In this document: piece after piece, positions 1-64,000 of the stretch | Numbering within the stretch: position 1 is the first letter of the stretch | Layout: every line of letters begins with the position of its first letter | NCBI GenBank assembly: GCA_031262525.1 | Contig: JAISHM010000007.1 | Span: 21,635-85,634, forward strand | DNA from: Rickettsiales bacterium | GTDB taxonomy: Bacteria > Pseudomonadota > Alphaproteobacteria > Rs-D84 | Direction of reading: 5' to 3' | DNA: 64,000 nt | Translations under genes and position numbers: made by a program | The notes under the pieces: model-generated | Database searches by the model: none | Seen by the model: only the letters and a program-made list of their open reading frames with translations | What the model was told of the DNA's origin: nothing

Positions 1-662
1 TGCCCCACCTGACACGCCAGATTATGTCGCAACTTTGGTGAAAACGCGCCCATTTTCGCCGCTGTGCTGTCTGCTGTTGATGGGTCGGCAAATGCCGTCG
101 CCACCAGACATGTTTCATACGCAAATTCATCATCCGTTCCCGCCGTGAATTTCCCGTCAATCACATGGTTAAAAGACAATCCAACATTAAACACAGGTCC
201 AATAAAAATATCAGTTATCATTCGCGGAAGCGGCATCATCAACAAAGATGTTATCAAGACCAATTTTACAATAGTTGCGCCAAACTTACCCGATAATTGC
301 CATGCGTCCGGACTGGTCGGTTTTCCGTCCATACCCAAATAAGACTTTACAATTTCCCACGCAAAATATACCGCCGTCAATGCCGCCGCAACCGGCACAC
401 ACACAACACCAATAGTATGATAAATTTTTGGTAATATATTTGATATAACCAGCATTATGTCATTAAATAAACCACAGGTCCAACAACTGGAAAAAAACGA
501 AAAAGCATCCGACATATCGACCGGCACCGCCGACCTGAAAATTGACACCCCCAAAATTATCGTTCCACCGCCCAACGCACCAATTGCCAACGGTGCAATC
601 GCGCCCGCCGTCAATGGAAAAAACGACAAAAATGTAATCAAAAATTTTTTTAACTTTGACAT
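1..662 (-). CDS. Polytopic membrane protein, putative TrbL/VirB6-like paralog 0 (N-terminal ~220 aa only; gene runs off the left edge)
   Basis: Manual minus-strand translation from the ATG at 660-662: MSKLKKFLITFLSFFPLTAGAIAPLAIGALGGG...FFSSCWTCGLFNDIMLVISNILPKIYHTIG...PLPRMITDIFIGPVFNVGLSF. It stays open to position 1. It is absent from the ORF track because no stop lies in the window. It shares CW(S/T)C-x-x-F and P-R-x-IT-x-I-x-x-x-PV motifs with ORF 2004..3221. Confidence 0.6.
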   Translation of the reverse strand, partial: MSKLKKFLITFLSFFPLTAGAIAPLAIGALGGGTIILGVSIFRSAVPVDMSDAFSFFSSCWTCGLFNDIMLVISNILPKIYHTIGVVCVPVAAALTAVYFAWEIVKSYLGMDGKPTSPDAWQLSGKFGATIVKLVLITSLLMMPLPRMITDIFIGPVFNVGLSFNHVIDGKFTAGTDDEFAYETCLVATAFADPSTADSTAAKMGAFSPKLRHNLACQVG

Positions 663-679
663 TTAATTTAAGAGTTTTT

Positions 680-709
680 TTGTGATTTTATTATACCATA
701 ATTTATAAA
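680..709 (+). promoter_or_regulatory. Candidate sigma70-type promoter of the 718..5940 operon (TTGTGA-18-TATAAA), 8 nt from the ATG
   Basis: TTGTGA at 680-685 and TATAAA at 704-709. The ATG is at 718 and there is no purine-rich SD in 710-717. The intergenic region is only 55 bp. Confidence 0.3.
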
Positions 710-717
710 ATTGTTTT

Positions 718-2004
718 ATGATATTCGCAAGAATGAGGAAGTTATTTGCTTTTTTATCAGTTTTCTGCGCATTTGCGTTTTTTCCAAACATGGGAAATGC
801 CGCATGGGGTATCGTTGACGCGCTGGACCTGTCGCCTTTTGTTCCGATTATTTTGGACGCTTTTATGTCAATCGCGATGGCGGGCTATGAATTTTTTGTT
901 GGTAATGGCGACGGAATAATTTATCTGTTTGTTTGGGGGTGGTTGGCATGGCATATCGCAACATACGCGGTAAAAATGTATATCCCAAAATCGTGGTTGG
1001 ATTTTTTTGGTATGGATGGCGGCGGAATGTGGTCTGGAACAGATGGTTGGAAAATTTCCGAAGATGTGTTAAAACCATGTATTCGTGGAATTGTTGCCGC
1101 TGCGATTTTACTACCACTAAAACCACAATACATTACAAACTTTGTCGTTGACCCGTTCTTGCAATTCGGCGGAATTTACACATCTAGTATATCAGAAATT
1201 ATAACCCAACAGAATATTTCCACGCCTGCAAAAAAAATAAAATGCCCAGATGAAATTATCCAAAAAAATTACATATCCGCCGCCAGTTGTGAATTTATGG
1301 TTCAACCCGTGGCAGATATAACCGCAGTAAATAATACTTTTATAAAACGCGGAATGGAATATATAACATCGGGATTGACCGGCCTGATGACGATTATACC
1401 GAACGGGGCAAATGGTTTTATGGATATAATAACCGGGGTTTTGTTGGTGTCTGCCTTTACCGCCAGCAACTTTTTTATGGCATTACTGATTATCCAGGGA
1501 ATTTTTAATTTTGGAATGGCATTGATTATGTATCCGTTCAAGGTTGTTGTCTTTGTGTCAAAAAAATCTGATGATTGGGTAAATCCGTGGCCTGCGTTCG
1601 ATGGAATAATAGACGCGTTAAAAAAACTGGTGATAACAATGATCGCGTGTATGTTTATATTGGCGATAAATATCGCGGCTGTGCGCGCGTTATTCAATTT
1701 TAACAAGTCTGTGTTTGTTGTTGCGGCCGGTGGCAGTGCTTCATCAAACTTACCCTCGGTGGCAACAGCCCAGATGGGATTTGGCGGACATTCTGTATTG
1801 TGGTTGTCCACGATTTTAACATTCTTTTTGATGTTCCGTATTTTTGAATTGACCAAAAAACAATTGCTGGAATACACCGGCAAAGATGCGGACGCTATGT
1901 ATAAAAAGTCAAATGAACAGGTCAAAAAAGTATGGAAAAACACAATGGATTACAAAAAAGAAACACAAAAAATTATTGGTTGGTTCAAGAAAGATAAAAA
2001 ATAA
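718..2004 (+). CDS. Polytopic membrane protein, putative TrbL/VirB6-like paralog 1 (428 aa)
   Basis: N-terminal signal/TM segment (FAFLSVFCAFAFFPNMGNA) and multiple TM segments. A central motif LIMYPFKVVVFVSKKSDDWVNPW resembles the VirB6 P-x-x-F...T/S...W region. Lys-rich C-terminus (WFKKDKK). The stop overlaps the next start (TAATG at 2002-2006). Confidence 0.6.
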   Translation: MIFARMRKLFAFLSVFCAFAFFPNMGNAAWGIVDALDLSPFVPIILDAFMSIAMAGYEFFVGNGDGIIYLFVWGWLAWHIATYAVKMYIPKSWLDFFGMDGGGMWSGTDGWKISEDVLKPCIRGIVAAAILLPLKPQYITNFVVDPFLQFGGIYTSSISEIITQQNISTPAKKIKCPDEIIQKNYISAASCEFMVQPVADITAVNNTFIKRGMEYITSGLTGLMTIIPNGANGFMDIITGVLLVSAFTASNFFMALLIIQGIFNFGMALIMYPFKVVVFVSKKSDDWVNPWPAFDGIIDALKKLVITMIACMFILAINIAAVRALFNFNKSVFVVAAGGSASSNLPSVATAQMGFGGHSVLWLSTILTFFLMFRIFELTKKQLLEYTGKDADAMYKKSNEQVKKVWKNTMDYKKETQKIIGWFKKDKK

Positions 2005-3221
2005 TGAATGGATATACGCCATTTTTTACAGATGGGATTGTGCAATGTTGGAGTTGCCCAGTATTTGATTCGCTGATTGGTATTATATCCAGTGCGGCGG
2101 CGGCTATTTACGATAAATTGGCGTTGTTGTCGGCGGTATTACTGGGGGTGTTTGTTGCGTTTTATGTTTTATATTCTGTTGTTATGAATATGAAAAACCC
2201 AGTTGATAAAATTGACCCAATGTATCAAAAATATCTGAAACCTGTGTTTATAAATTCTATGTTTGTGATTGCGATTTTGGGTATGGGGGTTATGATTCCG
2301 CGCTTTATCACACAAATTACTTTTGAACCTGTGGCCGATGCCACAATTGTATATACTGAAAATATCCTGAACGCCAGTCAGGTTGTTGTTGATGAACGCG
2401 TGCCGTATTTAGAACAAACAATGAGCGAGGATGGATTTTATCGTCCAGAATTGCGCGATAAAATTATTCGTTTAATGCGGACCAGTATCACACAATTCCA
2501 AAATATGATAAAACTGGGAATGATTGTGATTGACCGCTCCTTTTCGTGGAGTGCGGTGGCCGGCATCGGTAATCTGGTTAAACACTTTTTATTGCTGATG
2601 GTGGGATTGGCGATTGTATGGATTTTCTTTAAGTTGTTTATAAAATTCTGTTTTTATTTTGTTGATGTTGTAATTGACCTGACCTTTTTTGCATTCTTTT
2701 TCCCGTTTATGTTGGTGCTGTGGGTATTTCGGAACTCGGAAAGTGTATCCTGGGTCAAGGATATGTCCAAAAATATGACCCCGACATATTTCAAGAATGC
2801 GATAAATTCTATTGTATCGTTGGGCGTTGTTGTTATAACCTATGTCGTGATAATGGTTGTAATAATAAAATTTTTGGCATCGCCAGAGATAAATAATGCG
2901 GAACTGACGCGTCAAATTATGAATGGAACAATCTTTGATGGCAGTTTTTCGGACGACAACATCGCAATGGTTTCATTGGGCGGGGTTATTGTATTATCGT
3001 ATATAGTTATGTATATGGCGGATAATATCGGACAAGTAGCCAAGGCTATATCCGAAACTTTCGGTATAGAGGTCCGAACAAAAGAAAGCGATAAAATCGG
3101 AGAACAAGTTATCGGCGTCGGAAAATATATCAAAGACGACATAAAAAAAAGAATAGATATTCTGCGTGATAAAAAACCATCGGACGATAAAAAAGACGAC
3201 AAGAAAGAAGACAAAAAATAA
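2004..3221 (+). CDS. Polytopic membrane protein, putative TrbL/VirB6-like paralog 2 (405 aa)
   Basis: Contains the QCWSCPVFDSL motif, MIPRFITQITFEPV, and FFPFMLVLWVFRNSESVSWV. The acidic/Lys-rich tail is KKPSDDKKDDKKEDKK. TAATG overlaps on both sides. Confidence 0.6.
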   Translation: MNGYTPFFTDGIVQCWSCPVFDSLIGIISSAAAAIYDKLALLSAVLLGVFVAFYVLYSVVMNMKNPVDKIDPMYQKYLKPVFINSMFVIAILGMGVMIPRFITQITFEPVADATIVYTENILNASQVVVDERVPYLEQTMSEDGFYRPELRDKIIRLMRTSITQFQNMIKLGMIVIDRSFSWSAVAGIGNLVKHFLLLMVGLAIVWIFFKLFIKFCFYFVDVVIDLTFFAFFFPFMLVLWVFRNSESVSWVKDMSKNMTPTYFKNAINSIVSLGVVVITYVVIMVVIIKFLASPEINNAELTRQIMNGTIFDGSFSDDNIAMVSLGGVIVLSYIVMYMADNIGQVAKAISETFGIEVRTKESDKIGEQVIGVGKYIKDDIKKRIDILRDKKPSDDKKDDKKEDKK

Positions 3222-4672
3222 TGTTAAAATCAAAAATAATTTTAACAGCGGTAAAATTTTTTATGTGGATACTGGGGGTTGGTATCGGCATCTGGTATTT
3301 ATCGTCCAGTATAAACGGGGATGGTGTCCCTTATTCATCATTAAATAATTTTATGGTGGCCACGGGCGCGTGTGAAAATGGTGTGTGTGATATTTCGCAA
3401 ATGAATGGTTGTTTCTTGTGTCCTTTTGTTAAACAACTTTTTAATGTTATTGGTATGGCGACAACTGATTTTTGGAATGCGATGGTCCATAATTTATGGA
3501 TTTTAATTGCATTGGGTTTTGTAATTTTCTTGTTCGTGCATACATGGAAAACGATGCTGGATGCGAACAAAGAAAACATAAAAATGGATTCATCGGACCG
3601 AAAATTTGATTTCAAGAAATGGTTTGACGCGGTTTGGAAACAAGGGGTTCGTGTATTACTGATTGGGGCGTTATTGGGCGCGGTATCATTTGGCGGTTCA
3701 TCTGTATTGCGTGTTGTATCGGATATAACAATCCGTCCAGTTATGTATGTTGGCGCGGAAATGTCAATGCTGGCGACGGGCGCCACATCTGTGGCGTCTT
3801 GCCCTGCGATAACACCCACCCCAGATGATAATGTAATTGGCGCGGCACTGAAACCTTTTATGTGTGTTGTTGGAAATGCAAATGCGGTTATATTGGCGGG
3901 CGCATCCAGCGGATTCGCAATGATGAATTTGGCATGGATGGATATGGGGGGCGGAATCTTTACATGGGTTGGTGGTTTAATAGTTTTGATTTTATTTTTA
4001 TTCATCGGATTTAATTTATTATTTGATATATTAAACATTATATTTAGATTGGTGTTTATTATTATATTTTTACCCGTAATTGTTGCCAGTTATGCGTTTG
4101 AAAATGTATGGGGTGTGTTAAAGGGAGCAGTTGGAAAATGTATTGAAATTTTAATAAATTGCGCAGTGCGCACAATTGCTGTTACATTAAAAGTTTTGAT
4201 AATTTATACAATTATTGCGTTGGCGGCGGATACTTATTTTCCCGGGCCTGTGGATGGGTATTCGGCGATTTTACCACCTGACTTTGCTGGAATGAACGCG
4301 TCCCCTGAATCGGGCGCTGCATCCATTGCGGCTATTTTAACCAAGTGCGAGAAAATATCATTAAATTCAGATGGTGTAGCCGATAAAGATAAGTTTGCCT
4401 CTTGTTTCCAAATAGAACGCGCAAACGCCCCGTATGGAGCATTTGATTTTATGGACAACACTTGGGAATTTTTAATGATGATGATTGGACTTTATCTGAT
4501 TTATAAATTGGTAATTTCAAAAAAGATTGACCAGATTTTTGTTGGCGATAAAAACGGAACAGAACCACTGATGAACATTGGAAAACAATTCAAGAGTTTT
4601 GGAACAGCGGTATGGAATACCCCATCTGGTCTGACAAAATATCTGTTGGATGTGTTTGGTAAAAAGAAATGA
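3221..4672 (+). CDS. Polytopic membrane protein, putative TrbL/VirB6-like paralog 3 (483 aa)
   Basis: Contains GCFLCPFVKQLF, VLRVVSDITIRPVMYVG and FLPVIVASYAFENVWGV, with many TM segments. The tail is FGKKK. ATGA overlap with the next gene at 4669-4672. Confidence 0.6.
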   Translation: MLKSKIILTAVKFFMWILGVGIGIWYLSSSINGDGVPYSSLNNFMVATGACENGVCDISQMNGCFLCPFVKQLFNVIGMATTDFWNAMVHNLWILIALGFVIFLFVHTWKTMLDANKENIKMDSSDRKFDFKKWFDAVWKQGVRVLLIGALLGAVSFGGSSVLRVVSDITIRPVMYVGAEMSMLATGATSVASCPAITPTPDDNVIGAALKPFMCVVGNANAVILAGASSGFAMMNLAWMDMGGGIFTWVGGLIVLILFLFIGFNLLFDILNIIFRLVFIIIFLPVIVASYAFENVWGVLKGAVGKCIEILINCAVRTIAVTLKVLIIYTIIALAADTYFPGPVDGYSAILPPDFAGMNASPESGAASIAAILTKCEKISLNSDGVADKDKFASCFQIERANAPYGAFDFMDNTWEFLMMMIGLYLIYKLVISKKIDQIFVGDKNGTEPLMNIGKQFKSFGTAVWNTPSGLTKYLLDVFGKKK

Positions 4673-5940
4673 TAAAGAAAATAAAAATTATTTTTATCGC
4701 AATGTTTATCGCAATTATTTGTGGGGTGGCGAGTGCGCAAACGAATACCCCAAATTCTGCGGATATTGGAAACTATGGCGCGTGGACGACCGAACATAAT
4801 CTGAATGATTTAACGACCACAGCAAAAACAGATATTGAAAAATTCCAAGGCAATTTCCAAACCCAGGTCCAGATGCCAGACTATGTTCCGATAGAGGCAC
4901 GACTGGGTAATGTTTTAATTCGCGCGATGGAAAAATTGGGGGTTGCGCTGCAACGCAGTTTATTTGATTTTATCCAGATTTTCCTGTTGGTTTTATTCGC
5001 GTTTTGGGTTATTGCCGAAGCGTATAATTTAATACAATCACGTGATGGCGATGCAAAAAAACTGGCGCCCGAGGTTGCAAAAAAGTTATTACTTATATCT
5101 GCGTGGATTTGGGTTTTGGCAAATTCCCCAGGGCAAATTTTTATGACTATTTTTGGTCCGATAGTATCGGTTGCAACATACGCATCTGATATTATTCTGA
5201 ATGCAATCACAACATCGGCGGGTGCATCGTTACCGGATACTTGCGCGGCAATTAAAACAATGACTGGGGATGGGGATTTTACCGCAGATTTATTGTGTAT
5301 GCCGACGCGATTATCTGGATTTTTCTATACTTGTATTGCGGCAGGATTTCGGTGGATTTGGTATGGATTTGGGCACAGCGCACTGACCCTGGCGGCGGGG
5401 GTGGTGTTTGTAATTATGTTTTTGATAAATTTATGGAAATTTACACTATTGGCACTGGGGGTAATTGTTGATTTATTTTTATGTTTAATGTTATTACCAT
5501 TTACCGCAATCACAGAATGTTTCGGTTCTGGGACGGGGTTAAAAGGAATCGGTGGTGATTTGTTCAAGGGCTTTGCGGGTTTGTTTAATGGGACATCATT
5601 GCAAAAACAAATTATGCGATTTATCAGCGCGGCGATTTATTTTATTGTCCTGTCCGTTATTGCGGCGATTGGCGCGGGGCTGTTGGGTGGTGTTGTAAAT
5701 GCAGATATGTTAAATGTAACACCATCGGTTGAAAACGATGGATTTATGACAACACTGATTATTGGCTTTATCGTTATGTATCTGGTGAATAAAGCGACCA
5801 GTATAGCCGAGGGTTTAAGCGGAAAGATAGACGGCAGTTTCGGTGAAACAATGGGTAAATATGTGTCAAACGCGTGGAAGTCTGGGTCAAACTGGATAAC
5901 AACCACCCGTAAAATTTTTAATGAAAGAAAGAAAAAATAA
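4669..5940 (+). CDS. Polytopic membrane protein, putative TrbL/VirB6-like paralog 4 (423 aa)
   Basis: Signal peptide (IAIICGVASAQ), then IFMTIFGPIVSVATYASD and LLPFTAITECFGSG, with many TM segments. The tail is NERKKK. Confidence 0.55.
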   Translation: MIKKIKIIFIAMFIAIICGVASAQTNTPNSADIGNYGAWTTEHNLNDLTTTAKTDIEKFQGNFQTQVQMPDYVPIEARLGNVLIRAMEKLGVALQRSLFDFIQIFLLVLFAFWVIAEAYNLIQSRDGDAKKLAPEVAKKLLLISAWIWVLANSPGQIFMTIFGPIVSVATYASDIILNAITTSAGASLPDTCAAIKTMTGDGDFTADLLCMPTRLSGFFYTCIAAGFRWIWYGFGHSALTLAAGVVFVIMFLINLWKFTLLALGVIVDLFLCLMLLPFTAITECFGSGTGLKGIGGDLFKGFAGLFNGTSLQKQIMRFISAAIYFIVLSVIAAIGAGLLGGVVNADMLNVTPSVENDGFMTTLIIGFIVMYLVNKATSIAEGLSGKIDGSFGETMGKYVSNAWKSGSNWITTTRKIFNERKKK

Positions 5941-5971
5941 TTTATAATACAAACACGTAAAAGGAGAAAAA

Positions 5972-7051
5972 ATGCTGAATTGGTTATTGGAAAAATTTGG
6001 AATTGGATTCAATGATGGTGCTTTGTTTGTTGTTGCGGCGATTGTGTCTTTTTTTATAATGATTTTGTTTGGAAATAAATTTATTGTGGCAATGCGTCGC
6101 TGGCAAAAAAAAGGTCAGCCAATCAGTGAAAATTTGCCGACATCACATTTGGAAAAGCGTGGAACACCAACGGTGGGCGGACTGATGCTTTTAATCGCCG
6201 CAATGGTCAGTGCATTTTTATTTATGGATTTTTCAGCGCCTGCGAATTGGATTGCGATTGGCGCGTTGATGTGGTTCGGATGGATTGGATTTGCAGATGA
6301 TTATAAAAAAATAAAAAAACAAAGTAATAAAGCCGCCAATGGTTTATCCCCCCGTTTTCGTTTAATCGCCGAAGGTATCGGTATTATCATAATCGCGTAT
6401 TTTATAAATATGCTGATGCCTTTTTATATTCCGTCGTATTCTGTAGCATTGCCGGGCGGATACATAATACCAATTGGGATTTTGTATTTTGCGTTTGCGT
6501 ATTTTGTTATTGCGGGTTCGGCGAATGCTGTAAATATCAGCGATGGCCTGGACGGGTTATCATCAAAACTTTATCTGCCCGTGTTGATAGTATTATTTAT
6601 CGGATTATTGGGCGCGACGCATACCGAATTTTTAACGAACGCTTTACTGATACCGAACGCCGCTGGATTATATCCAGTATTGGGGGCGGTCTTTGGCGCG
6701 GTTGTTGGATTTTTATGGTTTAACGCGGCGCCCGCCCAGATATTTATGGGCGATACTGGGTCGCTGGCACTGGGCGGATTTATGGGGACGATTGCGATGC
6801 TGTTAAAAATAGAGGTTTTAATGGGAATCGCCGCACTAATGATGGTGTTGATTCTGTTGTCATCATTTATACAAACATTTGTTTATAAACTGACCAAGAA
6901 TCCAAATGGTATTGGAAAACGCGTATTCTTACGCGCCCCACTGCACCATCATTTTGAAGAAAAAGGTATTCCAGAGACGAAAATCACAGACAGATTTTTT
7001 ATTATGGCTATGTTATTTTCTGGACTGGCTTTGATTTTAATGGGGATATAA
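5972..7051 (+). CDS. mraY: Phospho-N-acetylmuramoyl-pentapeptide transferase
   Basis: 359 aa. Contains GTPTVGGL, GFADDYKKI, NAVNISDGLDGL and MGDTGSLALGG motifs. SD AAGGAG upstream. Confidence 0.95.
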   Translation: MLNWLLEKFGIGFNDGALFVVAAIVSFFIMILFGNKFIVAMRRWQKKGQPISENLPTSHLEKRGTPTVGGLMLLIAAMVSAFLFMDFSAPANWIAIGALMWFGWIGFADDYKKIKKQSNKAANGLSPRFRLIAEGIGIIIIAYFINMLMPFYIPSYSVALPGGYIIPIGILYFAFAYFVIAGSANAVNISDGLDGLSSKLYLPVLIVLFIGLLGATHTEFLTNALLIPNAAGLYPVLGAVFGAVVGFLWFNAAPAQIFMGDTGSLALGGFMGTIAMLLKIEVLMGIAALMMVLILLSSFIQTFVYKLTKNPNGIGKRVFLRAPLHHHFEEKGIPETKITDRFFIMAMLFSGLALILMGI

Positions 7052-7054
7052 AAA

Positions 7055-8200
7055 ATGTTCAAACGGGGCGAAGACAGCATTTTAACCAGTTGGTATTTTG
7101 AAATTGACCGCCGTCTGTTCTGGTGCGTGATTGTTTTGTTTATGGTTGGTCTGTTGGCAATGGTATCCGCAGGCAGCGTCGCCGCCGAACGATTAAATCC
7201 CCCACAACCATGGCACTTTTTTTTGGTAAAGGCGATACCATTATATATTATTGGAATTATAACATTGTTGGTTTCTTCATTTCTGAATAGAAAACAAATT
7301 TTATTGGTATCTGTTGCAAATGTCGCTGTGTGTATTTTGTTATTGCTGGGGACTTTGGTTATGCCCGCCGCGGTCAAGGGCAGTGCGCGCTGGATAGATT
7401 TAGGATTCGCATCCGTTATGCCCAGCGATTTATTAAAGCCTGGATTCATTGTTATTACTGCGTGGTTTTTAACGCGTCTGGAAAAATTATCGCCTGGGGA
7501 TATTTTTTTCACAAAAAGGGTATGGAAATTTGACGGATGGCCATCATATTTAACTTTATTTTTACCGATATTGTTGATTATTTTATTACATCCTGATTTC
7601 GGGTCATTTGTTTTGTATTTATCTGTATTCGCAGCAATGATTTTTATGGCGGGATTGCCAATGTATTTTGTTCCGATATTCTTTGGGCTGGGACTGGGGG
7701 CATTTGCATTTGCGTTTTTGACGATGGCGCATGTTCGGTTGCGCGTGTTGGGCTTTTTGGGACTGGCCGGAGGCGGAGACAATTATCAAATAAAAAAGTC
7801 GGTCGAGGCCGTGCAACACGGCGGCCTGTTTGGGCAAGCCGAAGATAGTTTTATAAAACAATCTCTGCCTGATGCGCATACCGATTTTGTATTTTCTGCA
7901 ATTGCCGAAGATTCCGGCGCAATCATTGCGTGTATATTATTGCTGGCGTTTTTATATGTGTTAAAGCGGTTGGCGGTTGATGCAACAGGCGCACGTGATA
8001 AATTGGTATTTTATGCGTGTGGTGGGCTGATGGCTCTGTTTGGGGTGCAAATGTGTATAAACATTGTATCTGCACTGGGATTATTCCCACCAAAGGGAAT
8101 GACATTGCCATTTATTTCATATGGGGGCAGTTCTTTTGTTGCGTTTTGTTTGGCATTTGGTATGATATTGGCATTGGTCAGAGAGGATAAATGGAAATGA
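7055..8200 (+). CDS. ftsW: SEDS-family peptidoglycan glycosyltransferase FtsW
   Basis: 381 aa polytopic protein. Contains LPDAHTDFVFSAIAEDSG and GMTLPFISYGGSS motifs. Lies between mraY and murG. Confidence 0.9.
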   Translation: MFKRGEDSILTSWYFEIDRRLFWCVIVLFMVGLLAMVSAGSVAAERLNPPQPWHFFLVKAIPLYIIGIITLLVSSFLNRKQILLVSVANVAVCILLLLGTLVMPAAVKGSARWIDLGFASVMPSDLLKPGFIVITAWFLTRLEKLSPGDIFFTKRVWKFDGWPSYLTLFLPILLIILLHPDFGSFVLYLSVFAAMIFMAGLPMYFVPIFFGLGLGAFAFAFLTMAHVRLRVLGFLGLAGGGDNYQIKKSVEAVQHGGLFGQAEDSFIKQSLPDAHTDFVFSAIAEDSGAIIACILLLAFLYVLKRLAVDATGARDKLVFYACGGLMALFGVQMCINIVSALGLFPPKGMTLPFISYGGSSFVAFCLAFGMILALVREDKWK

Positions 8201-9264
8201 AAAAACAAAAAATATGGATTGCAACAGGCGGCACGGGGGGACATATCTTTCCGGCACTTAGTGTGGCGGACGAACTGATTCGCCGCGGTCATCGCGTTAT
8301 AATTTCGTCGGACGAACGCGGAATGAAAATTGTCAGAAATGACAGACCCATGGGCGCGGGCGTCGCGTTTGTTTGGGCGTCTGGTGTCGGCGCAAAATCA
8401 TTACCAAAACAAATACTATCATTGTTCAAAATTGGAATGTCTGCGATTGCATTGACATTACGATTTTTGCTGTTTCCGCCGGCGCGCGTTGTGGCGTTTG
8501 GGGGTTATTCATCTGTGCCGGTGATTTTTGCGGCGCGACTGCTCAAAATTCCAACATTTTTACACGAACAGAACGCACACATTGGACGCGCGAATAAGCT
8601 GGCTTTGCGATGGGTTGATACACTGATGACCAGTTTTCCGGTCGTTGAAGGGATTGGGAATACAAACGCAAACATTGTTTATACGGGACTGCCGGTGCGT
8701 AAAGAGTTTTTAACAGAAAACAACTATCATACATCGGCGGGGGAATTTCACTTGTTGATTACTGGGGGGTCGCTGGGCTCGGAATTTATTGACAATGTTA
8801 TTCCAGATATGATTATGAAATTACCGATGACTATGCGTAAAAAATTATTTATTACACAACAAACACGCCGCGAAAATGTAAATCGGATGCAACGCTTTTA
8901 TGCGACAAACGGGATAAAGGCGAATGTGATCGCATTTATCAACAATTTTGCAGAATCGTTATCAAATACCGACCTGGTTATTGGACGCGGTGGCGCCAGC
9001 ACGATTGCCGAATTACAGGCGATTGGGCGACCCGCAATTTTGGTGCCATTGGAAATCAACCCAGACCAGGCTGCAAATGCCGCCCAATTCGCAAAAACAG
9101 GTGGCGGAATTGACATCGCACAAAAGAAATTTACTGCGAAATGGTTGGCGACCACTTTGACCGAATTGTTTGAGAATCCGGCGCGCCTTAAAAAAATGGC
9201 GGCGGCGGCAAAAATACCGAATAACGCGGTGAATAAGATTGTGAACAAAGTCCTTGAAGTTTAG
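8191..9264 (+). CDS. murG: UDP-GlcNAc:lipid I N-acetylglucosaminyltransferase
   Basis: ATGGTGGHIFPALSVADEL N-terminus, HEQNAHIGRANK, and GRGGASTIAELQAIGRPAILVP. Confidence 0.95.
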   Translation: MEMKKQKIWIATGGTGGHIFPALSVADELIRRGHRVIISSDERGMKIVRNDRPMGAGVAFVWASGVGAKSLPKQILSLFKIGMSAIALTLRFLLFPPARVVAFGGYSSVPVIFAARLLKIPTFLHEQNAHIGRANKLALRWVDTLMTSFPVVEGIGNTNANIVYTGLPVRKEFLTENNYHTSAGEFHLLITGGSLGSEFIDNVIPDMIMKLPMTMRKKLFITQQTRRENVNRMQRFYATNGIKANVIAFINNFAESLSNTDLVIGRGGASTIAELQAIGRPAILVPLEINPDQAANAAQFAKTGGGIDIAQKKFTAKWLATTLTELFENPARLKKMAAAAKIPNNAVNKIVNKVLEV

Positions 9265-9284
9265 TATTTTTGTCCTATAATTCA

Positions 9285-9316
9285 CCCCTGGCAAATAATA
9301 AAAGCCAGGGGTTTTT
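9285..9316 (+). terminator. Rho-independent terminator after murG
   Basis: CCCCTGGC (9285-9292) pairs with GCCAGGGG (9304-9311), followed by TTTTT (9312-9316). It ends 1 nt before the next ATG. Confidence 0.55.
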
Positions 9317-9317
9317 A

Positions 9318-10631
9318 ATGCAAAAGTTTGTTGTTTTGTTTTTTTGTTTATTTTTATCATTACCGGTCGCAGCGCGCGACCTGTCATTGAATGATGCGTC
9401 CAATATGATAATCGCTGCATCAAACGACATAAAAAAAGCCGATGCAAATATACAGCGTGCAAATGCCGGAATTAGTGCTGCAAACGCAAACCGATGGGCA
9501 AAAATTGACGGCAACGCCAGTTATATGAACCTGATAAATGTCAAAAATCCGTTTTCATCCGACGGGATTGAATTACCACCTGAATTTGGTGGTTTGATTG
9601 CGCAAATAACCGGCACAAATCCGAATATTGTAATCCCAGACAATTTAATGATGGCGGGGGTCAACATTACTCAACCAATTTATACATTTGGCAAAATCGG
9701 TAATGCGGTTGATGCATTGCACAGCGCATTAGAAATGTCCAAAAGCGGGCGCGAACTGATAGAACGCGAAGTGCGCAGCGCGGCCGAAAATTTATACTGG
9801 ACCGCAAAATTTGCAGACGGCGCGATTGGTATTGCGCAAAAATCATTGAATGATGCGATATCGGCACGCGCAAAATTGACAACGGCTGGTCGCGCACCAC
9901 GCGCCAATCTGGTCCAGACAGAGGCGGACATTGCGCAAAAAGAAATTGCACTGGCGGACGCAAAATTTAATTATAAAACAGCAATGGATACATTAAAAAT
10001 TATGGCGGATATCCCGCTGAATGAAAAATTGGTTTTAACCGACAATTTTCCAAAAACATTTGCAAAAACAAAATCAGGCGAAATAATTACAAATCCAGAA
10101 TGGGATATTTTATCCGCCCAGGCAAAGATGTATGAACAAAACGCGGCGACGGCGCGTGCGGGTCGCTATCCCACCTTGGCGGCAACGGGGTCTTATAACT
10201 ATATTTTAACAAATGATGACTGGCAGATGTGGAATGGAAAAAATGTGCAAAGCGCAGTGGTTGGTGTGGCGTTATCTGTCCCAATTTTTGACGGAGGGTT
10301 GGCATCGGCGAATGCGACTATGGCGGCCGCGAACGCGAACGCGGCACGCGAAGATTTGGCTAAATCCAAAAAGATAAAATCACTGGAATATAAAAATGCG
10401 ACTGAAAAATATAATCATCTGATGGAAAATTTATCTCGGCTGGGTGCGGCGCGCGACCTGGCGGCGCGGGCATACGGATATTCGCGCGATAGATTTGCAG
10501 CGGGTCAGACCAGCGCGGTTGAACTGGCGCAAACATCTGCCGCTTTATATCAAATGGATATGGCGGTTCTGAACGCAAAATACAATCTGATGCAAACTAT
10601 GTCAGAAATAAAAAAGTTAGGTGGGATATGA
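9318..10631 (+). CDS. TolC-family outer membrane efflux protein
   Basis: Signal peptide MQKFVVLFFCLFLSLPVAARD and two-repeat TolC-like helical content. It precedes the adaptor and RND genes, with an ATGA overlap at 10628-10631. The start was trimmed from the ORF-track 9270. Confidence 0.8.
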   Translation: MQKFVVLFFCLFLSLPVAARDLSLNDASNMIIAASNDIKKADANIQRANAGISAANANRWAKIDGNASYMNLINVKNPFSSDGIELPPEFGGLIAQITGTNPNIVIPDNLMMAGVNITQPIYTFGKIGNAVDALHSALEMSKSGRELIEREVRSAAENLYWTAKFADGAIGIAQKSLNDAISARAKLTTAGRAPRANLVQTEADIAQKEIALADAKFNYKTAMDTLKIMADIPLNEKLVLTDNFPKTFAKTKSGEIITNPEWDILSAQAKMYEQNAATARAGRYPTLAATGSYNYILTNDDWQMWNGKNVQSAVVGVALSVPIFDGGLASANATMAAANANAAREDLAKSKKIKSLEYKNATEKYNHLMENLSRLGAARDLAARAYGYSRDRFAAGQTSAVELAQTSAALYQMDMAVLNAKYNLMQTMSEIKKLGGI

Positions 10632-11176
10632 AAAAAATTATTTGGATTTTAATTGCCTGTATAATTATCGGATTGTCTGCTGCGCGAATTATAAAATTAA
10701 ATGATGAATCATCGCGCGTTGTTTTTAACCCGAATCGCGTGGAAACAACGCCCGTCCATACAATTGTCGCAAATGAAAAAATGGACGCATTGCATGAACC
10801 TTTGTTCGTAAAAAATAATCGCGCGTTTGTGTCGGGCGCGCGGCGCGCAAAATTCGGCGTGGGACAACGTATTGGTGATGGACATATAATTTCAATATCA
10901 AACCAATTGGACCTGGATACAGGAATGTATAAAATTATCACCAAAAATGTCGCCGATGGTGAAAATTTTGCGCTGCAAAAATATACAGGATTTTTTATCC
11001 CATTGGGTGCAATAAAAAATAATCGCGTTATGGTTATGGAAAACGGGATTGCCACATCGCGCGATGTAAAAATTATGGGACGCGATGCGACGAACGCGTT
11101 GATAACAAATGGATTAAATGATGGCGATATTGTGATTTTATCCGATGTGGCTGAAAACACACGGGTGGAAAAATAA
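10628..11176 (+). CDS. Unusually short (182 aa) RND periplasmic adaptor-like protein
   Basis: N-terminal anchor KKIIWILIACIIIGLSAA. The remainder resembles only the beta-barrel/membrane-proximal part of HlyD/AcrA-family adaptors (GMYKIITKNVADGENF..., VMVMENGIATSRDVKI, LNDGDIVILS). It sits between the tolC-like and RND genes. Confidence 0.6.
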   Translation: MKKIIWILIACIIIGLSAARIIKLNDESSRVVFNPNRVETTPVHTIVANEKMDALHEPLFVKNNRAFVSGARRAKFGVGQRIGDGHIISISNQLDLDTGMYKIITKNVADGENFALQKYTGFFIPLGAIKNNRVMVMENGIATSRDVKIMGRDATNALITNGLNDGDIVILSDVAENTRVEK

Positions 11177-11177
11177 A

Positions 11178-14100
11178 ATGTTGAAGTTCTTTATAAAGCG
11201 TCCTATTACTACGATTATGTTTGTATTGTTTTGGGTTGTGCTGGGGATTTCCAGTTATCCAAAAATGAATACTGAACGTATTCCTCCAATCGACCTGCCC
11301 CTGGTAACGGCGACCTTTGTTTATCCAGGCGCATCCCCAATTGAAATTGAAACAAGCGTCGTGCAAATCGCCGAAGACAAAATATCCGAAGTGTCAGGTC
11401 TGAAAAAAATTACATCACAAATTTTTGAAAATGGCGCATTTGTCATGGCGGAATTTAACCTGGGGGTAAATGTCAATGACAAAGCGGCCGAGGTTAAAAC
11501 AAAAATAGACTCTTTGGGTAGCGATTTCCCAGATGAATTAAAGCAACCAGTAATTGAAAAATTTAACCCATTGCAACAATCGGTGGTTGATATTGTTTTA
11601 ACTGGTGAAAATATGCGCGATTTGCATGAGTATGCTGACGATATTTTGGCCAAAGAAATAACCGCAATTCGCGGCGTTGCAGGGCTGAATATCTTTGGCG
11701 GAGACAGGCGCGCGGTACGAATTGAAATTGACCCAGAAAGATTGACCGCGCGTGGTTTATCCACACCTGAAATAGTGGCGGCCATCGGACGGCAAAATAT
11801 AAATGTTCCCAGTGGAAAACTTGAAAATCAGACCAGTGGCAATGTTGTGCGTATGGTCGGCGAATTTTCCAACATAGGCGATATTAAAAATATGCAAATC
11901 ACCAATGCCGAGGGTCAAATAATAAAACTGATAGATGTCGCACGCATTACGGACGGCGCAATGGACATACAAAACGCGGCGCGCTTTAACGGCAAAAATG
12001 TTGTTATCGCATCCGTGGTAAAGGCGAACGATGGTAACGCAATAAAAATATCAAGTCAACTGCAAAAAAATATGCCAGAAATGCAAAAAAATATGAGCGC
12101 GTATTTTGCAAATAAAAATGTTGGCGATGTTTCTATGGAGATAATTTCTGATTCATCGGTTGCGATAAAGAATACTACGAACAATACAATTTTCAGTGTG
12201 TTGATTGGGATTATTTTAACGATTGTTGTTTTATTGGTATTTACGCGCAATTGGCGCAGCACGATTATTTCCGCGGTGGTTATACCAACTTCTATTTTGG
12301 CGGGATTTTTCTTTATGCAGATGTCGGGATTTTCTATAAACACCCTGACCCTACTGGCGATTGCAACAGCACTTGGCACATTGGTTGCGAATGCAATAGT
12401 GTTGATAGAGGCCGCATTGCAACGCCTGGACAAAGGTATGTCCCCCGAAGACGCCGCATTGGACGGCACAAAATCTGTGGCGACTGCCGTGCTGGCCGGC
12501 ACAGGAACCAATGTCGTCGTGTTTTTACCACTGGCGTTTATGGGCGGGATTGCGGGTCAATTTATGGCTCAATTTGGAATGACTGTTGTTTATTTAACGC
12601 TGATTTCATTGTTGATTTCATTTACGCTGACACCGATGCTGATTGCGAAATTTTTAAAACGAACGATTGCTGGAACAAAACTGCGAACACAAAAAAATCA
12701 GTTGGGTTGGTATCGGAAAATCTTTGATTCGCAAGTTGCGCGTCCCTGGCGCTGGATTACCCTCGCGGTTATCGTTTTTATTTTATCAGCAATGCTGATG
12801 CGTTTTGTCGGAAATGAATTCGCAGCGTCAAGCGATACATCAGAAATAAATATAACCGCGCGCGCACCCGTTGGCGCGACATACGAAAAATCCGCGCAAA
12901 TCGCCGAACAGATTGAACAAAAATTAAAAACTTTTTCATCCATACAAAAAGTATCGTCAAAAATCGGCGAGAATGGTATGGAAAATATAAATGTAAAGGT
13001 TGGTTTAATTCCCCGCGGAATGCGCGAATCAGACAAAGCCATTGCCCAAACATTGCTGGAATCACTATCGGGTATCCCCGACGCACAAATACAGATAAAG
13101 GCGGGTGAGTCTGTGTCGGGGGCGGCTATGTCGGCAGACCTGGTATTAAACATTGGTGGCGCGGATGATAATAAAAGAAACGCGTATGCGGACGCGTTGA
13201 TACAAGAAATAAACCAGTTGCCAGAGGTTGCAACCGCAACAAACGCCGACCAAAAGCCAGGGCTTGAAATCGCATTTATCCCAGATGAAAATAAAATGAA
13301 ATTTTGGGGTATCAGCAATGCGGCCGCGGGGGGCGCTTTACGAACTGCATTGTATGGGAATGACACTTATAAATACAAAGAAAATGGAAACGAATATCCA
13401 ATTATTATTGAATATATGGATGAATACAAAACACCCGATATGTTTAACAGCGTCTATGTCAATTCACCAAAGGGTTTAATCGGATTAAATCAGTTGGGCA
13501 GTGTGGCAGAGCGCACTGCTTCGCCAAACATTCGTCGCCTGGAAAAACAGCGCATAACACAAATAGATATAAACATTGGTAAATCAACAATTGGACCCGT
13601 CCAAAATAAAATTCAGAAAATCATAGACAATATGAATATGGACACAGGATATACAGCAACCTTTGGTGGTTTAAGCGAGACGCAGGCGGAGACCACAGGC
13701 GAAATTTCGCACGCGTTTTTACTGGCGGTTGTTTTAACATTTATGTTGCTGGCGGCGATATTAAATTCGTGGGTACATCCATTTACAATCGCAACATCTA
13801 TATTGACATCGTTCAGTGGAGTATTCATATTTATGTTTTTATTTGGTGCGACAATAAATATCGCAGCAATGTTATCCTTTGTTATGTTGGTTGGATTGGT
13901 TGTGAATAATAATATCTTACTTTTAGAGCCAACAATTGTCGCGGTAAATAACGGCAAAAAAATCCATGACGCTTTGTGGGAAAATTTCGGGGATAAAACC
14001 AGAATGCTGCTGATGACAACGATTACGATTGCGGCTAGCTCACTTCCACAACTATTTTCAGCCGAAGGTATGCAGGTTTCCATGGGCGCGGTAATTATTG

Positions 14101-14192
14101 GTGGCGTCCTGGCATCATTATTCTGGACATACTTTTTAACCCCTGTGTTATTTGTGGTTATGGAAAAATTACGAACAAGATATAAAAAATAA
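11178..14192 (+). CDS. RND (AcrB/HAE1-like) inner membrane efflux pump
   Basis: 1004 aa. Begins MLKFFIKRPITTIMFVLFWVVLGISSY, with 12-TM architecture and two large periplasmic loops. The start was trimmed to the ATG at 11178, just after the adaptor stop at 11174-11176. Confidence 0.9.
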   Translation: MLKFFIKRPITTIMFVLFWVVLGISSYPKMNTERIPPIDLPLVTATFVYPGASPIEIETSVVQIAEDKISEVSGLKKITSQIFENGAFVMAEFNLGVNVNDKAAEVKTKIDSLGSDFPDELKQPVIEKFNPLQQSVVDIVLTGENMRDLHEYADDILAKEITAIRGVAGLNIFGGDRRAVRIEIDPERLTARGLSTPEIVAAIGRQNINVPSGKLENQTSGNVVRMVGEFSNIGDIKNMQITNAEGQIIKLIDVARITDGAMDIQNAARFNGKNVVIASVVKANDGNAIKISSQLQKNMPEMQKNMSAYFANKNVGDVSMEIISDSSVAIKNTTNNTIFSVLIGIILTIVVLLVFTRNWRSTIISAVVIPTSILAGFFFMQMSGFSINTLTLLAIATALGTLVANAIVLIEAALQRLDKGMSPEDAALDGTKSVATAVLAGTGTNVVVFLPLAFMGGIAGQFMAQFGMTVVYLTLISLLISFTLTPMLIAKFLKRTIAGTKLRTQKNQLGWYRKIFDSQVARPWRWITLAVIVFILSAMLMRFVGNEFAASSDTSEINITARAPVGATYEKSAQIAEQIEQKLKTFSSIQKVSSKIGENGMENINVKVGLIPRGMRESDKAIAQTLLESLSGIPDAQIQIKAGESVSGAAMSADLVLNIGGADDNKRNAYADALIQEINQLPEVATATNADQKPGLEIAFIPDENKMKFWGISNAAAGGALRTALYGNDTYKYKENGNEYPIIIEYMDEYKTPDMFNSVYVNSPKGLIGLNQLGSVAERTASPNIRRLEKQRITQIDINIGKSTIGPVQNKIQKIIDNMNMDTGYTATFGGLSETQAETTGEISHAFLLAVVLTFMLLAAILNSWVHPFTIATSILTSFSGVFIFMFLFGATINIAAMLSFVMLVGLVVNNNILLLEPTIVAVNNGKKIHDALWENFGDKTRMLLMTTITIAASSLPQLFSAEGMQVSMGAVIIGGVLASLFWTYFLTPVLFVVMEKLRTRYKK

Positions 14193-14220
14193 AATCGCGG
14201 CAAATGCCGCGATTTTTATT
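14193..14220. terminator. Bidirectional hairpin terminator between convergent genes
   Basis: AATCGCGGC-aaat-GCCGCGATT, flanked by an A-run upstream and a T-run downstream. Confidence 0.6.
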
Positions 14221-14244
14221 TTTCTTTTCAGTTTTTTATTTTCG

Positions 14245-14496
14245 TTATCTTGTTTTTTCGTTTGACGATTGTTTTACCGAACCAACCAAAACAAATGCCG
14301 ATGCCAGCGCTGTCAGAAATGCCGCGCCCACGCCATAACCAACATAATCCGTAACCTGTTCAAATGTTTGATTGGATATATTAAACACACAATTGGTAAG
14401 TTTCATTACGCCATACGCAACGCCACCAATACCCGCGATTCCCGCCAGTCCAACCGGCCAACAGCCATATACTTTGTCTTTTTTAATCTTGGTCAT
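14245..14496 (-). CDS. Small (83 aa) two-TM glycine-zipper membrane protein, function unknown
   Basis: Two hydrophobic Gly/Ala-rich segments: PVGLAGIAGIGGVAYGV and GYGVGAAFLTALASAFVLVG. ATGA overlap with the upstream gene at 14493-14496. Confidence 0.6.
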   Translation of the reverse strand: MTKIKKDKVYGCWPVGLAGIAGIGGVAYGVMKLTNCVFNISNQTFEQVTDYVGYGVGAAFLTALASAFVLVGSVKQSSNEKTR

Positions 14497-15047
14497 TTGA
14501 TACCCCTTTGGTTCTCATTGTTATTTTTTTGCGCGACCTCTATCCCAAGTTTGCGTCTTTTTTGATAATCTTTAAGCAAAAATTTGTTAAATTTTATCTG
14601 TTCCCGTTTTAATGGGTTAAATGTATGATTTTTTATTTTAACATTATTTGTTTTTACATTTCTGATATTTATCATGCTATCATTTTTATGCAATTCTTCT
14701 AACTGCGACGGAATAGAATATACACATCCATTATATGGGTTTGTATTTTTCTTTTTTAATTCGTTTGGGGCAAAATTCATAATATCCGATATTTTACGCA
14801 AAAATTCCGCACTGCTGACCCCATGATAATAAATAATACAATTATCATAAATCCCAGAGCGCGTTGAACTGATAGAATAAAAATCATCATTTCCATTTTG
14901 TAATAAACACTCGTAATTTTTATCTTTATATTTTTTTACAAAAACCTCTATCTCTCGGCTTTCATTTTTTGTATCAATCAGTGACGCCAATAAATTTAAA
15001 ACAACATCCGCCGGGATTGGTAAATTGGCCGAAAATATCTTTTTCAT
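14493..15047 (-). CDS. Hypothetical protein (184 aa), orphan, very AT-rich
   Basis: Long ORF with SD-like AAAGAG and its own promoter. I recognised no motif. It is Lys/Asn-rich. Confidence 0.6.
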   Translation of the reverse strand: MKKIFSANLPIPADVVLNLLASLIDTKNESREIEVFVKKYKDKNYECLLQNGNDDFYSISSTRSGIYDNCIIYYHGVSSAEFLRKISDIMNFAPNELKKKNTNPYNGCVYSIPSQLEELHKNDSMINIRNVKTNNVKIKNHTFNPLKREQIKFNKFLLKDYQKRRKLGIEVAQKNNNENQRGIK

Positions 15048-15074
15048 CGCAAAACTCTTTTATGTTTTACAAAA

Positions 15075-15102
15075 ATAATACTATATCAGATGTGTTTGTC
15101 AA
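15075..15102 (-). promoter_or_regulatory. Sigma70-type promoter (TTGACA-16-TATTAT) for the 15047..14245 two-gene module
   Basis: On the minus strand, TTGACA is at 15102-15097 and TATTAT at 15080-15075. It lies immediately after the merR-like stop at 15108. Confidence 0.45.
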
Positions 15103-15107
15103 GGAAT

Positions 15108-15629
15108 TTATTCAGAAAGCAATTCGGCGCGCGCACGGCGCAACATTTCAATTATTTCATTCTGTTTTTGCAACGAATCATCTGTCCCGCATACCGATTC
15201 TATTTTATTTTCGGGTTGCGACGCGTCCATTACATCCGCCATATCATCGGCGCGCATTTGCGTCGCCGCAGAGAACAAATCGCTGGTATTCAGCACACCA
15301 TTTTCATCGGTCATTTTTTCGTATTGTTCGCCACCGCTGACCATATTATTTTTTTGTGGGCCGGGCTGCGCAACCGGCGCTTTATCAACAACAATCTGCA
15401 TTTTCCCCAGCGCGGCGCGCGCACCCGCGATTGTCATACCATCATTATATAACAAATCACGAATTTTCTTGATTATCGCCGCAGTGTCATCGCCGTAATA
15501 GCGTCGCCCGCCTGCCCCAGTCATAGGTTTAATAAAGCGTGGGAATTGCTTTTCCCAATAACGCAGTGTATGCGCCGGAATTCCCAACTCTTTGGATATA
15601 TTTGAAATAAAATGATACGCCTTTACCAT
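15108..15629 (-). CDS. MerR-family transcriptional regulator
   Basis: N-terminal wHTH: YHFISNISKELGIPAHTLRYWEKQFPRFIKPMTGAGGRRYY. Confidence 0.85.
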   Translation of the reverse strand: MVKAYHFISNISKELGIPAHTLRYWEKQFPRFIKPMTGAGGRRYYGDDTAAIIKKIRDLLYNDGMTIAGARAALGKMQIVVDKAPVAQPGPQKNNMVSGGEQYEKMTDENGVLNTSDLFSAATQMRADDMADVMDASQPENKIESVCGTDDSLQKQNEIIEMLRRARAELLSE

Positions 15630-15678
15630 AGTTTTTTATTATACCACAAAAAACCCAAAACACGAAATTATAAATACA

Positions 15679-15707
15679 TTGACAAAGAGAGAGAGAGAGA
15701 GTAAAAT
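15679..15707 (+). promoter_or_regulatory. Sigma70-type promoter TTGACA-17-TAAAAT whose spacer is an (AG)8 dinucleotide repeat
   Basis: TTGACA at 15679-15684, spacer A(AG)8 at 15685-15701 (17 nt), TAAAAT at 15702-15707. Downstream are SD AAGGAG at 15724-15729 and the ATG at 15736. Confidence 0.55.
15686..15701. repeat. (AG)8 simple sequence repeat
   Basis: Eight perfect AG units, read directly from the sequence. Confidence 0.95.
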
Positions 15708-15735
15708 ACAGCTTATAAAAAACAAGGAGTATAAA

Positions 15736-16488
15736 ATGCTAAACAACCTACCAAAAACAAATCCAAGATTAAAAAAATTTATAACAGCCGTCACAAAAAG
15801 AATAAAAAGTCCGCGTGGGCTGGTACTGGCTTTGATTACAACTTATTTAATGGGTATGGGTAATCAAAAAATAATAACAGAACTATCCAATAATAAAAAA
15901 CAGGAAAAAGCAAAAGCAGAAATTGAAAAATTCCTGGACAGCCAACCAAATTACGAAGAAATAATGATTGCAACAGAACAGGCATACGATAAAGAAATAA
16001 AAGATTTAACTGATATATTAGAGGATGACAAATTTTACGAAAACCACCTATTTGAAGTAGCCGAATACGAAGCACTTAAAACAATATGGGACAAATTATC
16101 AGACTCACAAAAACAGAATATATACACAACCATAAAAGATATGAAGCCAGAAATTGACAGGTCTAAAGAACCATTTCGTATGATACAAGATTATTATTAT
16201 TTGTATTATAATAGACAAATAAAGCGAGATAAAATTATCGATATATACGAAAAAACTCCCCCGGTAATATTTAACCAATTCGAATTAGAAACAATTTTTG
16301 GACAAATTGACACCGCGACAAATAGATACAACAACCAGGGTTTATCCAACAAAATCCAAACCAACAAAGCCAAACTGGACTCTTTGCAAACGGCAAAAAC
16401 AGAAGTTTTGAGAAAACTAAAAAAAGAGAACGAGAAACAGAAAAGATTTGCTGATTCTGCTTATGCCGCGAACAAAATAAAGCGATAA
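15736..16488 (+). CDS. Hypothetical Lys/Glu-rich coiled-coil-like protein with one N-terminal TM segment (250 aa)
   Basis: The start was moved from the TTG at 15679 (which is the -35 box) to the ATG at 15736 behind SD AAGGAG. TM segment: GLVLALITTYLMGMG. No motif recognised. Confidence 0.6.
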   Translation: MLNNLPKTNPRLKKFITAVTKRIKSPRGLVLALITTYLMGMGNQKIITELSNNKKQEKAKAEIEKFLDSQPNYEEIMIATEQAYDKEIKDLTDILEDDKFYENHLFEVAEYEALKTIWDKLSDSQKQNIYTTIKDMKPEIDRSKEPFRMIQDYYYLYYNRQIKRDKIIDIYEKTPPVIFNQFELETIFGQIDTATNRYNNQGLSNKIQTNKAKLDSLQTAKTEVLRKLKKENEKQKRFADSAYAANKIKR

Positions 16489-16521
16489 GAATAATAAAAT
16501 ATATCTGCACCAGAAAACAAA

Positions 16522-16553
16522 ACCCGCAGGGTTTAAACCTTGCGGGTGATTTT
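16522..16553. terminator. Hairpin terminator between convergent genes
   Basis: ACCCGCAGGGTTT/AAACCTTGCGGGT imperfect long stem, followed by a weak T-run (GATTTTA). Confidence 0.45.
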
Positions 16554-16607
16554 ATCTTTAACCAAACATTTTATGTCTGGCATATGTCTTTTTTTGTGAG
16601 TTTTGGG

Positions 16608-17069
16608 TTAAATTTGTAAAATCTCTCGACCAATGTGTTCTAATTTTTCTTTTGCTTCATGTAATACATCCGACCATTGTTTATCTGTGGTGTCGCCATT
16701 TTTGCCATCGCTAACAAACTTATAAACACTCAGTGGAATTTTATTTTCACGTGCCACCCATGCAATTGCAAAATCCTCCATTCCAACACAATCCCAAATA
16801 TCACACGCAATATTCCGAACAAAAGTATCACCAGTTCCAGAAATTCCGCGTAGATACCTATTATCAATTTCACCGTATTCAAGAATTGGGTTATCCGATG
16901 TTTGCGGACAAACAAATTTTGGTGCCATAAATTCAGTTGTATTCATATCCCGTTGCACAAACTGATTGATTGATAAAATTGTTCCATAATCATAAACACT
17001 GCTGCCTGCTGTTCCCATATTTACAATTAAATCTGGTTGAAACTTATCAATAACATATTGGGTTGTCAT
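16608..17069 (-). CDS. Nucleoside phosphorylase/nucleosidase (PNP_UDP_1, MtnN-like) superfamily protein; annotated ORF lacks its conserved N-terminus
   Basis: Contains DLIVNMGTAGS, GISGTGDTFV and VGMEDFAIAWVAREN motifs. The same frame stays open upstream to the fic stop (17160) and encodes YVWFIVAVEGEFALESANIAYCGIGKINAA, the expected N-terminal strand plus acidic motif, but with no in-frame canonical start codon. Confidence 0.65.
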   Translation of the reverse strand: MTTQYVIDKFQPDLIVNMGTAGSSVYDYGTILSINQFVQRDMNTTEFMAPKFVCPQTSDNPILEYGEIDNRYLRGISGTGDTFVRNIACDIWDCVGMEDFAIAWVARENKIPLSVYKFVSDGKNGDTTDKQWSDVLHEAKEKLEHIGREILQI

Positions 17070-17159
17070 AGCGGCATTGATTTTTCCAATTCCACAATAT
17101 GCTATATTTGCAGACTCAAGAGCAAATTCACCTTCTACTGCAACAATAAACCAAACATA

Positions 17160-17771
17160 TTATTCATCAATTTTTTCAGTCTTAAATTCATCATACCCTT
17201 CGTAATAATAACTGGTATCAATTCCGTGCATATAAACATTGCGATTATTTATTTCTGATGTAAGCGCACTGCGCAATAATTCTTTAATCTCGGTATCTTT
17301 GACAGGGCTGCGTTCCATCGCAGAAAGGTATTCATCTTTATCAACCCGGTTCCAATAAACAACTTTTTTTAATTCTTTTTTCAGGATTAAATCCAGCCAA
17401 ATTCGCGTCGAGCGACCGTTCCCTTCACGAAAAGGATGTGCAATATTCATTTCCACATATTTTGCAATGATTTCATCAAAATTACTTTGATGCATTTTAT
17501 CAATATGTTTCAATGATTGTTCCAAATACATCAGCGGTGCAAAACGAAAGTCTTTCTTTGCCAGATTCACATCACGAATTTTTCCCGCAAAATCGTAAAT
17601 CTTCCCGAATAATTTTTTATGAATTTTTTTAAGTCCTGCAAAAGTCCCAACTGGAATTTTATCAATCTCACCAGAATCCCAAAGTCCGCGCGCCGCCAAT
17701 TTGCTGATTTTTTCTTCGGCACGATTTAATTCTATTTGATTAGTAATCCCCAGTTTATTTTCCAATACCAT
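17160..17771 (-). CDS. fic: Fic-domain protein, class III (C-terminal auto-inhibitory helix), putative AMP transferase
   Basis: Fic motif [13 protein letters not shown]-terminal inhibitory motif (S/T)xxxE(G/N) present as SYYYEG. About 200 aa, like the single-domain Fic proteins. SD AAGAGG upstream. Confidence 0.85.
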
Positions 17772-17853
17772 ACTTAAAACCTCTTGATTTTATTATAGTA
17801 TAATTTGTTAAAAATACCAGTATTTTTATTATTTCTTGACAAAACATATAAAC

Positions 17854-17889
<36 letters not shown>

Positions 17890-17898
17890 GAGGTTAAA

Positions 17899-18009
17899 AT
17901 GTTTAATTTGTTGATAAATCCGATTCTTTCGTTATTTGCGGCGATATTCGCATACGCTGTATTCACAGAATTTTTGGCGTCTATTGGTGTAATCAAACGC
18001 GGAAAATAA
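17899..18009 (+). CDS. Small hydrophobic peptide (36 aa), function unknown
   Basis: MFNLLINPILSLFAAIFAYAVFTEFLASIGVIKRGK: a single TM segment with a basic C-terminus. A good SD (AAGAGG) lies 6 nt upstream. It is below the ORF-track size cutoff. Confidence 0.45.
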   Translation: MFNLLINPILSLFAAIFAYAVFTEFLASIGVIKRGK

Positions 18010-18028
18010 AAAATAATAATAAAAAAAC

Positions 18029-18057
18029 TTGATTTTTATAAATTCTTGTGGTTAAAT
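18029..18057 (+). promoter_or_regulatory. Promoter of rpmH (TTGATT-17-TTAAAT with TGn extended -10)
   Basis: TTGATT at 18029-18034, TG at 18049-18050, TTAAAT at 18052-18057. Confidence 0.45.
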
Positions 18058-18086
18058 ACCGCGAATAAAATAAAAGAGATTTAGTT

Positions 18087-18239
18087 ATGGCAACAAAACG
18101 GACATATCAACCATCAAAAACTCGTCGTGTGAAAACGCACGGGTTTCGTGAAAAAATGGCAACAAAAAGCGGACGCGATGTCTTGAATCGTCGTCGCGCC
18201 AAGGGGCGCGCACGTATCGCGGTATCCGCCGTCAATTAA
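18087..18239 (+). CDS. rpmH: 50S ribosomal protein L34
   Basis: Manual translation: [50 protein letters not shown] (50 aa). Below the ORF-track cutoff. Confidence 0.95.
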
Positions 18240-18253
18240 AAGTGTGGGCAAAA

Positions 18254-18997
18254 ATGTCACGCACAAAAAAGATATTTGCGAATTTAATCTGTTGTTTAAT
18301 TCCATTAAAAAAATTGCGTCGCCGTGCACGCAATTTTTTACTTTTACCATTTGGCGCACGTAACTATATAATATCACTGGGACATGCATGCTTCGCAGCC
18401 GGCGGAATTGCAAAATCTGGTGGGCGGCGTTTTTCGGGGCCGTTTGATTGGTGTTGGGGTTCGTCTTGTAATAAAAAATTAGAAATTATTTTTAATAAAT
18501 TTGCGCATTTTTTTGACAAGCGCGACTTTGACCATATCGGCATTGACCCAAACAATCATTATCAAATTTATCATAATACAAACACAGATATTTTTTACAA
18601 TCATGATTTTGGCCCCGATTCTGATTTTAATACTGAATACCCGATTGTTTTTGATAAATATACACGACGAATTGACCGCGTTATGAAAATATTGAATAAG
18701 CGGCGCGCACGGGTTTTACTGGTGTATGGGGAACGCGTCGATGGTCCAATGAATTTTGATTTGCACCAATTGACCAAAATAATGGAAAAATTAAACAAAA
18801 AATATCCGGCACAAATCCGTCTATTGTATATAAAACACAATCTTGAAAATAACGACGAATCAGTTATACGCGACAACCAATATATCTTTACTACAAATTA
18901 CATACACAATGTATATTCGCCCCAAACCGACCCATTTATAGAAGAATTGATAGCAAAAATGATTAAATCATATTATGAACTTTATGATAGACACTGA
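18254..18997 (+). CDS. DUF1796-like (putative papain-fold) protein
   Basis: The N-terminal IISLGHACFAAGGIAKSGGRRFSGPFDW matches my recollection of the DUF1796 signature (SLG-x-x-C ... PFDW). It starts 15 nt after the rpmH stop and is AT-rich. Confidence 0.5.
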   Translation: MSRTKKIFANLICCLIPLKKLRRRARNFLLLPFGARNYIISLGHACFAAGGIAKSGGRRFSGPFDWCWGSSCNKKLEIIFNKFAHFFDKRDFDHIGIDPNNHYQIYHNTNTDIFYNHDFGPDSDFNTEYPIVFDKYTRRIDRVMKILNKRRARVLLVYGERVDGPMNFDLHQLTKIMEKLNKKYPAQIRLLYIKHNLENNDESVIRDNQYIFTTNYIHNVYSPQTDPFIEELIAKMIKSYYELYDRH

Positions 18998-19578
18998 ATT
19001 GCCGCACTGGCATTTTTAATCATCAGCCAGCCATAACGATAATCACTGATATAAATTGTTATCATAAATATAATAAATGCAGCAATAACCAGCCCAACAC
19101 GAATTTTATTTCCACGCATACAATACACTGCGATATTATACAGCAAGAATATAAAATATCCATCAACCAATATACTGATAATCCATAAACTGGTGCAATT
19201 AAATGCCAGCGCGTTTATAATCAACATAACCGGATAGATAAAAAATACAGACGCTAACCCCTTGACTGCAATCTCCCAATCGCGTTCGCCACCCGTAATT
19301 TCGGACACCAACATCAACAGCCCCGACATAACGAACAACAATCCCACCGCCAAGAACGGGGTTATAATCAAATGAGAAAACACACTGGAAAAAGTAATCG
19401 CCGCCCCGCCAACTAAATTTATAAATAACACCGCCATACCACCAATCAGACCATATATAAATGCCTTTAACATAGACTCTTCGGTATTGCCATCGGCGAC
19501 AATCCGCGAAAAGAATTGTTTCGGATTTACCAATATGTTTAATATGTGGCGACCCCACTTTTTTAATTTTGCAATCAT
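18982..19578 (-). CDS. Yip1-domain membrane protein
   Basis: Five TM segments after an N-terminal region (MIAKLKKWGRHILNILVNPKQFFSRI...). The start was trimmed to 19578, because the longer ORF would overlap der. Confidence 0.6.
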   Translation of the reverse strand: MIAKLKKWGRHILNILVNPKQFFSRIVADGNTEESMLKAFIYGLIGGMAVLFINLVGGAAITFSSVFSHLIITPFLAVGLLFVMSGLLMLVSEITGGERDWEIAVKGLASVFFIYPVMLIINALAFNCTSLWIISILVDGYFIFLLYNIAVYCMRGNKIRVGLVIAAFIIFMITIYISDYRYGWLMIKNASAAIQCLS

Positions 19579-19646
19579 TTTTTGCCTTTCTTTATTTTTA
19601 TGTTTATAATAGACGCATAATAAATAAAATTCAATAGGAAAAAAAA

Positions 19647-20978
19647 ATGAAGGTCGCAATTGCGGGACGCCCGAATACTGGAAAATCAACATTGTTTAAC
19701 GCATTGACGGGAACGCGTGGCGCGCTGGTGCATAATCGCCCCGGGGTTACGCGCGATGTTTTAACAGGGGTCGGGAACCTTGGGGATTTAACCTTTGATT
19801 TAATGGACACTGCTGGTTTGGAGGACCGCGCCACAGAACTGGAAAAACAATCAACCGAGTTTGCTTTGGACGCTGTGCGTTCTGCGGATGCGGTCTTATT
19901 CGTTGTTGATGGACGCACAGGGGTCACAGCGGACGACATTGAATGGGCGCGTCGTATTCGGCGGGCGCGCGGTGGGGCGCAAACTTTGTTGGTTGCGAAC
20001 AAAACAGAATCATCAAAAAAAATAAATGACTTGTCCGATTTTTATAAATTGGGTTTTGGCGCACCTGCGACAATTTCCGCAGAACATAAAATCGGATTTG
20101 ATAGAATTTATGATTTTTTAGAGCCTTTGCGCGATGAAAAAATTGCGACCGAGACCGATAAAAACGCGCGTATGCGTTTAACAATTATGGGACAACCGAA
20201 TGTTGGGAAATCCACACTGGTCAATAAAATCCTGGGGCGCCCGCGCGTGATTGTGCGCGACCAGCCGGGTGTTACACGCGACACTATTGAAATACCAGCA
20301 AAATATCTGAATCGCGATATTATTATAAATGACACGGCTGGATTGCGCAGAAAATCCAATATCACGGACGGATTGGAAACACTATCCGCATTAAAATCTT
20401 TGGACGCACTGAATAAAACAGATGCGGTAATTTTAGTGGTTGATGCAACGCGCGATATTGAAAAACAAGCACTGGGGATTGCATCGCGAATTTATGATGC
20501 CGGGAAGGTTTTATGCATTGCGTTGAATAAATGGGATTTAGTGGAAGAGATAGAACGCGAAGACAAATTATTAAAGTTAAAGCACCAGTTTAAGAAATCT
20601 TTTCATCAAATTATAAAGCCGATGATTTTACCAATGTCGGCGGAAAATGGAATGGGGGTGCGTAATTTAATGCGTCGCGTTTTTGACCTGTATGATAAAT
20701 CACAGAATCGTGTTTCTACTGCATTATTAAATCGCACAATGGAAAAGTTGATAGAAGCGCGCCAACCACCAATGTCGCGATTAAAGCGACCAATGAAAAT
20801 AAAATTCGTGACCCAGGTATCAACATCACCGATTCGCATTACGATAAATGTTGGGGGTGCGTCCGATATCCCAGAATCCTATACGCGGTATTTGCGGCGC
20901 GGTTTGGCGATGGCGCTGGATTGGGAACAACTTCCTATTTTCATTGAGTATAAAAAAACGGAAAATCCATACGATTAA
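19647..20978 (+). CDS. der: Ribosome-associated GTPase Der/EngA (tandem GTPase domains)
   Basis: Two G-domains: GRPNTGKST/DTAGL/NKTE and GQPNVGKST/DTAGL/NKWD, plus a KH-like C-terminus. Confidence 0.95.
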   Translation: MKVAIAGRPNTGKSTLFNALTGTRGALVHNRPGVTRDVLTGVGNLGDLTFDLMDTAGLEDRATELEKQSTEFALDAVRSADAVLFVVDGRTGVTADDIEWARRIRRARGGAQTLLVANKTESSKKINDLSDFYKLGFGAPATISAEHKIGFDRIYDFLEPLRDEKIATETDKNARMRLTIMGQPNVGKSTLVNKILGRPRVIVRDQPGVTRDTIEIPAKYLNRDIIINDTAGLRRKSNITDGLETLSALKSLDALNKTDAVILVVDATRDIEKQALGIASRIYDAGKVLCIALNKWDLVEEIEREDKLLKLKHQFKKSFHQIIKPMILPMSAENGMGVRNLMRRVFDLYDKSQNRVSTALLNRTMEKLIEARQPPMSRLKRPMKIKFVTQVSTSPIRITINVGGASDIPESYTRYLRRGLAMALDWEQLPIFIEYKKTENPYD

Positions 20979-20997
20979 ATAAAGGAGTTAAAAAAAA

Positions 20998-21738
20998 ATG
21001 GATATAAAGTATAGCGAGAAAAAAACATTAAAAACATACCAAACAGATATGTATGGCTTTATGCGGCCGATGATGGTTATGAACGAATTACAGGCGCTGG
21101 CTGATACCCATGCTGAAAAACTGGGCGTTGGGCGGACATGGTGTTTGGAAAATAATGTTGCATGGGTTGTAACACATTATTTACTGGATATGCCATACCT
21201 GCCCCGCGAAGGAGATGAAATAGAATTAGAAACATGGCCTGTATCACATGATAATCTAAAAGCGGTTCGTGATTTTAATGTCCGCGATAAAGATGGCAAT
21301 GTAATAATATCCGCGACCAGTCAATGGATTTTAATAGATATGGAAACGCGACGTCCTGTGCGTATTGGGGACTATTTGCCAAAAACTTGGGGCGAGAATA
21401 GTGTTCGCGCATTGGATTTACCTTTTGCAAAATTGCCAGACTTTACCCCTACCGAAGAAGATGTTTTATTTGCGGTTCGTTATGATGACATAGATGTAAA
21501 TAAACATGTCAATAACGCGGTCTATATCATTTGGGCGACAGAATCTGTCGGACTGGATTATCGCGAGGTTCATGAACTGCGCAAACTATTTGTAAATTTC
21601 CGCAAGGAAATTCCCGCCGCACCGATGAATTTACAAGTTGAAATTGCAAAGACCGGACTGATTACCAGAAACAAAGTAAAAAGCGGCGATACCGAATTTG
21701 CACGCGTGTATTGCGAATGGAAAAAACGCTATGAGTAA
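20998..21738 (+). CDS. Acyl-ACP thioesterase (FatA/B-like, tandem hotdog)
   Basis: 246 aa. Pattern YQTDMYGFMRP...LQALADTHAEKLG...WVVTHYLLDM...YDDIDVNKHVNNAVY is typical of the acyl-ACP thioesterase family. Confidence 0.75.
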   Translation: MDIKYSEKKTLKTYQTDMYGFMRPMMVMNELQALADTHAEKLGVGRTWCLENNVAWVVTHYLLDMPYLPREGDEIELETWPVSHDNLKAVRDFNVRDKDGNVIISATSQWILIDMETRRPVRIGDYLPKTWGENSVRALDLPFAKLPDFTPTEEDVLFAVRYDDIDVNKHVNNAVYIIWATESVGLDYREVHELRKLFVNFRKEIPAAPMNLQVEIAKTGLITRNKVKSGDTEFARVYCEWKKRYE

Positions 21739-22348
21739 AAAAATAGTTGTATTTGATTTTGATGGAACGCTGTCGGCATCTGACGCGAATATGGAATTTT
21801 GGAAATACTGCTTTCGCCACAGCGTGCGTCCATGGCTGTTTTTGCCGGCGATTGGGGTTGGATATCTGATTGCAAAATATCAAAAACCATCAACCGCCGT
21901 GAATAAAACAGCGGTATTGTGGCGCGAACTGATACGATGCTTTATTTCCAAAAGAATGATAAGAAAATTATCGCCTGTTTTTTTACGAGAACACAGGGCG
22001 CGTCGTTTTGATTGGGCCACGGATTGCATTGCACGTGAAAAAGCAGATGGGAATATGGCGGTATTGGTATCAGCGGGAATGGATTATTTGATAAATCCCT
22101 TGGTTTCCGATATGGGATTTGATGTAATAATAACATCGGTTATGAATAAAAATATCCCTTGGAAATTTGATTTTTTATGCTGGGGTGATAATAAGGTTGT
22201 CGCACTGAACAAATGGGCAAAAGAAAATAACATTAAATATCAGATTATTCGGTCATACGGCGACAGCGCTTCTGATTTACCGATTATGCGTCTGGGCGCC
22301 CAGATGATTTGGATTGACAGAAAAACAGGGAAAAGAGTAAAAAAATAA
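21731..22348 (+). CDS. HAD-IB family hydrolase (SerB-like fold)
   Basis: DxDGT motif VVFDFDGTLS and C-terminal YGDSASDLPIM. The start was trimmed to 21731 and overlaps the upstream stop by 8 nt. Confidence 0.75.
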   Translation: MSKKIVVFDFDGTLSASDANMEFWKYCFRHSVRPWLFLPAIGVGYLIAKYQKPSTAVNKTAVLWRELIRCFISKRMIRKLSPVFLREHRARRFDWATDCIAREKADGNMAVLVSAGMDYLINPLVSDMGFDVIITSVMNKNIPWKFDFLCWGDNKVVALNKWAKENNIKYQIIRSYGDSASDLPIMRLGAQMIWIDRKTGKRVKK

Positions 22349-22372
22349 TCCGCAATCGCGGATTATTTTTTT
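22347..22372. terminator. Bidirectional terminator; copy 1 of a 32-nt module repeated at 34526-34557
   Basis: AATCCGC-aatc-GCGGATT, preceded by an A-run and followed by A+T7. Lies between convergent genes. Confidence 0.65.
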
Positions 22373-22373
22373 G

Positions 22374-23951
22374 TTATTTTAATTCACCATTATCCAGCAT
22401 TTTTGCAATTTCATGATGTTTAATCTTTTTCGCGCTGGTTTGTGGCAACTCGTTTTCAGTAATCGCAAAATGAGAAACCCATTTATACGGCGCAATTGTT
22501 AAATTAGACATTTTTAATAACATTGCAACTTGCGCTGATGTAGTGCCTGGTTTTACCTGGAAAACACCGAATGGAACAACTTTGCCATTTATAACACGTT
22601 CTAAAACAGCGGCGGACAAGATTTCATCATTGGTCAAATACAAGTCTTCCAGCTCATCTGGATAAACATTTTTTCCAGAATCCAAAACAATAACTTGTTT
22701 TTTCCGTCCCTTTACAACCAGGCGCTTTTTATTATCAAACATTCCCAAATCCCCAGTCATAAACCATCCATCAGATGAAAATGCTTCTTTATTGGCAGTA
22801 TCATTTCCAACATATCCCGGCATAACCAAACTACCACGAACCCAAATTTCGCCGATACCATCATTATCTGGGTTATGAATTTTAATTTCATTTCCCTTTA
22901 ATGGACCAGCGTAATACATTTTCCCATTCGCTTGACGGAACGCGAAATTAAAATTCGCAGGTCCTGTCGTTTCGGTCAAACCATAACAATCACCGACTGA
23001 AAAATCCAAACTCTCGAAAAATTTACGCACGCGCGGTTTTAATGTCGCGCCCGCGGATATCAAAACACGCACACGACCGCCAAAAATTTTATGAATTGGT
23101 TTCATTGCGCGGTCATAAACAAAGCCCAATCCAGCCCAGCGCAGAACACCACGACATGCGATAATAGTCCGCATCAGCCAGTAAACGCGTTTCTGTTTTA
23201 ACCCGTCAATTATTTTTTTATAGAATGTTTCCCAAATTCGCGGCACTGCGGGAATAACATGAGGTTTGTATTGCTCAAAATCTTTCAGAAATTCTTTTGG
23301 GTTCAGAATTTGCTGTAACAACAAAGAACAATTTAACGCAATTGGCGCAATGATATTTATAACAACGCCATAGATATGATATAACGGCAGAAATCCATAA
23401 AACATATAACCATTTTTTATCACAGGTTTATAAAATTTTGCCCCATCTGCCAATGACACAATATTCCCGTGTGTTAAACCAACGATTTTTGGATTCCCCG
23501 TTGAACCAGATGTAAAAGACAACATTGCTATATCGGTTAAATCACAATCAGCTGCAATAAAATCATCTGGATTTGTGTCATCTATTGTTTCTATATCAAA
23601 CATTTTTGGACCACCATCAACAAAATAACTTTTTTGCGCGCATGCCAACTTGCATTTTGTGTGCTTCATCATATTCAGATGCTCGCCCGCAGACAAACCC
23701 GTATCCAGCATTAAACACTGCGCACCGGTTGCCGTAATTGCAAAGTATGATTTAATAAATTCTGGGGTGTTCGCGGAAAGAATTGCGACTACATCGCCCT
23801 TTTTAATCTTAAATTTATTGACCAATGTTACGGCGCGTTTTTGCACATCACGCAATAAATCCGCATACGTTTCCCCAGTGCGGACAAAAAAAGTTCGGGC
23901 AGCGTTTGTGGTGCAAGCGTCCCGAAACATTTCATAAATGTTTTTTATCAT
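22374..23951 (-). CDS. Long-chain fatty acid-CoA ligase / AMP-dependent synthetase
   Basis: AMP-binding motifs FTSGSTGNPKIV, YGLTET and GDLG...VVKGRKK. Confidence 0.85.
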   Translation of the reverse strand: MIKNIYEMFRDACTTNAARTFFVRTGETYADLLRDVQKRAVTLVNKFKIKKGDVVAILSANTPEFIKSYFAITATGAQCLMLDTGLSAGEHLNMMKHTKCKLACAQKSYFVDGGPKMFDIETIDDTNPDDFIAADCDLTDIAMLSFTSGSTGNPKIVGLTHGNIVSLADGAKFYKPVIKNGYMFYGFLPLYHIYGVVINIIAPIALNCSLLLQQILNPKEFLKDFEQYKPHVIPAVPRIWETFYKKIIDGLKQKRVYWLMRTIIACRGVLRWAGLGFVYDRAMKPIHKIFGGRVRVLISAGATLKPRVRKFFESLDFSVGDCYGLTETTGPANFNFAFRQANGKMYYAGPLKGNEIKIHNPDNDGIGEIWVRGSLVMPGYVGNDTANKEAFSSDGWFMTGDLGMFDNKKRLVVKGRKKQVIVLDSGKNVYPDELEDLYLTNDEILSAAVLERVINGKVVPFGVFQVKPGTTSAQVAMLLKMSNLTIAPYKWVSHFAITENELPQTSAKKIKHHEIAKMLDNGELK

Positions 23952-24079
23952 AATCAGTTTCCTTTGTTTTGTTTGATACCAATCAGTTTATTACTTTAAT
24001 ACACACATAATAGGAAAAACAACCTATAATTCATAAAATTGGTTGCGTGTGCCCAATGTAAATAATAACACAATAATCC

Positions 24080-24108
24080 TTGATTTTTAGAAAAATCTGG
24101 TTTATTAT
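24080..24108 (+). promoter_or_regulatory. Promoter of rpmG (TTGATT-17-TATTAT)
   Basis: TTGATT at 24080-24085 and TATTAT at 24103-24108. The ATG at 24136 sits behind SD AAAGG. Confidence 0.45.
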
Positions 24109-24135
24109 ACCCCCACAAATATAAAAGGTAAAGTT

Positions 24136-24315
24136 ATGGCAAGCAAAAAAGCATCAAAAATCGTTGTAAAAATGAACAACCCAGAAACTGGATATTTTTA
24201 CACAAAAACCAAAAATACAAAGTCTGAAAATACAGCAGGTAAAATGAAAATGCGCAAATACGACCCAAAAGTGCGCAAACATGTGATATTCACAGAAACA
24301 AAAATGCCATCATAA
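24136..24315 (+). CDS. rpmG: 50S ribosomal protein L33
   Basis: Manual translation: MASKKASKIVVKMNNPETGYFYTKTKNTKSENTAGKMKMRKYDPKVRKHVIFTETKMPS (59 aa). Zinc-less form (no Cys). Confidence 0.9.
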   Translation: MASKKASKIVVKMNNPETGYFYTKTKNTKSENTAGKMKMRKYDPKVRKHVIFTETKMPS

Positions 24316-24337
24316 TTGGTATTCAGGCAAGAAAATA

Positions 24338-24362
24338 ACCCCGACAATGTCGGGATTTTTTT
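24338..24362 (+). terminator. Rho-independent terminator after rpmG
   Basis: CCCGAC-aat-GTCGGG followed by ATTTTTTT. Confidence 0.55.
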
Positions 24363-24417
24363 AACCTAATTTACTTGCTTGAATCTTTGGCCTGCCACAC
24401 AAAGTTTTAACAAAGGG

Positions 24418-24493
24418 TGGTGGGTGATAACGGACTCGAACCGCTGACCTACTGGATGTAAACCAGACGCTCTACCAACTGAGCTAATCACCC
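24418..24493 (-). tRNA. tRNA-Val (anticodon TAC), CCA encoded
   Basis: Minus-strand sequence GGGTGATTAGCTCAGTTGGTAGAGCGTCTGGTTTACATCCAGTAGGTCAGCGGTTCGAGTCCGTTATCACCCACCA folds as a cloverleaf. Acceptor GGGTGAT/ATCACCC, D-arm GCTC/GAGC, anticodon loop TTTACAT, T-arm AGCGG-TTCGAGT-CCGTT. Confidence 0.9.
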
Positions 24494-24498
24494 AAAAT

Positions 24499-24545
24499 GG
24501 TCTGAGGTCTGAGGTAAAAATTCCCCAGACCCAAGACCCCAGACC
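24499..24545 (-). terminator. Long imperfect hairpin between the ybaB stop and tRNA-Val (terminator or processing stem)
   Basis: Plus strand GGTCTGAGGTCTGAGGT...CCCCAGACCCAAGACCCCAGACC. The arms are built from tandem GGTCTGAG / CCAGACC units. Confidence 0.4.
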
Positions 24546-24548
24546 TTA

Positions 24549-24848
24549 TTACATTGGCAATGGCATTCCCGCCGTCGCCGCCGACATTGTTTTATCTATT
24601 AAATCATCGGTCTTGGCCTTGGCATCGTTAAACGCCGCAGTTACCAAGGCGGTGATTGTTTCCAAATCTTCCTTTAATAAATCTGGCGCCAAGGTCAATT
24701 TTATTAAATCGTATTTGCCGTTCATTTCAACGATTACCAATCCATTACCCGCAATCCCTTTGACACGCGCCGCGCCCAGTTCTTCCTGGGCTTTTGCAAC
24801 CTTGTCTTGCAGTTCTTGCGCTTGTTTCATCAGTGCTTGCATATCCAT
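24549..24848 (-). CDS. ybaB: Nucleoid-associated protein YbaB/EbfC
   Basis: MDMQALMKQAQELQDKVAKAQEELGAARVKGIAGNGLVIVEMNGKYDLIKLTLAPDLL. The start was trimmed to 24848. Confidence 0.9.
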   Translation of the reverse strand: MDMQALMKQAQELQDKVAKAQEELGAARVKGIAGNGLVIVEMNGKYDLIKLTLAPDLLKEDLETITALVTAAFNDAKAKTDDLIDKTMSAATAGMPLPM

Positions 24849-24849
24849 T

Positions 24850-27000
24850 TTATTTTTCCTCTTTTCCTGTTTTTTGGTTGATTCCGACCATAGACAGACG
24901 GGTTTTGCCGCGTTTATCCACACCCAGGTATTTTACAAATACTTTGTCGCCTTCTTTTAATTTCGCATCCTCTATTTTATTCAGGCGTTCGCCAGTGATT
25001 TCCGAAATATGGACCAAAGATTCAAAATTACCATTCATTATTTTAACAAACAAACCAAAGTCTTTCAAGCCCGATACAACACCTTCGTAAATTTGACCAA
25101 CTTCTGGTTCTGCGGTGATTTCTTTTATACGCGCCATCGCATTATCAGCGTCTGACTTATCCGTCGCCATAATTTTGATTGTGCCATCATCAGTGATATC
25201 AATACTGGTGTTGGTTTCTTTGGTCAATGCTTGAATCACACTGCCCCCCTTGCCAATAACTTCGCGGATTTTATCAGGATTGATTTTCATCACAAATGTT
25301 TGTGGTGCAAATTTTGATAATTCTTTACGTGGTGATTTAATCGCTTTGTTCATAATACCCAAAATATGCAAACGCCCGTCCTTGGCCTGCGCCAATGCGC
25401 GTTTCATAATATCAAAAGTAATAGATGTGATTTTAATATCCATCTGCAAAGCGGTAACACCTTTGTCCGTTCCGGTGACCTTGAAATCCATATCACCCAA
25501 ATGGTCTTCGTCGCCCATAATATCGGTCAAAACCTCAAATTCATCGCCTTCTTTAATCAGCCCCATCGCAATACCAGCAACCGGACGCACCATTGGAACA
25601 CCCCCGTCCATCAGTGCCAATGTAGTGCCACATACCGTCGCCATTGACGATGACCCATTGGATTCCAAAACATCAGAAACCGCGCGGATTGTATAATCAA
25701 ATTGTTCTTTACTTGGCAACATCGGATTGATTGCACGCCATGCCAACTTCCCATGACCCAGTTCACGACGCTTTGGCGCGCCGATACGCCCAACTTCGCC
25801 CACACTGAACGGAGGAAAATTGTAATCCAATATAAATCTATCATCTGATGCCCCGTCCATGGATTCAATTGGACGCGCATCTTTGTCATTACCCAATGTC
25901 AATGTAACCAGCGCCTGGGTTTCGCCACGTGTAAATAACGCCGACCCGTGTGTGCGTGGCAGGACGCCGACTTCGACCTCTATCGGTCTGACGGTTTTGG
26001 AATCACGACCATCTATACGCGGTTTTTTATCCAGGATATTACGACGCATAATCCGCGAAGTAATCCCCTCTATAATTTCATTCGCCCATAATTTTTGCAG
26101 GTCTGTCGCGTCCGCAATAGAATCACGCGCATCCGCCTTTATTGCGTCCATTTCTGCATAGCGGTCCATCTTTGCCGCAATCGTCAAGGCATCAGAAATC
26201 CGGTCCGCAAAACGTTCCAAATCAGATTCTAATTGCACATATTCCGCAGGTTGTCCCAAAACATCCCACGCCGCTTTCCCAGCCGCTTCTTTTAATTCGT
26301 TGATTGCACCGATAACTGGCTGGAACGCGTCAAAGCCAAACTTTACCGCACCCAACATTTCTTCTTCGGTCAGTTCCCCGGCCTCGGACTCTACCATCAA
26401 CACGCCATCTTTTGTCCCCGCTACAACTAATTCCAATTCAGAATCCATAACTTCTTTGCGTGAAGGGTTCAAGATATATTCTCCATTTACAAAGCCAACA
26501 CGCGCCGCGCCAATCGGACCCATAAACGGAATCCCAGAAATAGCCAACGCCGCCGATGACGCAATCATCGCCAAAATATCAGGCTGATTTTCCCTATCAT
26601 ACGAAAATACGGTTGCCACAATTTGGGTTTCATTCTTAAATGTTTCTGGAAACAACGGACGAATTGGTCGGTCAATTAAACGCGCCGTCAGCGTTTCGTT
26701 CAATGATGCACGACCCTCGCGCCGGTCGCGAGAACCAGGAATACGACCCGCAGACGCCATTTTTTCTGTGTAATCAACGGTTAGCGGAAAAAAGTCTTGT
26801 CCTTCTTTTGCACTGCGCGCCGCAACAACGGTTGCCAAAACCATCGTTCCACCCATTGTTGCCATAACACTGCCTGTTGCCTGTTTCGCAAAGCGATTTG
26901 TTTCCAGTGTCAGCGTTTTCCCACCAAAATCCACCTGGATACTGATTGGATTATTTAATACATTTTTTGGGGCTTTGTCCCCGATTAAACCAAATAACAT
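24850..27000 (-). CDS. pnp: Polyribonucleotide nucleotidyltransferase (PNPase)
   Basis: Two RNase PH domains, a KH domain (IREVIGKGGSVIQAL) and an S1 domain (GQIYEGVVSGLKDFGLFVKI). The start was trimmed to the ATG at 27000 behind GGAG. Confidence 0.95.
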   Translation of the reverse strand: MLFGLIGDKAPKNVLNNPISIQVDFGGKTLTLETNRFAKQATGSVMATMGGTMVLATVVAARSAKEGQDFFPLTVDYTEKMASAGRIPGSRDRREGRASLNETLTARLIDRPIRPLFPETFKNETQIVATVFSYDRENQPDILAMIASSAALAISGIPFMGPIGAARVGFVNGEYILNPSRKEVMDSELELVVAGTKDGVLMVESEAGELTEEEMLGAVKFGFDAFQPVIGAINELKEAAGKAAWDVLGQPAEYVQLESDLERFADRISDALTIAAKMDRYAEMDAIKADARDSIADATDLQKLWANEIIEGITSRIMRRNILDKKPRIDGRDSKTVRPIEVEVGVLPRTHGSALFTRGETQALVTLTLGNDKDARPIESMDGASDDRFILDYNFPPFSVGEVGRIGAPKRRELGHGKLAWRAINPMLPSKEQFDYTIRAVSDVLESNGSSSMATVCGTTLALMDGGVPMVRPVAGIAMGLIKEGDEFEVLTDIMGDEDHLGDMDFKVTGTDKGVTALQMDIKITSITFDIMKRALAQAKDGRLHILGIMNKAIKSPRKELSKFAPQTFVMKINPDKIREVIGKGGSVIQALTKETNTSIDITDDGTIKIMATDKSDADNAMARIKEITAEPEVGQIYEGVVSGLKDFGLFVKIMNGNFESLVHISEITGERLNKIEDAKLKEGDKVFVKYLGVDKRGKTRLSMVGINQKTGKEEK

Positions 27001-27136
27001 TTTTTTTCTCCTGTTGTTATTATTATATTTCGGGAGAAAATTATTCATTCCTATCCATTCGTGATGAATAAAAAAGAATAATCTGTCTTCTCCCTATTTA
27101 TTTATGGGCGAACAACTGCCCGCCCAATAGTTTTTA

Positions 27137-27418
27137 TTATTTACGCAAACCTAATTTTTTAATCAGTGTTTCATACTCTGTCACATTGCGCTTTTTAATA
27201 TACGACAGCAATTTTTTACGACGATTCACCATCAACAACAAACCGCGTTTAGAGTGTTCATCCTTGTGATTTGCCTTCATATGTTCGGTCAAATTGTTGA
27301 TACGCGCCGTTAAAACCGCAACCTGGGTTGCAGCAGAACCGCCATTATCCACATCTGACACCTTATTTTCAGCAATAATTTTTGCCTTTATATTTTTAAT
27401 AAATGTTTTTACCGACAT
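27137..27418 (-). CDS. rpsO: 30S ribosomal protein S15
   Basis: [47 protein letters not shown]. Confidence 0.95.
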
Positions 27419-28281
27419 TGTAATATCCTTTTTGGTTTTAATTCACCGCCATCTATTTTGCCAATTCCGACCAATTCATTTTCCAAATAAACACGCACAA
27501 CATCTGTGTCCGCGCCATCCATTTGAATAAATCCGCCACGACAAAATAACCCAGCGTCCGTTATTTCCAGATTCCAAACCGGAATGTCGCCCAGTCCAAA
27601 ATCCACCGGCATCAGAAAATCATTTAATCCAACGCACCCTTTATTATTAAACATATTTTCCAGAAAATCAAGTGTATGCGCATCTTTTATTTTAACCCCA
27701 TTTGTCGCAACGCGTCGTAAAGTTTCACATACCCCAATTTGACCACAATTTTCGGCAATATCGCGTACCAATGAACGAACATAGGTCCCACCACCACACC
27801 GCACAAAAAACTTATTTTCACCTGTTTGTTTTAATTCATAAATTTTAACGCGTCGTGTCGGCATTTTTATGTAGCGCCCAGCATTTGCCAACTTATACGC
27901 CCGCACCCCGTCAATATGCACCGCAGAATAATTCGGTGGGGTTTGTTCAATTTCCCCAGTCAATTTTTCCAGTGCAAAATTTAATAAATTATTATCTATT
28001 TCTCCGCTGCGGGTTTCAACAACCGCCCCTGTTATATCATCAGTGTTTGTGCGGATACCAAATTTAATACTAAATTCATATTCTTTGTCTGCATCTGGCA
28101 AATAAGGAATGATTTTCGTGGCTTCCCCCAACGCAATTATCAACAATCCACTGGCAAACGGGTCCAGTGTTCCAATATGTCCGAATTTTTTTACACCAAA
28201 CATTTTTGCAACACGCGCACCCGCCGCGCGACTGGAAATTCCAGATGGTTTATCCAAAAAAACAAAACCAGAATTTAACAT
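27409..28281 (-). CDS. truB: tRNA pseudouridine-55 synthase
   Basis: [13 protein letters not shown]...[25 protein letters not shown]. Conserved truB-rpsO-pnp order. Confidence 0.95.
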
Positions 28282-30782
28282 TAAAATAACTTTAATTGGT
28301 CGTTATTAGTTTCTTTTTTCTGACGAATAATAAAAACATCACCAGAGTTTTCATTTGGAATTTTGTGTGTTGCAATATTTTTTGTTTTTTGTGTTGCACA
28401 ATTATTGTTTTCTAAATCTGCCAAGATTCGTTCGGCGTTTTCCACCACAGATTTCGGCATTCCCGCCAACGCCGCAACATGAATTCCGTATGAACGACTG
28501 GCCGGACCTATCGCGATTTTATGCAAAAATATAATCTCGTCATTATGTTGCGCAACCGATACATTCAGATTCTGGACCGAATTAAAAGACAGACCTGTCA
28601 ATTCGTGATAATGCGTCGCGAATAATGTTCGAACATTCATATTATCCAAAAATTCCAACACTGCATTCGCAATTGCCATTCCATCAAAGGTTGCCGTTCC
28701 GCGTCCAATTTCATCAAAAATAATAAAACTTTTTTCCGTTGCACGATTTAATATATTTGCAGTCTCGGTCATTTCAACCATAAATGTTGATTGCCCTGCC
28801 GCCAAATTGTCGGACGCACCAACACGCGAAAAAAGTTGGTCGCATACACCAATTACCGCGGATTCCGCCGGCACAAAACCACCCAGATGCGCCAACACAA
28901 TTATCAACGCATTTTGCCGTAAATAAGTTGATTTTCCCGCCATATTCGGACCAGTTATCAGCGCGATTTTTTTATCCGTTAAATTACAATCATTTGGTAT
29001 AAACTTATTTGCATCTTTGCGTAAAACCCATTCAATCACAGGATGACGACCACCCACAACATTAAAATCATTTCCATCTGTGATTTGCGGACGCACCCAA
29101 TCATTATCACGCGCAACATCTGCACACGATAGCCATACATCGGCTTCGCTCAATAAATCAACAACAGCCAATAATTCATCAGAAATATCAGTAATTTTTT
29201 TAATCAGAGTTTGGATAATTTGTTCTTCTATCCCGCGCGCTTTATCCGCGGCGCCGCGGACATCATTATCCAATTCAATCAAGCGCGCCGTTGTAAATCT
29301 CATATTATTTGCCAATGTTTGACGATGTATAAATCCAGATTCTGGATTTAATAATTCCGAACCGCGATTACTTGGCACCTCTATATGATAACCCAATATA
29401 TTATTATATTTTATTTTCAGTGTGTTTATGCCGGTTGTCGTTATATATTCTGATTGCAGGCCCGCAATCGTTTCCATTGCGCCAGATGCCAAGAGTCGCA
29501 TATTATCCAATCCGCCATCAAACCCATCACGAATTATTCCGCCATCCCTGAAAAAAGACGGCAAATTATCATTCAATGCACGACCTAGTTCCAATGATAA
29601 ATCATCAAAAGTTTTTATCTCTGAAAATCTATCCGATAATACAGAATCCAATTTTTGCCCAACTATTTTTATTTTTGGTAATACGCGTAAAAATTCGGAC
29701 ACCACCCTTAAATCGCGTGGCATTCCGCGACCAGATACCAATCGCGGCACGCCGCGCCCCGCATCTGGTAAAGTTTCCAACACCCCAGACAGCGAACTAA
29801 AAACATCATTATTTAATATCAAATGCGAAATATGATTTTGCCGCCGCCTGATTTCACCAATATCAGATGACAATTCACGCAGCATAGCACGCAATTTACG
29901 CGCGCCAGATGCCGTCCTGGTTTTATCCAAAATATCCAATAAACAAACGCCATCATTATTAAAAGGTGCGTCAATTTCCAAACTCTTCCAAGACGAGGCG
30001 TCAATCCGTAATCCGTTCCCATCGCCATAACGATATGGAGTTTGGAACACAGGGACCATACCGCGCCCTGTATTAAATAAATATCCCGCTAAAAGACAAA
30101 TCGCAGAATCATCTGCACACATGGCAAAGTTATTTCCAAAAAAATCAGAGACTATTTTATTTATATCCGCGCGCTGATATAATTTTTCATATACCGGAGA
30201 TGTTATAAACGCGCCGCGTATGCGCATCATTTCCGGCGTTTCTGCCAAATGCGATGGATAAATTATTTCAGCAGGCGCAATTCGCGTTAAATCATCAAAA
30301 ACATTTGCAGACACGCCATAAAAAAGTTCGCCAGTTGAAATATCACAACCAATAAAATTACTATTTACAACTGCAACCAAAAAATTAGACTTTTTCGGGT
30401 TTAATAAATTTTCATCCGTGATTGTCCCAGGCGTGATTACACGCACTATTTTTCGTTCTATTTGTTTATGTCCTGCATTGCGTGCTTGCTCTGGCGTTTC
30501 CATTTGCTCTGCAATTGCGACCGAAATCCCAGACGACACCAATCGCGCAAAATAATTTTCAGATGCGTGCCACGGAATCCCACACATTGGGATATCCGAA
30601 CCGCGTTCATCAACACCGCGATGCGTTAAAACCAGATTCAGCGCACTGCTGACAATTCGCGCATCGTTAAAAAAAGCCTCGTAAAAATCACCCAAACGAA
30701 ATAATAATGCCGCATCCTCGTTTTCAGATTTCATATCCAGATACTGCTGCATTACAGGTGAAAGAGTCGGTTTATTCTTCAA
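28281..30782 (-). CDS. mutS: DNA mismatch repair protein MutS
   Basis: TPVMQQYLDMK...LFRLGDFYE N-terminus, Walker A TGPNMAGKST, and DEIGRGT. Confidence 0.95.
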   Translation of the reverse strand: MKNKPTLSPVMQQYLDMKSENEDAALLFRLGDFYEAFFNDARIVSSALNLVLTHRGVDERGSDIPMCGIPWHASENYFARLVSSGISVAIAEQMETPEQARNAGHKQIERKIVRVITPGTITDENLLNPKKSNFLVAVVNSNFIGCDISTGELFYGVSANVFDDLTRIAPAEIIYPSHLAETPEMMRIRGAFITSPVYEKLYQRADINKIVSDFFGNNFAMCADDSAICLLAGYLFNTGRGMVPVFQTPYRYGDGNGLRIDASSWKSLEIDAPFNNDGVCLLDILDKTRTASGARKLRAMLRELSSDIGEIRRRQNHISHLILNNDVFSSLSGVLETLPDAGRGVPRLVSGRGMPRDLRVVSEFLRVLPKIKIVGQKLDSVLSDRFSEIKTFDDLSLELGRALNDNLPSFFRDGGIIRDGFDGGLDNMRLLASGAMETIAGLQSEYITTTGINTLKIKYNNILGYHIEVPSNRGSELLNPESGFIHRQTLANNMRFTTARLIELDNDVRGAADKARGIEEQIIQTLIKKITDISDELLAVVDLLSEADVWLSCADVARDNDWVRPQITDGNDFNVVGGRHPVIEWVLRKDANKFIPNDCNLTDKKIALITGPNMAGKSTYLRQNALIIVLAHLGGFVPAESAVIGVCDQLFSRVGASDNLAAGQSTFMVEMTETANILNRATEKSFIIFDEIGRGTATFDGMAIANAVLEFLDNMNVRTLFATHYHELTGLSFNSVQNLNVSVAQHNDEIIFLHKIAIGPASRSYGIHVAALAGMPKSVVENAERILADLENNNCATQKTKNIATHKIPNENSGDVFIIRQKKETNNDQLKLF

Positions 30783-30966
30783 TTTTTAATTTTTCTATTT
30801 TTAATTCTGCTTCTTTTAATAACTGCTCGCAATAGGCCTTTAATTTTATCCCCTTTTCATACGCAGCAACAGATTCCGCCAAAGGCATAGTTCCAGATTC
30901 CATTTTTTTTACTAAATCTGATAATTGTTGATATGCATCCTCGAATGATAATTTATTTTCTTCCAT
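30772..30966 (-). CDS. xseB: Exodeoxyribonuclease VII small subunit
   Basis: 64 aa: LSFEDAYQQLSDLVKKMESGTMPLAESVAAYEKGIKLKAYCEQLL. Confidence 0.85.
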   Translation of the reverse strand: MEENKLSFEDAYQQLSDLVKKMESGTMPLAESVAAYEKGIKLKAYCEQLLKEAELKIEKLKIEE

Positions 30967-30978
30967 TTTATTCCCCGT

Positions 30979-32040
<1,062 letters not shown>

Positions 32041-32101
32041 TCATTGTTATTCACAAACTATAAAACATTAAACCAAAAAATCAAGTATCTAAATTTACAA
32101 T

Positions 32102-32129
32102 TTGCGATTTATTTTTTGCGATGTATAAT
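32102..32129 (+). promoter_or_regulatory. Promoter of rnpA (TTGCGA-16-TATAAT), 7 nt from the ATG at 32137
   Basis: TATAAT at 32124-32129. The 14-mer TGCGATGTATAATG (32117-32130) recurs at the rpoH promoter (50917-50930). Confidence 0.4.
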
Positions 32130-32136
32130 GCCCAGT

Positions 32137-32460
32137 ATGAGGCAAACGATAAAAAAACATTCAGACTTTTTATTCCCGCGCGACGCGGCGTCTTATAGAA
32201 GTCCTTATTTTACAATGCGCGCCCGCCCGACAAAATGGGATAGGGATGCGCGTTTTGGTATCGTTGCGGCCAAAAAGGTATTAAAACTGGCCATTGCGCG
32301 CAATCGCGCAAAACGCTTGATTCGCGCCTGGCTGAATGAGTGCGCGGACGAGTTAAATCCAAACTTGGACTATGTCTTTATTGTTCGCGCTGATATTCTG
32401 AACGCGTCAAAAACAGATGGCGTGTCCGCGATACGCGCTGGACTGGCACAATTAAAATGA
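32137..32460 (+). CDS. rnpA: RNase P protein component
   Basis: [31 protein letters not shown]...[28 protein letters not shown]. An alternative ATG at 32128 overlaps the -10 box. The ORF-track entry 31651..32460 is an artefactual 5' extension antisense to mreB. Confidence 0.85.
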
Positions 32461-32672
32461 AACATATTGCATTGTTTTTAATCGGATTTTATCAAAAATT
32501 TATTTCCCCAATTTTTGGCGGACGGGCGGTATGTCGTTTTAACCCAACTTGCAGCGAATATACGCGCCAAGCCATAAAAAAGCACGGGGCATTGCGCGGA
32601 ATTACAATGGGGGTGAGGCGAATTTTGCGGTGTCGTCCGGGTGGTGGATTCGGATATGACCCTGTTCCTTGA
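32457..32672 (+). CDS. yidD: Membrane protein insertion efficiency factor YidD
   Basis: [38 protein letters not shown] overlap with rnpA. Confidence 0.9.
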
Positions 32673-32696
32673 CTTATACCCAGAATTTGCTAGAAT
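32669..32696 (+). promoter_or_regulatory. Promoter of accBC (TTGACT-16-TAGAAT with TGn)
   Basis: TTGACT at 32669-32674 (overlapping the yidD stop), TG at 32688-32689, TAGAAT at 32691-32696. Confidence 0.4.
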
Positions 32697-32730
32697 ATAA
32701 TCCAAGTTTAATAAAAACAAAGGACTTTTA

Positions 32731-33180
32731 ATGTCATTTCGTGCAACGGTCAAGGCAATGACCAAAATTATGGATGAAATGGGTTTAACCGAATTGGACC
32801 TGGAACGACAATTTTTATTCGGAATTTATCGCAAGCATGTACATCTTTCACGTCAGGGTGCGCCCGTCGTAATGCCAACAACAACAATTGCGTCGCCATT
32901 GGCAAAAAATGCGTGCGACATATCACAAAACCCCACAGAATGTAATGAAAACGCGGTAAAATCCCCAATGGTCGGCGTTGTTTATTTATCGTCTGAACCA
33001 GGCGCAAAACCATTTGTAAAGATTGGACAAAGCGTCAAAGCAGACGATACAATCTGTTTGATAGAGGCAATGAAGACATTTAACCCTGTCTTGGCGGGGC
33101 GCGATGGTGTTGTGCGCGAAATTTTGATAAAGGACGGCGCAGCGGTGGAATTTAATACCCCACTGATTGTGATTGAATAA
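32731..33180 (+). CDS. accB: Biotin carboxyl carrier protein of acetyl-CoA carboxylase
   Basis: Biotinylation motif ICLIEAMKTFN, and SPMVGVVYLS. Confidence 0.9.
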   Translation: MSFRATVKAMTKIMDEMGLTELDLERQFLFGIYRKHVHLSRQGAPVVMPTTTIASPLAKNACDISQNPTECNENAVKSPMVGVVYLSSEPGAKPFVKIGQSVKADDTICLIEAMKTFNPVLAGRDGVVREILIKDGAAVEFNTPLIVIE

Positions 33181-33186
33181 TTTACA

Positions 33187-34533
33187 ATGGCACAGATTAA
33201 AAAAGTTTTAATTGCGAATCGCGGTGAAATTGCACTGCGTATTATTCGTGCTTGTCGGGATATGGGAATTCGCACGGTTGCCGTGTATTCCACCGCCGAT
33301 ATCAGTGCATCGCATGTGCATTTGGCGGACGAATCTGTATGTATTGGACCGGCATCGGTCCGTGATTCATATCTGAACGAATCGGCGATTTTAACGGCTG
33401 CTTTGCTGACCGGCGCCGACGCGATTCACCCAGGATATGGCTTTTTGTCCGAACGGGCATCATTCGCACAAATGGTAGAATCACATAATTTAATTTGGAT
33501 TGGGCCAGATTCTGCGACAATCGCAAAAATGGGGGACAAAGTTGCCGCCAAAGAAACCGCGGTTAAATGCGGGCTGCCCATTGTTCCGGGTTCGGATGGC
33601 GCGGTTGATTCAGTCAGTGATGCATTGGCAATCGCGGATAAAATCGGATATCCGGTTATGTTAAAGGCATCCGCCGGTGGCGGAGGCAAGGGAATGCGTC
33701 CAGTTATGAATGAATCTGAAATGGAATCGGCATTCACAATGACCAAGCGCGAGGCAGGCTCTGCCTTTGGCGATGACACGCTGTATATTGAAAAGTTATT
33801 ATTGCATCCGCGTCATATAGAATTCCAGGTTCTGGCGGACCACCATGGGGGTGTTGTGATTTTTGGCGAACGAGATTGCTCGCTGCAACGAAAAAATCAG
33901 AAAGTTATGGAAGAATGCCCAGCGGCAGTTTTATCACAAAAACAACGCGATGATATGATAGAAATATGTCGCAGCGCAGTAAAGAAAATGAAATACACAA
34001 ATGCGGGTACTTTGGAATTTATGTTCGAGGGCGGACAATTTTACTTTTTAGAAATGAATACCAGATTACAGGTTGAACATCCTGTCACGGAAATGGTGTA
34101 TGGGGTTGATTTGGTTCGGGAACAGATTCGTATCGCCCAGGGTGAAAAACTGGGTTATAACCAGGGAAATTTAACCCCAAACGGGCACGCGATAGAATTT
34201 CGTATAAATGCAGAAAATCCAGAAACCTTTATTCCAAATCCAGGAACGATTTCGTCATACACACCCGCGGGTGGGTTGGGGATACGGGTTGATTCTGCGG
34301 TTTATACAGGATACACAATTCCATCAAATTATGATTCACTGATTGCGAAATTGGTGGTATGGGCGCCAACGCGCACCAGTGCGATAATGCGCGCAACACG
34401 CGCGTTGGACGAATTTGTCATAGAAGGTGTCCAAACAACAATCCCTTTACAGAAAAAATTATTAAATGAAAAAGATGTTAAAACATTAAATTTTGACAAT
34501 CATTGGCTAGAAAATTTTCTGGGTAAAAAATAA
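33187..34533 (+). CDS. accC: Biotin carboxylase
   Basis: KVLIANRGEIALRIIRAC, GYPVMLKASAGGGGKGMR, and FLEMNTRLQVEHPVTE. Confidence 0.95.
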   Translation: MAQIKKVLIANRGEIALRIIRACRDMGIRTVAVYSTADISASHVHLADESVCIGPASVRDSYLNESAILTAALLTGADAIHPGYGFLSERASFAQMVESHNLIWIGPDSATIAKMGDKVAAKETAVKCGLPIVPGSDGAVDSVSDALAIADKIGYPVMLKASAGGGGKGMRPVMNESEMESAFTMTKREAGSAFGDDTLYIEKLLLHPRHIEFQVLADHHGGVVIFGERDCSLQRKNQKVMEECPAAVLSQKQRDDMIEICRSAVKKMKYTNAGTLEFMFEGGQFYFLEMNTRLQVEHPVTEMVYGVDLVREQIRIAQGEKLGYNQGNLTPNGHAIEFRINAENPETFIPNPGTISSYTPAGGLGIRVDSAVYTGYTIPSNYDSLIAKLVVWAPTRTSAIMRATRALDEFVIEGVQTTIPLQKKLLNEKDVKTLNFDNHWLENFLGKK

Positions 34534-34557
34534 TCCGCAATCGCGGATTATTTTTTT
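34532..34557. terminator. Bidirectional terminator; copy 2 of the 32-nt module seen at 22341-22372
   Basis: The 32-nt sequence AAAAATAATCCGCAATCGCGGATTATTTTTTT (34526-34557) is identical to 22341-22372. Confidence 0.65.
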
Positions 34558-34565
34558 ACAAACAA

Positions 34566-37427
34566 TTAAAACTTTATCTTTGTCCCCATATTTAATGATA
34601 CAGATTCAAATACAGACCCATTGTCATACGACACATCGCCATAAAAGTTTGTAGCGTCCCCAGCGCGGATATTTATACCCACACGCACATCAAATCCGTT
34701 GCCACCCATATCAGACACGAAATTATCATTTACCATTTTTATCTTTGTCGCCCCCATCCATTCGCGATAAATTCCACCCTCTATAAACGGGCTGTAAATC
34801 GTTCCCAATCCGTTTTGCAACAACGATGCTTTCAATGCCATACGGGTTTGCAAACTGGTCGTATCACCATATTTTATCATATTGCCAAAGTTTGTAATTT
34901 CCCCATCACCAATGTTTTTGGCATAAATAACTTCGGCGCGTGGTTGCAAGGATAGTTGCGCAACTTTACCTTTTCCTTGCATCCAATCTGGCGCATCAAC
35001 CAAAGTATTTTTTCCAAACGACAACACCCCTGTGATAAAATTCGCGCTCGCGTCATACTTTTGCTCTGTCCCGTCGTTTTTGATATTTTTCATTTGCATT
35101 TCTGTCCAAAAATATCGCGCCGACGCATTCGCAAACCAGCCATTATCATGAACATAGGTTGCATACAACCCCGCGCTGGGGATAGTCGCATTTCCGCCAC
35201 CTGTGAATTCATTATCTTGGTCAATTTTTATATTGTCCGCATACATAAATCCACCCATTGCGCCAATATAAAGTTTTGCATCATCAAACGCGCCAGTTTC
35301 CAGGTCAAATCCTGTTTCAATTCCACCCAAATTCATTGTTGTTTTTGTATGGTCATTTACCGAAACACGCTTTACAAACGGATGAAAATATAATCCAGAT
35401 TCCCCGCCACCCGTCACAGTCAGTTCGTCCAGACGCTTGGTCAGTTCGTTCATACCTGTTTTAACCATCGCCAGATTTAACGCCGGCATATCCGCCGCCG
35501 ATGCGCCCGCGCCTGATAACCCAGTGCGCGATATACGATATTCGCCCCCACCCAGCGACCGCGCAGAATACTCATACAAAGCCGTCTGTGTTTTATTATT
35601 TGATGCTGAAAAACTGACATTCGCCAAATCAGAATCCAACACCAATGATTTAAACACTTGAACATCAAATGAATCCGCTGATGAATCATTCACCATACCA
35701 AAACTGCGCAGGTTTATTATTGTTGCCGTGCTGTTTGTATCAATATCTGTGCTGATTATTATCTGGTCTGATTTTTCAGTCGCACCATCAATATCTATAT
35801 CAAAATTATTTGTCCCCACCAATTCAACATTTGCGATTTTCAAATTATTCAAGTCATAATTTTTTAACGAGACAACCACATTATGGACATGCATATTTTT
35901 TATTTCGCCATAATCCGTTCCATCACCCCAAAAGTTGATAGTGCCACCCGTGATATTATTTCCGATTGCATTATTAAAAAACTGACCATAAACATTTGTA
36001 GTCCCACCCGACATATTAAACATACCATCAAAATTCTCGTTGATTGCATTTTCTTCAAAGGTCAATATACCAGAATGCGTTTTATTTATATAAACATCAA
36101 CGCCCGATTTATTCGCAATTCCACCGCCAAAGATGGTTTCACCGCTCACCCCATCTATGTTTATATCCCCGCGTTCCCCTGCGTTATCGCCATTTCCGTC
36201 AATATAAATATCATTTGCAGCGCCCTTGGCAGTATTTCCAGAAAATTCGGTTATTCCGCCAGTTGTTGTGATATTGATTTCGCCATTCACCCCAGCCCCA
36301 CCGGCCCCAACATTATTCTTCACCGTCATATAAATTGCACCGCCCAGACCACTACCAAAATTCTGTGCCGTATTATCACGAAAAACGACCCCATCACCAA
36401 TATTCAATGTTATATTGCTGTTTGGATTGGTTGAACGACTTTCCAGTCCAGCATAAATAGCACCCCCGCGTTGCGCAGAGGTATTGCTATCAAACACAGA
36501 ATCATCACCAATGTTGATTGTTGATGTACCGGCATTTGTTCCTCCATTTATTCCATAGTGGTAAATTGCACCTCCCCCCGTTCCACCACCAGATGTATTT
36601 TGTGAAAATTCCGCATCTGTGCCGATGTTTGTCAGTTGGTTCATTCCAGAAATACCCCAGACATAATTATATATTGCGCCACCACTTCTTGCCGCTTCAT
36701 TTTCCGAAAAAATAGCATTGTTGCCGATTATTATTTCTGATGCGCTGGTAACACCATAACGCGCCCGCGCGAATATAGCACCGCCACCAGAATCCCCCCC
36801 AGTAGAAGCGCCAGAATTTTTCGTAAATTCCGCATAATCCCCAATTGTTAAACTAACTTTGTTAATGGGATAGGGACTGCCCGACACATCCATACCAATC
36901 GCGCCACCACCATAACCGGATGGGGATGTGTCGGTATGTGAATTTCCATCAAATTTTACTCTATCGCCAATTGTGTATGTAATTGTGCCGCCATCTGTTT
37001 TCTGAAACCCGATTGTACCGCCAACTGGTCCAGATGTTTCGTTATCTGTAAATGTTGCGTTATCACCGATATCCAAATTTATTGCGCGTATCGCCCCCCC
37101 AGCCGTAGCGGAATTAAAATTTGACAGAGTTAAAGAATCCCCGATTGTTAATATCCCGTTTGTATTTTGTAATCCCGAATATAAACCATCCCCATCCAAA
37201 GTCATATTTTCACCTACTATGGCATAAGAAGACGCCGCGGTCGCCCATTCTGCATTCGTAATATCAGCACCAAAAGTTATATCAGATGTTAAATTTATTT
37301 CTGTATCAGCATTTAATAACGCTGTTTTTAATTCGGTAAAGTCCGAAACATTTGTTGCCGCATTCGCGCCCAGCGCAACCAGTAATGAAAAAATTGAAAT
37401 TGTGGATACTTTATAAATTTTTAACAT
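34566..37427 (-). CDS. Autotransporter with polymorphic-membrane-protein (Pmp) type FxxN/GGAI repeats
   Basis: Signal peptide (SIFSLLVALGANAA). At least 7 GGAI motifs (GGAIRAI, GGGAIGM, GGGAIFAR, SGGAIYNY, GGGAIYHY, RGGAIYAG, LGGAIYMT), alternating with 8 FxxN motifs (FTDN, FDGN, FTKN, FSEN, FSQN, FDSN, FRDN, FSGN). C-terminal beta-barrel ends ...NMGTKIKF. Confidence 0.8.
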   Translation of the reverse strand: MLKIYKVSTISIFSLLVALGANAATNVSDFTELKTALLNADTEINLTSDITFGADITNAEWATAASSYAIVGENMTLDGDGLYSGLQNTNGILTIGDSLTLSNFNSATAGGAIRAINLDIGDNATFTDNETSGPVGGTIGFQKTDGGTITYTIGDRVKFDGNSHTDTSPSGYGGGAIGMDVSGSPYPINKVSLTIGDYAEFTKNSGASTGGDSGGGAIFARARYGVTSASEIIIGNNAIFSENEAARSGGAIYNYVWGISGMNQLTNIGTDAEFSQNTSGGGTGGGAIYHYGINGGTNAGTSTINIGDDSVFDSNTSAQRGGAIYAGLESRSTNPNSNITLNIGDGVVFRDNTAQNFGSGLGGAIYMTVKNNVGAGGAGVNGEINITTTGGITEFSGNTAKGAANDIYIDGNGDNAGERGDINIDGVSGETIFGGGIANKSGVDVYINKTHSGILTFEENAINENFDGMFNMSGGTTNVYGQFFNNAIGNNITGGTINFWGDGTDYGEIKNMHVHNVVVSLKNYDLNNLKIANVELVGTNNFDIDIDGATEKSDQIIISTDIDTNSTATIINLRSFGMVNDSSADSFDVQVFKSLVLDSDLANVSFSASNNKTQTALYEYSARSLGGGEYRISRTGLSGAGASAADMPALNLAMVKTGMNELTKRLDELTVTGGGESGLYFHPFVKRVSVNDHTKTTMNLGGIETGFDLETGAFDDAKLYIGAMGGFMYADNIKIDQDNEFTGGGNATIPSAGLYATYVHDNGWFANASARYFWTEMQMKNIKNDGTEQKYDASANFITGVLSFGKNTLVDAPDWMQGKGKVAQLSLQPRAEVIYAKNIGDGEITNFGNMIKYGDTTSLQTRMALKASLLQNGLGTIYSPFIEGGIYREWMGATKIKMVNDNFVSDMGGNGFDVRVGINIRAGDATNFYGDVSYDNGSVFESVSLNMGTKIKF

Positions 37428-37497
37428 CGTATTTCCCTTGATTGTGTTAAATACAATTTTATCAAAAATCGTGTTATAAACATAGGATAAAAATCGC

Positions 37498-37527
37498 GCA
37501 AAAAAGACGCCGCGATTGCGGCGTCTT
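37498..37527 (-). terminator. Rho-independent terminator after infC
   Basis: AAGACGCCGC-nnnn-GCGGCGTCTT (37504-37527), followed on the minus strand by TTTTT. Confidence 0.6.
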
Positions 37528-37528
37528 A

Positions 37529-38077
37529 TTATTTCGCAGGGGCGATTATAATTGACTTGGTCCGTTCGTCCGGTTTGGACTTGCTGTCCAGTGTCCCCCG
37601 GTCCCCAATCATCGTAATAATTTTATCAAATAACGGCGCAACTGCATTGCGTCCCTGGGCCAGAACCCTTTTACTGCCCTTGGTCATAACCGAAATTTTA
37701 ACCTTGTCCCCGTCGGATAAAAACTCAAAAACTTTTTTCATTTTGATATTCAGGTCATTATCCTCGATAAAAGGCTTTACCCAAACTTCTTTCATTTCAT
37801 TGGTTTTTTGATGTTTTTTTGCCTCGGCCGCCTTTTTTTTCTGGTCATACTTGAACTTACCATAATCCATAATTTTCGCAATCGGAGGCACCGAATTTGC
37901 ATTTATTTCAACCAAATCCATTTGCGCATCAAGCGCCATTTGCAAAGCCTGGCTCGTCACCATAACGCCCAAATTTTCGCCAGTTGCCGATATAACATGG
38001 ACGCTTTTTGCAAAGATTTTATTATTCATACGCGGACCCGTGTCAGCGCGCTTATCACGATTTATTGTCGGTTTTAT
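37529..38077 (-). CDS. infC: Translation initiation factor IF-3, probably initiating at a non-canonical AUA codon
   Basis: The conserved core VPPIAKIMDYGKFKYDQKKK is present. The ORF-track ATG (38029) aligns with the middle of the IF-3 N-terminal tail. The frame is open upstream to a TGA at 38099-38101, with SD GGGAG (38084-38088) 6 nt before an ATA (38075-38077) and no canonical start in between. Confidence 0.8.
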   Translation of the reverse strand: MKPTINRDKRADTGPRMNNKIFAKSVHVISATGENLGVMVTSQALQMALDAQMDLVEINANSVPPIAKIMDYGKFKYDQKKKAAEAKKHQKTNEMKEVWVKPFIEDNDLNIKMKKVFEFLSDGDKVKISVMTKGSKRVLAQGRNAVAPLFDKIITMIGDRGTLDSKSKPDERTKSIIIAPAK

Positions 38078-38117
38078 TTTAGTCTCCCTTTGTAGAGTTC
38101 AGGTAAATCATAGTAAT

Positions 38118-38828
38118 TTATTTTAACTTTTTCAACAATTTTTGCAAAATTTCCCACGCGTCCTTTTTAAGCGATGGGTTTTGTATCAAAGTCTGAACAG
38201 ATGGCACCGAAAACTTTTCACCCGAAAATTCATACCCAGCCGAAACATCGCCAAATGTCAATAAAAATTCAGGTTTTGTAATTTCTATAAACTTATCTAA
38301 AAAAGGACGACATTGCACAATCTCTAAATCGGTCGGCGCGCGCCCACCCGGAGGACGCCAAAATACAACCGACGCAAGCGCGACATTATCGCGAGATAAT
38401 TCAATCGCGCCAATCATTTTATCAAATAATTCCCCACCTATCCCTGAAAATAAAAAACCATTTGCATCATCTTCGGTTGTTGGCGCATCGGTCAGAACCA
38501 ATACCCGCCCTGTCCCGCGTGGAATTATCGTGTTTTTTGAAAACATTTTTAATGGGTGATTTAATTCCGATATAACCGCGTTTAATTCGTCCAATGTTTT
38601 TATCTTGCCGATACTTTTGCGAATCGCATCAGTATTTATTGGCAACAATGGTGATGGCGATACAGATTTTATTTCGGGGCTATCTGCGGTTGATTTTTTT
38701 GCTAAAACATTTGGAAATTCGTTTAATTCCCATCTGATTCCTGCTAAATCCAAATCTAAAATGCTGTTTGTGTCCATGATTTTAATCCTGGGTGTGAATA
38801 ATTCTTGATTTATTGTTGTTTTTATCAT
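38118..38828 (-). CDS. Uracil-DNA glycosylase superfamily (family 4-like) protein with N-terminal extension
   Basis: C-terminal domain LVLTDAPTTEDDANGFLFSGIGGELFDKM ... VFWRPPGGRAPT. This is a divergent motif A (TDAP rather than GEAPG). Confidence 0.7.
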   Translation of the reverse strand: MIKTTINQELFTPRIKIMDTNSILDLDLAGIRWELNEFPNVLAKKSTADSPEIKSVSPSPLLPINTDAIRKSIGKIKTLDELNAVISELNHPLKMFSKNTIIPRGTGRVLVLTDAPTTEDDANGFLFSGIGGELFDKMIGAIELSRDNVALASVVFWRPPGGRAPTDLEIVQCRPFLDKFIEITKPEFLLTFGDVSAGYEFSGEKFSVPSVQTLIQNPSLKKDAWEILQKLLKKLK

Positions 38829-38869
38829 AGAATATACACTGAACCAAAAAATTACAAGGGAGTATTTTC

Positions 38870-39286
38870 ATGAAAATGCAAAATTTTGTTATGTTGGCCG
38901 GGGTCGCTACCTTGCTGACTGCTTGCGGTGGTCGCAGCGTTGTTGAACCATCGGATATGAACAATCAAAGGGCATACTTTGATTTCAATTCTTCGGCAAT
39001 CACCGAAGATGCACGGATAGACCTGTTGGGTCAATCCCTGTATATGAAAAACCACGCGGATACAAAAATCCAAATCGCTGGAAATTGTGACGAACGTGGT
39101 TCCACAGAATACAACTTGGCATTGGGTGCGCGTCGCGCAAACGCGGCCAAGGCCGTTATGGTCAAAGATGGCGTGGATGCAAAACGCATTTCCACAATCT
39201 CTTATGGTAAAGAAAAACCATGGAAACTGGGCAGCGGTGAAAGCGTATGGAAATATAATCGTAACGCAACAACAACTGTTAAATAA
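38870..39286 (+). CDS. pal: Peptidoglycan-associated lipoprotein (OmpA-like domain)
   Basis: Lipobox LLTAC, and AGNCDERGSTEYNLALGARRANAAKAVMVKDGV. Confidence 0.9.
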   Translation: MKMQNFVMLAGVATLLTACGGRSVVEPSDMNNQRAYFDFNSSAITEDARIDLLGQSLYMKNHADTKIQIAGNCDERGSTEYNLALGARRANAAKAVMVKDGVDAKRISTISYGKEKPWKLGSGESVWKYNRNATTTVK

Positions 39287-39302
39287 CAGGTTCATAAAAT
39301 AT

Positions 39303-39331
39303 AACGCGGGCAAATTGCCCGCGTTTTTTTT
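39303..39331 (+). terminator. Rho-independent terminator after pal
   Basis: AACGCGGGCA-aat-TGCCCGCGTT followed by T7. Confidence 0.65.
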
Positions 39332-39372
39332 CTGCCTTGAATTATTTGTATTCACAGATTATACTTTGACTT

Positions 39373-40437
39373 ATGAAGATTATGGACCGATATTTACTGC
39401 GTCAAATCGCATTATTTTTTGTGATGCTGTTGTTGATTTTAACAGGGCTGGCGTGGATGTTGCAAATTCTATCTATGTTAAAAATATTGATACAATATAA
39501 TGTCAGTATTGGTGGGTTTATGGGGCTGACCACAATGTTGATTCCGTATATTATGACACTGATAATCCCATTCGCAATTTTTATTGCAACAATGTTTGTT
39601 TATAATCGTATGATATCCGACCGCGAAATCACGGTTATGATGGGCGCAGGGCTGTCGCCTGCGCGTATCGCGCACAGCGCGTTTTTATTGACTGGGGTAA
39701 TAACCGCTGTGCATCTGCTGTTTAACTTGTGGTTGGTTCCCGCATCCCAAAATAATTTTTACACCAAACAATGGGAAATACGATATGGTCTGGCGCATTT
39801 GGCGTTGCAAGAATCATCATTTAACAGACTTGCCGATGATATGGTGGTATTTGTTGACCGCGTCAATGACAAGGATATGTCAAATCTGATGTTGTTTGAC
39901 AATCGTAATCCAAAAAATCAAATAATTGCGGTGGCACAGCGTGGAAAACTGATTGCAACAAATCGCGGAATGTCATTGGTTATGGACCATGGGTCTATCC
40001 AGTCAATGGGCGACGCATTTGTTGTTGGCACTTTTGATACATTTGATATGGATATGAATATATCAGATAATCGTGCCGAAAACGCATTTCGTGCGCGACG
40101 AATCTCATCGCCTGCGTTGATAAAATCTGTGTCAATGCCCACAATTTTTTCAGAAACCGAGTATAAATCCCTGATTGCAGAGGTCGCAAATCGTTTCCTG
40201 ATGCCTTTGATGGATATAATACTGGTTTTGATTGCGTCCATTGTGTTGCTAAAATCGTCTCTATTGCGTCGTAAAATGAGTATCGCGCCCGCAATCGCAA
40301 CAATTGCAATGACAGGGGCAATGGCGTTATTTATGACTATTTCTGGGGTAATTACATCGGTGTCTGCGCTGATTGCGTTGGCGGCGGGTCAAATTATAAC
40401 TATTATCTGTTTAATAATGGCACTGATAAAAAAATGA
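39373..40437 (+). CDS. LPS export ABC permease LptF/LptG family (YjgP/YjgQ)
   Basis: MDRYLLRQIALFFVMLLLIL N-terminus and 6-TM architecture with a periplasmic beta-jellyroll insert. Directly upstream of lptD with an ATGA overlap. Confidence 0.8.
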   Translation: MKIMDRYLLRQIALFFVMLLLILTGLAWMLQILSMLKILIQYNVSIGGFMGLTTMLIPYIMTLIIPFAIFIATMFVYNRMISDREITVMMGAGLSPARIAHSAFLLTGVITAVHLLFNLWLVPASQNNFYTKQWEIRYGLAHLALQESSFNRLADDMVVFVDRVNDKDMSNLMLFDNRNPKNQIIAVAQRGKLIATNRGMSLVMDHGSIQSMGDAFVVGTFDTFDMDMNISDNRAENAFRARRISSPALIKSVSMPTIFSETEYKSLIAEVANRFLMPLMDIILVLIASIVLLKSSLLRRKMSIAPAIATIAMTGAMALFMTISGVITSVSALIALAAGQIITIICLIMALIKK

Positions 40438-42458
40438 GGAAACTATTCGGACTTTTTTTTATCACTTTTACCGCCCTGCCCCAATGGGCATTTTCCGATA
40501 TGAGTGTAAATACAGATACATCGAAAACAATAACCGCAGATAAAATTGAATATAACACAAATACAAAAGCCATTAAAACAACAGGGGATACAAAAATACA
40601 AAATCAGTCTGGGCAAAGTCTGAATTTGCGAAATGCCTATGTTGCGGATAAAAATATCGCCAGCGGTGATGATATAACTTTATATTTAACACCGCATACG
40701 CGTATCACAGCGGATAGTATTACAAAAACAGATGGCAACACCAGCGCACTGGACGCAACATATACAAATTGCGCAGAATGCGATAAAACGGGCGAGCCTT
40801 GGAAGATATCGGCATCGCGCGTTTATCACGATGACACGAAAAAAAATATATCTTTGTATGATTCAACTTTGTGGTTTTATGATATTCCTGTATTCTGGTC
40901 GCCATGGATATCTTATCCGGACCCACGGATAAAATACAAAAGCGGTTTTTTAACCCCGTCAATAAATTCTACAAACAATATGGGAATGCAATTTAATTTG
41001 CCATTGTATCTGAACTTTTCTGACTATCACGATTTAACAATAACAACATCGTATTTAACCAAAGAAAATCCATTATTTTTAGCAGAACACAATCTGAATA
41101 CCAAGCGCGCCAATATAAAAACAACAGGTTCTTTTACGCATACGCACGAAAATCAAAATCGTTGGCATTTGTTTAACGATGATTTAATAGAATTGGGCGA
41201 CAATGCGCGAATGCTGGTATTTTTTAATCGCACATCTGATAAGACATATTTGCAACAATATGATTTTTATAACAACCAACCTTATCTGGATTCTGGCGCG
41301 CGCCTTGAATTATTCGCGTCGCGCGGATACACAACCATAGATTCGCACTTTTTCCAAGAATTGCGTGTCACAAACAAAAACACAAAAAATCCATCGGGGA
41401 ATATTTTACCTAATATACATGGTGTGTATCAAACTGCACCTTTGGTTGGGAACACTTATTTTTCGTTTATGGGTGATGTGTTGGGCATACAAAAAAGCAA
41501 TTCATCGAACCAAAGAATACTGGGCGAATCGCGCGTTGTATCTCCGTGGTTCTTGCCATTTGGTCAAAAACTGACTTTATCAGCGGCAGCGCGCTATGAC
41601 CTGTATAATTTCATAGATACACCGATTTACGGGGATTTGGGTGGATATTCTGGAACCAAGGGACGTTTTTTACCCAGTGGTTATGTTGATTGGTCTATGC
41701 CATTTATTAGATATGGACAGCAATGGACAAACATTATAGAGCCGCGGGCACGCGCTACTTTCCAGCGCAGAATGGCATCCCCTAACTTTATCAACACTGA
41801 TTCTGCGGGGTCGTTGTTATCGGACGCTATGTTGTTTTCTGACAATCGTTTATCTGGATATGACCTGTGGGGCAACAGCAGTTATACAGATTATGGTGTA
41901 AATTGGACGGCTTTTAATAATGATGGGATACAAACTCAATTATTCCTGGGGCAAAGTTATGATTTCTTTGTGGCGGATAAATTGGATAAAAATTCTGGAT
42001 TTCACGATGGCGCATCTGACTATGTTGGGCGCGCAGATTTATATGTTGATAATTTCAGTATTGCAAACAGATTTCGTGTTTCTAATACAGACCTTGGGCT
42101 GCGTCATTTAGAAAGTATCGCGCGCTTTGGACACAAAAACTATATAGACGCGGGGTATATACGCGCTATACAATTTACAGACACTCTGTCCCCTTATACA
42201 ATTGTATCTGAATTAGTTTTGGGTGGGGATATAAATATAACACAGCGATTATCGCTGCGCGGGCGCGCAATATATAATATCACAAACGAACATTTACAAA
42301 GGCTGAATGCGGGCTTGTATTATGACCATCCTTGTTATACACTATCGCTGGATTTTTCGCGCGATGGCACAGAAAGATTGTATGTTGATGGTGAAAACTA
42401 TTACGGGGGGACGCGCCTGCGATTCCAGTTTTCACTGAAACTGACCGATGAAAACTAA
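40434..42458 (+). CDS. lptD: LPS assembly outer membrane protein LptD
   Basis: 674 aa. OstA-like N-terminal domain (ITADKIEYNTNTKAIKTTGDTKI) and a large beta-barrel. Conserved lptD-surA synteny. Confidence 0.85.
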   Translation: MRKLFGLFFITFTALPQWAFSDMSVNTDTSKTITADKIEYNTNTKAIKTTGDTKIQNQSGQSLNLRNAYVADKNIASGDDITLYLTPHTRITADSITKTDGNTSALDATYTNCAECDKTGEPWKISASRVYHDDTKKNISLYDSTLWFYDIPVFWSPWISYPDPRIKYKSGFLTPSINSTNNMGMQFNLPLYLNFSDYHDLTITTSYLTKENPLFLAEHNLNTKRANIKTTGSFTHTHENQNRWHLFNDDLIELGDNARMLVFFNRTSDKTYLQQYDFYNNQPYLDSGARLELFASRGYTTIDSHFFQELRVTNKNTKNPSGNILPNIHGVYQTAPLVGNTYFSFMGDVLGIQKSNSSNQRILGESRVVSPWFLPFGQKLTLSAAARYDLYNFIDTPIYGDLGGYSGTKGRFLPSGYVDWSMPFIRYGQQWTNIIEPRARATFQRRMASPNFINTDSAGSLLSDAMLFSDNRLSGYDLWGNSSYTDYGVNWTAFNNDGIQTQLFLGQSYDFFVADKLDKNSGFHDGASDYVGRADLYVDNFSIANRFRVSNTDLGLRHLESIARFGHKNYIDAGYIRAIQFTDTLSPYTIVSELVLGGDINITQRLSLRGRAIYNITNEHLQRLNAGLYYDHPCYTLSLDFSRDGTERLYVDGENYYGGTRLRFQFSLKLTDEN

Positions 42459-42485
42459 AAACTAATAACGAAGAGGTAATAATTA

Positions 42486-43343
42486 ATGTATAAAAAATTA
42501 AAATTTTTATTAAATAAACTAAATTATTTTTTGCTATTCGTTCTTAGTTTTTCACTATTCACTAATTTATCATTCGCCGCCAGTGTGGTTGCAACCATAA
42601 ACGGGACACCAATCACAGACGCAGATATTACCGCACGGGTGCGCCTGATGAATGCCCAGGGTAATAATTATACGGATAATCGCAAACGCGCATTAAATAA
42701 TATGATTGACGATTCGGTTAAACTGGCATACGCTGAAAATTTTAAGATTTCCCCAGAACAATCTGCGATTGACGCAGAGTTTAAACGTATGAATTTATCG
42801 GATATGGGTGGCGTGGCACGCGATGTGGCACGAAACGCTATACGCGCAGAGATGGCGTGGCAAATGGTTATTGCGCGCACAATAATGCCGACTATTACCG
42901 TAACAGACGAAGAAATAGCGACCGAGATTGCAAATATGGAGCGCGAGCAAGGTTTGCCACTGGAAATAACATTTTTGCGCCTGATAAACATACCACAAAA
43001 TGTTGCAGATAATTTAACAAAACCAAAAAATTGTGATGATGCGATAAAAATAGCCGAAAGTTTTGGTGGTGCACCACAAAAAATTACCGCGCCACAATAT
43101 GAACTGAGTGCAGACATTCGCACGCGTATGGCGGGTATAGAAACACTAACATGGTCGCCTGTGGTTGATGATTCTGTTATTTTAATTTGCAAAAAAAATA
43201 AAATGAAAGAATATAAAAAATTAGATGATTTAATAGAACAAAACGCAAAATGGAACAAGGCAATGTTCGCGGGCGACCAACAATTAAAACAATTGCGACG
43301 GCGTGCTGTGGTCGTAATTTTGGACGATAAATATAAATTATGA
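42486..43343 (+). CDS. SurA-like periplasmic chaperone (N-terminal chaperone domain; no obvious PPIase domain)
   Basis: Signal peptide, then VVATINGTPITDADITARV...NNMIDDSVKLAYA. 285 aa. Position after lptD. Confidence 0.65.
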   Translation: MYKKLKFLLNKLNYFLLFVLSFSLFTNLSFAASVVATINGTPITDADITARVRLMNAQGNNYTDNRKRALNNMIDDSVKLAYAENFKISPEQSAIDAEFKRMNLSDMGGVARDVARNAIRAEMAWQMVIARTIMPTITVTDEEIATEIANMEREQGLPLEITFLRLINIPQNVADNLTKPKNCDDAIKIAESFGGAPQKITAPQYELSADIRTRMAGIETLTWSPVVDDSVILICKKNKMKEYKKLDDLIEQNAKWNKAMFAGDQQLKQLRRRAVVVILDDKYKL

Positions 43344-44422
43344 CCAAACCGATATTATTTAATCTTACAGATACCGAATTGGAACAATTTATTACAAAAT
43401 TGGGTCAGCCAAAATTTCGCGCAAAACAAGTTCGCGAATGGTTAAATCGTGGGGCACCAGATTTTTCTGTAATGAAAAACCTGCCAGAATCATTGCGCGT
43501 CGCGCTGGATAAAAACGCGACCGCCCTGCCCCTGCGCGTGGTAAAAAAATTGGATTCATCAGACGGACAAACCACAAAATTTTTATTGGAATTAAACGAC
43601 AACGAATTCATAGAGAGTGTTTTAATGCGCACCAGTTATGGAAACAGCGTCTGTGTATCCAGCCAGGTCGGATGTGCAATGGGGTGTCGCTTTTGCGCCA
43701 GCACAATTTTAGGATTAAAACGCAATTTAACAACAAATGAAATGTTGTCCCAGGTTTTAATTGCTTCTTTCTATACGCACGATTCCGTGGGGTTAAAAGA
43801 TTTAACACATCCAAATGGCGATAAAAATAATAATGATATTACACATATTGTTGTGATGGGAACAGGGGAACCACTACTGAACTTTATCAACACAATCGGC
43901 TTTTTGGAACGCGCACATAATGACCTGAATATCGGTTGGCGTCGTATGACAATATCAACATGCGGTATTATCCCAGGTATAAAAAATTTAATTGAATGGG
44001 GACGCCCAATAAATTTAGCAATTTCCTTACACGCCACAGAACAATGCGTGCGCAGCGATTTAATGCCGATAAATTTACAATATAATTTTAATGATGTTTT
44101 GGACAACGCTTTTACATTTTCTGAAAAAACAGGTCGCCAACTGATGATTGAATATATATTGTTAGGCGGAATAAACGATTCTAATGACGACGCCTTGCGT
44201 CTGGCAAATTTATTACAAAATAAAAATTGTATGGTGAATTTAATTCCATGGAACGCGGTTGATGAACGCGACTGGGAAATCCCCAGTGGTAATAAAATAC
44301 ACAAATTCCAAGATATTTTAATAAAAAACGGAATCCATACACGTATTCGCAAAGAACGCGGCGCAGATATAGGCAGTGCCTGTGGGCAATTACGAATAAA
44401 AAAACAAAGCACATTCTGTTAG
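43340..44422 (+). CDS. rlmN: 23S rRNA/tRNA m2A radical-SAM methyltransferase RlmN
   Basis: GQPKFRAKQVREWL, radical-SAM cluster motif CAMGCRFCAS, and the C-terminal GSACGQL. Confidence 0.9.
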   Translation: MTKPILFNLTDTELEQFITKLGQPKFRAKQVREWLNRGAPDFSVMKNLPESLRVALDKNATALPLRVVKKLDSSDGQTTKFLLELNDNEFIESVLMRTSYGNSVCVSSQVGCAMGCRFCASTILGLKRNLTTNEMLSQVLIASFYTHDSVGLKDLTHPNGDKNNNDITHIVVMGTGEPLLNFINTIGFLERAHNDLNIGWRRMTISTCGIIPGIKNLIEWGRPINLAISLHATEQCVRSDLMPINLQYNFNDVLDNAFTFSEKTGRQLMIEYILLGGINDSNDDALRLANLLQNKNCMVNLIPWNAVDERDWEIPSGNKIHKFQDILIKNGIHTRIRKERGADIGSACGQLRIKKQSTFC

Positions 44423-44430
44423 TTATTTAC

Positions 44431-44473
44431 TATTTCACACGAAATTACAAAAATAATTATTTCGCACGAAACA
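44431..44473. promoter_or_regulatory. Two parS-like 16-mers upstream of parA
   Basis: TATTTCACACGAAATT (44431-44446) and TATTTCGCACGAAACA (44458-44473). They match the canonical parS TGTTTCACGTGAAACA at 11/16 and 12/16 positions. Confidence 0.35.
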
Positions 44474-44529
44474 AACCTATTGACCATTGTTTGATAAATA
44501 TGTATTCTATAAAAAAAGGAAACAAAAAA

Positions 44530-45318
44530 ATGGTCAAAATAATAGCATTTGCAAATCAAAAAGGCGGGGTTGGAAAAACCACTACTGCTATAAATATCGG
44601 AACATCTTTGGCAACAATCGGACGCCGTGTTTTACTGGTTGATTTAGACGCCCAGGGCAATGCAGGTACGGGTTTGGGCTTTGTGCGCAGTGCGCACCCA
44701 CAAAGTGTTTATAATGTGCTTATGGGTACAGACACGGCTGCAAACAATATATTATCTACATCAATTCCAAACATGCACATAATGCCGGCGTCCGCGGCCC
44801 TATCCGGTGCCGAGGTTGAATTACTGGATATGGATAATCGCGAATATAGATTGCGCGACGCATTAAAACCAGTATATGACTATTATGATTATATTTTGTT
44901 TGATTGTCCCCCTGCCCTGGGATTTTTAACATTAAATGCACTGACGACCGCTGATTCGCTGATTATTCCATTACAATGTGAATTTTTTGCATTAGAGGGA
45001 TTACAAGCACTGATGGGAGCAGTAAATGAAATCCAAAAAAAATGGAATCCATCTTTATCTGTTTTGGGAATTGTTTTAACAATGTATGACAAAAGATATG
45101 CAATTACACGCGCAGTCGAAGACGATGTTCGTAAAACTTTCGCAGAGCTGGTATTTCAGACGATAATTCCACGCAATGTCCGCGTGTCCGAGGCACCCAG
45201 CCATGGGAAACCAGCCCTGTTTTATGATTTTAATTCAACCGGTGCCCAGGCATATCTGCGTCTGGCGACCGAAATAGTAAATGCGTGTGACGATGACAAA
45301 GGAGTCAAAAATGTCTAA
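44530..45318 (+). CDS. parA: Chromosome partitioning ATPase ParA/Soj
   Basis: KIIAFANQKGGVGKTTTAINIG deviant Walker A. The start was trimmed to 44530. Confidence 0.95.
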   Translation: MVKIIAFANQKGGVGKTTTAINIGTSLATIGRRVLLVDLDAQGNAGTGLGFVRSAHPQSVYNVLMGTDTAANNILSTSIPNMHIMPASAALSGAEVELLDMDNREYRLRDALKPVYDYYDYILFDCPPALGFLTLNALTTADSLIIPLQCEFFALEGLQALMGAVNEIQKKWNPSLSVLGIVLTMYDKRYAITRAVEDDVRKTFAELVFQTIIPRNVRVSEAPSHGKPALFYDFNSTGAQAYLRLATEIVNACDDDKGVKNV

Positions 45319-46186
45319 ATTTGGATTGGGTCGCGGCCTGGCAGACTTGGAACGAGAAAAAGGCACAATTTCCGAAATTGCTGTTTTATCTGGCACAGAA
45401 AGAGTAATTGTGCGACATATTCCAATTGTATCGGTTGGCGCAAATCCGGACCAACCACGAAAAACCTTTAACGCTATGGAATTAAATGAATTGGCAGATT
45501 CAATTCGCGAAAAAGGAGTTTTGCAACCAATTTTGGTGCGCGCCGTAGAGGGCAGGGCGCATCAGTATGAAATAATCGCGGGCGAGCGTCGTTGGCGCGC
45601 CAGCAAATTGGCGGGATTATCGGAAATTCCCGCACTGGTAAAAACATTGGATGATAATAATGCGGCGGAAATCGCGCTGATTGAAAATGTTCAACGCAGC
45701 GACCTGAATGCGATTGAAGAGGCCGCGGCATACGATAACCTGATGCAACGCGCAGGTTATACACATGACGACATTTCGCGTTTAATTGGGAAATCAGTCA
45801 GTTATTTACGCAATATCTTGCGTTTGGCGGGACTGCCGGAATCTGTGAAACAAATGTTGATTGACGGAAAAATCAGCGCGACACACGCTCGCACCTTGGC
45901 GGTCTCTGAAAACCCAGAAAAACTGGCACATGAAATTATCGCAAAAAATATGTCGGTAAAAGACACCGAAGAAATGGTAAAAAAATCAAAAAGAAGCAAA
46001 AAAGCCCGGTCTTTTTCTGGAATTTCACAAAATATCCCAGAAATCCAAACATTAGAGAATAAAATTCATAAAAACACCGGCTTTTTTACAAAAATTCGTA
46101 TAAAAAGGGGTGGGGCAGGGCATGTTGAAATTCGTTTCAATTCCCGTCCAGAAATGGATGAAATAATAAAAATGTTAAACAAGTGA
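45311..46186 (+). CDS. parB: Chromosome partitioning protein ParB/Spo0J
   Basis: GLGRGLADL, QPRKTFN, QPILVR and IIAGERRWRASKLAGL motifs. The start was trimmed to 45311. Confidence 0.95.
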   Translation: MSKFGLGRGLADLEREKGTISEIAVLSGTERVIVRHIPIVSVGANPDQPRKTFNAMELNELADSIREKGVLQPILVRAVEGRAHQYEIIAGERRWRASKLAGLSEIPALVKTLDDNNAAEIALIENVQRSDLNAIEEAAAYDNLMQRAGYTHDDISRLIGKSVSYLRNILRLAGLPESVKQMLIDGKISATHARTLAVSENPEKLAHEIIAKNMSVKDTEEMVKKSKRSKKARSFSGISQNIPEIQTLENKIHKNTGFFTKIRIKRGGAGHVEIRFNSRPEMDEIIKMLNK

Positions 46187-46187
46187 A

Positions 46188-46215
46188 AATCCCTTTTATC
46201 AGGGGATTTTTTTTT
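46188..46215. terminator. Hairpin plus T-run after parB (convergent with the ygiW-like gene)
   Basis: AATCCC...GGGATT followed by T8. Confidence 0.5.
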
Positions 46216-46242
46216 AGATAATACGAGATGGTATGACCTTGT

Positions 46243-46608
46243 TTATATTTTAGAAATATATTCAACATCTATTTCTGTGTTGAACAAACCTTTATCAACC
46301 TCTCCGATGATTTTAATAGTATCTTTTGGACCGACATTTACCCCACGCCAATCATCATCGTCAATTTCAATAGTTATCGCACCCGTCGCGTCCTGGAACA
46401 GATATTTTTCGTGTTTTGTTTGCGAAACTATGTTTCCCTGCAACACAACACGAGTATCATCACGCATTTCTTTGGCCTGGGCAACCGACACAATAACATC
46501 TTTTGCGCCAGTAAAACCGCCACGTCCGCCATTTACATCTGTAAATTCCGCGTTTGCCGCGCCCGCAAAAATTGCCAAAAATCCTGATAAAACCAATAAT
46601 TTTTTCAT
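46243..46608 (-). CDS. YgiW/BOF-family periplasmic OB-fold protein
   Basis: Signal peptide, then VSVAQAKEMRDDTRVVLQGNIVSQTKHEKYLFQDATGAITIEIDDDDWRGVNVGPKDTIKIIGEVDK. Close in pattern to E. coli YgiW. Confidence 0.85.
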   Translation of the reverse strand: MKKLLVLSGFLAIFAGAANAEFTDVNGGRGGFTGAKDVIVSVAQAKEMRDDTRVVLQGNIVSQTKHEKYLFQDATGAITIEIDDDDWRGVNVGPKDTIKIIGEVDKGLFNTEIDVEYISKI

Positions 46609-46691
46609 TTTTAATCCTTTTATTTTGTGGATATTATAATTATAACCCACCACAGATGAAATACAACAGATTTTTATTCCCTATAACAAAC

Positions 46692-46720
46692 TTGACAAAT
46701 AATATATATTCTTTTATAAT
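46692..46720 (+). promoter_or_regulatory. Perfect-consensus sigma70 promoter TTGACA-17-TATAAT, 7 nt from the ATG at 46728
   Basis: TTGACA at 46692-46697 and TATAAT at 46715-46720. No SD between the -10 box and the ATG. Confidence 0.55.
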
Positions 46721-46727
46721 ATAAGAT

Positions 46728-47621
46728 ATGAGTGATAAAAAGAAAAAACCTTTTCCGTTAAAGCCAATCCTGTTATGGACGGGGTGGTATTTTGTTATTT
46801 CTTATTTGATATTTTTACTGATGTTTAATTTTAACATTTTGCATTTATCAGACTGGGCGATTCTACCCAATATCGGATTTCATGGATTCGGAGGGCTGAT
46901 TTTTGGTATATGCGTATTATCGTTTATTCCAATTTACATTGGTGGATTTATGGTGATTAAAAAGAATGGGCGCGGATTTTTTACCCCCACACCAAAAGAA
47001 AAAGCAGTATATACCCCCGAAATTATTCAACACAAAAACGATTTACCACCAATTGACTTTCCAAAAAATATGCCCGAAGAAATGCGCTTTCCATACACCA
47101 GATTAAAACGCGGAGGGCTGTCCAGTGTCGCAATAGAATGTAATGTTTTGCCAACCCCAAATGATGGTGCAGTTATCAGTGCGGATTGTACGCCAGAGGC
47201 ACCAATACAAATGGATTCAGATATTGCATTACCAGATGACTTTGACATCGCAGATAAAACATCAAACGCGCCTGTATTTCGCGAATTAAACTGGGGCGAA
47301 TCAAAAGACGACAATTCCGACAAGAACGATACTAAATCAGAACAAACCGATGAAATCGCAATTGAATTGCGCGGGGATAAAAAATTCGCGATTATATCGC
47401 ACGATGACCCAGACTTTTGGATTGCGGACGAAAACGAATGGTTCGCAGGCGGAAAACAAAAACCTTCGCCGATAAAATTTGTTATGGCGCGCGCAGAATC
47501 TGAAAACGCGACCCCTGTATTATTATTAAAGACCAAAAACATTATGGATTTGGAAAGCCTGCAAAAAAAATGGGAATCCGATGGTATCTTGGTCATAAAT
47601 GATTTAGACGAATTAAAATAA
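46728..47621 (+). CDS. Hypothetical membrane protein (297 aa; 3 N-terminal TM segments plus acidic C-terminal domain)
   Basis: TM segments WTGWYFVISYLIFLLMF and GGLIFGICVLSFIPIYIGGFMVI. I recognised no family. Confidence 0.6.
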   Translation: MSDKKKKPFPLKPILLWTGWYFVISYLIFLLMFNFNILHLSDWAILPNIGFHGFGGLIFGICVLSFIPIYIGGFMVIKKNGRGFFTPTPKEKAVYTPEIIQHKNDLPPIDFPKNMPEEMRFPYTRLKRGGLSSVAIECNVLPTPNDGAVISADCTPEAPIQMDSDIALPDDFDIADKTSNAPVFRELNWGESKDDNSDKNDTKSEQTDEIAIELRGDKKFAIISHDDPDFWIADENEWFAGGKQKPSPIKFVMARAESENATPVLLLKTKNIMDLESLQKKWESDGILVINDLDELK

Positions 47622-47680
47622 AATTCCTTGCGATTGTGCTTTATTTTTTATTATGATTGTATTCATAATAGGAAGATAAA

Positions 47681-48157
47681 ATGAAATATATTGCACTATT
47701 TTCAATATTGTTTTTATGCGCTTGCAACAGCGTTTATATAAACCCAAATACTGATGCAATTGACCCATCACAAACATTCTTTACAGACCGCGGCGGATAT
47801 TCAATGAAACGCGGATTAAAGGAAAAATTGCAACAACGCGGATATAATGTTATCGTGGGCCAGGCAACAAAAAATAGAATTGTTGATGTTGATTCTGATG
47901 ATTTTGATATAACCGCTCTGGATATGGATGTCAGCGATGTTATGAATGCGCGTTATATTGTAAAGGTTTCAGAACGCAAAGAAAAATTTGCATGGTATTG
48001 GTGTCCTTTTAATGGCTGGTGGTGGTGGAATTTTAATGTATCCATTGCGGACCAAAAAACAGGCACAGAAATAATGTCTTGGCGGGGGCGCGGTTGCGCG
48101 AACAGCAGCATGCGAAAACTGGACAGAATACTGGACGACCTTGAATCGCAAAAATAA
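47681..48157 (+). CDS. Hypothetical lipoprotein with a Trp-rich motif
   Basis: Lipobox FLCAC. Contains FAWYWCPFNGWWWWNFN. SD AGGAAG upstream. Confidence 0.6.
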   Translation: MKYIALFSILFLCACNSVYINPNTDAIDPSQTFFTDRGGYSMKRGLKEKLQQRGYNVIVGQATKNRIVDVDSDDFDITALDMDVSDVMNARYIVKVSERKEKFAWYWCPFNGWWWWNFNVSIADQKTGTEIMSWRGRGCANSSMRKLDRILDDLESQK

Positions 48158-48425
48158 AGATTTTATTTATGATATAAAAATAGACCTGCATGGATATACA
48201 ACTATGCAGGCATTTTGTAAGACACTGGATACCATAGAGGGCGCGTATAAATCGGGCGCACGAAACATCTTGTTTATTACCGGCGTTGGAAACACGGAAC
48301 GCGGAACGGGCGCAATTCGCGCAGAATTTTCAGTGTATTTAGACCACCCGCGGGTGCGTGATACGATTTTATCAACAGAATATACAAATGGACAATATCG
48401 CGTCAGATTACGCAAAATAAAATAA
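48141..48425 (+). CDS. Smr-domain protein (small MutS-related)
   Basis: IDLHGYTTMQAF...ILFITGVGN Smr pattern. Only a TTG start is available in frame; it overlaps the upstream gene by 17 nt. Confidence 0.65.
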   Translation: MNRKNKDFIYDIKIDLHGYTTMQAFCKTLDTIEGAYKSGARNILFITGVGNTERGTGAIRAEFSVYLDHPRVRDTILSTEYTNGQYRVRLRKIK

Positions 48426-48480
48426 TTTGCGCATACGCTGTTTTTTGCTATACTAACATCCGCAAAAAAGGAAAAATTAA

Positions 48481-49374
48481 ATGGAATATGATATTGTTAT
48501 ATTGGGCAGTGGTCCGGCTGGACTGACCGCGGCGCTGTATGCGGCCCGCGCGGGAAAAAGCACAATGGTATTGGGCGGAAATGAATTGGGCGGACAGACG
48601 GCAACAATTGCAAAACTGGAAAATTATCCCGGGTTTATGGGCAGTGGTTTGGAACTGGCCGAAAAAATGCGCGACCAAGCAAAAATGTTCGGCGCGACAA
48701 TTAAAATGACATCCGCGCAAAGTGTTAAAACACACGGGGAAAGCTTCTCTGTAATAACCACTGGTGGCGACGAATATATTGCGCGTGCGGTGATTATCGC
48801 AACAGGGGCCAGCCCGCGCAAAATGCAAATTACAGGTGTCCGGGAATTTTTTGGTCGCGGGGTATCTTATTGCGCGACTTGCGATGGATTTTTTTATACA
48901 GATAAAGATGTCTTGGTAATTGGTGGTGGAAATTCTGCGTTAAATGACGCTTTGTATCTGGCGAATATCGCGCGCAGCGTAAAAATAATTTATCGTCGTG
49001 ATACTTTTTCGCGGGCGGAAAAAATTCTGTCGGACCGCGTGAATGACACGAAAAACATATCTGTTTTGTGGAATACCGAATTGACCGAGGTCGGGGGCGA
49101 TGCGTCTGGCGTTACATTTGCAAAAACATCAAATATGGAACAAATTGAATGCGATGGGGTATTTATTGCGATTGGACACGAAGCAAACACAGACTTTCTG
49201 GGCGAAGAATACAAACGCGATAATATGGGGCGCATAATTGCGGGCGACCTGCCGCGCGGAATCTTTGTCGCGGGTGATGTTCGCGCCGGGATAAAGATGC
49301 AGGTTGCGACAGCGGTTGGGACTGGGTGTGATACGGCAATGGACGCAATCGCATATTTGAACTCTGTAAAATAA
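48481..49374 (+). CDS. trxB: Thioredoxin reductase
   Basis: ILGSGPAGLTAALYAAR, redox-active CATCDG, and GGGNSALNDALYL. Confidence 0.95.
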   Translation: MEYDIVILGSGPAGLTAALYAARAGKSTMVLGGNELGGQTATIAKLENYPGFMGSGLELAEKMRDQAKMFGATIKMTSAQSVKTHGESFSVITTGGDEYIARAVIIATGASPRKMQITGVREFFGRGVSYCATCDGFFYTDKDVLVIGGGNSALNDALYLANIARSVKIIYRRDTFSRAEKILSDRVNDTKNISVLWNTELTEVGGDASGVTFAKTSNMEQIECDGVFIAIGHEANTDFLGEEYKRDNMGRIIAGDLPRGIFVAGDVRAGIKMQVATAVGTGCDTAMDAIAYLNSVK

Positions 49375-49398
49375 AAATGCGGTTAAAACCGCATTTTT
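49374..49398. terminator. Bidirectional terminator between trxB and the bamB-like gene
   Basis: AAAATGCGG-ttaaaa-CCGCATTTT. Confidence 0.6.
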
Positions 49399-50146
49399 AT
49401 TTTCCGTTTATTGCGTTGAACTTTTCATCATCAACCATAACAAAGTAATTTCCATTATCATTTATAACTTTTGGGGTGGCGGATTTTTTAGTGTTCGCAG
49501 TCCAATAAATTTTTCCATTTTTTGCATTTAATGCGTATAAAATTTTATCCACACTATTCACAAAAACAATATCATTTAATAAAACAAAGTTTTTATCCGT
49601 GGATAAATTTGCGCACCATTTTTTGTTTCCATTTTGTATATTTAACGCGCAAAATTCCCCACCCAATCCCCCAACAAATAACAAATTATTATTCGCAATT
49701 GGCATCGCCGTTATATCCACTAAACGAGACCCACCCAACATATTGGAATTTTTATAAACATCGGCAATCCATAAAATTTGACGATTGCGAGGATTTATTT
49801 TTGCAACTTCTCCAGTGGTCAGCGCCGCATAAACAAAGTTTTTATAAAATACAGGATAACGCGGTGTATCTATCTTTTCATTTGTTGCAAAACCCGCAAA
49901 GATTTTTCTGTCCGGATTTCCGTCTTTTTTCTCAAAAACTTCGTTATCCAGGGTCTGCACAAATTTGTCTGTAATTTCAGGTGTTATAATTTTTGCATTT
50001 GCAAATTCAGACATTGGAATATCCCCAATAGTTTCAACACCAACCGAATCAAATACTGGTGTCCGCGCGCCTGGCAAAATCGGGTCCGAAGACGAACACG
50101 CCGAAACAGCAATCATAACCAACAAAACAGATATTATTTTTTTCAT
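49397..50146 (-). CDS. BamB-like PQQ-repeat beta-propeller lipoprotein (short, 249 aa)
   Basis: Lipobox AVSACS. Repeats of type LYALNAKNGKIYW, FCALNIQNGNKKW and VAKINPRNRQILW. Follows a yfgM-like gene, as in the conserved yfgM-bamB order. Confidence 0.65.
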   Translation of the reverse strand: MKKIISVLLVMIAVSACSSSDPILPGARTPVFDSVGVETIGDIPMSEFANAKIITPEITDKFVQTLDNEVFEKKDGNPDRKIFAGFATNEKIDTPRYPVFYKNFVYAALTTGEVAKINPRNRQILWIADVYKNSNMLGGSRLVDITAMPIANNNLLFVGGLGGEFCALNIQNGNKKWCANLSTDKNFVLLNDIVFVNSVDKILYALNAKNGKIYWTANTKKSATPKVINDNGNYFVMVDDEKFNAINGK

Positions 50147-50151
50147 TTTTA

Positions 50152-50835
50152 CTACTTTATTATTTGTGCAATTGCGCGGATATTTTCAGGGGTATTTTTA
50201 TCAGATATAATTTCATCTATGATTTTATTTGCCGCCGTCGTATCATCAGACGCGATATATTTTTGCGCAACCATTATCATCGCAGTATAATACACAGGTG
50301 ATTTTTTTGTCATAGCGGGACGCATAAATTTTGCGAATTCGTCTGCGCTCATTTTATCGCCATTTATTGTTGCCAAACGAACCCTTGCCAGGTCGCGGAA
50401 ATCACGCGTTGCGCCACCCGTCGCCAGTTGTGCCAATTTTTCGGTTCCGCGTCCTGCCTGGATATCTATCATCGCAGATTCAAACAATGCCAAATCCGAC
50501 ATTCCGTTTGATACTTTTTCTGCCGCCATTTGATACATTTTTTCTGCGCCCGCCGCGTCCCCAGATGCCTGCAAGGCCAATGCGTCCTCGAACATTTTTG
50601 CCTGGGACACTGCACTGCGATACGCAAAGTGTTTATACAATTGGGTACCCGCCACAATCATAACCAGCGCAATCGCACATATTATAATCGCCCGCATATT
50701 TTTACGCACAAAATTATAGACTTTTTCTGCGTGCACTTCCTCGCTAATTTCGCGATACAGGGCATCGTCCGAATGGTTATTTACAGGTGCCGGGGCCAGT
50801 TTTGTTTTTTGATTTCTGCGCAATATATTTGCCAT
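50152..50835 (-). CDS. YfgM-like single-pass TPR-like membrane protein
   Basis: One TM segment (AIIICAIALVMIVAGTQLY) followed by a helical-repeat domain. Synteny with the bamB-like gene. Confidence 0.55.
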   Translation of the reverse strand: MANILRRNQKTKLAPAPVNNHSDDALYREISEEVHAEKVYNFVRKNMRAIIICAIALVMIVAGTQLYKHFAYRSAVSQAKMFEDALALQASGDAAGAEKMYQMAAEKVSNGMSDLALFESAMIDIQAGRGTEKLAQLATGGATRDFRDLARVRLATINGDKMSADEFAKFMRPAMTKKSPVYYTAMIMVAQKYIASDDTTAANKIIDEIISDKNTPENIRAIAQIIK

Positions 50836-50900
50836 TTTATTTCCTTTGTGTTTTATTATATATTATACAAATAATAGTAATTTTATCCCGAATGTGCAAG

Positions 50901-50929
50901 TTGATTTTAACCTGCGTGCGATGTATAAT
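50901..50929 (+). promoter_or_regulatory. Promoter of rpoH (TTGATT-17-TATAAT), 6 nt from the ATG at 50936
   Basis: TTGATT at 50901-50906 and TATAAT at 50924-50929. No SD before the ATG. Shares the 14-mer TGCGATGTATAATG with the rnpA promoter. Confidence 0.5.
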
Positions 50930-50935
50930 GTATTT

Positions 50936-51826
50936 ATGGATAAAAATTTACCTGTTATTAAAAAAAATGATTTACCGATTATATCGGATGACCGGTCGTT
51001 ATCGCGATACATAGATTATATCCAACGATTCCCTATTTTATCCGCAGAAACCGAGTATGAATACGCAACCGACTGGACAGAAAACCACAACCCTGCCGCT
51101 GCGGAAAAATTGGTTACATCGCATCTGCGTATGGTTGTGGCAACAGCGTATGATTTTAAGAATTATGGCATTCCTTTATCGGACCTGATTGCGTCGGGAA
51201 ATTTGGGGCTGATGCAGGCAGTGCAAAAATTTGACCCGTCGCGTGGTTATCGCTTTTCAACATACGCGATGTTTTGGGTACGTGCGGAAATGTATGACTT
51301 GATTTTATCAAATTGGTCAATTGTAAAAATAGGAACCAGCGCAAATCAAAAACGTGTATTTTTTAACCTGGGACGGGCGCGACGCGCATTGGGAATTATG
51401 GACGGGGTGTTGTCGCCAAATCAAACAAAACAAATTGCAGATTATCTGGATGTAAATGAATCTGATGTGTCGCGTATGGCGGGGCGTATGGGCGCGCGTG
51501 ATGTTTCATTGAATGCTCCGGCACATAATGATTCGGATTCTGACACATCTGATATTTTATCCAACCTGGCGGATACAACCGATTCAATAGAGGACAGATT
51601 GGGCGATTATCAGGAACAAAAAAAGGGACGCGAATTATTAAAAAAACATTTGGAAATTTTGCCACAACGCGACCGCGAGATTCTAATTGCACGACGGCTG
51701 GCGCGACCCGCACAAACTTTGGAACAATTGTCGGAAAAATATGGCGTATCGCGCGAAAGAATCCGCCAAATAGAAGAACGCGCATTTACAAAATTACAAT
51801 CGGCAATTCTGGCGGACAAAAAATGA
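50936..51826 (+). CDS. rpoH: RNA polymerase sigma-32 (heat shock) factor
   Basis: LSRYIDYIQRFPILSAETEYEYA, LVTSHLRMVV, GNLGLMQAVQKFDP, the RpoH-box-like IVKIGTSANQKRVFFNL, and region 4 LEQLSEKYGVSRERIRQIE. The start was trimmed from 50846. Confidence 0.9.
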   Translation: MDKNLPVIKKNDLPIISDDRSLSRYIDYIQRFPILSAETEYEYATDWTENHNPAAAEKLVTSHLRMVVATAYDFKNYGIPLSDLIASGNLGLMQAVQKFDPSRGYRFSTYAMFWVRAEMYDLILSNWSIVKIGTSANQKRVFFNLGRARRALGIMDGVLSPNQTKQIADYLDVNESDVSRMAGRMGARDVSLNAPAHNDSDSDTSDILSNLADTTDSIEDRLGDYQEQKKGRELLKKHLEILPQRDREILIARRLARPAQTLEQLSEKYGVSRERIRQIEERAFTKLQSAILADKK

Positions 51827-52833
51827 AAAAATTAGTTTTAATTTTTGTGGGGGTATTGTTTTGTGGCGCGGCGAACGCACTGACACACAAAACAGATGAC
51901 TGGAAATTTAATTTATCTGGCTATGGCACTGGAATGGGTATTTCGTCCAACGAAAAGTCGCAAATTCGTGGGGATTGGCAACTGGTGGGCAGCGCCACAT
52001 ACAGCATAAACAACGATTGGCGCGTGGGCGCGACATTGGGGCACAGCGCATGGAATGTTTTGCGTCATAATATCGTCAAAGATGGATTTGTTTTTATGGA
52101 AAATCCGTGGGGCAGGGCCGAGGTTGGAATAACCAGTTCCATTGCCAGTAAATTGGCATTGGGATTACCTGATGTTGGTGGATTGCAATTTAATCGTAAT
52201 TTTTGGGTTCTGCGCAATGTTGATGCCGAAAATATCTTGTGGAAGAATTCGGTTTATGATGGGTCGGGGGAATATCGGATAAATTTGGCGTCCCGTCCGG
52301 GTGATATTCAATATGGATTATCTGTGGTACCGCGTGGGCGGAGTTTTAACACCTCTGTTGACGCGGGATTAAAATATAAAATAGGCGACGGCAAAACAAA
52401 ATATGCGTTATCATTCGGCGCAATGTTTATGGATTCACCCGATGGCTTTAATGGGAATGATTACGCGCCAAAGGTTTTTTCAGATTGGCGCGCGGGGGTG
52501 TCGCTTGGGCTGAATATCCAGTATAATAGTTTTTTATGGGGACTGACCGCGACAGCGAATTACGACCAAAATCCACGCGGTGAATTATCAGACGGGATTG
52601 GGATTGGGTCTGGTATCAGTTATGACTTATTATCTTGGTCGGCGTCATTATCGTATAAATTTTCACAAATTGGATTGTTTCATAGCGGCGAGAACAATTG
52701 TTTTGCGCATACTGGCGTGGCGTCTATCCGATACAAAATAAACCAATTTTGGACTGTGTGGGTATCTGGTGGCGCGACGCGAATGCAAAAAACACATCCA
52801 TTTATTGCGGGTGGTATAACACTGAAATTTTAA
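51823..52833 (+). CDS. Porin-like outer membrane beta-barrel protein
   Basis: Signal peptide (VLFCGAANA), alternating amphipathic beta-strand pattern, and C-terminal ...GGITLKF. ATGA overlap with the rpoH stop. Confidence 0.65.
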   Translation: MKKLVLIFVGVLFCGAANALTHKTDDWKFNLSGYGTGMGISSNEKSQIRGDWQLVGSATYSINNDWRVGATLGHSAWNVLRHNIVKDGFVFMENPWGRAEVGITSSIASKLALGLPDVGGLQFNRNFWVLRNVDAENILWKNSVYDGSGEYRINLASRPGDIQYGLSVVPRGRSFNTSVDAGLKYKIGDGKTKYALSFGAMFMDSPDGFNGNDYAPKVFSDWRAGVSLGLNIQYNSFLWGLTATANYDQNPRGELSDGIGIGSGISYDLLSWSASLSYKFSQIGLFHSGENNCFAHTGVASIRYKINQFWTVWVSGGATRMQKTHPFIAGGITLKF

Positions 52834-52871
52834 TTTTTTTTTATGGCTAAATTTGATATAATTAGCCTGTT

Positions 52872-53825
52872 ATGATTATGCGAATGTTCGGCATTGCGGC
52901 CATGTTTTTTTGTTTATTATCACAAACATCTTTTGCAAATGAAGATGCACTGGATTCCGCTTTGCAGAATGCGAGAACCAGTTGCGCGGGTATTTCTGAT
53001 GAATTTGATAAATTAAAAACTTTGGCGGGGATAAATACCGCGATAACGGGCGTTGGGACACTGGCGGGGGGGGGGGCGGTTGCAACAGGATTTGTAAAGC
53101 AGTCGCGGGACGCGCAAATTGCAAAATTGGAAATGGCAAAACTTACCAAAATATCCTATAATAATAATTCTTCCTATAATGCCAGCGCCACTGATGTAAA
53201 ATCTGCAATGAATTCGTATTACGAAAAACATAAAAACGACACCCCCGAACAGATAGAGACCGAAATAGATAAATTGACCAAACAATCCAAAAACTTGGGT
53301 AATTGGCGCACTGGATTACTGGCGGGCAGCACCGCTACAAACATTGCGGGCGCGATTATCGCGGGTAATAATCGTGCGTCCAGTGATTTACACGGCGCGG
53401 TCGCGGATTGTAAATCGTCGGTATCTGCGTTGCGCGGCGCGTATATGCAGGCGAGATTAGATGGCGCAAACACAAAGAAAATTGAACAGGCAATAACAAT
53501 AGTTTCAGAATGCGGTAAATGGGAAAATACCGATATATCAAAAATAGATAATCGCGCGACGGGCGCTATGTGGTCATCGGTGGCTGGCGCAACGCTGGGA
53601 ACCGCGGGAACAATCACCAGCGCATTTGCAAATACCGATAAAACTCGAAACGACGATTCCGACAACGGAAAACAAAAAGAAAAAAATCTGAATACGGCAT
53701 CAAATGTTTTGGCGATTGGAACAACAGCGGCATCGCTGACCGCGACTATATTCAATGCGACACAAATCGCGGCAATTAAAAAGGCGTCTGCTGTGGCGGA
53801 TGAATGTCAAGAGGCATTGCAATGA
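52872..53825 (+). CDS. Secreted Ala/Gly/Thr-rich protein (317 aa), function unknown
   Basis: Signal peptide (FFCLLSQTSFANE). Four ~20-aa G/A/T-rich hydrophobic segments (INTAITGVGTLAGGGAVATGF, LLAGSTATNIAGAIIAGN, SSVAGATLGTAGTITSAFA, VLAIGTTAASLTATIF) and 4 Cys. Confidence 0.6.
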   Translation: MIMRMFGIAAMFFCLLSQTSFANEDALDSALQNARTSCAGISDEFDKLKTLAGINTAITGVGTLAGGGAVATGFVKQSRDAQIAKLEMAKLTKISYNNNSSYNASATDVKSAMNSYYEKHKNDTPEQIETEIDKLTKQSKNLGNWRTGLLAGSTATNIAGAIIAGNNRASSDLHGAVADCKSSVSALRGAYMQARLDGANTKKIEQAITIVSECGKWENTDISKIDNRATGAMWSSVAGATLGTAGTITSAFANTDKTRNDDSDNGKQKEKNLNTASNVLAIGTTAASLTATIFNATQIAAIKKASAVADECQEALQ

Positions 53826-56719
53826 AAAAATTACTGATGTTATTTTTTATTGTTTTATTTGCAATCCCAGTATTCGCAGATGATGTCCCTACCGACCAAG
53901 ATAACTTATTTTTCAGCGCGGAAAATGTAAAGGGCGCAATCGTTGATTTTGTCCCAGAAAAAAACCAAGAAAAAGTTGCAAATTTATACGAAGAATTGAT
54001 GAATCAAGAAAATGGGAAAATGTCAATTGAAAAATTATTTTTGATTTGTCGTGCTGCGGGTTTTAATACTTATCGCGTTGATGGTTATAACAAGTGCGCT
54101 GAATTTATCGGACAAATGTTAAACGATGTTGATGCTGATTATGAATTGGCAATGGGAATGTTTTGTCCTGGGCCCGATGAAAACGGAAAAAATCCGAATG
54201 GTTTACAATCTATTACCGACCAAACACAAATTGGGGAATTTTGTATCAGCAGTAATATAGCCGCAGGTGAAGTTATATTCCGAAAAGATAATAAAACTTG
54301 TACATGTTTGGCGACAGCATGCAACCCAGGCTTTGGATTTAATAATGGTCGTGAAACGCGCAGTGGCACCTGTATGAAAATAATTGGTCCAAAACCAACC
54401 ACCCGTAAAGAATTCAAGAAAGACTCTAAAACAGACACACTTGAAAAGTGTAAAAATTTTTGTATCAGCGATGCCCAGGCAAATGATTACAATGTTATAA
54501 AGATTCAACTGAATCACAAGGACAACAAATGTATCTGTAATCCAAACACGATTGACGACGAACGCGGCGAAGAATTACGCGCGGCGGCATTAAAGTCTTT
54601 CAAGGTTTGTGGGGTAGACAAGGGTCGCACTGGTGGTAAAGAAATCTGTGTTCTGGATATATTTAACAACACAAATGTTGGACAACTCCAAGCAGCTGGA
54701 TTGGCGCGCGAATATGCACGTATAAAATATAACGATACAATACAATGTGAAACGCAATATCGTGAATCTGGTAATGATGATTATATCCGCTGCCACAGCA
54801 CAAAAAAAGGTGTAAAAAATTATTATGAATTTAAGTTTGACGATGTCACAGAAAGTATAGATGGACAAATCAAAGCGGATACAGTTGCCGGGATTTGCGC
54901 GCTGCATAACCTGGGCGAATATAGTGGGATTGGTTGCATTGTTAAAAATAACGAAAAACTTTGTACTGGGAAACTGGCACAATCTGCAAAAGAATTTGGT
55001 ATGTCTGTAAAGTTTTCTGGACATACATGTGATATATTGGACAGACAACTTGCGCGCGAAACTGCTGATAAAGAACTGGCCACATTAAAAAATATTGACC
55101 CACGTATATTTTATGATGGAATCCAAATTCAGGGTTCTGCGAATATTGTTTCACAATTACGTACTTATGTTCAAAAAATGGGATATCCCGCTAAAAAATT
55201 CACATGTGATTCTGGTGTTGGAAAAATTAAACGTGGCACAACAAGTTTAATGGAATATGTTACTGGAAATACTGATGATGTTCTGCGTTGTTATGTTGAT
55301 GATATGCCTGTTGATTTTGTGTTTGACGATTTTTCAGAAAGTTGGCTGTATGTTAGAGAGGCTGGCGAATCAGGTATTGGTTGTATCGGTGTCGGTGGAA
55401 AATACGCGAATGAAAAATGTTATGGTCTGAATCAACAACAATGCACGGACCTGGACCGGGGGTTAAAGGTAAAACACCCCGATATGGGCGGGACAAAGTG
55501 GGAAGGCGGACAATGCGTCCTGCGCGATGCTAAACAGGCCGCAAAATATGATATTGCAATCCAGGTTGGTGGTGCGCTTGTGGCGGCGGCCGATTGTTTG
55601 CTTTTAACCAAGACTGGTTGCGCGATTCTTGCGGTGGAATATAGTGGTTTGATGATGGAACTGAATACCCAGGATATAATGAAAGATATGGCGGATAAAT
55701 TTTTAACACAATCTACAAAATGTAATTCTCGCGATTGCGCAAAACAAACAATTAGCACATTGGGGGGACAGGTATTGAGTGTCCAGGAAGCATTAAAACC
55801 AGAAACAATTCGCGCAATCGACGAAGAATTTGCGCGCCTGATAACATTATTGGACGACTCAGATGTATCGTTATCGTCAGATTCTGATTATGAAGATATC
55901 GTTAAACAACTGGGGGGCGACCCAAATGATTCAAATGGAACAACATTAAAGGTATTAAATAAAATTGGATTGGTTGCGCAATTTACATCTATTGGTATAT
56001 CGGGATTTCGTTTAACAAGTGGCGCAATACAAAAACTAATTTCGCGCAGTGCGGCAAAATCCGGCACAAAAACCGCCGCCGCTGCCAGCAAAGTAAAAGT
56101 ATTTAATTCTGCGGGTAAAGAAGTTGCAAAAAATTCAATGCCGCGACCATTGAACCAAAAAAATATAGATGAACTTGATAAGATAAATCAACAATTAAAA
56201 ACTGCAACTGGACAGGTAAAAACAAAATTAAACCTACAGAAAAACACTCTGTTGAACGCGATAAGAAAACAAATGATTGGTGACGGGGTACCGGACGATG
56301 AAATAACGGCCGCGCTGGCGCGTTTTTATGATAACCCTCCGCCCGCCAGCGCAGCAGATAATGCGACGCGCGCCGTTGACGATGTTGTGGATAACACCCC
56401 ACCCGCGCCAAAATCAGAACCAACGCCAGTGGTTAAACCCGTGGATAACACTCCACCCGCACCAAAACCAACACCTGTGCCGATTTCGGAAACAACCACA
56501 TTACGGACACAGGCCAGCAATACGTTTGATAATTATTTATTCAATTTCAAAAAAAATAATACCACAGCTAGTTTTCCAAAATCAAGAATGACGGACACGG
56601 AATGGGCAAAACTAAATAGTGAATTGACGGACGATGGTGTAAAACTAGTCCAAAAAGGTGATTATATGACTTTCGTAAAAACCGCAGACGACGCGCCAGT
56701 GGTTAAACCCCGTGGATAA
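53822..56719 (+). CDS. Large cysteine-rich secreted/membrane protein (~965 aa) with C-terminal proline-rich repeats, function unknown
   Basis: Signal peptide MKKLLMLFFIVLFAIPVFADD. About 600 aa containing more than 30 Cys, then a hydrophobic stretch IAIQVGGALVAAADCLLLTKTGCAILAV. The C-terminal region contains VDNTPPAPKSEPTPVVKPVDNTPPAPKPTPVP. ATGA overlap with the upstream gene. Confidence 0.7.
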   Translation: MKKLLMLFFIVLFAIPVFADDVPTDQDNLFFSAENVKGAIVDFVPEKNQEKVANLYEELMNQENGKMSIEKLFLICRAAGFNTYRVDGYNKCAEFIGQMLNDVDADYELAMGMFCPGPDENGKNPNGLQSITDQTQIGEFCISSNIAAGEVIFRKDNKTCTCLATACNPGFGFNNGRETRSGTCMKIIGPKPTTRKEFKKDSKTDTLEKCKNFCISDAQANDYNVIKIQLNHKDNKCICNPNTIDDERGEELRAAALKSFKVCGVDKGRTGGKEICVLDIFNNTNVGQLQAAGLAREYARIKYNDTIQCETQYRESGNDDYIRCHSTKKGVKNYYEFKFDDVTESIDGQIKADTVAGICALHNLGEYSGIGCIVKNNEKLCTGKLAQSAKEFGMSVKFSGHTCDILDRQLARETADKELATLKNIDPRIFYDGIQIQGSANIVSQLRTYVQKMGYPAKKFTCDSGVGKIKRGTTSLMEYVTGNTDDVLRCYVDDMPVDFVFDDFSESWLYVREAGESGIGCIGVGGKYANEKCYGLNQQQCTDLDRGLKVKHPDMGGTKWEGGQCVLRDAKQAAKYDIAIQVGGALVAAADCLLLTKTGCAILAVEYSGLMMELNTQDIMKDMADKFLTQSTKCNSRDCAKQTISTLGGQVLSVQEALKPETIRAIDEEFARLITLLDDSDVSLSSDSDYEDIVKQLGGDPNDSNGTTLKVLNKIGLVAQFTSIGISGFRLTSGAIQKLISRSAAKSGTKTAAAASKVKVFNSAGKEVAKNSMPRPLNQKNIDELDKINQQLKTATGQVKTKLNLQKNTLLNAIRKQMIGDGVPDDEITAALARFYDNPPPASAADNATRAVDDVVDNTPPAPKSEPTPVVKPVDNTPPAPKPTPVPISETTTLRTQASNTFDNYLFNFKKNNTTASFPKSRMTDTEWAKLNSELTDDGVKLVQKGDYMTFVKTADDAPVVKPRG
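56387..56467 (+). repeat. Tandem 54-nt-period repeat encoding VDNTPPAPK; a third broken copy lies at 56695-56721
   Basis: GTGGATAACACCCCACCCGCGCCAAAA (56387-56413) versus GTGGATAACACTCCACCCGCACCAAAA (56441-56467). GCCAGTGGTTAAACCCGTGGATAACA (56425-56450) recurs at 56695-56721 with one extra C. Confidence 0.85.
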
Positions 56720-56832
56720 CAAACCAACGATATATTTGATAAATTCCGAATACCAAGCCACACTTGACCCAAATAAAATAGATGTATTATTTAATACTAC
56801 TGGAAACACTCTATCAAAATAACACCCGTATT

Positions 56833-58470
56833 TTAACCCCGTTTCACGCGGCGCAGGATTGTCATTATTCCGGCCGGCGTCATCCCAGGAATTCGCGATA
56901 ACGCCGCAATATTTTCAGGACGCGCGCGGGTCAATTTTTCCACCAACTCATTTGTTAAACCTGGTAAATTTTCATACTCAAAATCACGCGGTATTTTTAT
57001 ATTTCTATCCCGATTATAGGTTTCAATCTCACGCGCATTGCGCGCAATATAGCCCGCGTAAAGTTTATCATTTTCAACAACAATTTCTGCGCGCGCATTT
57101 AATTTTTTTTCATATTCATCGTGCGCGATTAAACCATTATCTGTCGCCAGTTTTCCCAATCTCTGGACTGCGTTATCCGCGCGCAACGACAATCTATATT
57201 CTGCACGCGACGAAAACATACGATAAGGCTCATCAACCCCCAGTGTCGTAATATCGTCAATCATAACACCAATCAGCGAATTAGCGCGTGTCAAATTGAG
57301 CGGCGCCCCCCCCGCCGCCGAACCCGCAACCAAACCCTGGGCAGCGGCCTCTTCATAACCACTGGTACCGTTTATTTGTCCCGCAAAAAATACACCCGGA
57401 TAATCATACGATTCCAGATTAGCATTCAATGCGCGCGCGTCAATCGCATCGTATTCAATTGCGTATCCGTATCTTTCAATTTCTGCATTTTCCAGACCAG
57501 GAATTGAACAAATAAATTTATCCTGGACCGCTGCGCCAAAACTGGTTGAAATGCCATTCGGATAGATTAAATCGGAATTTTCCCCCTCTGGCTCTAAAAA
57601 AATATGATGTGAATTATGCGCGGGGAAGCGCATTACTTTATCTTCCAATGATGGACAATAGCGCGGACCAGTTCCCACAATTTCCCCATTATACATTGGC
57701 GCATCTGTAATACATTCCCGAATAATTTTGTGTGTTTCTTCTGTCGTTTTTGTAATAAAACAATTGGATAATTTATCCCCATCGCTTGCAATTTCTGCAC
57801 TTGAAAAAAATCCGTGCGACATATCACTGGGTTGAATTTCGCATTTACTGAAATCTATGCTGCGCGCAAAAATTCGCGCGGGGGTCCCCGTTTTCAACCT
57901 GATTAAATCAAAACCTGCCGCGCGCAACACACCTGATAAATTTTTGTCTGCATCTTGATAATTTCCATCGTCCATCAAACGCCCAGATTCAATCTTTTCC
58001 ACGCCCCGATGCACAACACCACATAAAAAAGTCCCAGTTGTGATAACAATCGCGCCCGATTGATATTTATTATTTACAATTTTATTTTTTATATCAAAAT
58101 CAAAAACAGATTCATAAACAATTGTCAAAGTTTTTAATTTTTTTAATTGCGCTATTACCGCAACGCGATATTTTTCGCGGTCAATTTGCGCCCGCAAGGC
58201 GCGCGTTGCCGCGCCATGATTTGCATTCAACATTCGCCAATGAATGGCCGATGCGTCCGCCGCAACCGGCATAACCCCGCCAAACGCGTCGATTTCCGCA
58301 ACCATTCCCGACTTTCCAGGACCGCCAATACTGGGGTTACAAGACATTGCGCCAATATCTGATGTATTCATTGTAATCAGCAAAGTTTTTTTACCAATGC
58401 GCGCCGCGGCGGCCGCGGCCTCGACCCCAGCATGCCCCCCACCAATAACAATTACATCAAATTTGGTCAT
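56833..58470 (-). CDS. mnmG: tRNA uridine-5-carboxymethylaminomethyl modification enzyme MnmG/GidA
   Basis: FDVIVIGGGHAGVEAAAAAARIG, SCNPSIGGPGKS, GPRYCPSLEDK, and FFAGQINGTSGYEEAAAQG. 545 aa, shorter than typical. Confidence 0.95.
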   Translation of the reverse strand: MTKFDVIVIGGGHAGVEAAAAAARIGKKTLLITMNTSDIGAMSCNPSIGGPGKSGMVAEIDAFGGVMPVAADASAIHWRMLNANHGAATRALRAQIDREKYRVAVIAQLKKLKTLTIVYESVFDFDIKNKIVNNKYQSGAIVITTGTFLCGVVHRGVEKIESGRLMDDGNYQDADKNLSGVLRAAGFDLIRLKTGTPARIFARSIDFSKCEIQPSDMSHGFFSSAEIASDGDKLSNCFITKTTEETHKIIRECITDAPMYNGEIVGTGPRYCPSLEDKVMRFPAHNSHHIFLEPEGENSDLIYPNGISTSFGAAVQDKFICSIPGLENAEIERYGYAIEYDAIDARALNANLESYDYPGVFFAGQINGTSGYEEAAAQGLVAGSAAGGAPLNLTRANSLIGVMIDDITTLGVDEPYRMFSSRAEYRLSLRADNAVQRLGKLATDNGLIAHDEYEKKLNARAEIVVENDKLYAGYIARNAREIETYNRDRNIKIPRDFEYENLPGLTNELVEKLTRARPENIAALSRIPGMTPAGIMTILRRVKRG

Positions 58471-58943
58471 TATAATTTTTTTAATTTTTTCTTGCGATAA
58501 TCTTCCAATGAAATAACGCGAGTATCCGAATTTTCAGACCCGGTTTCCAGTGGCAACTCGATATCATTATTTGCAGATTTTTCGTCTTTTTTATTTATTG
58601 GATTAAATGGCAGTATAAAATCAACACTGGTATCCTTAAATTCCAACAGCGCGTCAAATGGAATCCGAATATAAAATGGACGCCCGTCAAAGGTCAGTGT
58701 TACACCAAATTCGGTATCATTCACATTCAGATTAGAAAAAGCGTATTGCAAAACAATGGTCATAACATTTGGATACCGCATACGCAAGAAATCTGGAATT
58801 ACAACACCTGGGGTGCGTGTATTAAAAGTTATATAAAAATTAGTATCGCCGTCCAACCCGTTTATCATCGCAAATTGCAACGCTTCGCGGACAACACCTT
58901 TTAACGCATTGTTTAATAATTCGCCATAGTTTATTGTTTTCAT
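58470..58943 (-). CDS. sspB: ClpXP adaptor SspB (alphaproteobacterial type)
   Basis: ALKGVVREAL...TNFYITFNTRTPGVVIPDFLRMRYPNVMTIVLQYAFSNLNV closely follows the alpha-type SspB pattern (HFYITF...GV.IPD.LR.RYP.EMTIVLQ). Confidence 0.85.
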   Translation of the reverse strand: MKTINYGELLNNALKGVVREALQFAMINGLDGDTNFYITFNTRTPGVVIPDFLRMRYPNVMTIVLQYAFSNLNVNDTEFGVTLTFDGRPFYIRIPFDALLEFKDTSVDFILPFNPINKKDEKSANNDIELPLETGSENSDTRVISLEDYRKKKLKKL

Positions 58944-58969
58944 TTTAAACCTATCTAAATCTGATTGCT

Positions 58970-58998
58970 TTGTATTTTATAGAAATTTATGATATAAT
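58970..58998 (+). promoter_or_regulatory. Promoter of virD4 (TTGTAT-17-TATAAT with TGn)
   Basis: TTGTAT at 58970-58975, TG at 58990-58991, TATAAT at 58993-58998. Confidence 0.4.
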
Positions 58999-59024
58999 CA
59001 ACAAATAATAATCGGGAAAATTTT

Positions 59025-61241
59025 ATGGCGGAGAAATTCAGTATTTTATCTTTTTCGGGCAAGGGCAAAGGCCTTAAAATTTTTGATTCGTCCGTCTATA
59101 AAGACCACGAAAAGGCACCGATTGCGCGCTATTTTTGGAATATGCGCTATAAAATTTATGTATGGATTGGGTGCGCATTGGCGTTTGCCGCGGCGTTTCC
59201 GCTGGAACATTTATGGCGCTATGGCGGGACGCCTGCGACATGGAAATGGATGGGTGTATATTTTACAAATGCTTTTTCCAGTTTTGGTTTGTCGGTAATC
59301 GCGGAAATCCCGGCATGGATTTATCGGACTATTTTTTATACGGATATTATGACAATTACCCCGTTGATACCAGTTGCTGTATTTTTCATTTTAACTAATT
59401 CTATTTTGTTAGAGGAATTTAACCCCGCTGGTAAGGATACATTAAAAGAAGAATCATCGCGCAAGGCCAATGACGAAGATATAAAAAAGATGGGGCTTTT
59501 GTCTGGGTTTATGATGGTGCTGGGCTATTGGAAGAAAAAGCCGCTGATGATGTCCGAAACATTATCTGCATTGTGTTTGGCCCCCCCCGGAACTGGTAAA
59601 ACCCAAGGGGTTGTGTTACCAACAATTTTTGATAGCACGTCTGTTTCAATGATTATCAACGACCCAAAGCCAGAATTAAAACAAAAATCATCGGCGTATC
59701 GTTCAAAAAATGTTGGACCGGTATTTATTATGAATTGGGCGGGTCAGGACGACCCAGCGAATGGAATTTACTATCCATCATGGAACCCATTGTCGCCATC
59801 ACATGTGCCATTTAATTCCGAAGAGCGGGATTTGTATATTGACTCTATCTGTGCGACACTGATTGCAGAAAAAGCATCATCATCGGCAGACCCTCACTGG
59901 ACGATTGCTGGTCGTGCTGCGCTGTCGGGATTGGTAAATTTTATGGTGTCCAAGATTGATAAGGCCAAGGCCGATGATTATTTTTATGCACGCTTAAATT
60001 CTAATGAATTTGATGGCGAAGATGCGGCATTACTGGGCGAATACTATACAATGATGAATGACCCGAATGCTGATGCTGCGCGCTATGCCTTGGCGAATGG
60101 GCAATTGACGGCAATGAACTATGTTCATATTGGAACATGGGCAAAGATTCCGGATAATTGGCTGGGGCGCGAGGCTTCATTCTCTATGATTATGGACTGG
60201 TTAAATAAAAGTCAGGTTGCAATTGCCGAAGAATTAGAAAATCGTAAAAAACAAGGCGACCAAATGTTGATGATGGCGGACCCGATGAAGGATGTCTTTC
60301 AGGACGCCACGAATGAGGCGATTCAATACGGATATGCGCACCGCGCGGTTTTGGAATTGACACAACTGGCGAATACCCCGGACAAAGAACGCGGCTCTAT
60401 TATTTCAACGGTATTGTCGGGCTTATCCATATTCCGAAATGCGGCGGTAAAAAATCGCACCAGCCACAGCGATTTTCATTTCAGCGATTTACGCGGAATG
60501 ATTGACCCAAATGACGGAAAAATGAAACCGGTTACCGTATATCTATCTATAAACCAGGTTGATGCCGATGCGTTAAATCCTATTACGGCTATTTTTGTTG
60601 AACTGATGTCGCGCTTTTTAATCGCAAATCCACCAAACGGGGAACACGCGGGTCAGGCATTGGGACCGACACCTGTTTTATTCTTGCTGGACGAAATGCC
60701 AAAGATGCAAAAAATGCAGGCAATTATCCAGGGACCCGATATTGGTCGCGGGCAAAAAGTTTCGTATTTAATTATCGGCCAGGATATCCACCAGATTCAA
60801 GAAAAATACGGCGCGGACGCGGCGGCAACCATTATTTCAACGACGGCGGCAAAAATTGTATTCCGTCAGAATGACCCAGATACAGCAAAACGATTCAGCG
60901 ATATGATGGGCGAAAAAGTCAAGGAAGAAACAAAAAAAGACAAAGATGGCAAGGAAACAAAGAATGTGGATAGAAAGCCACTATACAGCCCAATGGATAT
61001 TATGAAACTGGATGCAAAAAAACAACTGGTTATATTCCAGGGATTTTATAATCGACCGATAGAGGCCGACTATACCCCTGCATACAGCGACCCGCGCCTA
61101 TCCGCGTTTATGGCGATGGGGGAATGCCCACCGCTGCCGGAATTTTTAATTCCATCACATCACGCGATTATGCGGTACTCGGGTAATCCACGAGTCTATG
61201 ACACACAAACAAAAACAATCAAAGAATTGTCAGCGCAATGA
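59025..61241 (+). CDS. virD4: Type IV secretion coupling protein VirD4/TraG
   Basis: N-terminal TM segments, Walker A LAPPGTGKTQGVVLPT, Walker B PVLFLLDEMPKM, and IIGQDIHQIQEKYG. Confidence 0.9.
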   Translation: MAEKFSILSFSGKGKGLKIFDSSVYKDHEKAPIARYFWNMRYKIYVWIGCALAFAAAFPLEHLWRYGGTPATWKWMGVYFTNAFSSFGLSVIAEIPAWIYRTIFYTDIMTITPLIPVAVFFILTNSILLEEFNPAGKDTLKEESSRKANDEDIKKMGLLSGFMMVLGYWKKKPLMMSETLSALCLAPPGTGKTQGVVLPTIFDSTSVSMIINDPKPELKQKSSAYRSKNVGPVFIMNWAGQDDPANGIYYPSWNPLSPSHVPFNSEERDLYIDSICATLIAEKASSSADPHWTIAGRAALSGLVNFMVSKIDKAKADDYFYARLNSNEFDGEDAALLGEYYTMMNDPNADAARYALANGQLTAMNYVHIGTWAKIPDNWLGREASFSMIMDWLNKSQVAIAEELENRKKQGDQMLMMADPMKDVFQDATNEAIQYGYAHRAVLELTQLANTPDKERGSIISTVLSGLSIFRNAAVKNRTSHSDFHFSDLRGMIDPNDGKMKPVTVYLSINQVDADALNPITAIFVELMSRFLIANPPNGEHAGQALGPTPVLFLLDEMPKMQKMQAIIQGPDIGRGQKVSYLIIGQDIHQIQEKYGADAAATIISTTAAKIVFRQNDPDTAKRFSDMMGEKVKEETKKDKDGKETKNVDRKPLYSPMDIMKLDAKKQLVIFQGFYNRPIEADYTPAYSDPRLSAFMAMGECPPLPEFLIPSHHAIMRYSGNPRVYDTQTKTIKELSAQ

Positions 61242-61981
61242 AAACGCGAATTGCAAAATTCATAGCAGAAAGTGGAATCCATTCGCGGCGCGGCGCGGAA
61301 CAAATGATAGAGCGCGGATTGGTCTTTGTAAATGATGTGAGAGTGGATAGCCCCGTGTTTTTTGTTGATGGCAGTGAAAAAATAATTGTTGATGGCACGC
61401 CAATTACAAAAAAGTCCAAAACGGAAATTTATCTTTTTCACAAACCAATAAACACAATTACATCACGCAACGACCCCCAGGGGCGAAAAACAATTTATGA
61501 TGCGCTGCCAAAAAAATATCATCACTTACAATATATCGGGCGACTGGATTATAAAACAACTGGTTTATTGTTGATGACCAATGACGGGGAATTGGCGCGT
61601 AAATTGACCCTGCCAGAGAATAAAATAGAACGCGAATATATCGCGACACTGCACCCAAAGAAAATAAGTGAAATAAAAAACCAGCGCGTAGCGAATGCCT
61701 TGCGAAAGTTTCTATCCCCTATGTCGGATGACGATTCTGTATTTGATTCTGCGCGACACGGAATGAGTGTAAATAAAATCAAATATGCGCCGATGAAAAT
61801 TGAAATAATTTCGCGCTATCCTTTACAAATAAAATTGACACTGACCCAGGGCAAAAAAAACGAAATCAGAATAGTCTTGGACGCATTGGGTTTTATGGTA
61901 AAAAAATTACACAGGATCCGTTTTGGAAAATATGAATTGGGCAAGTTGAAACCCGGGGAAATTATAAATTCCAAACTCTAA
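61238..61981 (+). CDS. RsuA/RluB-family pseudouridine synthase with S4 domain
   Basis: S4 domain RIAKFIAESGIHSRRGAEQMIERGLVFVN. Catalytic motif GRLDYKTTGLLLMTNDG. ATGA overlap with virD4. Confidence 0.85.
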   Translation: MKTRIAKFIAESGIHSRRGAEQMIERGLVFVNDVRVDSPVFFVDGSEKIIVDGTPITKKSKTEIYLFHKPINTITSRNDPQGRKTIYDALPKKYHHLQYIGRLDYKTTGLLLMTNDGELARKLTLPENKIEREYIATLHPKKISEIKNQRVANALRKFLSPMSDDDSVFDSARHGMSVNKIKYAPMKIEIISRYPLQIKLTLTQGKKNEIRIVLDALGFMVKKLHRIRFGKYELGKLKPGEIINSKL

Positions 61982-62038
61982 ATAAAAAAACCGAAATATA
62001 ATTATATCCCAAAAAAAAATTGTAATTATTACTTGTCA

Positions 62039-62064
62039 TATCATACTAGCATGCTAGTATGATA
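62039..62064. repeat. Perfect 26-bp palindrome in the AT-rich gyrA upstream region
   Basis: TATCATACTAGCATGCTAGTATGATA, verified arm against arm. Confidence 0.95.
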
Positions 62065-62231
62065 AATCAACATAAATTATTTACATATAAAATATAATAA
62101 TAAAGACAAATAATCTATGATATCAAAACATATAATACCATCAAATTTATAATTAAAATATGCTTGCGCGGATGGGTAAATTTTGCTATTGTTTTTAGGC
62201 TAAAAACAAAAAGAAAGAAAGGAATTTATCT

Positions 62232-64000
62232 ATGTCTGAAATTATTGAAAATGTATCTGAAAATCGCATCCCAACCAGCGCACTGGAACACGAAATGCGC
62301 AGCAGTTTTTTGGACTATGCGATGTCGGTTATTGTTGACCGCGCACTGCCCGATGTCCGGGACGGATGCAAACCTGTACATCGCCGTATTTTGTTTGGTA
62401 TGAATGATGTCGCCCCTGCAACACGCGCAACGGTTAAATGCGCCCGTATTGTGGGAGAGGTTATGGGTAAATACCACCCACACGGGGATTCCTCTATTTA
62501 CGAGGCTATGGTGCGTCTGGGCCAGGATTTTTCAATGGGGGCTTGTCTGGTCCAGGGTCAGGGGAACTTTGGCTCTATGGACGGGGACAAGGCCGCAGCA
62601 ATGCGTTATACCGAGGCGCGCCTGTCCAAACTGGGCGCATCTATGATGGATGATATGGACAAAGATACAATTGACTGGGTTCCAAATTTTGACGGGGGGT
62701 TGCTGGAACCTGCGGTTTTGCCGACCAAATTCCCGAACTTTTTGGTAAATGGTGGCAGCGGAATTGCGGTTGGTATGGCGACAAATGTTCCAACATATAA
62801 CCTGGGTGAGGTTTGTGATGGGGTTCTGGCAGTAGTAAACAATCGCGGAATCACAGACGAAGAATTATTTGGAATTATCCAGGGACCAGACTTTCCAACA
62901 GGTGGAATTATTATGGGTCGCGCTGCGGCGTATCGCGCGCATACTACTGGTCGGGGCAGTGTTATTTTACGCGCAAAAACTCATTTTGAAGACCACAGGG
63001 ACAAGGTTGCAATTATCGTTGATGAAATGCCTTATCAAGTAAATAAAGCCAACCTGATTATTAAAATCGCCGAATTGTCCAAGGAAAAAAGGATAGAGGG
63101 CATCGGCGAAATCAGGGACGAAACCAGCAAGGAAGGCGTGCGCATAGTTATTGAATTAAAGCGCGACGCAATTGCGGATGTTGTGCTGAATCAGTTATTC
63201 CAATACACAGAATTACAAACCAGTTTTCCGGTCAATATGATGGCGTTGAATCGTGGCCGTCCGATGCTGTTCAATGTGCGTAAAGTTTTGGACGCGTTTA
63301 TTGAATTTCGCATTGACGTGATTCGCAGACGGACTATATTTGAATTAAACAAGACCAGAAACGCGGCGCATACTTTATTGGGGCTGTCGGTTGCGGTTGG
63401 AAATTTGGACGAGATTATAAAACTGATAAAAGAAAGTGAATCGCCAGAGGTCGCGCGTGAGGCTTTACAAGCACGCGGTTGGGCGGCGTCAGATATTGAA
63501 AATTATATTAAACTGATTGACGACCCGAATACAAACTATGAAAATGGAATGTTTTATATGTCCGAAGACCAGGCGCGGGCAATTTTGGAATTGCGTCTTC
63601 ATCGCTTGACTGGATTGGAACGCGAAAAAATCCACGCGGATTTGGTGGAATTGGGCGCAAAGATAAAAGAATCATTGGAAATTTTGGGCAGCCATGAAAA
63701 AATTATTCAGATTATTCGCTTTGAGACAGCGGCTGTTCGCGATAGTTGGGCGGTTCCGCGTAGAACACAAATTTCCGATGCCGAGGTTGATATAGACATG
63801 GAAGACATGATAGCGCGCGAAGATATGGTGGTAACCGTGTCTAATACGGGCTATATCAAACGTGTTGCACTGGATACTTATCGCGCACAAAAACGCGGGG
63901 GCAAGGGACGCAATGCAATGACAACCAAGGATGATGACTATGTTGCGCAATTGTTTGTCGCAAATACTCATACGCCGCTGATGTTTTTCAGTTCTCGCGG
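62232..64000 (+). CDS. gyrA: DNA gyrase subunit A (N-terminal ~589 aa; runs off the right edge)
   Basis: Manual translation: MSEIIENVSENRIPTSALEHEMRSSFLDYAMSVIVDRALPDVRDG...KYHPHGDSSIYEAMVRL...AAMRYTEARL. Absent from the ORF track because no stop lies in the window. Confidence 0.95.
   Translation, partial: MSEIIENVSENRIPTSALEHEMRSSFLDYAMSVIVDRALPDVRDGCKPVHRRILFGMNDVAPATRATVKCARIVGEVMGKYHPHGDSSIYEAMVRLGQDFSMGACLVQGQGNFGSMDGDKAAAMRYTEARLSKLGASMMDDMDKDTIDWVPNFDGGLLEPAVLPTKFPNFLVNGGSGIAVGMATNVPTYNLGEVCDGVLAVVNNRGITDEELFGIIQGPDFPTGGIIMGRAAAYRAHTTGRGSVILRAKTHFEDHRDKVAIIVDEMPYQVNKANLIIKIAELSKEKRIEGIGEIRDETSKEGVRIVIELKRDAIADVVLNQLFQYTELQTSFPVNMMALNRGRPMLFNVRKVLDAFIEFRIDVIRRRTIFELNKTRNAAHTLLGLSVAVGNLDEIIKLIKESESPEVAREALQARGWAASDIENYIKLIDDPNTNYENGMFYMSEDQARAILELRLHRLTGLEREKIHADLVELGAKIKESLEILGSHEKIIQIIRFETAAVRDSWAVPRRTQISDAEVDIDMEDMIAREDMVVTVSNTGYIKRVALDTYRAQKRGGKGRNAMTTKDDDYVAQLFVANTHTPLMFFSSR

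Follow-up and report, generated by a model that had tools for sequence, protein, structure and literature searches.

VirB6 is a polytopic inner-membrane protein and the pentameric base of the 'stalk' of type IV secretion systems (T4SSs). For R388, VirB6 is known to be a pentamer (PMC9259494). Five VirB6 paralogs are found in Rickettsiaceae and four in Anaplasmataceae (PMC8035066, PMC7648143), their arrays stand in an operon with virB3-virB4 (PMC7648143), and the role of the paralogous subunits in Rickettsiales T4SSs is explicitly unsettled (PMC8035066). Candidatus Enterousia belongs to the GTDB order Rs-D84, gut bacteria whose 0.7-1 Mb genomes are reported to encode numerous unexplained membrane proteins and no standard transporters for sugars, amino acids or peptides; a metabolic survey of Rs-D84 leaves T4SSs unmentioned (PMC12306168). 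Here, we analyze a gene array in a metagenome-assembled genome (MAG) labeled 'Rickettsiales bacterium' at NCBI, the relatives of which carry the name Candidatus Enterousia. The array is best read as a VirB6-like inner-membrane platform that is probably hetero-oligomeric and possibly a heteropentamer.

Results

Within positions 1-5940 of the window (the whole 64-kb stretch of DNA that was analyzed) lie five genes for polytopic membrane proteins: four stand in tandem, and the fifth, divergent, is truncated by the window edge. The features discussed below are the following.

1..662, minus strand: A0, N-terminal 220 codons of a VirB6-like paralog, remainder left of the window
663..717, no strand: A0-A1 divergent intergenic region, 55 bp, AT-rich (from the sequence)
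718..2004, plus strand: A1, VirB6-like paralog, 428 aa, most divergent copy (ORF)
2004..3221, plus strand: A2, VirB6-like paralog, 405 aa, Lys/Asp-rich C-tail (ORF)
3221..4672, plus strand: A3, VirB6-like paralog, 483 aa (ORF)
4669..5940, plus strand: A4, VirB6-like paralog, 423 aa (ORF)
59025..61241, plus strand: divergent VirD4-type coupling protein (T4CP), 738 aa (PF02534 3.1e-54, PF12696, PF10412)

The overlaps between the tandem genes that a sequence-only reading had described are present at every stop/start junction (TAATG for A1-A2, TAATG for A2-A3 and ATGA for A3-A4). The divergent fifth copy of that reading is likewise real: translation of the minus strand from 662 to the left edge stays open without a stop, and the full-length gene, encoding 447 aa, was found in a Logan contig from the same organism (L001:2286-3629, minus strand). 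Promoters for A0 and A1 are presumed to lie in 663..717 on the basis of the gene arrangement; a consensus scan of this region, at chance level as a whole, found no sigma-70-like site. A sixth gene of the module, immediately left of the window, encodes a conserved 170-aa soluble protein (S170). Database annotation of all array members is 'hypothetical protein' only, including the NCBI entry LBL75_01090, to which A2 is identical.

As judged by sequence comparison, the five array genes are paralogs, though remote ones, with a mutual identity of about 20%. Pairwise BLASTP links A0 to A2 (1.4e-6), A2 to A4 (6.9e-7), A2 to A3 (0.01) and A3 to A4 (0.008), and gives nothing significant for A1 against the other four. 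Between alignments of the ortholog families, hhalign places seven of the ten pairs at 83-98% probability: A0-A2 (98.4%, E 7.5e-15 over 343 columns), A0-A3 (95%), A1-A4 (95%), A0-A4 (94.6%), A2-A4 (93.8%), A3-A4 (92.2%) and A0-A1 (82.9%). An HMM iterated from A2 brings the five families together at E<1e-3 for a database size of 1.8e9 sequences, with the A1 family joining at that threshold in iteration 2 and 77-84 sequences gathered per family out of 84 loci. The five-fold paralogy claimed from the letters alone is therefore borne out by both hhalign and the iterated HMM.

The motifs that had been read as shared by all copies correspond to conserved columns. At least 80% conservation over about 700 sequences is seen for the proline of 'P-R-x-I-T...P-V', two glycines, a phenylalanine and the proline of '(F/L)(F/L)P(F/L/V)'. 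CxxC occurs, as described earlier, in three copies (A0, A2 and A3) and in neither A1 nor A4. In A0 it is CWTC at residues 60-63; in A2 both cysteines of C15-x-x-C18 are invariant among orthologs; and in A3 it is CFLC, in a protein that also has an enlarged Cys-rich region predicted to be periplasmic. A4 carries an invariant cysteine pair, C192/C210, within its central loop. The N-termini of A1 and A4 are signal peptides, that of A1 looking cleavable (...GNA/AW). A hydropathy scan gives four to six strongly hydrophobic segments in each protein, and AF2 models of A2 and A4 contain long helices. The Lys-rich tails noted on the four complete copies A1-A4 are also found on full-length A0, and from the positive-inside rule we infer that this C-terminus is cytoplasmic.

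Direct scans of Pfam and NCBIfam gave no match for the five proteins, and A1-A4 had no match to the TrbL/VirB6 family PF04610 at E<=1 (Pfam gathering score 25.9 bits). Among 104 orthologs, three have marginal PF04610 matches (best E 0.0015), no better than noise given that EI24 reached 7e-7 in the same scan. More distant relatives do give a link. The A2-family profile recovered 147 proteins among 1.84e9, and 24 of the 70 full-length distant relatives match PF04610 at E<=0.01 (best 2.9e-8), this being the sole recurrent Pfam family among the 70. In the three cases checked (P0318, P0340 and P0364) the TrbL-matching segment falls within the family-profile segment, and P0364 scores 26.3 bits, above the 25.9-bit cutoff. 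The PF04610 relationship suggested by the sequence-only reading thus held through distant relatives and failed for the five proteins directly. Against a TrwI-family profile, built from a narrow alignment (at least 51% identity), single families reached at most 2.3% probability by hhalign, and by HMM they were not significant. The invariant-proline helix of the superfamily profile aligns to TrwI 171-193, 'LAGLGPLFILALIWQPT', at 50% probability (E 1.6e-4, 23 columns).

The AF2 monomer models of A2 (pLDDT 67.9) and A4 (pLDDT 78.6) were used as Foldseek queries against 350,542 PDB chains. For A2, ranks 1-4 are all TrwI, the VirB6 of R388 (E 0.02-0.18, probability 0.97-1.0, target-normalized TM-score 0.44-0.53); three more TrwI chains stand lower in the list and every non-TrwI match has a probability below 0.2. 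For A4, TrwI takes ranks 1-5 (E 3.4e-3 to 0.1, target-normalized TM-score up to 0.54) and seven of the nine best matches. The identity of the matched chains as TrwI was confirmed by sequence, for example for chain 7o3v_F and its four entries. The values are modest (TM-scores of about 0.4-0.5, Foldseek E 3e-3 to 0.2), and we hold with moderate confidence that A2 and A4, as modeled, share the fold of the solved VirB6.

The absence of direct Pfam and NCBIfam matches, the non-significant single-family comparisons with the TrwI family, Foldseek E values of just 1e-2 to 1e-3 and a tblastn against 72,556 plasmids that found nothing would all suit a new helical membrane-protein family without relation to VirB6, its likeness to VirB6 being convergent or an artefact of comparing long hydrophobic helices. 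We nevertheless regard this as very unlikely, given that models of two paralogs only about 20% identical both select TrwI from all PDB chains at probability 1.0, that PF04610 alone recurs in the remote homologs, on the stretch that the family profile also matches, and that the local TrwI profile match lands on the invariant proline helix. Homology to PF04610 is traceable through intermediates, which on sequence grounds argues for membership of the TrbL/VirB6 superfamily, and together with the fold matches and the proline-helix alignment the PF04610-positive relatives point to five highly diverged members of it. The resemblance to VirB6/TrbL first proposed from topology has accordingly gained two forms of support, TrwI as the top PDB match for both models and PF04610 matches in 24 of 70 distant relatives.

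The module of five genes and the 170-aa partner is kept in all 84 loci retrieved from relatives. Orthologs were counted in 82 of 84 loci for A0 and in 84 of 84 for both A1 and A3; the five copies are maintained as one-to-one orthologs, with no paralog loss or duplication across the 84 loci. The array is bordered on one side by the S170 gene, rpmE or nusA and on the opposite side by mraY-ftsW-murG or uvrD. It could be that the five are alternative subunits, each forming its own homo-pentamer for different substrates or conditions of use, an option raised for the rickettsial RvhB6 paralogs (PMC8035066) and one that would fit the very different periplasmic loops and N-termini (signal peptide in A1 and A4, CxxC in A0, A2 and A3). 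However, translational coupling of four genes argues for equimolar co-synthesis, and the paralog number has stayed constant across 84 loci despite strong genome reduction, when for alternative subunits one would expect the count to differ from genome to genome; we therefore consider separate homo-pentamers quite unlikely and prefer co-assembly of the five.

VirD4, 53 kb from the array, is the only other recognizable T4SS gene in the window. It has N-terminal TM segments and the Walker A motif APPGTGKT, matches VirD4/TraG NCBIfam models (every one below cutoff) and recurs in 93 metagenome loci at 49-82% identity, which makes it a candidate ATPase partner of the array proteins. The earlier reading had named the contig to the left of the window as the place to look for virB3, virB4 and virB8-11. 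None of these genes adjoins the array in any of the 84 loci, and none was found near VirD4 in 80 loci or in the remainder of the 64-kb window. No other T4SS genes were detected in about 2.7 Mb of lineage fragments, a search in which R388 queries are weak probes for the vir genes of Rs-D84, given that the lineage's own VirD4 was barely detected. An array lacking both VirB6 likeness and any other vir gene, the outcome that would have marked an unclassified family unrelated to T4SSs, is not what was found: there are TrwI matches, PF04610 intermediates and a VirD4 in the window.

These results bear on whether the VirB6-like fold here serves a stand-alone inner-membrane translocon for import or export of DNA or macromolecules, possibly powered by the VirD4-like ATPase, instead of a classical T4SS. 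By analogy, the archaeal Ced system is described as pairing a VirB6-like membrane protein with a single ATPase (PMC11868833). No array locus shows linkage to virB3/virB4, in contrast to Rickettsiales (PMC7648143), and the module is a strict core of 0.7-1 Mb genomes reportedly without standard transporters (PMC12306168). The atypical VirD4, below every NCBIfam cutoff, and the lack of a further T4SS gene in the roughly 2.7 Mb of lineage fragments would fit as well. Yet, to our knowledge, every T4CP studied acts with a VirB4-containing apparatus, and the absence of other vir genes applies to lineage fragments; we judge a stand-alone translocon unlikely.

Discussion

The interpretation that we favor, and hold to be on balance somewhat probable, is a VirB6-like platform of five co-assembled paralogs that acts with VirD4 in a scattered, highly diverged T4SS. 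An ancestral VirB6-like gene would have multiplied to five in the Rs-D84 lineage, near Candidatus Enterousia. We propose that the five paralogs co-assemble into a single hetero-oligomeric inner-membrane platform, the simplest assembly being a five-membered ring with each paralog present once. The central loops with their cysteines and the N-terminal CxxC segment would lie on the periplasmic side, and the Lys-rich tails in the cytoplasm. With the conserved VirD4 coupling ATPase as its partner, the platform would move macromolecules across the envelope within a Rickettsiales-style T4SS that is chromosomal and scattered and the remaining parts of which would presumably exist.

Given that the solved VirB6 is a pentamer, the five may form one mixed five-subunit ring; the number of genes, five, and their translational coupling hint at pentameric assembly, and no more than that. 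Tentatively, and with rather less expectation that it holds, the five paralogs might each supply a distinct subunit to a single, obligately hetero-pentameric VirB6 ring, which with VirD4 might be a stripped-down translocon core. If true, this would be the first C5 base of a T4SS stalk made from five different gene products. The obligate ring would then explain the independent five-gene arrays of Rs-D84, other uncultured alphaproteobacteria and Rickettsiaceae, and with the divergent VirD4 it might replace the missing conventional transporters in a reduced gut lineage.

Exactly five short (about 400-480 aa), coupled and strictly conserved paralogs offer a tractable test of 'one ring, five different subunits', and the Rs-D84 set avoids the giant extensions and obligate intracellular hosts that hinder Rickettsia work. 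The array provides a first functional handle on 'hypothetical proteins' that are core to a widespread tiny-genome gut lineage (Rs-D84, including Candidatus Enterousia), and points to a secretion or translocation machine through which such bacteria may interact with partner cells. It also indicates that the TrbL/VirB6 superfamily extends well past current PF04610 detection.

Comparison with known systems

TrwI/VirB6 of R388 (7O3V, 8RT9, 8RTD) resembles the array proteins in being an all-helical, polytopic inner-membrane protein with several very long helices and a basic C-terminal tail. It is nearly the sole PDB structural match for A2 and A4, and its GPLF helix aligns with the proline-containing hydrophobic helix of the array family. 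TrwI differs in length (342 aa, the array paralogs being 60-140 residues longer) and has no N-terminal CxxC, whereas three array copies have one and the central loops hold Cys pairs. R388 has one VirB6 gene, whereas the Rs-D84 array comprises five different genes, chromosomal and outside any virB operon, and the array proteins have no direct sequence or Pfam match to TrwI/PF04610.

The Rickettsiales rvh system (RvhB6a-e; VirB6-1 to -4) shares the tandem arrangement of four or five VirB6 paralogs, strongly diverged from one another, in alphaproteobacteria with reduced genomes, as well as T4SS genes scattered over the chromosome and a retained VirD4 (PMC8035066, PMC7648143). However, its virB3-virB4-virB6(n) synteny is never seen in the 84 Rs-D84 loci, its RvhB6 proteins are larger than the Rs-D84 paralogs (405-483 aa), and the Rs-D84 array has one inverted copy and a gene for a conserved 170-aa soluble partner. 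The host also probably belongs to Rs-D84 and not to Rickettsiales in the strict sense (PMC12306168). The suspicion that this is a distinct variant proved correct, in that the proteins have no direct Pfam/NCBIfam match, are smaller than RvhB6, carry an N-terminal CxxC and never stand beside virB3/virB4.

Three loci of other uncultured Alphaproteobacteria (L086, L087 and L088) fall within the same superfamily by HMM (E 1e-10 to 1e-61), show the CxxC signature and carry four or five genes in tandem, with independent five-gene arrays in L086 and L088 and four genes in L087. Five genes for a pentamer is no rule, with four paralogs in Anaplasmataceae and four in L087. These loci differ from the Rs-D84 array in protein size (283-1497 aa), in having all genes on one strand and in some weak PF04610 matches; members with extensions (650-857 aa) occur only in L086 and L087, which are more distant arrays, and one protein of this type is fused to a Peptidase_M23 domain.

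Results

Five genes for polytopic membrane proteins (A0–A4) lie at positions 1-5940 of the window, and the gene of a soluble protein, S170, adjoins A0 beyond the left edge, on a Logan contig of the same organism (L001) from which A0 was completed (2286-3629, minus strand):

L001 1674-2195, left of the window, minus strand: S170, soluble, ~170 aa
662 to the left edge, minus strand: A0, open reading frame to the window edge, 447 aa in full
718-2004, plus strand: A1, 428 aa
2004-3221, plus strand: A2, 405 aa
3221-4672, plus strand: A3, 483 aa
4669-5940, plus strand: A4, 423 aa

The junction sequence is TAATG at both A1/A2 and A2/A3 and ATGA at A3/A4; each of the A2–A4 starts thus overlaps the preceding stop, as the sequence-only reading had described for the four tandem genes. 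A2 is identical to the NCBI hypothetical protein LBL75_01090, from a MAG labelled 'Rickettsiales bacterium'. A promoter scan of the 55-bp divergent region between A0 and A1 was uninformative, because its overall number of hits was no more than chance would give. Downstream of the array are mraY, ftsW and murG. Directly after murG, an unusual place right behind a cell-wall gene cluster, stand plus-strand genes (9270-14192) for a TolC-like (OEP), a 182-aa and a 1015-aa protein, which look like an RND efflux set by synteny with another locus (L002), where the counterparts are PF02321 (OEP), a 187-aa protein without Pfam match and PF00873 (ACR_tran).

Homologs of the array come exclusively from uncultured Alphaproteobacteria of gut, rumen and termites; some bear the name Candidatus Enterousia, a genus that GTDB places in order Rs-D84 (PMC12306168). 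All members of this order have reduced genomes, with neither a TCA cycle nor respiration nor the standard transporters for uptake (PMC12306168), and the closed genomes of two relatives measure 716 and 959 kb. A genome scan found a relative of A2 encoded in 235 matched stretches, from which 84 loci were retrieved; their gene order is S170(-) A0(-) | A1(+) A2(+) A3(+) A4(+), and the module genes are one-to-one orthologs at ~35-67% identity. S170 adjoins A0 in 74 of the 84 loci and is absent from the others, of which several are truncated where the contig stops. Its motifs GWWGELLGG and DMLATD are invariant, it is unrelated to A0–A4, and no relatives were detected by Pfam, NCBIfam or PDB profile search. 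It was also considered as a VirB5-like partner, a candidate we rejected given that it lacks a signal peptide and resembles neither the paralogs nor TrwJ. S170 stays beside A0 even where the outer flank has changed to rpmE (L002, L004) or nusA (L003), and in L004 the mraY flank is replaced by uvrD. Hence, the six-gene module is a conserved core unit and not a mobile element. Among 72,556 plasmids, none was matched by A4 in tblastn.

Between the five proteins, pairwise BLASTP is weak (A0-A2, 1.4e-6; A2-A4, 6.9e-7; A2-A3 and A3-A4, ~0.01), A1 has no significant match to any other copy, and A2 and A4 are only ~20% identical. We compared per-gene ortholog families from the 84 related loci by hhalign of their alignments. 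The A0 and A2 families matched at a probability of 98.4% (E 7.5e-15, 343 columns), followed by A0-A3 and A1-A4 (95% each), A0-A4 (94.6%), A2-A4 (93.8%), A3-A4 (92.2%) and A0-A1 (82.9%), and one iteration of an A2-seeded HMM recruited all five families (77-84 members each) at E<1e-3 when scaled for 1.8e9 sequences. This bears out the paralogy that had been proposed from sequence alone, and the shared motifs noticed then prove to be true conserved columns of the superfamily alignment: the proline of '...P-V', two glycines, a phenylalanine and the proline of '(F/L)(F/L)P(F/L/V)'. CxxC was indeed present in three copies (A0, A2 and A3) and is invariant across A2 orthologs, and every copy ends in a Lys-rich tail, a feature already remarked on for the four complete ones.

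Whether A0–A4 belong to the TrbL/VirB6 superfamily or form an unrelated family was addressed by direct and indirect tests. On the side of an unrelated family, Pfam and NCBIfam scans of A0–A4 gave no usable match, and the PF04610 (TrbL/VirB6) check that the first reading had proposed yielded no direct match for the five proteins; among 104 orthologs just 3 reach PF04610, with scores no better than noise. The A2 sequence had no match among PDB sequences, where the A2-family profile found only chance Lys-rich-tail matches to calreticulin. In hhalign, each paralog family reached at most 2.3% probability against an alignment of the family of TrwI, the VirB6 of plasmid R388; that alignment is too narrow to stand in fairly for PF04610.

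On the side of membership, the predicted structures put TrwI at the top of both lists, in the comparison suggested earlier. An AlphaFold2 model of A2 (30-sequence alignment, pLDDT 67.9), searched against 350,542 PDB chains, returned at ranks 1-4 TrwI/VirB6 chains from the stalk of the R388 T4SS (E 0.02-0.18, probability 0.97-1.0), with a target-normalised TM-score of up to 0.53; the remaining matches had a probability of <0.2, save three more TrwI chains at lower ranks. For A4 (52-sequence alignment, pLDDT 78.6) ranks 1-5 were again TrwI, with E from 3.4e-3. The identity of the chain, present in all four R388 entries (for example, 7o3v_F), was confirmed with the R388 gene sequence. A transitive sequence link was found when the A2-family HMM was searched against 1.84e9 representative proteins, which gave only 147 matches. 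Approximately 14 of the 70 full-length remote matches are A0 orthologs, and the others are unannotated proteins of 400-1500 aa from other uncultured Alphaproteobacteria. PF04610 is matched by 24 of the 70 (E<=0.01, best 2.9e-8) and is the only Pfam family to recur among them; in three remote homologs (P0318, P0340 and P0364) the TrbL-matching segment falls within the stretch that the family profile covers. Lastly, in a pooled superfamily profile the helix with the invariant proline aligns with TrwI 171-193, 'IALALLAGLGPLFILALIWQPTH' (probability 50%, E 1.6e-4). Given that fold, transitive link and local profile match mutually agree, A0–A4 are very likely highly divergent members of the TrbL/VirB6 superfamily, which supports the original VirB6/TrbL interpretation along these three indirect routes. 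They go unrecognised by current family models.

The window also encodes a coupling protein (T4CP), in isolation between two other genes:

58470-58943, minus strand: sspB
59025-61241, plus strand: VirD4-type coupling protein, 738 aa, PF02534 at 3.1e-54, Walker A APPGTGKT
61238-61981: RluC-like pseudouridine synthase gene

This VirD4 reaches none of the NCBIfam cutoffs. It is nevertheless conserved across 93 metagenome loci, at 49-82% identity, and has vir neighbours in none of them. Phmmer searches with R388 VirB2-VirB11 and TrwB covered all ORFs of the window and of the 84 array and 80 VirD4 loci and gave no credible match; these probes are insensitive, given that the lineage's own VirD4 scores only E ~1e-3 against TrwB. 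With R388 proteins and limited Pfam scans, which are weak probes for so diverged a lineage, no other vir genes were found in the rest of the window or in the flanks of the 84 array loci, the 80 VirD4 loci or more distant arrays. Conserved neighbours, drawn from a clustering of the fetched loci's ORFs that are 250 aa or longer, were rejected as T4SS parts, Pfam assigning them to TPR, DnaX, NusA and PBP1, and the other large or unknown ORFs of the window are not VirB proteins but PNPase, MutS, LptD, GyrA, autotransporter, porin-like and similar.

Three secreted or outer-membrane proteins without Pfam match are encoded at 51823-56719 (plus strand): a porin-like protein of 336 aa, one of 317 aa and a Cys-rich, Pro-rich one of 971 aa. 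The 336-aa gene recurs in ~30 VirD4 loci, and the block is therefore syntenic with VirD4. A 953-aa autotransporter-like protein (34566-37427, minus strand) has a signal peptide and Gly-rich repeats with a weak match to the PMP repeat of Chlamydia; its C-terminal beta-barrel has Phe as the last residue. At ~14000-19000 the GC content drops to 0.33-0.37 from ~0.41 elsewhere, and this stretch may be an acquired island:

15108-15629, minus strand: MerR regulator
16608-17069, minus strand: truncated PNP_UDP phosphorylase
17160-17771, minus strand: Fic-domain protein
18242-18997, plus strand: DUF1796 papain-like peptidase

Fic proteins are known as T4SS effector or toxin modules.

Other uncultured Alphaproteobacteria have tandem arrays of larger proteins from the CxxC-bearing VirB6-like superfamily of A0–A4, with no recognisable vir genes nearby:

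L086 6655-17362, plus strand: five members of 770, 781, 857, 474 and 650 aa
L087 7728-15207, plus strand: four members
L088 1916-11879, plus strand: five members of 459, 442, 283, 646 and 1497 aa

The two five-member arrays look unrelated, and the 1497-aa product of the final L088 gene includes a fused Peptidase_M23 domain.

Discussion

In R388, a VirB6 pentamer of long-helix subunits makes up the base of the stalk, embedded in the membrane, where the five-start pilus is proposed to assemble (PMC9259494). Here, exactly five paralogs were present at every locus examined, with no loss or gain in genomes under strong reduction, and four of the five are translationally coupled. The simplest reading, in which we infer the platform, the VirD4 partnership and the orientation, is that A0–A4 would assemble together as a single hetero-oligomeric platform, perhaps a 1:1:1:1:1 ring, and that this platform would cooperate with VirD4 as part of a diverged T4SS with scattered genes. 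An unlikely rival is that the paralogs form alternative homo-pentamers; against it can be set the fixed number of five and the coupling. A less likely reading than the T4SS platform, but a more likely one than the homo-pentamers, is a T4SS-independent translocon, for which the array's surroundings speak, where the searches found no vir genes, and against which stands that the T4CPs studied so far work with a VirB4-containing apparatus. An unrelated family is the least likely of the three rivals. In the hetero-oligomeric platform, the Lys-rich tails would be cytoplasmic by the positive-inside rule, and the CxxC and loop Cys pairs would then be periplasmic and probably disulfide-forming.

The VirB6 protein kind and its paralog expansion in reduced alphaproteobacteria are already known: Rickettsiaceae have five VirB6 paralogs, whose usage is an open question (PMC8035066). 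In Rickettsiales the VirB6 paralogs always follow virB3-virB4 (PMC7648143), whereas the Rs-D84 array does not. What is new is an unannotated, previously unrecognised branch of the superfamily, invisible to PF04610 and with a CxxC signature; its compact module of five genes, one of them inverted, plus a sixth soluble partner (S170); the detachment of the array from virB3/virB4; and its core status in a widespread gut lineage.

Follow-up and report, generated by a model that had tools for sequence, protein, structure and literature searches.

Does a dinucleotide repeat that fills the space between the two hexamers of a promoter switch the gene behind it on and off? The locus that raises this question belongs to an uncultured gut alphaproteobacterium (Rickettsiales bacterium, assembly GCA_031262525.1) and lies in a stretch of 64,000 nucleotides of contig JAISHM010000007.1, hereafter the window, whose positions are used below unless another contig is named. 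An earlier reading made from the DNA letters alone (the sequence-only reading) had described a TTGACA/TAAAAT promoter separated by A(AG)8 and proposed it as a candidate phase-variation switch. On balance, we favour this interpretation, in the form of a binary promoter-spacing switch that is driven by slippage and currently ON.

We propose the following mechanism, in which (i) the slippage-prone A(AG)8 takes up the whole -35/-10 spacer of a sigma-70-type promoter, and this promoter would drive one gene with its own terminator, encoding a coiled-coil protein anchored in the membrane; (ii) the assembled allele would represent the ON state, since its eight units give 17 nt, the optimum in this genome; (iii) replication slippage by one AG unit would change the spacer to 19 or 15 nt; (iv) the same one-unit change would also rotate the hexamers by about 70 degrees, and transcription would be strongly reduced; and (v) the change would be heritable and reversible, as in the (TA)n tracts of hifA/hifB or vmm. 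Within this scenario, we infer use of the promoter, length changes of the tract at a useful rate and a dependence of expression on repeat number.

The promoter, its gene and the divergent MerR-family neighbour

The features of the locus are listed in Table 1. The arrangement given by the sequence-only reading, with TTGACA, the 17-nt A(AG)8, TAAAAT, AAGGAG and the ATG at 15736, proved correct to the base. The TTGACA/TAAAAT pair matches 11 of the 12 consensus positions and is the top promoter-like site within 14500-17500, and A(AG)8 lies between the -35 and the -10 of the predicted promoter of the 250-aa gene. Taken together, TTGACA-A(AG)8-TAAAAT, the Shine-Dalgarno (SD) sequence, the open reading frame and the terminator would make up a complete one-gene transcription unit.

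Table 1. Features of the AG-spacer locus and further promoters with repeats in the spacer (positions refer to the window, or to the contig of the source assembly where one is named)
Feature	Position	Strand	Remarks
Divergent MerR-family gene	15108-15629	-	core gene, 38/41 relatives
Extended -10 TGGTATAAT, candidate merR promoter	15638-15646	-	8 nt from the MerR ATG; 32 nt from the -35 of the AG promoter
-35 hexamer TTGACA	15679-15684	+	6/6 consensus match
Spacer A(AG)8 = AAGAGAGAGAGAGAGAG, 17 nt	15685-15701	+	pure (AG)8 = 15686-15701
-10 hexamer TAAAAT	15702-15707	+	5/6, A2 and T6 kept
Predicted transcription start	15714-15715	+	inferred from sigma-70 geometry, 7-8 nt past the -10; leader ~21 nt
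Shine-Dalgarno AAGGAG	15724-15729	+	6 nt ahead of ATG 15736; 16 nt past the -10
250-aa gene	15736-16488	+	ATG-started ORF
Intrinsic terminator hairpin, 11 bp, 7 GC, then T run	16522-16547	+	would close the one-gene unit
G10 promoter TTGACA-AATTATGTCG10-TAAAAT, 19 nt	C13:17774-17804		spacer repeat
T13 promoter TTGACT-T12GGAAT-TATTAT, 17 nt	C19:35053-35105	-	spacer repeat
G2AG6 promoter, interrupted tract, 18 nt	C13:14327-14356		spacer repeat

The source assembly (790 kb in 21 contigs, 41% GC, 86% complete) has a clear preference for promoter spacing. Exact TTGACA followed by a -10 with at least 5/6 matches occurs at 23 sites with 16 nt and at 19 sites with 17 nt between the hexamers, compared with 2, 6, 4, 9, 7, 4 and 4 sites at 14, 15, 18, 19, 20, 21 and 22 nt, respectively; many of these sites stand 20-60 nt before an SD sequence and an ATG. 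Such a sharp preference argues that this organism uses the sigma-70 consensus, and that a spacing of 16-17 nt is optimal. The spacing profile was taken in place of a reversed-pattern control, which is unusable for promoter counts in this genome because ACAGTT is itself depleted about 10-fold. The predicted AG-spacer promoter is well supported by the 11/12 match, the SD sequence, the ATG and the terminator, together with the genome-wide peak of TTGACA/TATAAT pairs at 16-17 nt, and the assignment of the AG spacer to a promoter thus stands. As had been calculated from the letters, (AG)7 gives 15 nt and (AG)9 gives 19 nt; given the spacing peak, one AG unit gained or lost would leave the optimum and fall to background level.

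Depletion is also seen for other hexamers across the whole genome, where GTTAAC occurs 4 times versus 200 expected, ATTAAT 48 times versus 860 and TTTAAA 166 times versus 2011. GTYRAC, CTGCAG, GTATAC, CTGAAG and CTAAAG are depleted as well, so that the affected motifs comprise short palindromes and some asymmetric hexamers, which points to restriction-site avoidance.

The repeat could in principle be coding rather than regulatory. Translation would then start at an in-frame TTG at 15679, within what is read here as the -35, and changes in the AG tract would shift the frame and provide a translational switch. Indeed, no stop codon interrupts this frame between 15679 and the ORF, across the repeat, and the open frame measures 290 aa. 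We nevertheless regard this explanation as highly improbable. The TTG lacks a ribosome-binding site, but AAGGAG stands at the ideal spacing before the ATG at 15736, with the repeat 35-50 nt upstream of this ATG; homologues align from the ATG-proximal region and carry no extension; and an AG unit would shift the frame by 2 nt, yet the downstream SD sequence and ATG would still initiate.

The gene behind the promoter (31.9% GC) lies within a low-GC patch and encodes a protein rich in Lys, Ile and Glu, with a single hydrophobic segment at about residues 29-47 that is preceded by eight Lys/Arg residues and resembles an N-terminal signal-anchor. These properties agree with the AT-rich, Lys/Glu-rich protein with one N-terminal transmembrane segment described beforehand. 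The AlphaFold (AF2) model is all-helical, with long coiled-coil helices (pLDDT 73), and a Foldseek search of this model against the PDB returned generic coiled-coil matches only, none with E < 0.2. By the positive-inside rule, the coiled-coil body should face the periplasm; the product is only a putative surface or effector protein.

The description of the product as an orphan holds in part. There was no match in a Pfam search, no homologue in 41 close relatives, nothing in a word-indexed set of 5.8 billion proteins and, by a profile scan, no homologue in JGI metagenomes. When 1.8 billion representatives were searched exhaustively with HMMER, in contrast, four or five remote homologues of 234-277 aa with 26-33% identity emerged (including P0002, P0003, P0005 and P0006), as well as a fragment with 51% identity. 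Common to the protein and its homologues are a hydrophobic anchor at the N-terminus, the motif PRGL and a C-terminal DSxY motif. On the basis of these remote homologues and shared motifs, the gene appears to be real and a member of a very small family, rather than strictly an orphan. A profile search of 121 family genomes found a homologue in only one other genome, where it follows lnt and has an ordinary extended -10 promoter without a repeat.

The AG promoter stands back-to-back with the likely promoter of the divergent MerR-family gene. No SD sequence is present in front of the MerR ATG (region 15627-15646, minus strand), and since the extended -10 is moreover so close to the ATG, the merR mRNA is probably leaderless or nearly so. 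The neighbours of this gene vary among relatives, synteny is not conserved and elsewhere it is unlinked to the 250-aa gene; as a core gene with varying neighbours, it is not a dedicated regulator of the 250-aa gene.

Nonetheless, this setting allows a further explanation, in which the tract acts as an all-purine mirror repeat via H-DNA or via a bound regulator, for example of the MerR family, and the output follows supercoiling or a signal, not repeat number. Homopurine-homopyrimidine mirror repeats of about 18 nt, which is close to the length of the tract, can form H-DNA (an intramolecular triplex) under negative supercoiling. The purine run at 15684-15701 (18 nt) has the sequence features of such elements, namely a mirror repeat of about 15 bp or more, and the tract lies between the divergent promoters of the MerR-family and 250-aa genes. 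However, the intergenic region contains no operator-like dyad and no inverted repeat lies within or overlaps the spacer; MerR-activated promoters have spacers of 19-20 nt and not 17 nt; and the MerR gene is core (38/41), whereas the 250-aa gene is not and is unlinked to it elsewhere. Together with the lack of an Rfam family matching the region, this makes the explanation improbable. A MerR-type activated promoter was likewise rejected as a class for this site, given the 17-nt spacer, the pure AG repeat and the missing dyad operator, and so was an RNA element over the region, given the Rfam result.

Repeat-bearing promoter spacers in the genome and its relatives

No other dinucleotide repeat in the 790-kb assembly is as long as (AG)8; the next in length are (CG)7, which lies within a gene (C8:38358), and (CG)6, and a shorter intragenic (AG)5 is located at C5:10833. 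Under an order-0 model, 6e-4 AG-type tracts of at least 8 units are expected in the assembly. On these grounds, slippage expansion is the only plausible origin of the tract. Its 8 perfect AG units reach the hypermutability cut-off of at least 8 dinucleotide units used by PhasomeIt (PMC5953494). The coincidence of the tract with a promoter is no accident. Among 63 simple sequence repeats (SSRs) of the genome, 2 are spanned by a promoter match of at least 11/12, compared with 0.11 expected, and random windows of SSR size are spanned by such a match at 0.18% of positions. With a match of at least 10/12, the number is 3 of 63 versus 0.75 expected; these three, (AG)8, G10 and T13, are all placed correctly upstream of an SD sequence and an ATG.

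An origin by slippage would also be compatible with a static promoter, in which the tract expanded once and was then fixed at the length that gives 17 nt; in a cell proficient in mismatch repair, it would now change too rarely to produce ON and OFF subpopulations and would have no role in switching. We consider this account possible, although rather doubtful. A perfect 16-nt repeat stays uninterrupted for long only by turnover or selection, and several other long repeats occupy promoter spacers and the 5' coding regions of secreted proteins in the same genome, both of which argue against it. This recurrence of promoter-spacer repeats in one genome is the strongest indirect support for the idea of a switch. 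The G10, T13 and G2AG6 promoters front the three copies of a genome-specific family of membrane proteins of 205-225 aa. In the G10 copy, a short duplication breaks up the coding region behind codon 36. A shared origin of the AG promoter with the poly-G promoter module was considered and rejected, as the alignment gave no homology beyond the promoter and SD motifs.

Long repeats are not confined to promoters. The genome contains ten G/C runs of at least 9 nt, compared with about one expected from base composition, and several of them directly follow a signal peptide or lipobox in proteins that are secreted, tail-fibre-like or lipoproteins. An (ATA)10 tract and five heptamer repeats are also present, and by the PhasomeIt cut-offs (PMC5953494) there are about 19 candidate repeat loci in 0.79 Mb. 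We tentatively suggest, with rather less than even confidence, that the AG tract is one element of a genome-wide phasome of multiple repeat chemistries in an alphaproteobacterium of the gut with a genome of less than 1 Mb. This may take in AG, G and T tracts in promoter spacers, G/C runs after signal peptides and heptamer repeats.

Individual loci among these repeats can be described as follows. In the window, a G11 run (53066-53076, encoding GGGA) lies at codon 64 of an Ala/Thr/Gly-rich signal-peptide protein of 317 aa (ORF 52872-53825). Further runs occur in a 200-aa repeat protein (G10 behind the signal peptide, C3:7246), a 642-aa tail-fibre-like protein (a C13 run, at C13:1686), a 770-aa protein (G10 at codon 22, C1:65118) and a lipoprotein-like hydrolase (G9, C1:20006). 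The five genes with these intragenic G/C runs are candidates for translational phase variation. Heptanucleotide repeats of four units each are CTATTCG (C4:73302-73329), TTTGCAC (C13:95-122) and GTAATTG (C18:36103-36130), the first of which lies in the signal-peptide region of a lipoprotein-like ORF of 175 aa, where one unit would shift the frame. At 17836-18009 of the window, a TTGACA (17836) and, 16 nt beyond it, an AATAAT that belongs to (ATA)10 (17856-17886) precede the SD sequence AAGAGG and the ATG at 17899 of a hydrophobic 36-aa peptide, MFNLLINPILSLFAAIFAYAVFTEFLASIGVIKRGK, just before rpmH. A change of repeat number in this tract, which is 85 nt upstream of a divergent Fic gene, would move the -10 relative to the SD sequence and leave the spacer as it is.

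Repeat-bearing spacers recur in the family. The pattern TTGACA-N4-14-G6+-TANAAT was found at 19 sites in 8 of 151 family genomes and in 7 of 18 genera, and the reversed-pattern control for these poly-G promoters had no hit in the 151 family genomes. Their spacers measure 15, 16, 17, 18 and 19 nt at 7, 2, 2, 5 and 3 sites, respectively, a distribution unlike that of ordinary promoters (Fisher p = 4e-4). This spread is what switches caught in different states would look like. Seventeen promoters of the form TTGACAAA-(3-9 nt)-G8-11-TA[AGT]AAT, with spacers of 15-19 nt, lie in the relatives G004, G008, G017, G018, G046, G048 and G049 (loci L015-L033); eight of them belong to G049 alone. The genes behind the poly-G promoters of relatives include prfB (L017), cysS (L033), a radical-SAM enzyme (L031) and several hypothetical proteins. 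Because housekeeping genes such as prfB and cysS are among them, repeat-bearing spacers in this group are not always contingency loci, which speaks for the static promoter. One relative's poly-G promoter appeared to drive a tRNA, a case that was dismissed because the tRNA-Asp lies on the opposite strand. At the end of a G049 contig (L033:2940-2983), a long poly-G run reads through the 3' end of cysS. This run is probably an artefact of two-colour sequencing chemistry, and terminal poly-G in these metagenome-assembled genomes (MAGs) is not to be trusted.

The AG version of the spacer repeat, in contrast to poly-G, is a singular event. Among the 150 other family genomes, and among 400 other genomes of the class (401 scanned including the source, from 308 genera), none has an (AG)n spacer with 5-6 units or more. 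The design is thus not conserved, and its uniqueness among about 550 class genomes is a further point in favour of a static promoter.

Repeat number and mismatch repair

For the switch that we favour, repeat number should differ between cells of one population or between close strains. Exact-protein look-ups with the 250-aa and MerR proteins led to only one other assembly, the Logan contigs of SRR14710920, in which a contig with the same (AG)8 is identical over 2.9 kb (100%) and runs straight through the tract. The MAG and SRR14710920 probably represent one sample or population and are not independent. Scans with variable-gap patterns of GTDB genomes and JGI metagenomes gave no further copy of the AG locus. 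The comparison of repeat number among strains or bins that had been advised therefore returned 8 units in both assemblies, probably of one sample, and no length variant. From the identical repeat number and the unbroken contig, it follows that one AG allele dominates that sample, as the static promoter would predict. Of the original switch interpretation, the part that concerns the promoter is borne out by geometry and spacing optimum, and length polymorphism, its defining property, was not seen in these two assemblies.

The G10 promoter of the same genome may behave differently. The Logan contig with the G10-promoter gene (L039:1-15, SRR14710920_158533; corresponding to C13:17790) ends inside the tract, with G9 followed by TAAAAT. 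A de Bruijn graph branches where G9 and G10-or-longer alleles coexist. Since the contig ends at G9, where the graph would branch, the G10 tract may be heterogeneous (G9/G10) in the SRR14710920 sample; this is a hint, and the break of the assembly graph at a pure promoter tract weighs against a static promoter. The interrupted G2AG6 promoter tract (L041), in contrast, does not break the Logan contigs, nor does the intragenic G11 tract, whose length is unchanged there (L040).

Mismatch repair suppresses dinucleotide slippage. Both mutS and mutL are present with open frames in the source genome, and their integrity is again consistent with a static promoter; they should lower the rate of slippage at the AG tract but not abolish it. 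In Neisseria, dinucleotide tracts show no variation (PMC5953494), which points in the same direction. Weighing these observations against the recurrence of repeats in promoter spacers and the persistence of a perfect tract, we still lean towards the spacing switch.

Comparison with known promoter-spacing switches

Repeats in promoter spacers are a textbook mechanism in a handful of pathogens (Haemophilus, Neisseria, Bordetella, mycoplasmas), and the published dinucleotide examples use TA, so that AG is unusual in this role. We found no record of contingency loci in the present lineage. With its placement in order Rs-D84, it is believed to live at the expense of other cells (PMC12306168). If confirmed, the switch would mean that envelope proteins are turned on and off stochastically also in Alphaproteobacteria of the gut that are uncultured and have reduced genomes, in which variable surfaces could aid the attachment to partners or the escape from phages or host immunity. 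If the tracts vary, stochastic promoter-spacing switches would be a general strategy of an uncultured and probably partner-dependent lineage. The AG locus is compact and self-contained, comprising a promoter, one gene and a terminator.

The precedents named by the sequence-only reading, the TA repeat of hif and the homopolymers of porA and opc, are tracts in promoter spacers (PMC3899988; PMC5953494). Closest in design are the fimbrial promoters of hifA/hifB in Haemophilus influenzae, with a (TA)n tract in the -35/-10 spacer (PMC3899988). Both loci have a dinucleotide spacer that changes by 2 bp per unit, both lie between divergent genes and both concern an envelope-associated product, which is predicted in the present case. 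The unit, however, is AG here and TA there, and the AG tract serves only one of two divergent promoters, as the merR promoter is 32 nt away. In addition, the present host, a gut alphaproteobacterium that is uncultured and has a reduced genome, is not a pathogen.

A second relative in design is the vmm gene (Vmm protein) of Mycoplasma mycoides subsp. mycoides, with (TA)n repeats whose switching was measured experimentally (Persson et al. 2002, as cited in PMC2628566). Both hosts have tiny genomes, but the repeats are TA there and AG here, and switching is experimental in the one case and proposed from sequence in the other. To our knowledge, mycoplasmas have no MutS/MutL system, whereas the source genome carries mutS and mutL. 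In the vlp family of Mycoplasma hyorhinis, each promoter has a poly-A tract (PMC3899988). The membrane-protein family of the source genome resembles it, as each copy has its own spacer repeat (G10, G2AG6 or T13); it differs in that tract chemistry varies between copies, and the 250-aa gene stands outside that family.

In Neisseria meningitidis, spacer tracts of porA (poly-G) and of opc and fetA (poly-C) tune transcription through spacing (PMC3899988; PMC5953494). The G10 and T13 promoters described here, and the poly-G promoters of the relatives, have exactly the design of porA and opc. One step of such a homopolymer is 1 bp, so that expression is graded, whereas the AG tract steps by 2 bp and should for this reason act more like a binary switch. 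With what appears to be a real promoter and a plausible contingency switch, the AG locus would join the known class of promoter-spacing switches of the hif, vmm and porA type.

Follow-up and report, generated by a model that had tools for sequence, protein, structure and literature searches.

An rpoH–porin gene pair next to an orphan exported gene pair: two probable expression units in an Rs-D84 alphaproteobacterium

The interval from 50901 to 56719 of the window, i.e., of the whole 64,000-nt stretch of DNA analyzed, probably holds two independent expression units, rpoH with a porin gene and a pair of genes for a 317-aa and a 965-aa protein, which would have been juxtaposed by genome rearrangement in this lineage. 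The open reading frames are those described in the first-pass annotation, in the order rpoH, porin gene, 317-aa gene and 965-aa gene, all on the forward strand. The ATGA overlaps at 51823-51826 and 53822-53825, the 38-nt gap in between and the convergent next gene, mnmG (56833-58470), could likewise all be seen in the sequence. The annotation had also reported no terminator between rpoH and 56719, and our consensus scan and folding turned up no credible one on the forward strand. The scan gave 9 matches compared to 8.8 from shuffled sequences, and its sole forward-strand match in the interval (52404-52422) lies within the porin gene; folding found no significant hairpin 3' of the porin gene or 3' of the 965-aa gene. 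Additionally, all three products encoded downstream of rpoH carry signal peptides. The common strand, the two overlaps and short third junction, the missing hairpin terminator and the signal peptides all fit the earlier proposal that the four genes form one operon read from the rpoH promoter and encode a stress-coupled surface or secretion system. We nevertheless consider this very unlikely, and synteny has already largely refuted it. The promoters and the leaderless start discussed below were deduced from consensus motifs and their conservation.

The rpoH gene and its start

The rpoH gene (50936-51826, forward strand) encodes a 296-aa sigma-32 family protein, as identified by NCBIfam, Pfam and its translation. 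It passes the NCBIfam subfamily PRK06596 (311.2 bits, cut-off 241) and falls narrowly under the cut-off of the stricter equivalog TIGR02392, rpoH_proteo (303.4 bits, cut-off 323.1). Pfam detects both Sigma70_r2 (E = 1.3e-17) and Sigma70_r4 (E = 7.5e-14). The RpoH box has the consensus Q[RK][RK]LFFNLR, and the RpoH-box-like QKRVFFNLG can be read in the translation. The ATG at 50936 is the only start common to the relatives, while the scan places position 50901 at the first base of a -35-like hexamer and not at a gene start. This hexamer belongs to a sigma-70-type promoter match on the forward strand (TTGATT-17 nt-TATAAT, 50901-50929, 10 of 12 positions).

The rpoH mRNA looks leaderless or nearly so, because the -10 element ends just 6 nt 5' of the ATG. 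The same arrangement recurs among the relatives, where a -10 element ends 4-12 nt 5' of the rpoH ATG in 75 of 77 distinct loci and is accompanied by a TTGnnn -35 element in 53 of the 77. None of these 77 loci has a Shine-Dalgarno sequence before the ATG, and fold prediction gave no structure in the 5' 160 nt (z = +0.13). Transcription would thus be expected to start at the AUG, or within about 3 nt of it. Sigma-32 activity would be controlled mainly at the post-translational level.

The rpoH–porin unit and its divergent neighbors

The product of the second gene (51823-52833, forward strand, stop codon at 52831-52833) is most reasonably read as a Gram-negative porin of 336 aa, judging from its homologues, the Porin_4 matches within its family, its signal peptide and its C-terminal Phe. 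The signal peptide covers residues 1-19 (N-terminus MKKLVLIFVGVLFCGAANA, hydropathy 1.98), and the protein ends in ...GGITLKF, of which F336 is nearly invariant. A total of 116 homologues were found. The window porin itself had no Pfam match above threshold, but its full length aligns at 39% identity with the homologue P0016, a protein with PF13609 that its source names "porin", and Porin_4 (PF13609) is matched by 9 of 42 family members (best E = 2.8e-11). The family is confined to the Rs-D84 / Ca. Enterousia clade, where identity goes down to 35-50%, and its profile had no match among PDB sequences.

The first-pass annotation had coupled the barrel gene to rpoH in this window, and this coupling turns out to be far more general. 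Every relative examined keeps the adjacency, for a total of 83 distinct loci; these belong to uncultured Alphaproteobacteria of the gut (Rs-D84 / Ca. Enterousia) and represent about 80 species. The window has the ATGA overlap, and over the 83 loci the distance from the rpoH stop to the porin start has a median of +1 nt and falls between -11 and +10 nt in 76. In 79 of 80 species-level genome loci, the porin gene directly follows rpoH and the genes for the TPR_21 and BamB proteins run divergently, the 80th being cut by a contig end, and three metagenome loci show the same arrangement. An internal promoter of sigma-70 type was looked for in the rpoH 3' end and not found: over 82 loci, the terminal 200 nt of rpoH contain a single extended -10 and no -35/-10 match, a lower density than the 0.31 per kb of the coding background. 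As the scan covered sigma-70-type motifs, a sigma-32-dependent promoter, for example, would escape it. The consensus scan of the window has no terminator-like site at the junction, and reading the junction sequences by eye revealed Shine-Dalgarno-like GGA/AAGGA in the final rpoH codons. Collectively, rpoH and the porin gene appear to form a two-gene operon that would go back to the ancestor of an entire order-level clade of gut Alphaproteobacteria with reduced genomes (Rs-D84 / Ca. Enterousia and relatives). The porin would then be translated from the rpoH transcript by coupling or re-initiation and, led by a Shine-Dalgarno sequence, be made in excess over the leaderless sigma-32.

Upstream and on the reverse strand lies a divergent yfgM-bamB pair. 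Its proximal member encodes a YfgM-like membrane-anchored TPR_21 protein of 227 aa (50152-50835; Pfam TPR_21, E = 2.4e-10) and is head-to-head with rpoH in the same 79 of 80 genome loci. The distal member encodes a short BamB-like lipoprotein of 249 aa (49397-50146), with matches to Pfam PQQ_2/BamB (E = 1.1e-15) and to the LPAM_1 lipobox, and is the neighbor of the TPR_21 gene wherever a locus reaches far enough upstream. On the other side, the gene 3' of the porin gene differs in identity between loci and has the convergent orientation in 53 of 75, while the four-gene core stays constant. We therefore regard bamB and yfgM, divergent from rpoH and the porin gene, as an invariant four-gene block for outer-membrane protein production and proteostasis.

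The close packing of rpoH and the porin gene could also be neutral. A major porin should have to be expressed at a much higher level than a sigma factor, which would suit a porin gene read mainly from its own unrecognized promoter inside rpoH, with a coupling that has no regulatory meaning. The restriction of our scan to sigma-70-type motifs leaves room for such a promoter, and the genomes of the clade are reduced, at under about 1 Mb (PMC12306168), so compaction might indeed account for part of the tight spacing. As a full explanation, however, neutral compaction seems unlikely. The two genes have stayed together over about 80 species despite the low porin identity, and through repeated reshuffling of the genes on the porin side. 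The rpoH 3' end is depleted of promoter-like sites and not enriched for them, and the clade promoters examined, those of rpoH and the 317-aa gene, are strong and recognizable (TGnTATAAT or -35/-10). We thus favor the two-gene operon.

Origin and products of the 317-aa/965-aa pair

The 38 nt from the porin stop to the ATG at 52872 contain two elements on the forward strand. A T9 tract (52834-52842) directly follows the porin stop without a preceding hairpin (fold z-score +1.2), and an extended -10 promoter, TGaTATAAT (52854-52862), ends 9 nt before the ATG of the 317-aa gene, with no Shine-Dalgarno sequence in between. An extended -10 (TGnTATAAT) is kept 5' of the 317-aa gene homologue in 54 of 67 distinct loci, compared to about 3 expected by chance, and ends 5-12 nt before the ATG in 26 of these 54. 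This conserved motif suggests that the pair has its own promoter.

A survey of rpoH neighborhoods had been set beforehand as a test of the proposed linkage, and it divides the interval at this gap: the linkage is kept for the porin gene and absent in all relatives for the third and fourth genes. The pair follows the porin gene in none of 75 other porin loci, and rpoH, the porin gene, yfgM and bamB are all missing from the surroundings of the 62 pair loci. In the closest relatives, the porin gene is instead followed by a membrane orphan and der. Their window counterparts are found at 18982-20978, about 30-32 kb from the porin gene, and the window membrane orphan is 71% identical to that of the relatives. 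These observations point to a lineage-specific rearrangement that put the pair beside the porin gene, with the porin/317-aa junction as the probable breakpoint.

Of the single rpoH-driven unit, the coupling of rpoH to the barrel gene thus stands, whereas genes 3 and 4 fall away from it, as they have their own predicted promoter and are not linked to rpoH in any of the 75 porin loci or 62 pair loci. The stress-coupled surface or secretion system built on that unit finds no support either, the pair being absent beside rpoH and the porin gene in relatives and no secretion-system family matching any of the proteins. Read-through from the porin gene into the 317-aa gene is nevertheless possible, because the porin gene is followed by a T9 tract only and not by a hairpin terminator, so that in this particular genome some transcripts could cover all four genes.

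The 317-aa protein (52872-53825, forward strand) is an Ala/Thr/Gly-rich, secreted protein with four conserved Cys, described from its homologues and an all-helical AlphaFold model (pLDDT 66). More than 1736 homologues were found at 50-65% identity, forming 440 clusters at 50% identity, and no significant match was obtained in Pfam, PHROGs, PDB or Foldseek. The four hydrophobic segments noted at first pass do exist as conserved Gly/Ala/Thr-rich amphipathic segments, but their Kyte-Doolittle means of just 1.0-1.4 are under the transmembrane threshold of 1.6. Among 80 loci of 21 kb each, the gene turned up in 2, and it is apparently present in about one copy per genome. Within the orphan pair, this protein is the conserved partner, with a conservation like that of housekeeping proteins.

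The 965-aa protein (53822-56719, forward strand) is a large, exported, Cys-rich protein, as read from its homologues, model (pLDDT 71) and signal peptide. The signal peptide is followed by a conserved alpha/beta ectodomain (residues ~25-575) and by a hydrophobic segment (577-605), the only transmembrane-grade segment in the pair. Beyond residue 605 come a helical region, a Pro-rich disordered linker and a small C-terminal domain (888-955), which occurs one to three times in homologues. All 30 Cys are within residues 76-639, and 16 of them are invariant across homologues, of which there are 53 with lengths of 964-1680 aa. Structure prediction had been called for on the downstream proteins and was run on both orphans; neither gave a fold match, the 965-aa protein matching nothing in PDB or BFVD by fold or by sequence.

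The overlap of the 317-aa stop with the 965-aa start is also found in other loci, where the two genes are adjacent in unrelated contexts, and the pair is best described as a putative translationally coupled orphan module confined to the Rs-D84 clade. Both products would be Sec-exported, given their signal peptides. The fast-evolving 965-aa partner keeps a conserved Cys-rich ectodomain at its N-terminus, with which the highly conserved, helical 317-aa protein would most likely form a complex, located in the envelope or at the surface. This predicted location and interaction were deduced only from the signal peptides, the cysteine conservation and the coupling of the two genes. Type IV secretion components (VirB5/TrbJ and VirB6/TrbL) were considered and rejected, with no Pfam or NCBIfam match and no multi-pass topology. 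Phage or mobile-element cargo was rejected as well, given no PHROGs matches, no viral-contig relatives, no BFVD fold match and no flanking repeats.

A further possibility is that the two proteins are secreted as a two-component system, pore-forming or toxin-like, directed against host or neighboring cells, with the helical subunit inserting into membranes. An all-helical, signal peptide-bearing protein with four conserved amphipathic segments would suit such a role, as would the partner's variable C-terminus with its repeated small domains, and the ClyA-family proteins AhlB, XaxB and MakA are among the weak top Foldseek matches. However, these matches are not significant (E = 0.2-0.7, TM-scores 0.15-0.24), the best Foldseek matches overall having E = 0.1-0.7 and TM-scores of 0.15-0.26, and housekeeping-level conservation of a roughly single-copy gene argues against a toxin. 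In addition, no toxin or immunity domains were found, and the pair is absent from viral contigs and PHROGs. We regard the toxin-like role as quite improbable and retain the orphan envelope module.

Significance and known systems

Sigma-32 genes are textbook stand-alone genes regulated via mRNA structure. An apparently leaderless rpoH joined to a porin gene throughout an order, beside yfgM and bamB, is a different heat-shock sigma wiring, and it suggests how genomes of less than about 1 Mb may link cytoplasmic stress control to outer-membrane protein production. The analysis also removes a false lead, as the two large orphans do not belong to the rpoH operon. They are instead a very conserved, clade-specific exported pair in abundant uncultured bacteria of the human and livestock gut. 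It is tempting to go further and view the four-gene block as a hard-wired envelope-proteostasis hub, in which a leaderless sigma-32 is tied to major porin synthesis, and the pair as a new clade-defining envelope machine, but this is speculative and we give it little credence. If the hub were true, heat-shock sigma supply would follow outer-membrane protein load and replace a sigma-E type envelope-stress pathway, and the pair would be a roughly single-copy envelope machine without a relative in known families.

Like the rpoH genes of E. coli and other proteobacteria, the window gene encodes a group-3 member of the sigma-70 family with regions 2 and 4 and an RpoH-box-like motif. In E. coli, rpoH forms a transcript of its own, whose translation is regulated through the secondary structure of the mRNA near the start. 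The window gene, in contrast, is apparently leaderless, with no Shine-Dalgarno sequence and no predicted 5' structure, and has a porin gene joined downstream. The porin family resembles the general porins of Gram-negative bacteria (Porin_4, PF13609) in its length of about 340 aa, signal peptide and C-terminal Phe, but it is clade-restricted, its profile has no PDB sequence match and the window porin is below every Pfam threshold. The ClyA-family toxins (AhlB, XaxB, MakA), among the best Foldseek matches of the 317-aa model, are likewise long bundles of helices, about 320-340 aa in length, whose helical segments are hydrophobic or amphipathic and whose genes lie in multi-gene modules. However, the structural similarity is not significant and does not extend to the sequences. 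Unlike these toxins, the 317-aa protein contains conserved disulfide cysteines, and its partner resembles no toxin component.

The rpoE-rseABC operons likewise combine a stress sigma factor with envelope-related genes and a link to outer-membrane proteins, and the analogy lies in how the unit possibly works. Here, the sigma factor is of the sigma-32 type and not ECF, the downstream gene encodes a porin, i.e., a substrate, instead of an anti-sigma factor, and any regulatory link is hypothetical. Finally, the succession of a TPR_21 gene and a BamB-like lipoprotein gene is shared with the yfgM-bamB-der cluster of E. coli and other Proteobacteria, and der is still nearby, 3' of the porin gene, in 12 of 75 loci. 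The cluster differs here in being head-to-head with the rpoH–porin unit, in its short BamB and in the position of the window der some 30 kb away.

Gene order of rpoH and the porin gene

The main finding of this analysis is a predicted order-wide, apparently leaderless bicistron of rpoH and a porin gene, placed head-to-head with yfgM-bamB. The genes and junctions recovered in the window are the same as those of the first-pass annotation. That annotation set the start of the locus at 50901, where a -35-like hexamer begins; the rpoH ATG itself lies at 50936. From there rpoH runs on the forward strand to 51826, and its stop overlaps the start of the 336-aa gene in an ATGA at 51823-51826. The 317-aa gene (52872-53825, forward strand) begins 38 nt past the 336-aa gene, and its stop overlaps the start of the 965-aa gene in another ATGA (53822-53825). 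The 965-aa gene, also on the forward strand, ends at 56719 and is convergent with mnmG (56833-58470). The rpoH product passed the NCBIfam cut-off for the sigma-32 subfamily (311 vs 241 bits), fell narrowly below that of the equivalog (303 vs 323 bits) and contains an RpoH-box-like QKRVFFNLG. The 336-aa, 317-aa and 965-aa proteins themselves had no Pfam or NCBIfam match.

The 336-aa predicted barrel protein is probably a porin. Among its 116 homologues one is named 'porin' at the source and several carry Pfam Porin_4, a domain matched by 9 of 42 aligned family members (best E = 2.8e-11). It begins with a signal peptide, its C-terminal Phe is nearly invariant, and the family profile found nothing significant in the PDB. 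In each of three metagenome contigs with porins of 35-50% identity, rpoH is followed by the porin gene, and a TPR_21 gene and then a bamB-like gene run divergently from rpoH. We then have the genome survey, which used one genome per GTDB species and returned 80 loci of the 264 relatives found: in 79 of 80 loci rpoH ends just before the porin gene and the TPR_21 and BamB genes lie upstream in divergent orientation, and the remaining locus ends at a contig edge. In 76 of 83 distinct loci the rpoH stop and the porin start are separated by -11 to +10 nt; the median over all loci is +1, and the two genes overlap in 24. The coupling of rpoH to the barrel gene proposed in the first-pass annotation is supported by the rpoH neighbourhoods of its relatives.

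Shine-Dalgarno-like GGA/AAGGA motifs can be made out by eye within the last rpoH codons at these junctions, and the last 200 nt of rpoH held one extended -10 and no -35/-10 match over 82 loci, which is under the coding background. The gene 3' of the porin is convergent in 53/75 loci and widely varied in identity; the four-gene core has stayed intact while its flanks were repeatedly reshuffled. From these comparisons we infer co-transcription and translational coupling of rpoH and the porin gene, an arrangement that selection would have preserved across the order. No relevant description of an rpoH-porin operon was found in the literature.

The BamB-like lipoprotein of the window (49397-50146) has only 249 aa and covers positions 90-232 of 233 of PQQ_2 (BamB); it may be a truncated beta-propeller.

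The gene pair downstream of the porin

The first-pass annotation had read rpoH and the three genes after it as one rpoH-driven unit. Its rpoH-barrel link is supported, but the 317-aa and 965-aa genes most likely do not belong to the same unit: judged, like all statements on expression here, from motifs and conservation, this pair is a separate unit, unrelated to the neighbouring rpoH-porin. A single four-gene unit is contradicted by the absence of the pair 3' of the porin in 75 of 75 porin loci (each extending 1.5 kb or more beyond the porin), by the pair's own conserved extended -10 and by a breakpoint after the porin. Conversely, in 62 pair loci that extend 500 nt or more upstream, neither rpoH nor porin, yfgM or bamB was found near the pair. 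In every locus examined the two genes adjoin and overlap, but their neighbourhoods are unrelated.

Of 67 distinct loci, 54 have the extended -10 (TGnTATAAT) ahead of the 317-aa gene, where the coding background would predict about 3; in 26 loci it ends 5-12 nt before the ATG. The copy in the window, TGaTATAAT at 52854-52862, lies within the 38-nt gap, 9 nt ahead of the 317-aa ATG and with no Shine-Dalgarno in between.

In 12/75 loci, among them those of the window's closest relatives, the porin is followed by a membrane orphan in convergent orientation and, after it, der (engA). The window has the same orphan and der at 18982-20978, about 32 kb from the porin, and its multi-pass orphan is 71% identical to the post-porin counterpart in L002, a relative's locus. 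This displacement indicates a rearrangement breakpoint immediately 3' of the porin; judged from these gene orders, porin and pair are neighbours in this lineage only. No signs of a mobile element were detected around the pair (flanking repeats, phage families or viral contigs), and the window holds no paralogues of it.

As in the first-pass annotation, no terminator was found at the locus: a simple scan gave no credible forward-strand terminator, and neither did folding of the regions that follow the porin and 965-aa genes. Because there is no hairpin terminator, read-through from porin into the pair may occur in this genome.

Families of the 317-aa and 965-aa proteins

The 317-aa family is large and unusually well conserved: it comprises more than 1736 clusters at 90% identity, which are 50-65% identical to the query, and 440 clusters at 50% identity. 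Of the 80 genome loci, each of 21 kb, just 2 contained a member; at a genome size of about 0.9 Mb this points to roughly a single copy per genome. Its conserved features include four Cys (two of them invariant, the others almost so) and four Gly/Ala/Thr-rich segments that are only mildly hydrophobic (Kyte-Doolittle mean 1.0-1.4). AlphaFold predicted an all-helical fold (pLDDT 66). Only family members came back from an exhaustive HMMER profile search, and Pfam gave scattered weak coiled-coil and DUF matches on 61 members (DUF6944 in 11/61, best E = 7e-4) and nothing on longer members with N-terminal extensions. Foldseek matches of its model to ClyA-family toxins were not significant.

For the 965-aa protein, 53 homologues of 964-1680 aa were detected. 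They have 16 invariant Cys in common and are conserved over about 700 N-terminal residues, whereas the C-terminus varies. All 30 Cys of the window protein lie between residues 76 and 639, which indicates that it folds outside the cytoplasm. Its model (pLDDT 71) has a confident alpha/beta Cys-rich region at about 30-580 and one hydrophobic segment at 577-605; beyond this come helices, then a Pro-rich linker that is disordered, and finally a small domain at the C-terminus. This domain (residues 888-955, window 56483-56686) is a confidently modelled alpha/beta fold with the consensus ...LPKSRLTDxEWxxLNxSL..GVxLV...; it is without family assignment and recurs in 1-3 copies in the variable C-termini of at least about 13 homologues.

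The Pro-rich tail contains a 54-nt direct repeat encoding VDNTPPAPK twice (56387-56475), and a 17-mer encoding APVVKP at 56424-56440 returns at 56694-56710, just before the stop. Past a CCCC run the -1 frame is open for 36 more codons (56712-56823), almost to the mnmG stop; this frame was dropped as a frameshifted C-terminus of the protein, as it has no homologue. About one third of the loci, including relatives' loci L107, L113, L115, L121, L137 and L168, have an ORF of only 230-500 aa, not at least 900 aa, overlapping the 317-aa stop. In at least two of these loci, L137 and L168, the N-terminal ~100 residues of this ORF are recognisably related to the 965-aa protein, which suggests a shorter partner class or split genes.

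Conserved cysteines and a Sec signal peptide are features of each of the two proteins. PDB profile searches with both families gave nothing significant, Foldseek found no match with E <= 0.001 for either model against the PDB or for the 965-aa model against BFVD, Pfam and PHROGs matched nothing, and a viral-contig scan gave no relatives. Our best guess is that the pair forms a conserved envelope or surface complex, in which a constrained helical 317-aa subunit would bind the conserved ectodomain of its 965-aa partner, a protein that evolves fast in its distal part.

Host clade and the rpoH promoter

Homologues of the 336-, 317- and 965-aa proteins come from uncultured gut Alphaproteobacteria only, sampled in metagenomes of human, chicken, ruminant and termite origin; many of them bear the name Candidatus Enterousia. 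This source group is the GTDB order Rs-D84, whose members live by fermentation and have genomes no larger than about 1 Mb (PMC12306168). The window is an ordinary piece of chromosome, with rlmN, parA, parB, trxB, the bamB-like and yfgM-like genes, rpoH, porin, the orphan pair, mnmG, sspB, virD4 and a pseudouridine synthase gene, and farther off acrB, pnp, mutS, lptD, lptF/G and der. Three further ORFs of 953, 297 and 158 aa (34566-37427, reverse; 46728-47621 and 47681-48157, forward) had no Pfam match at the thresholds used.

The VirD4/TraG-type type IV coupling protein (59025-61241), 55-71% identical across the clade, is encoded no more than a few kb away from rpoH-porin in many species (many of loci L004-L090), which suggests that these reduced genomes keep a conserved chromosomal type IV secretion system. 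Some MAG records carry Bacteroidota names, 'uncultured Muribaculaceae' for L011, L013, L015, L017 and L051 and 'Bacteroides fragilis' for L079. Their bamB-yfgM-rpoH-porin block is alphaproteobacterial despite these names, which probably result from mis-binning or mislabelling.

The short yfgM-rpoH intergenic region contains a predicted promoter that is strongly conserved. It reads TTGATT, 17 nt, TATAAT in the window (50901-50929); GCAAGTTGATTTT, 17 nt, TATAAT, 6 nt, ATG in its sub-clade; and, for the Enterousia group, CTTGATAA...TGnTATACT, 9 nt, ATG. In 75 of 77 distinct loci the end of a -10 hexamer lies 4-12 nt before the rpoH ATG; a TTGnnn -35 is present in 53 of the 77, and a Shine-Dalgarno precedes rpoH in none. 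The rpoH mRNA thus appears to be leaderless or nearly so.

The start codons of the yfgM-like gene and rpoH are about 55-100 nt apart (50835-50936 in the window, and in the compared loci), so the divergent promoters must overlap or stand back-to-back. The rpoH -10 region of the Enterousia group (TATACTATA) is nearly palindromic and could also be usable for the opposite strand.

No RNA thermometer-like structure was found at the rpoH 5' end, and folding the initial 160 nt of this mRNA in the window gave no more structure than folding shuffled copies (z = +0.13). Translation of rpoH in E. coli is gated by mRNA secondary structure. The E. coli rpoH mRNA is structured and thermosensing, whereas rpoH of the window starts without predicted 5' structure.
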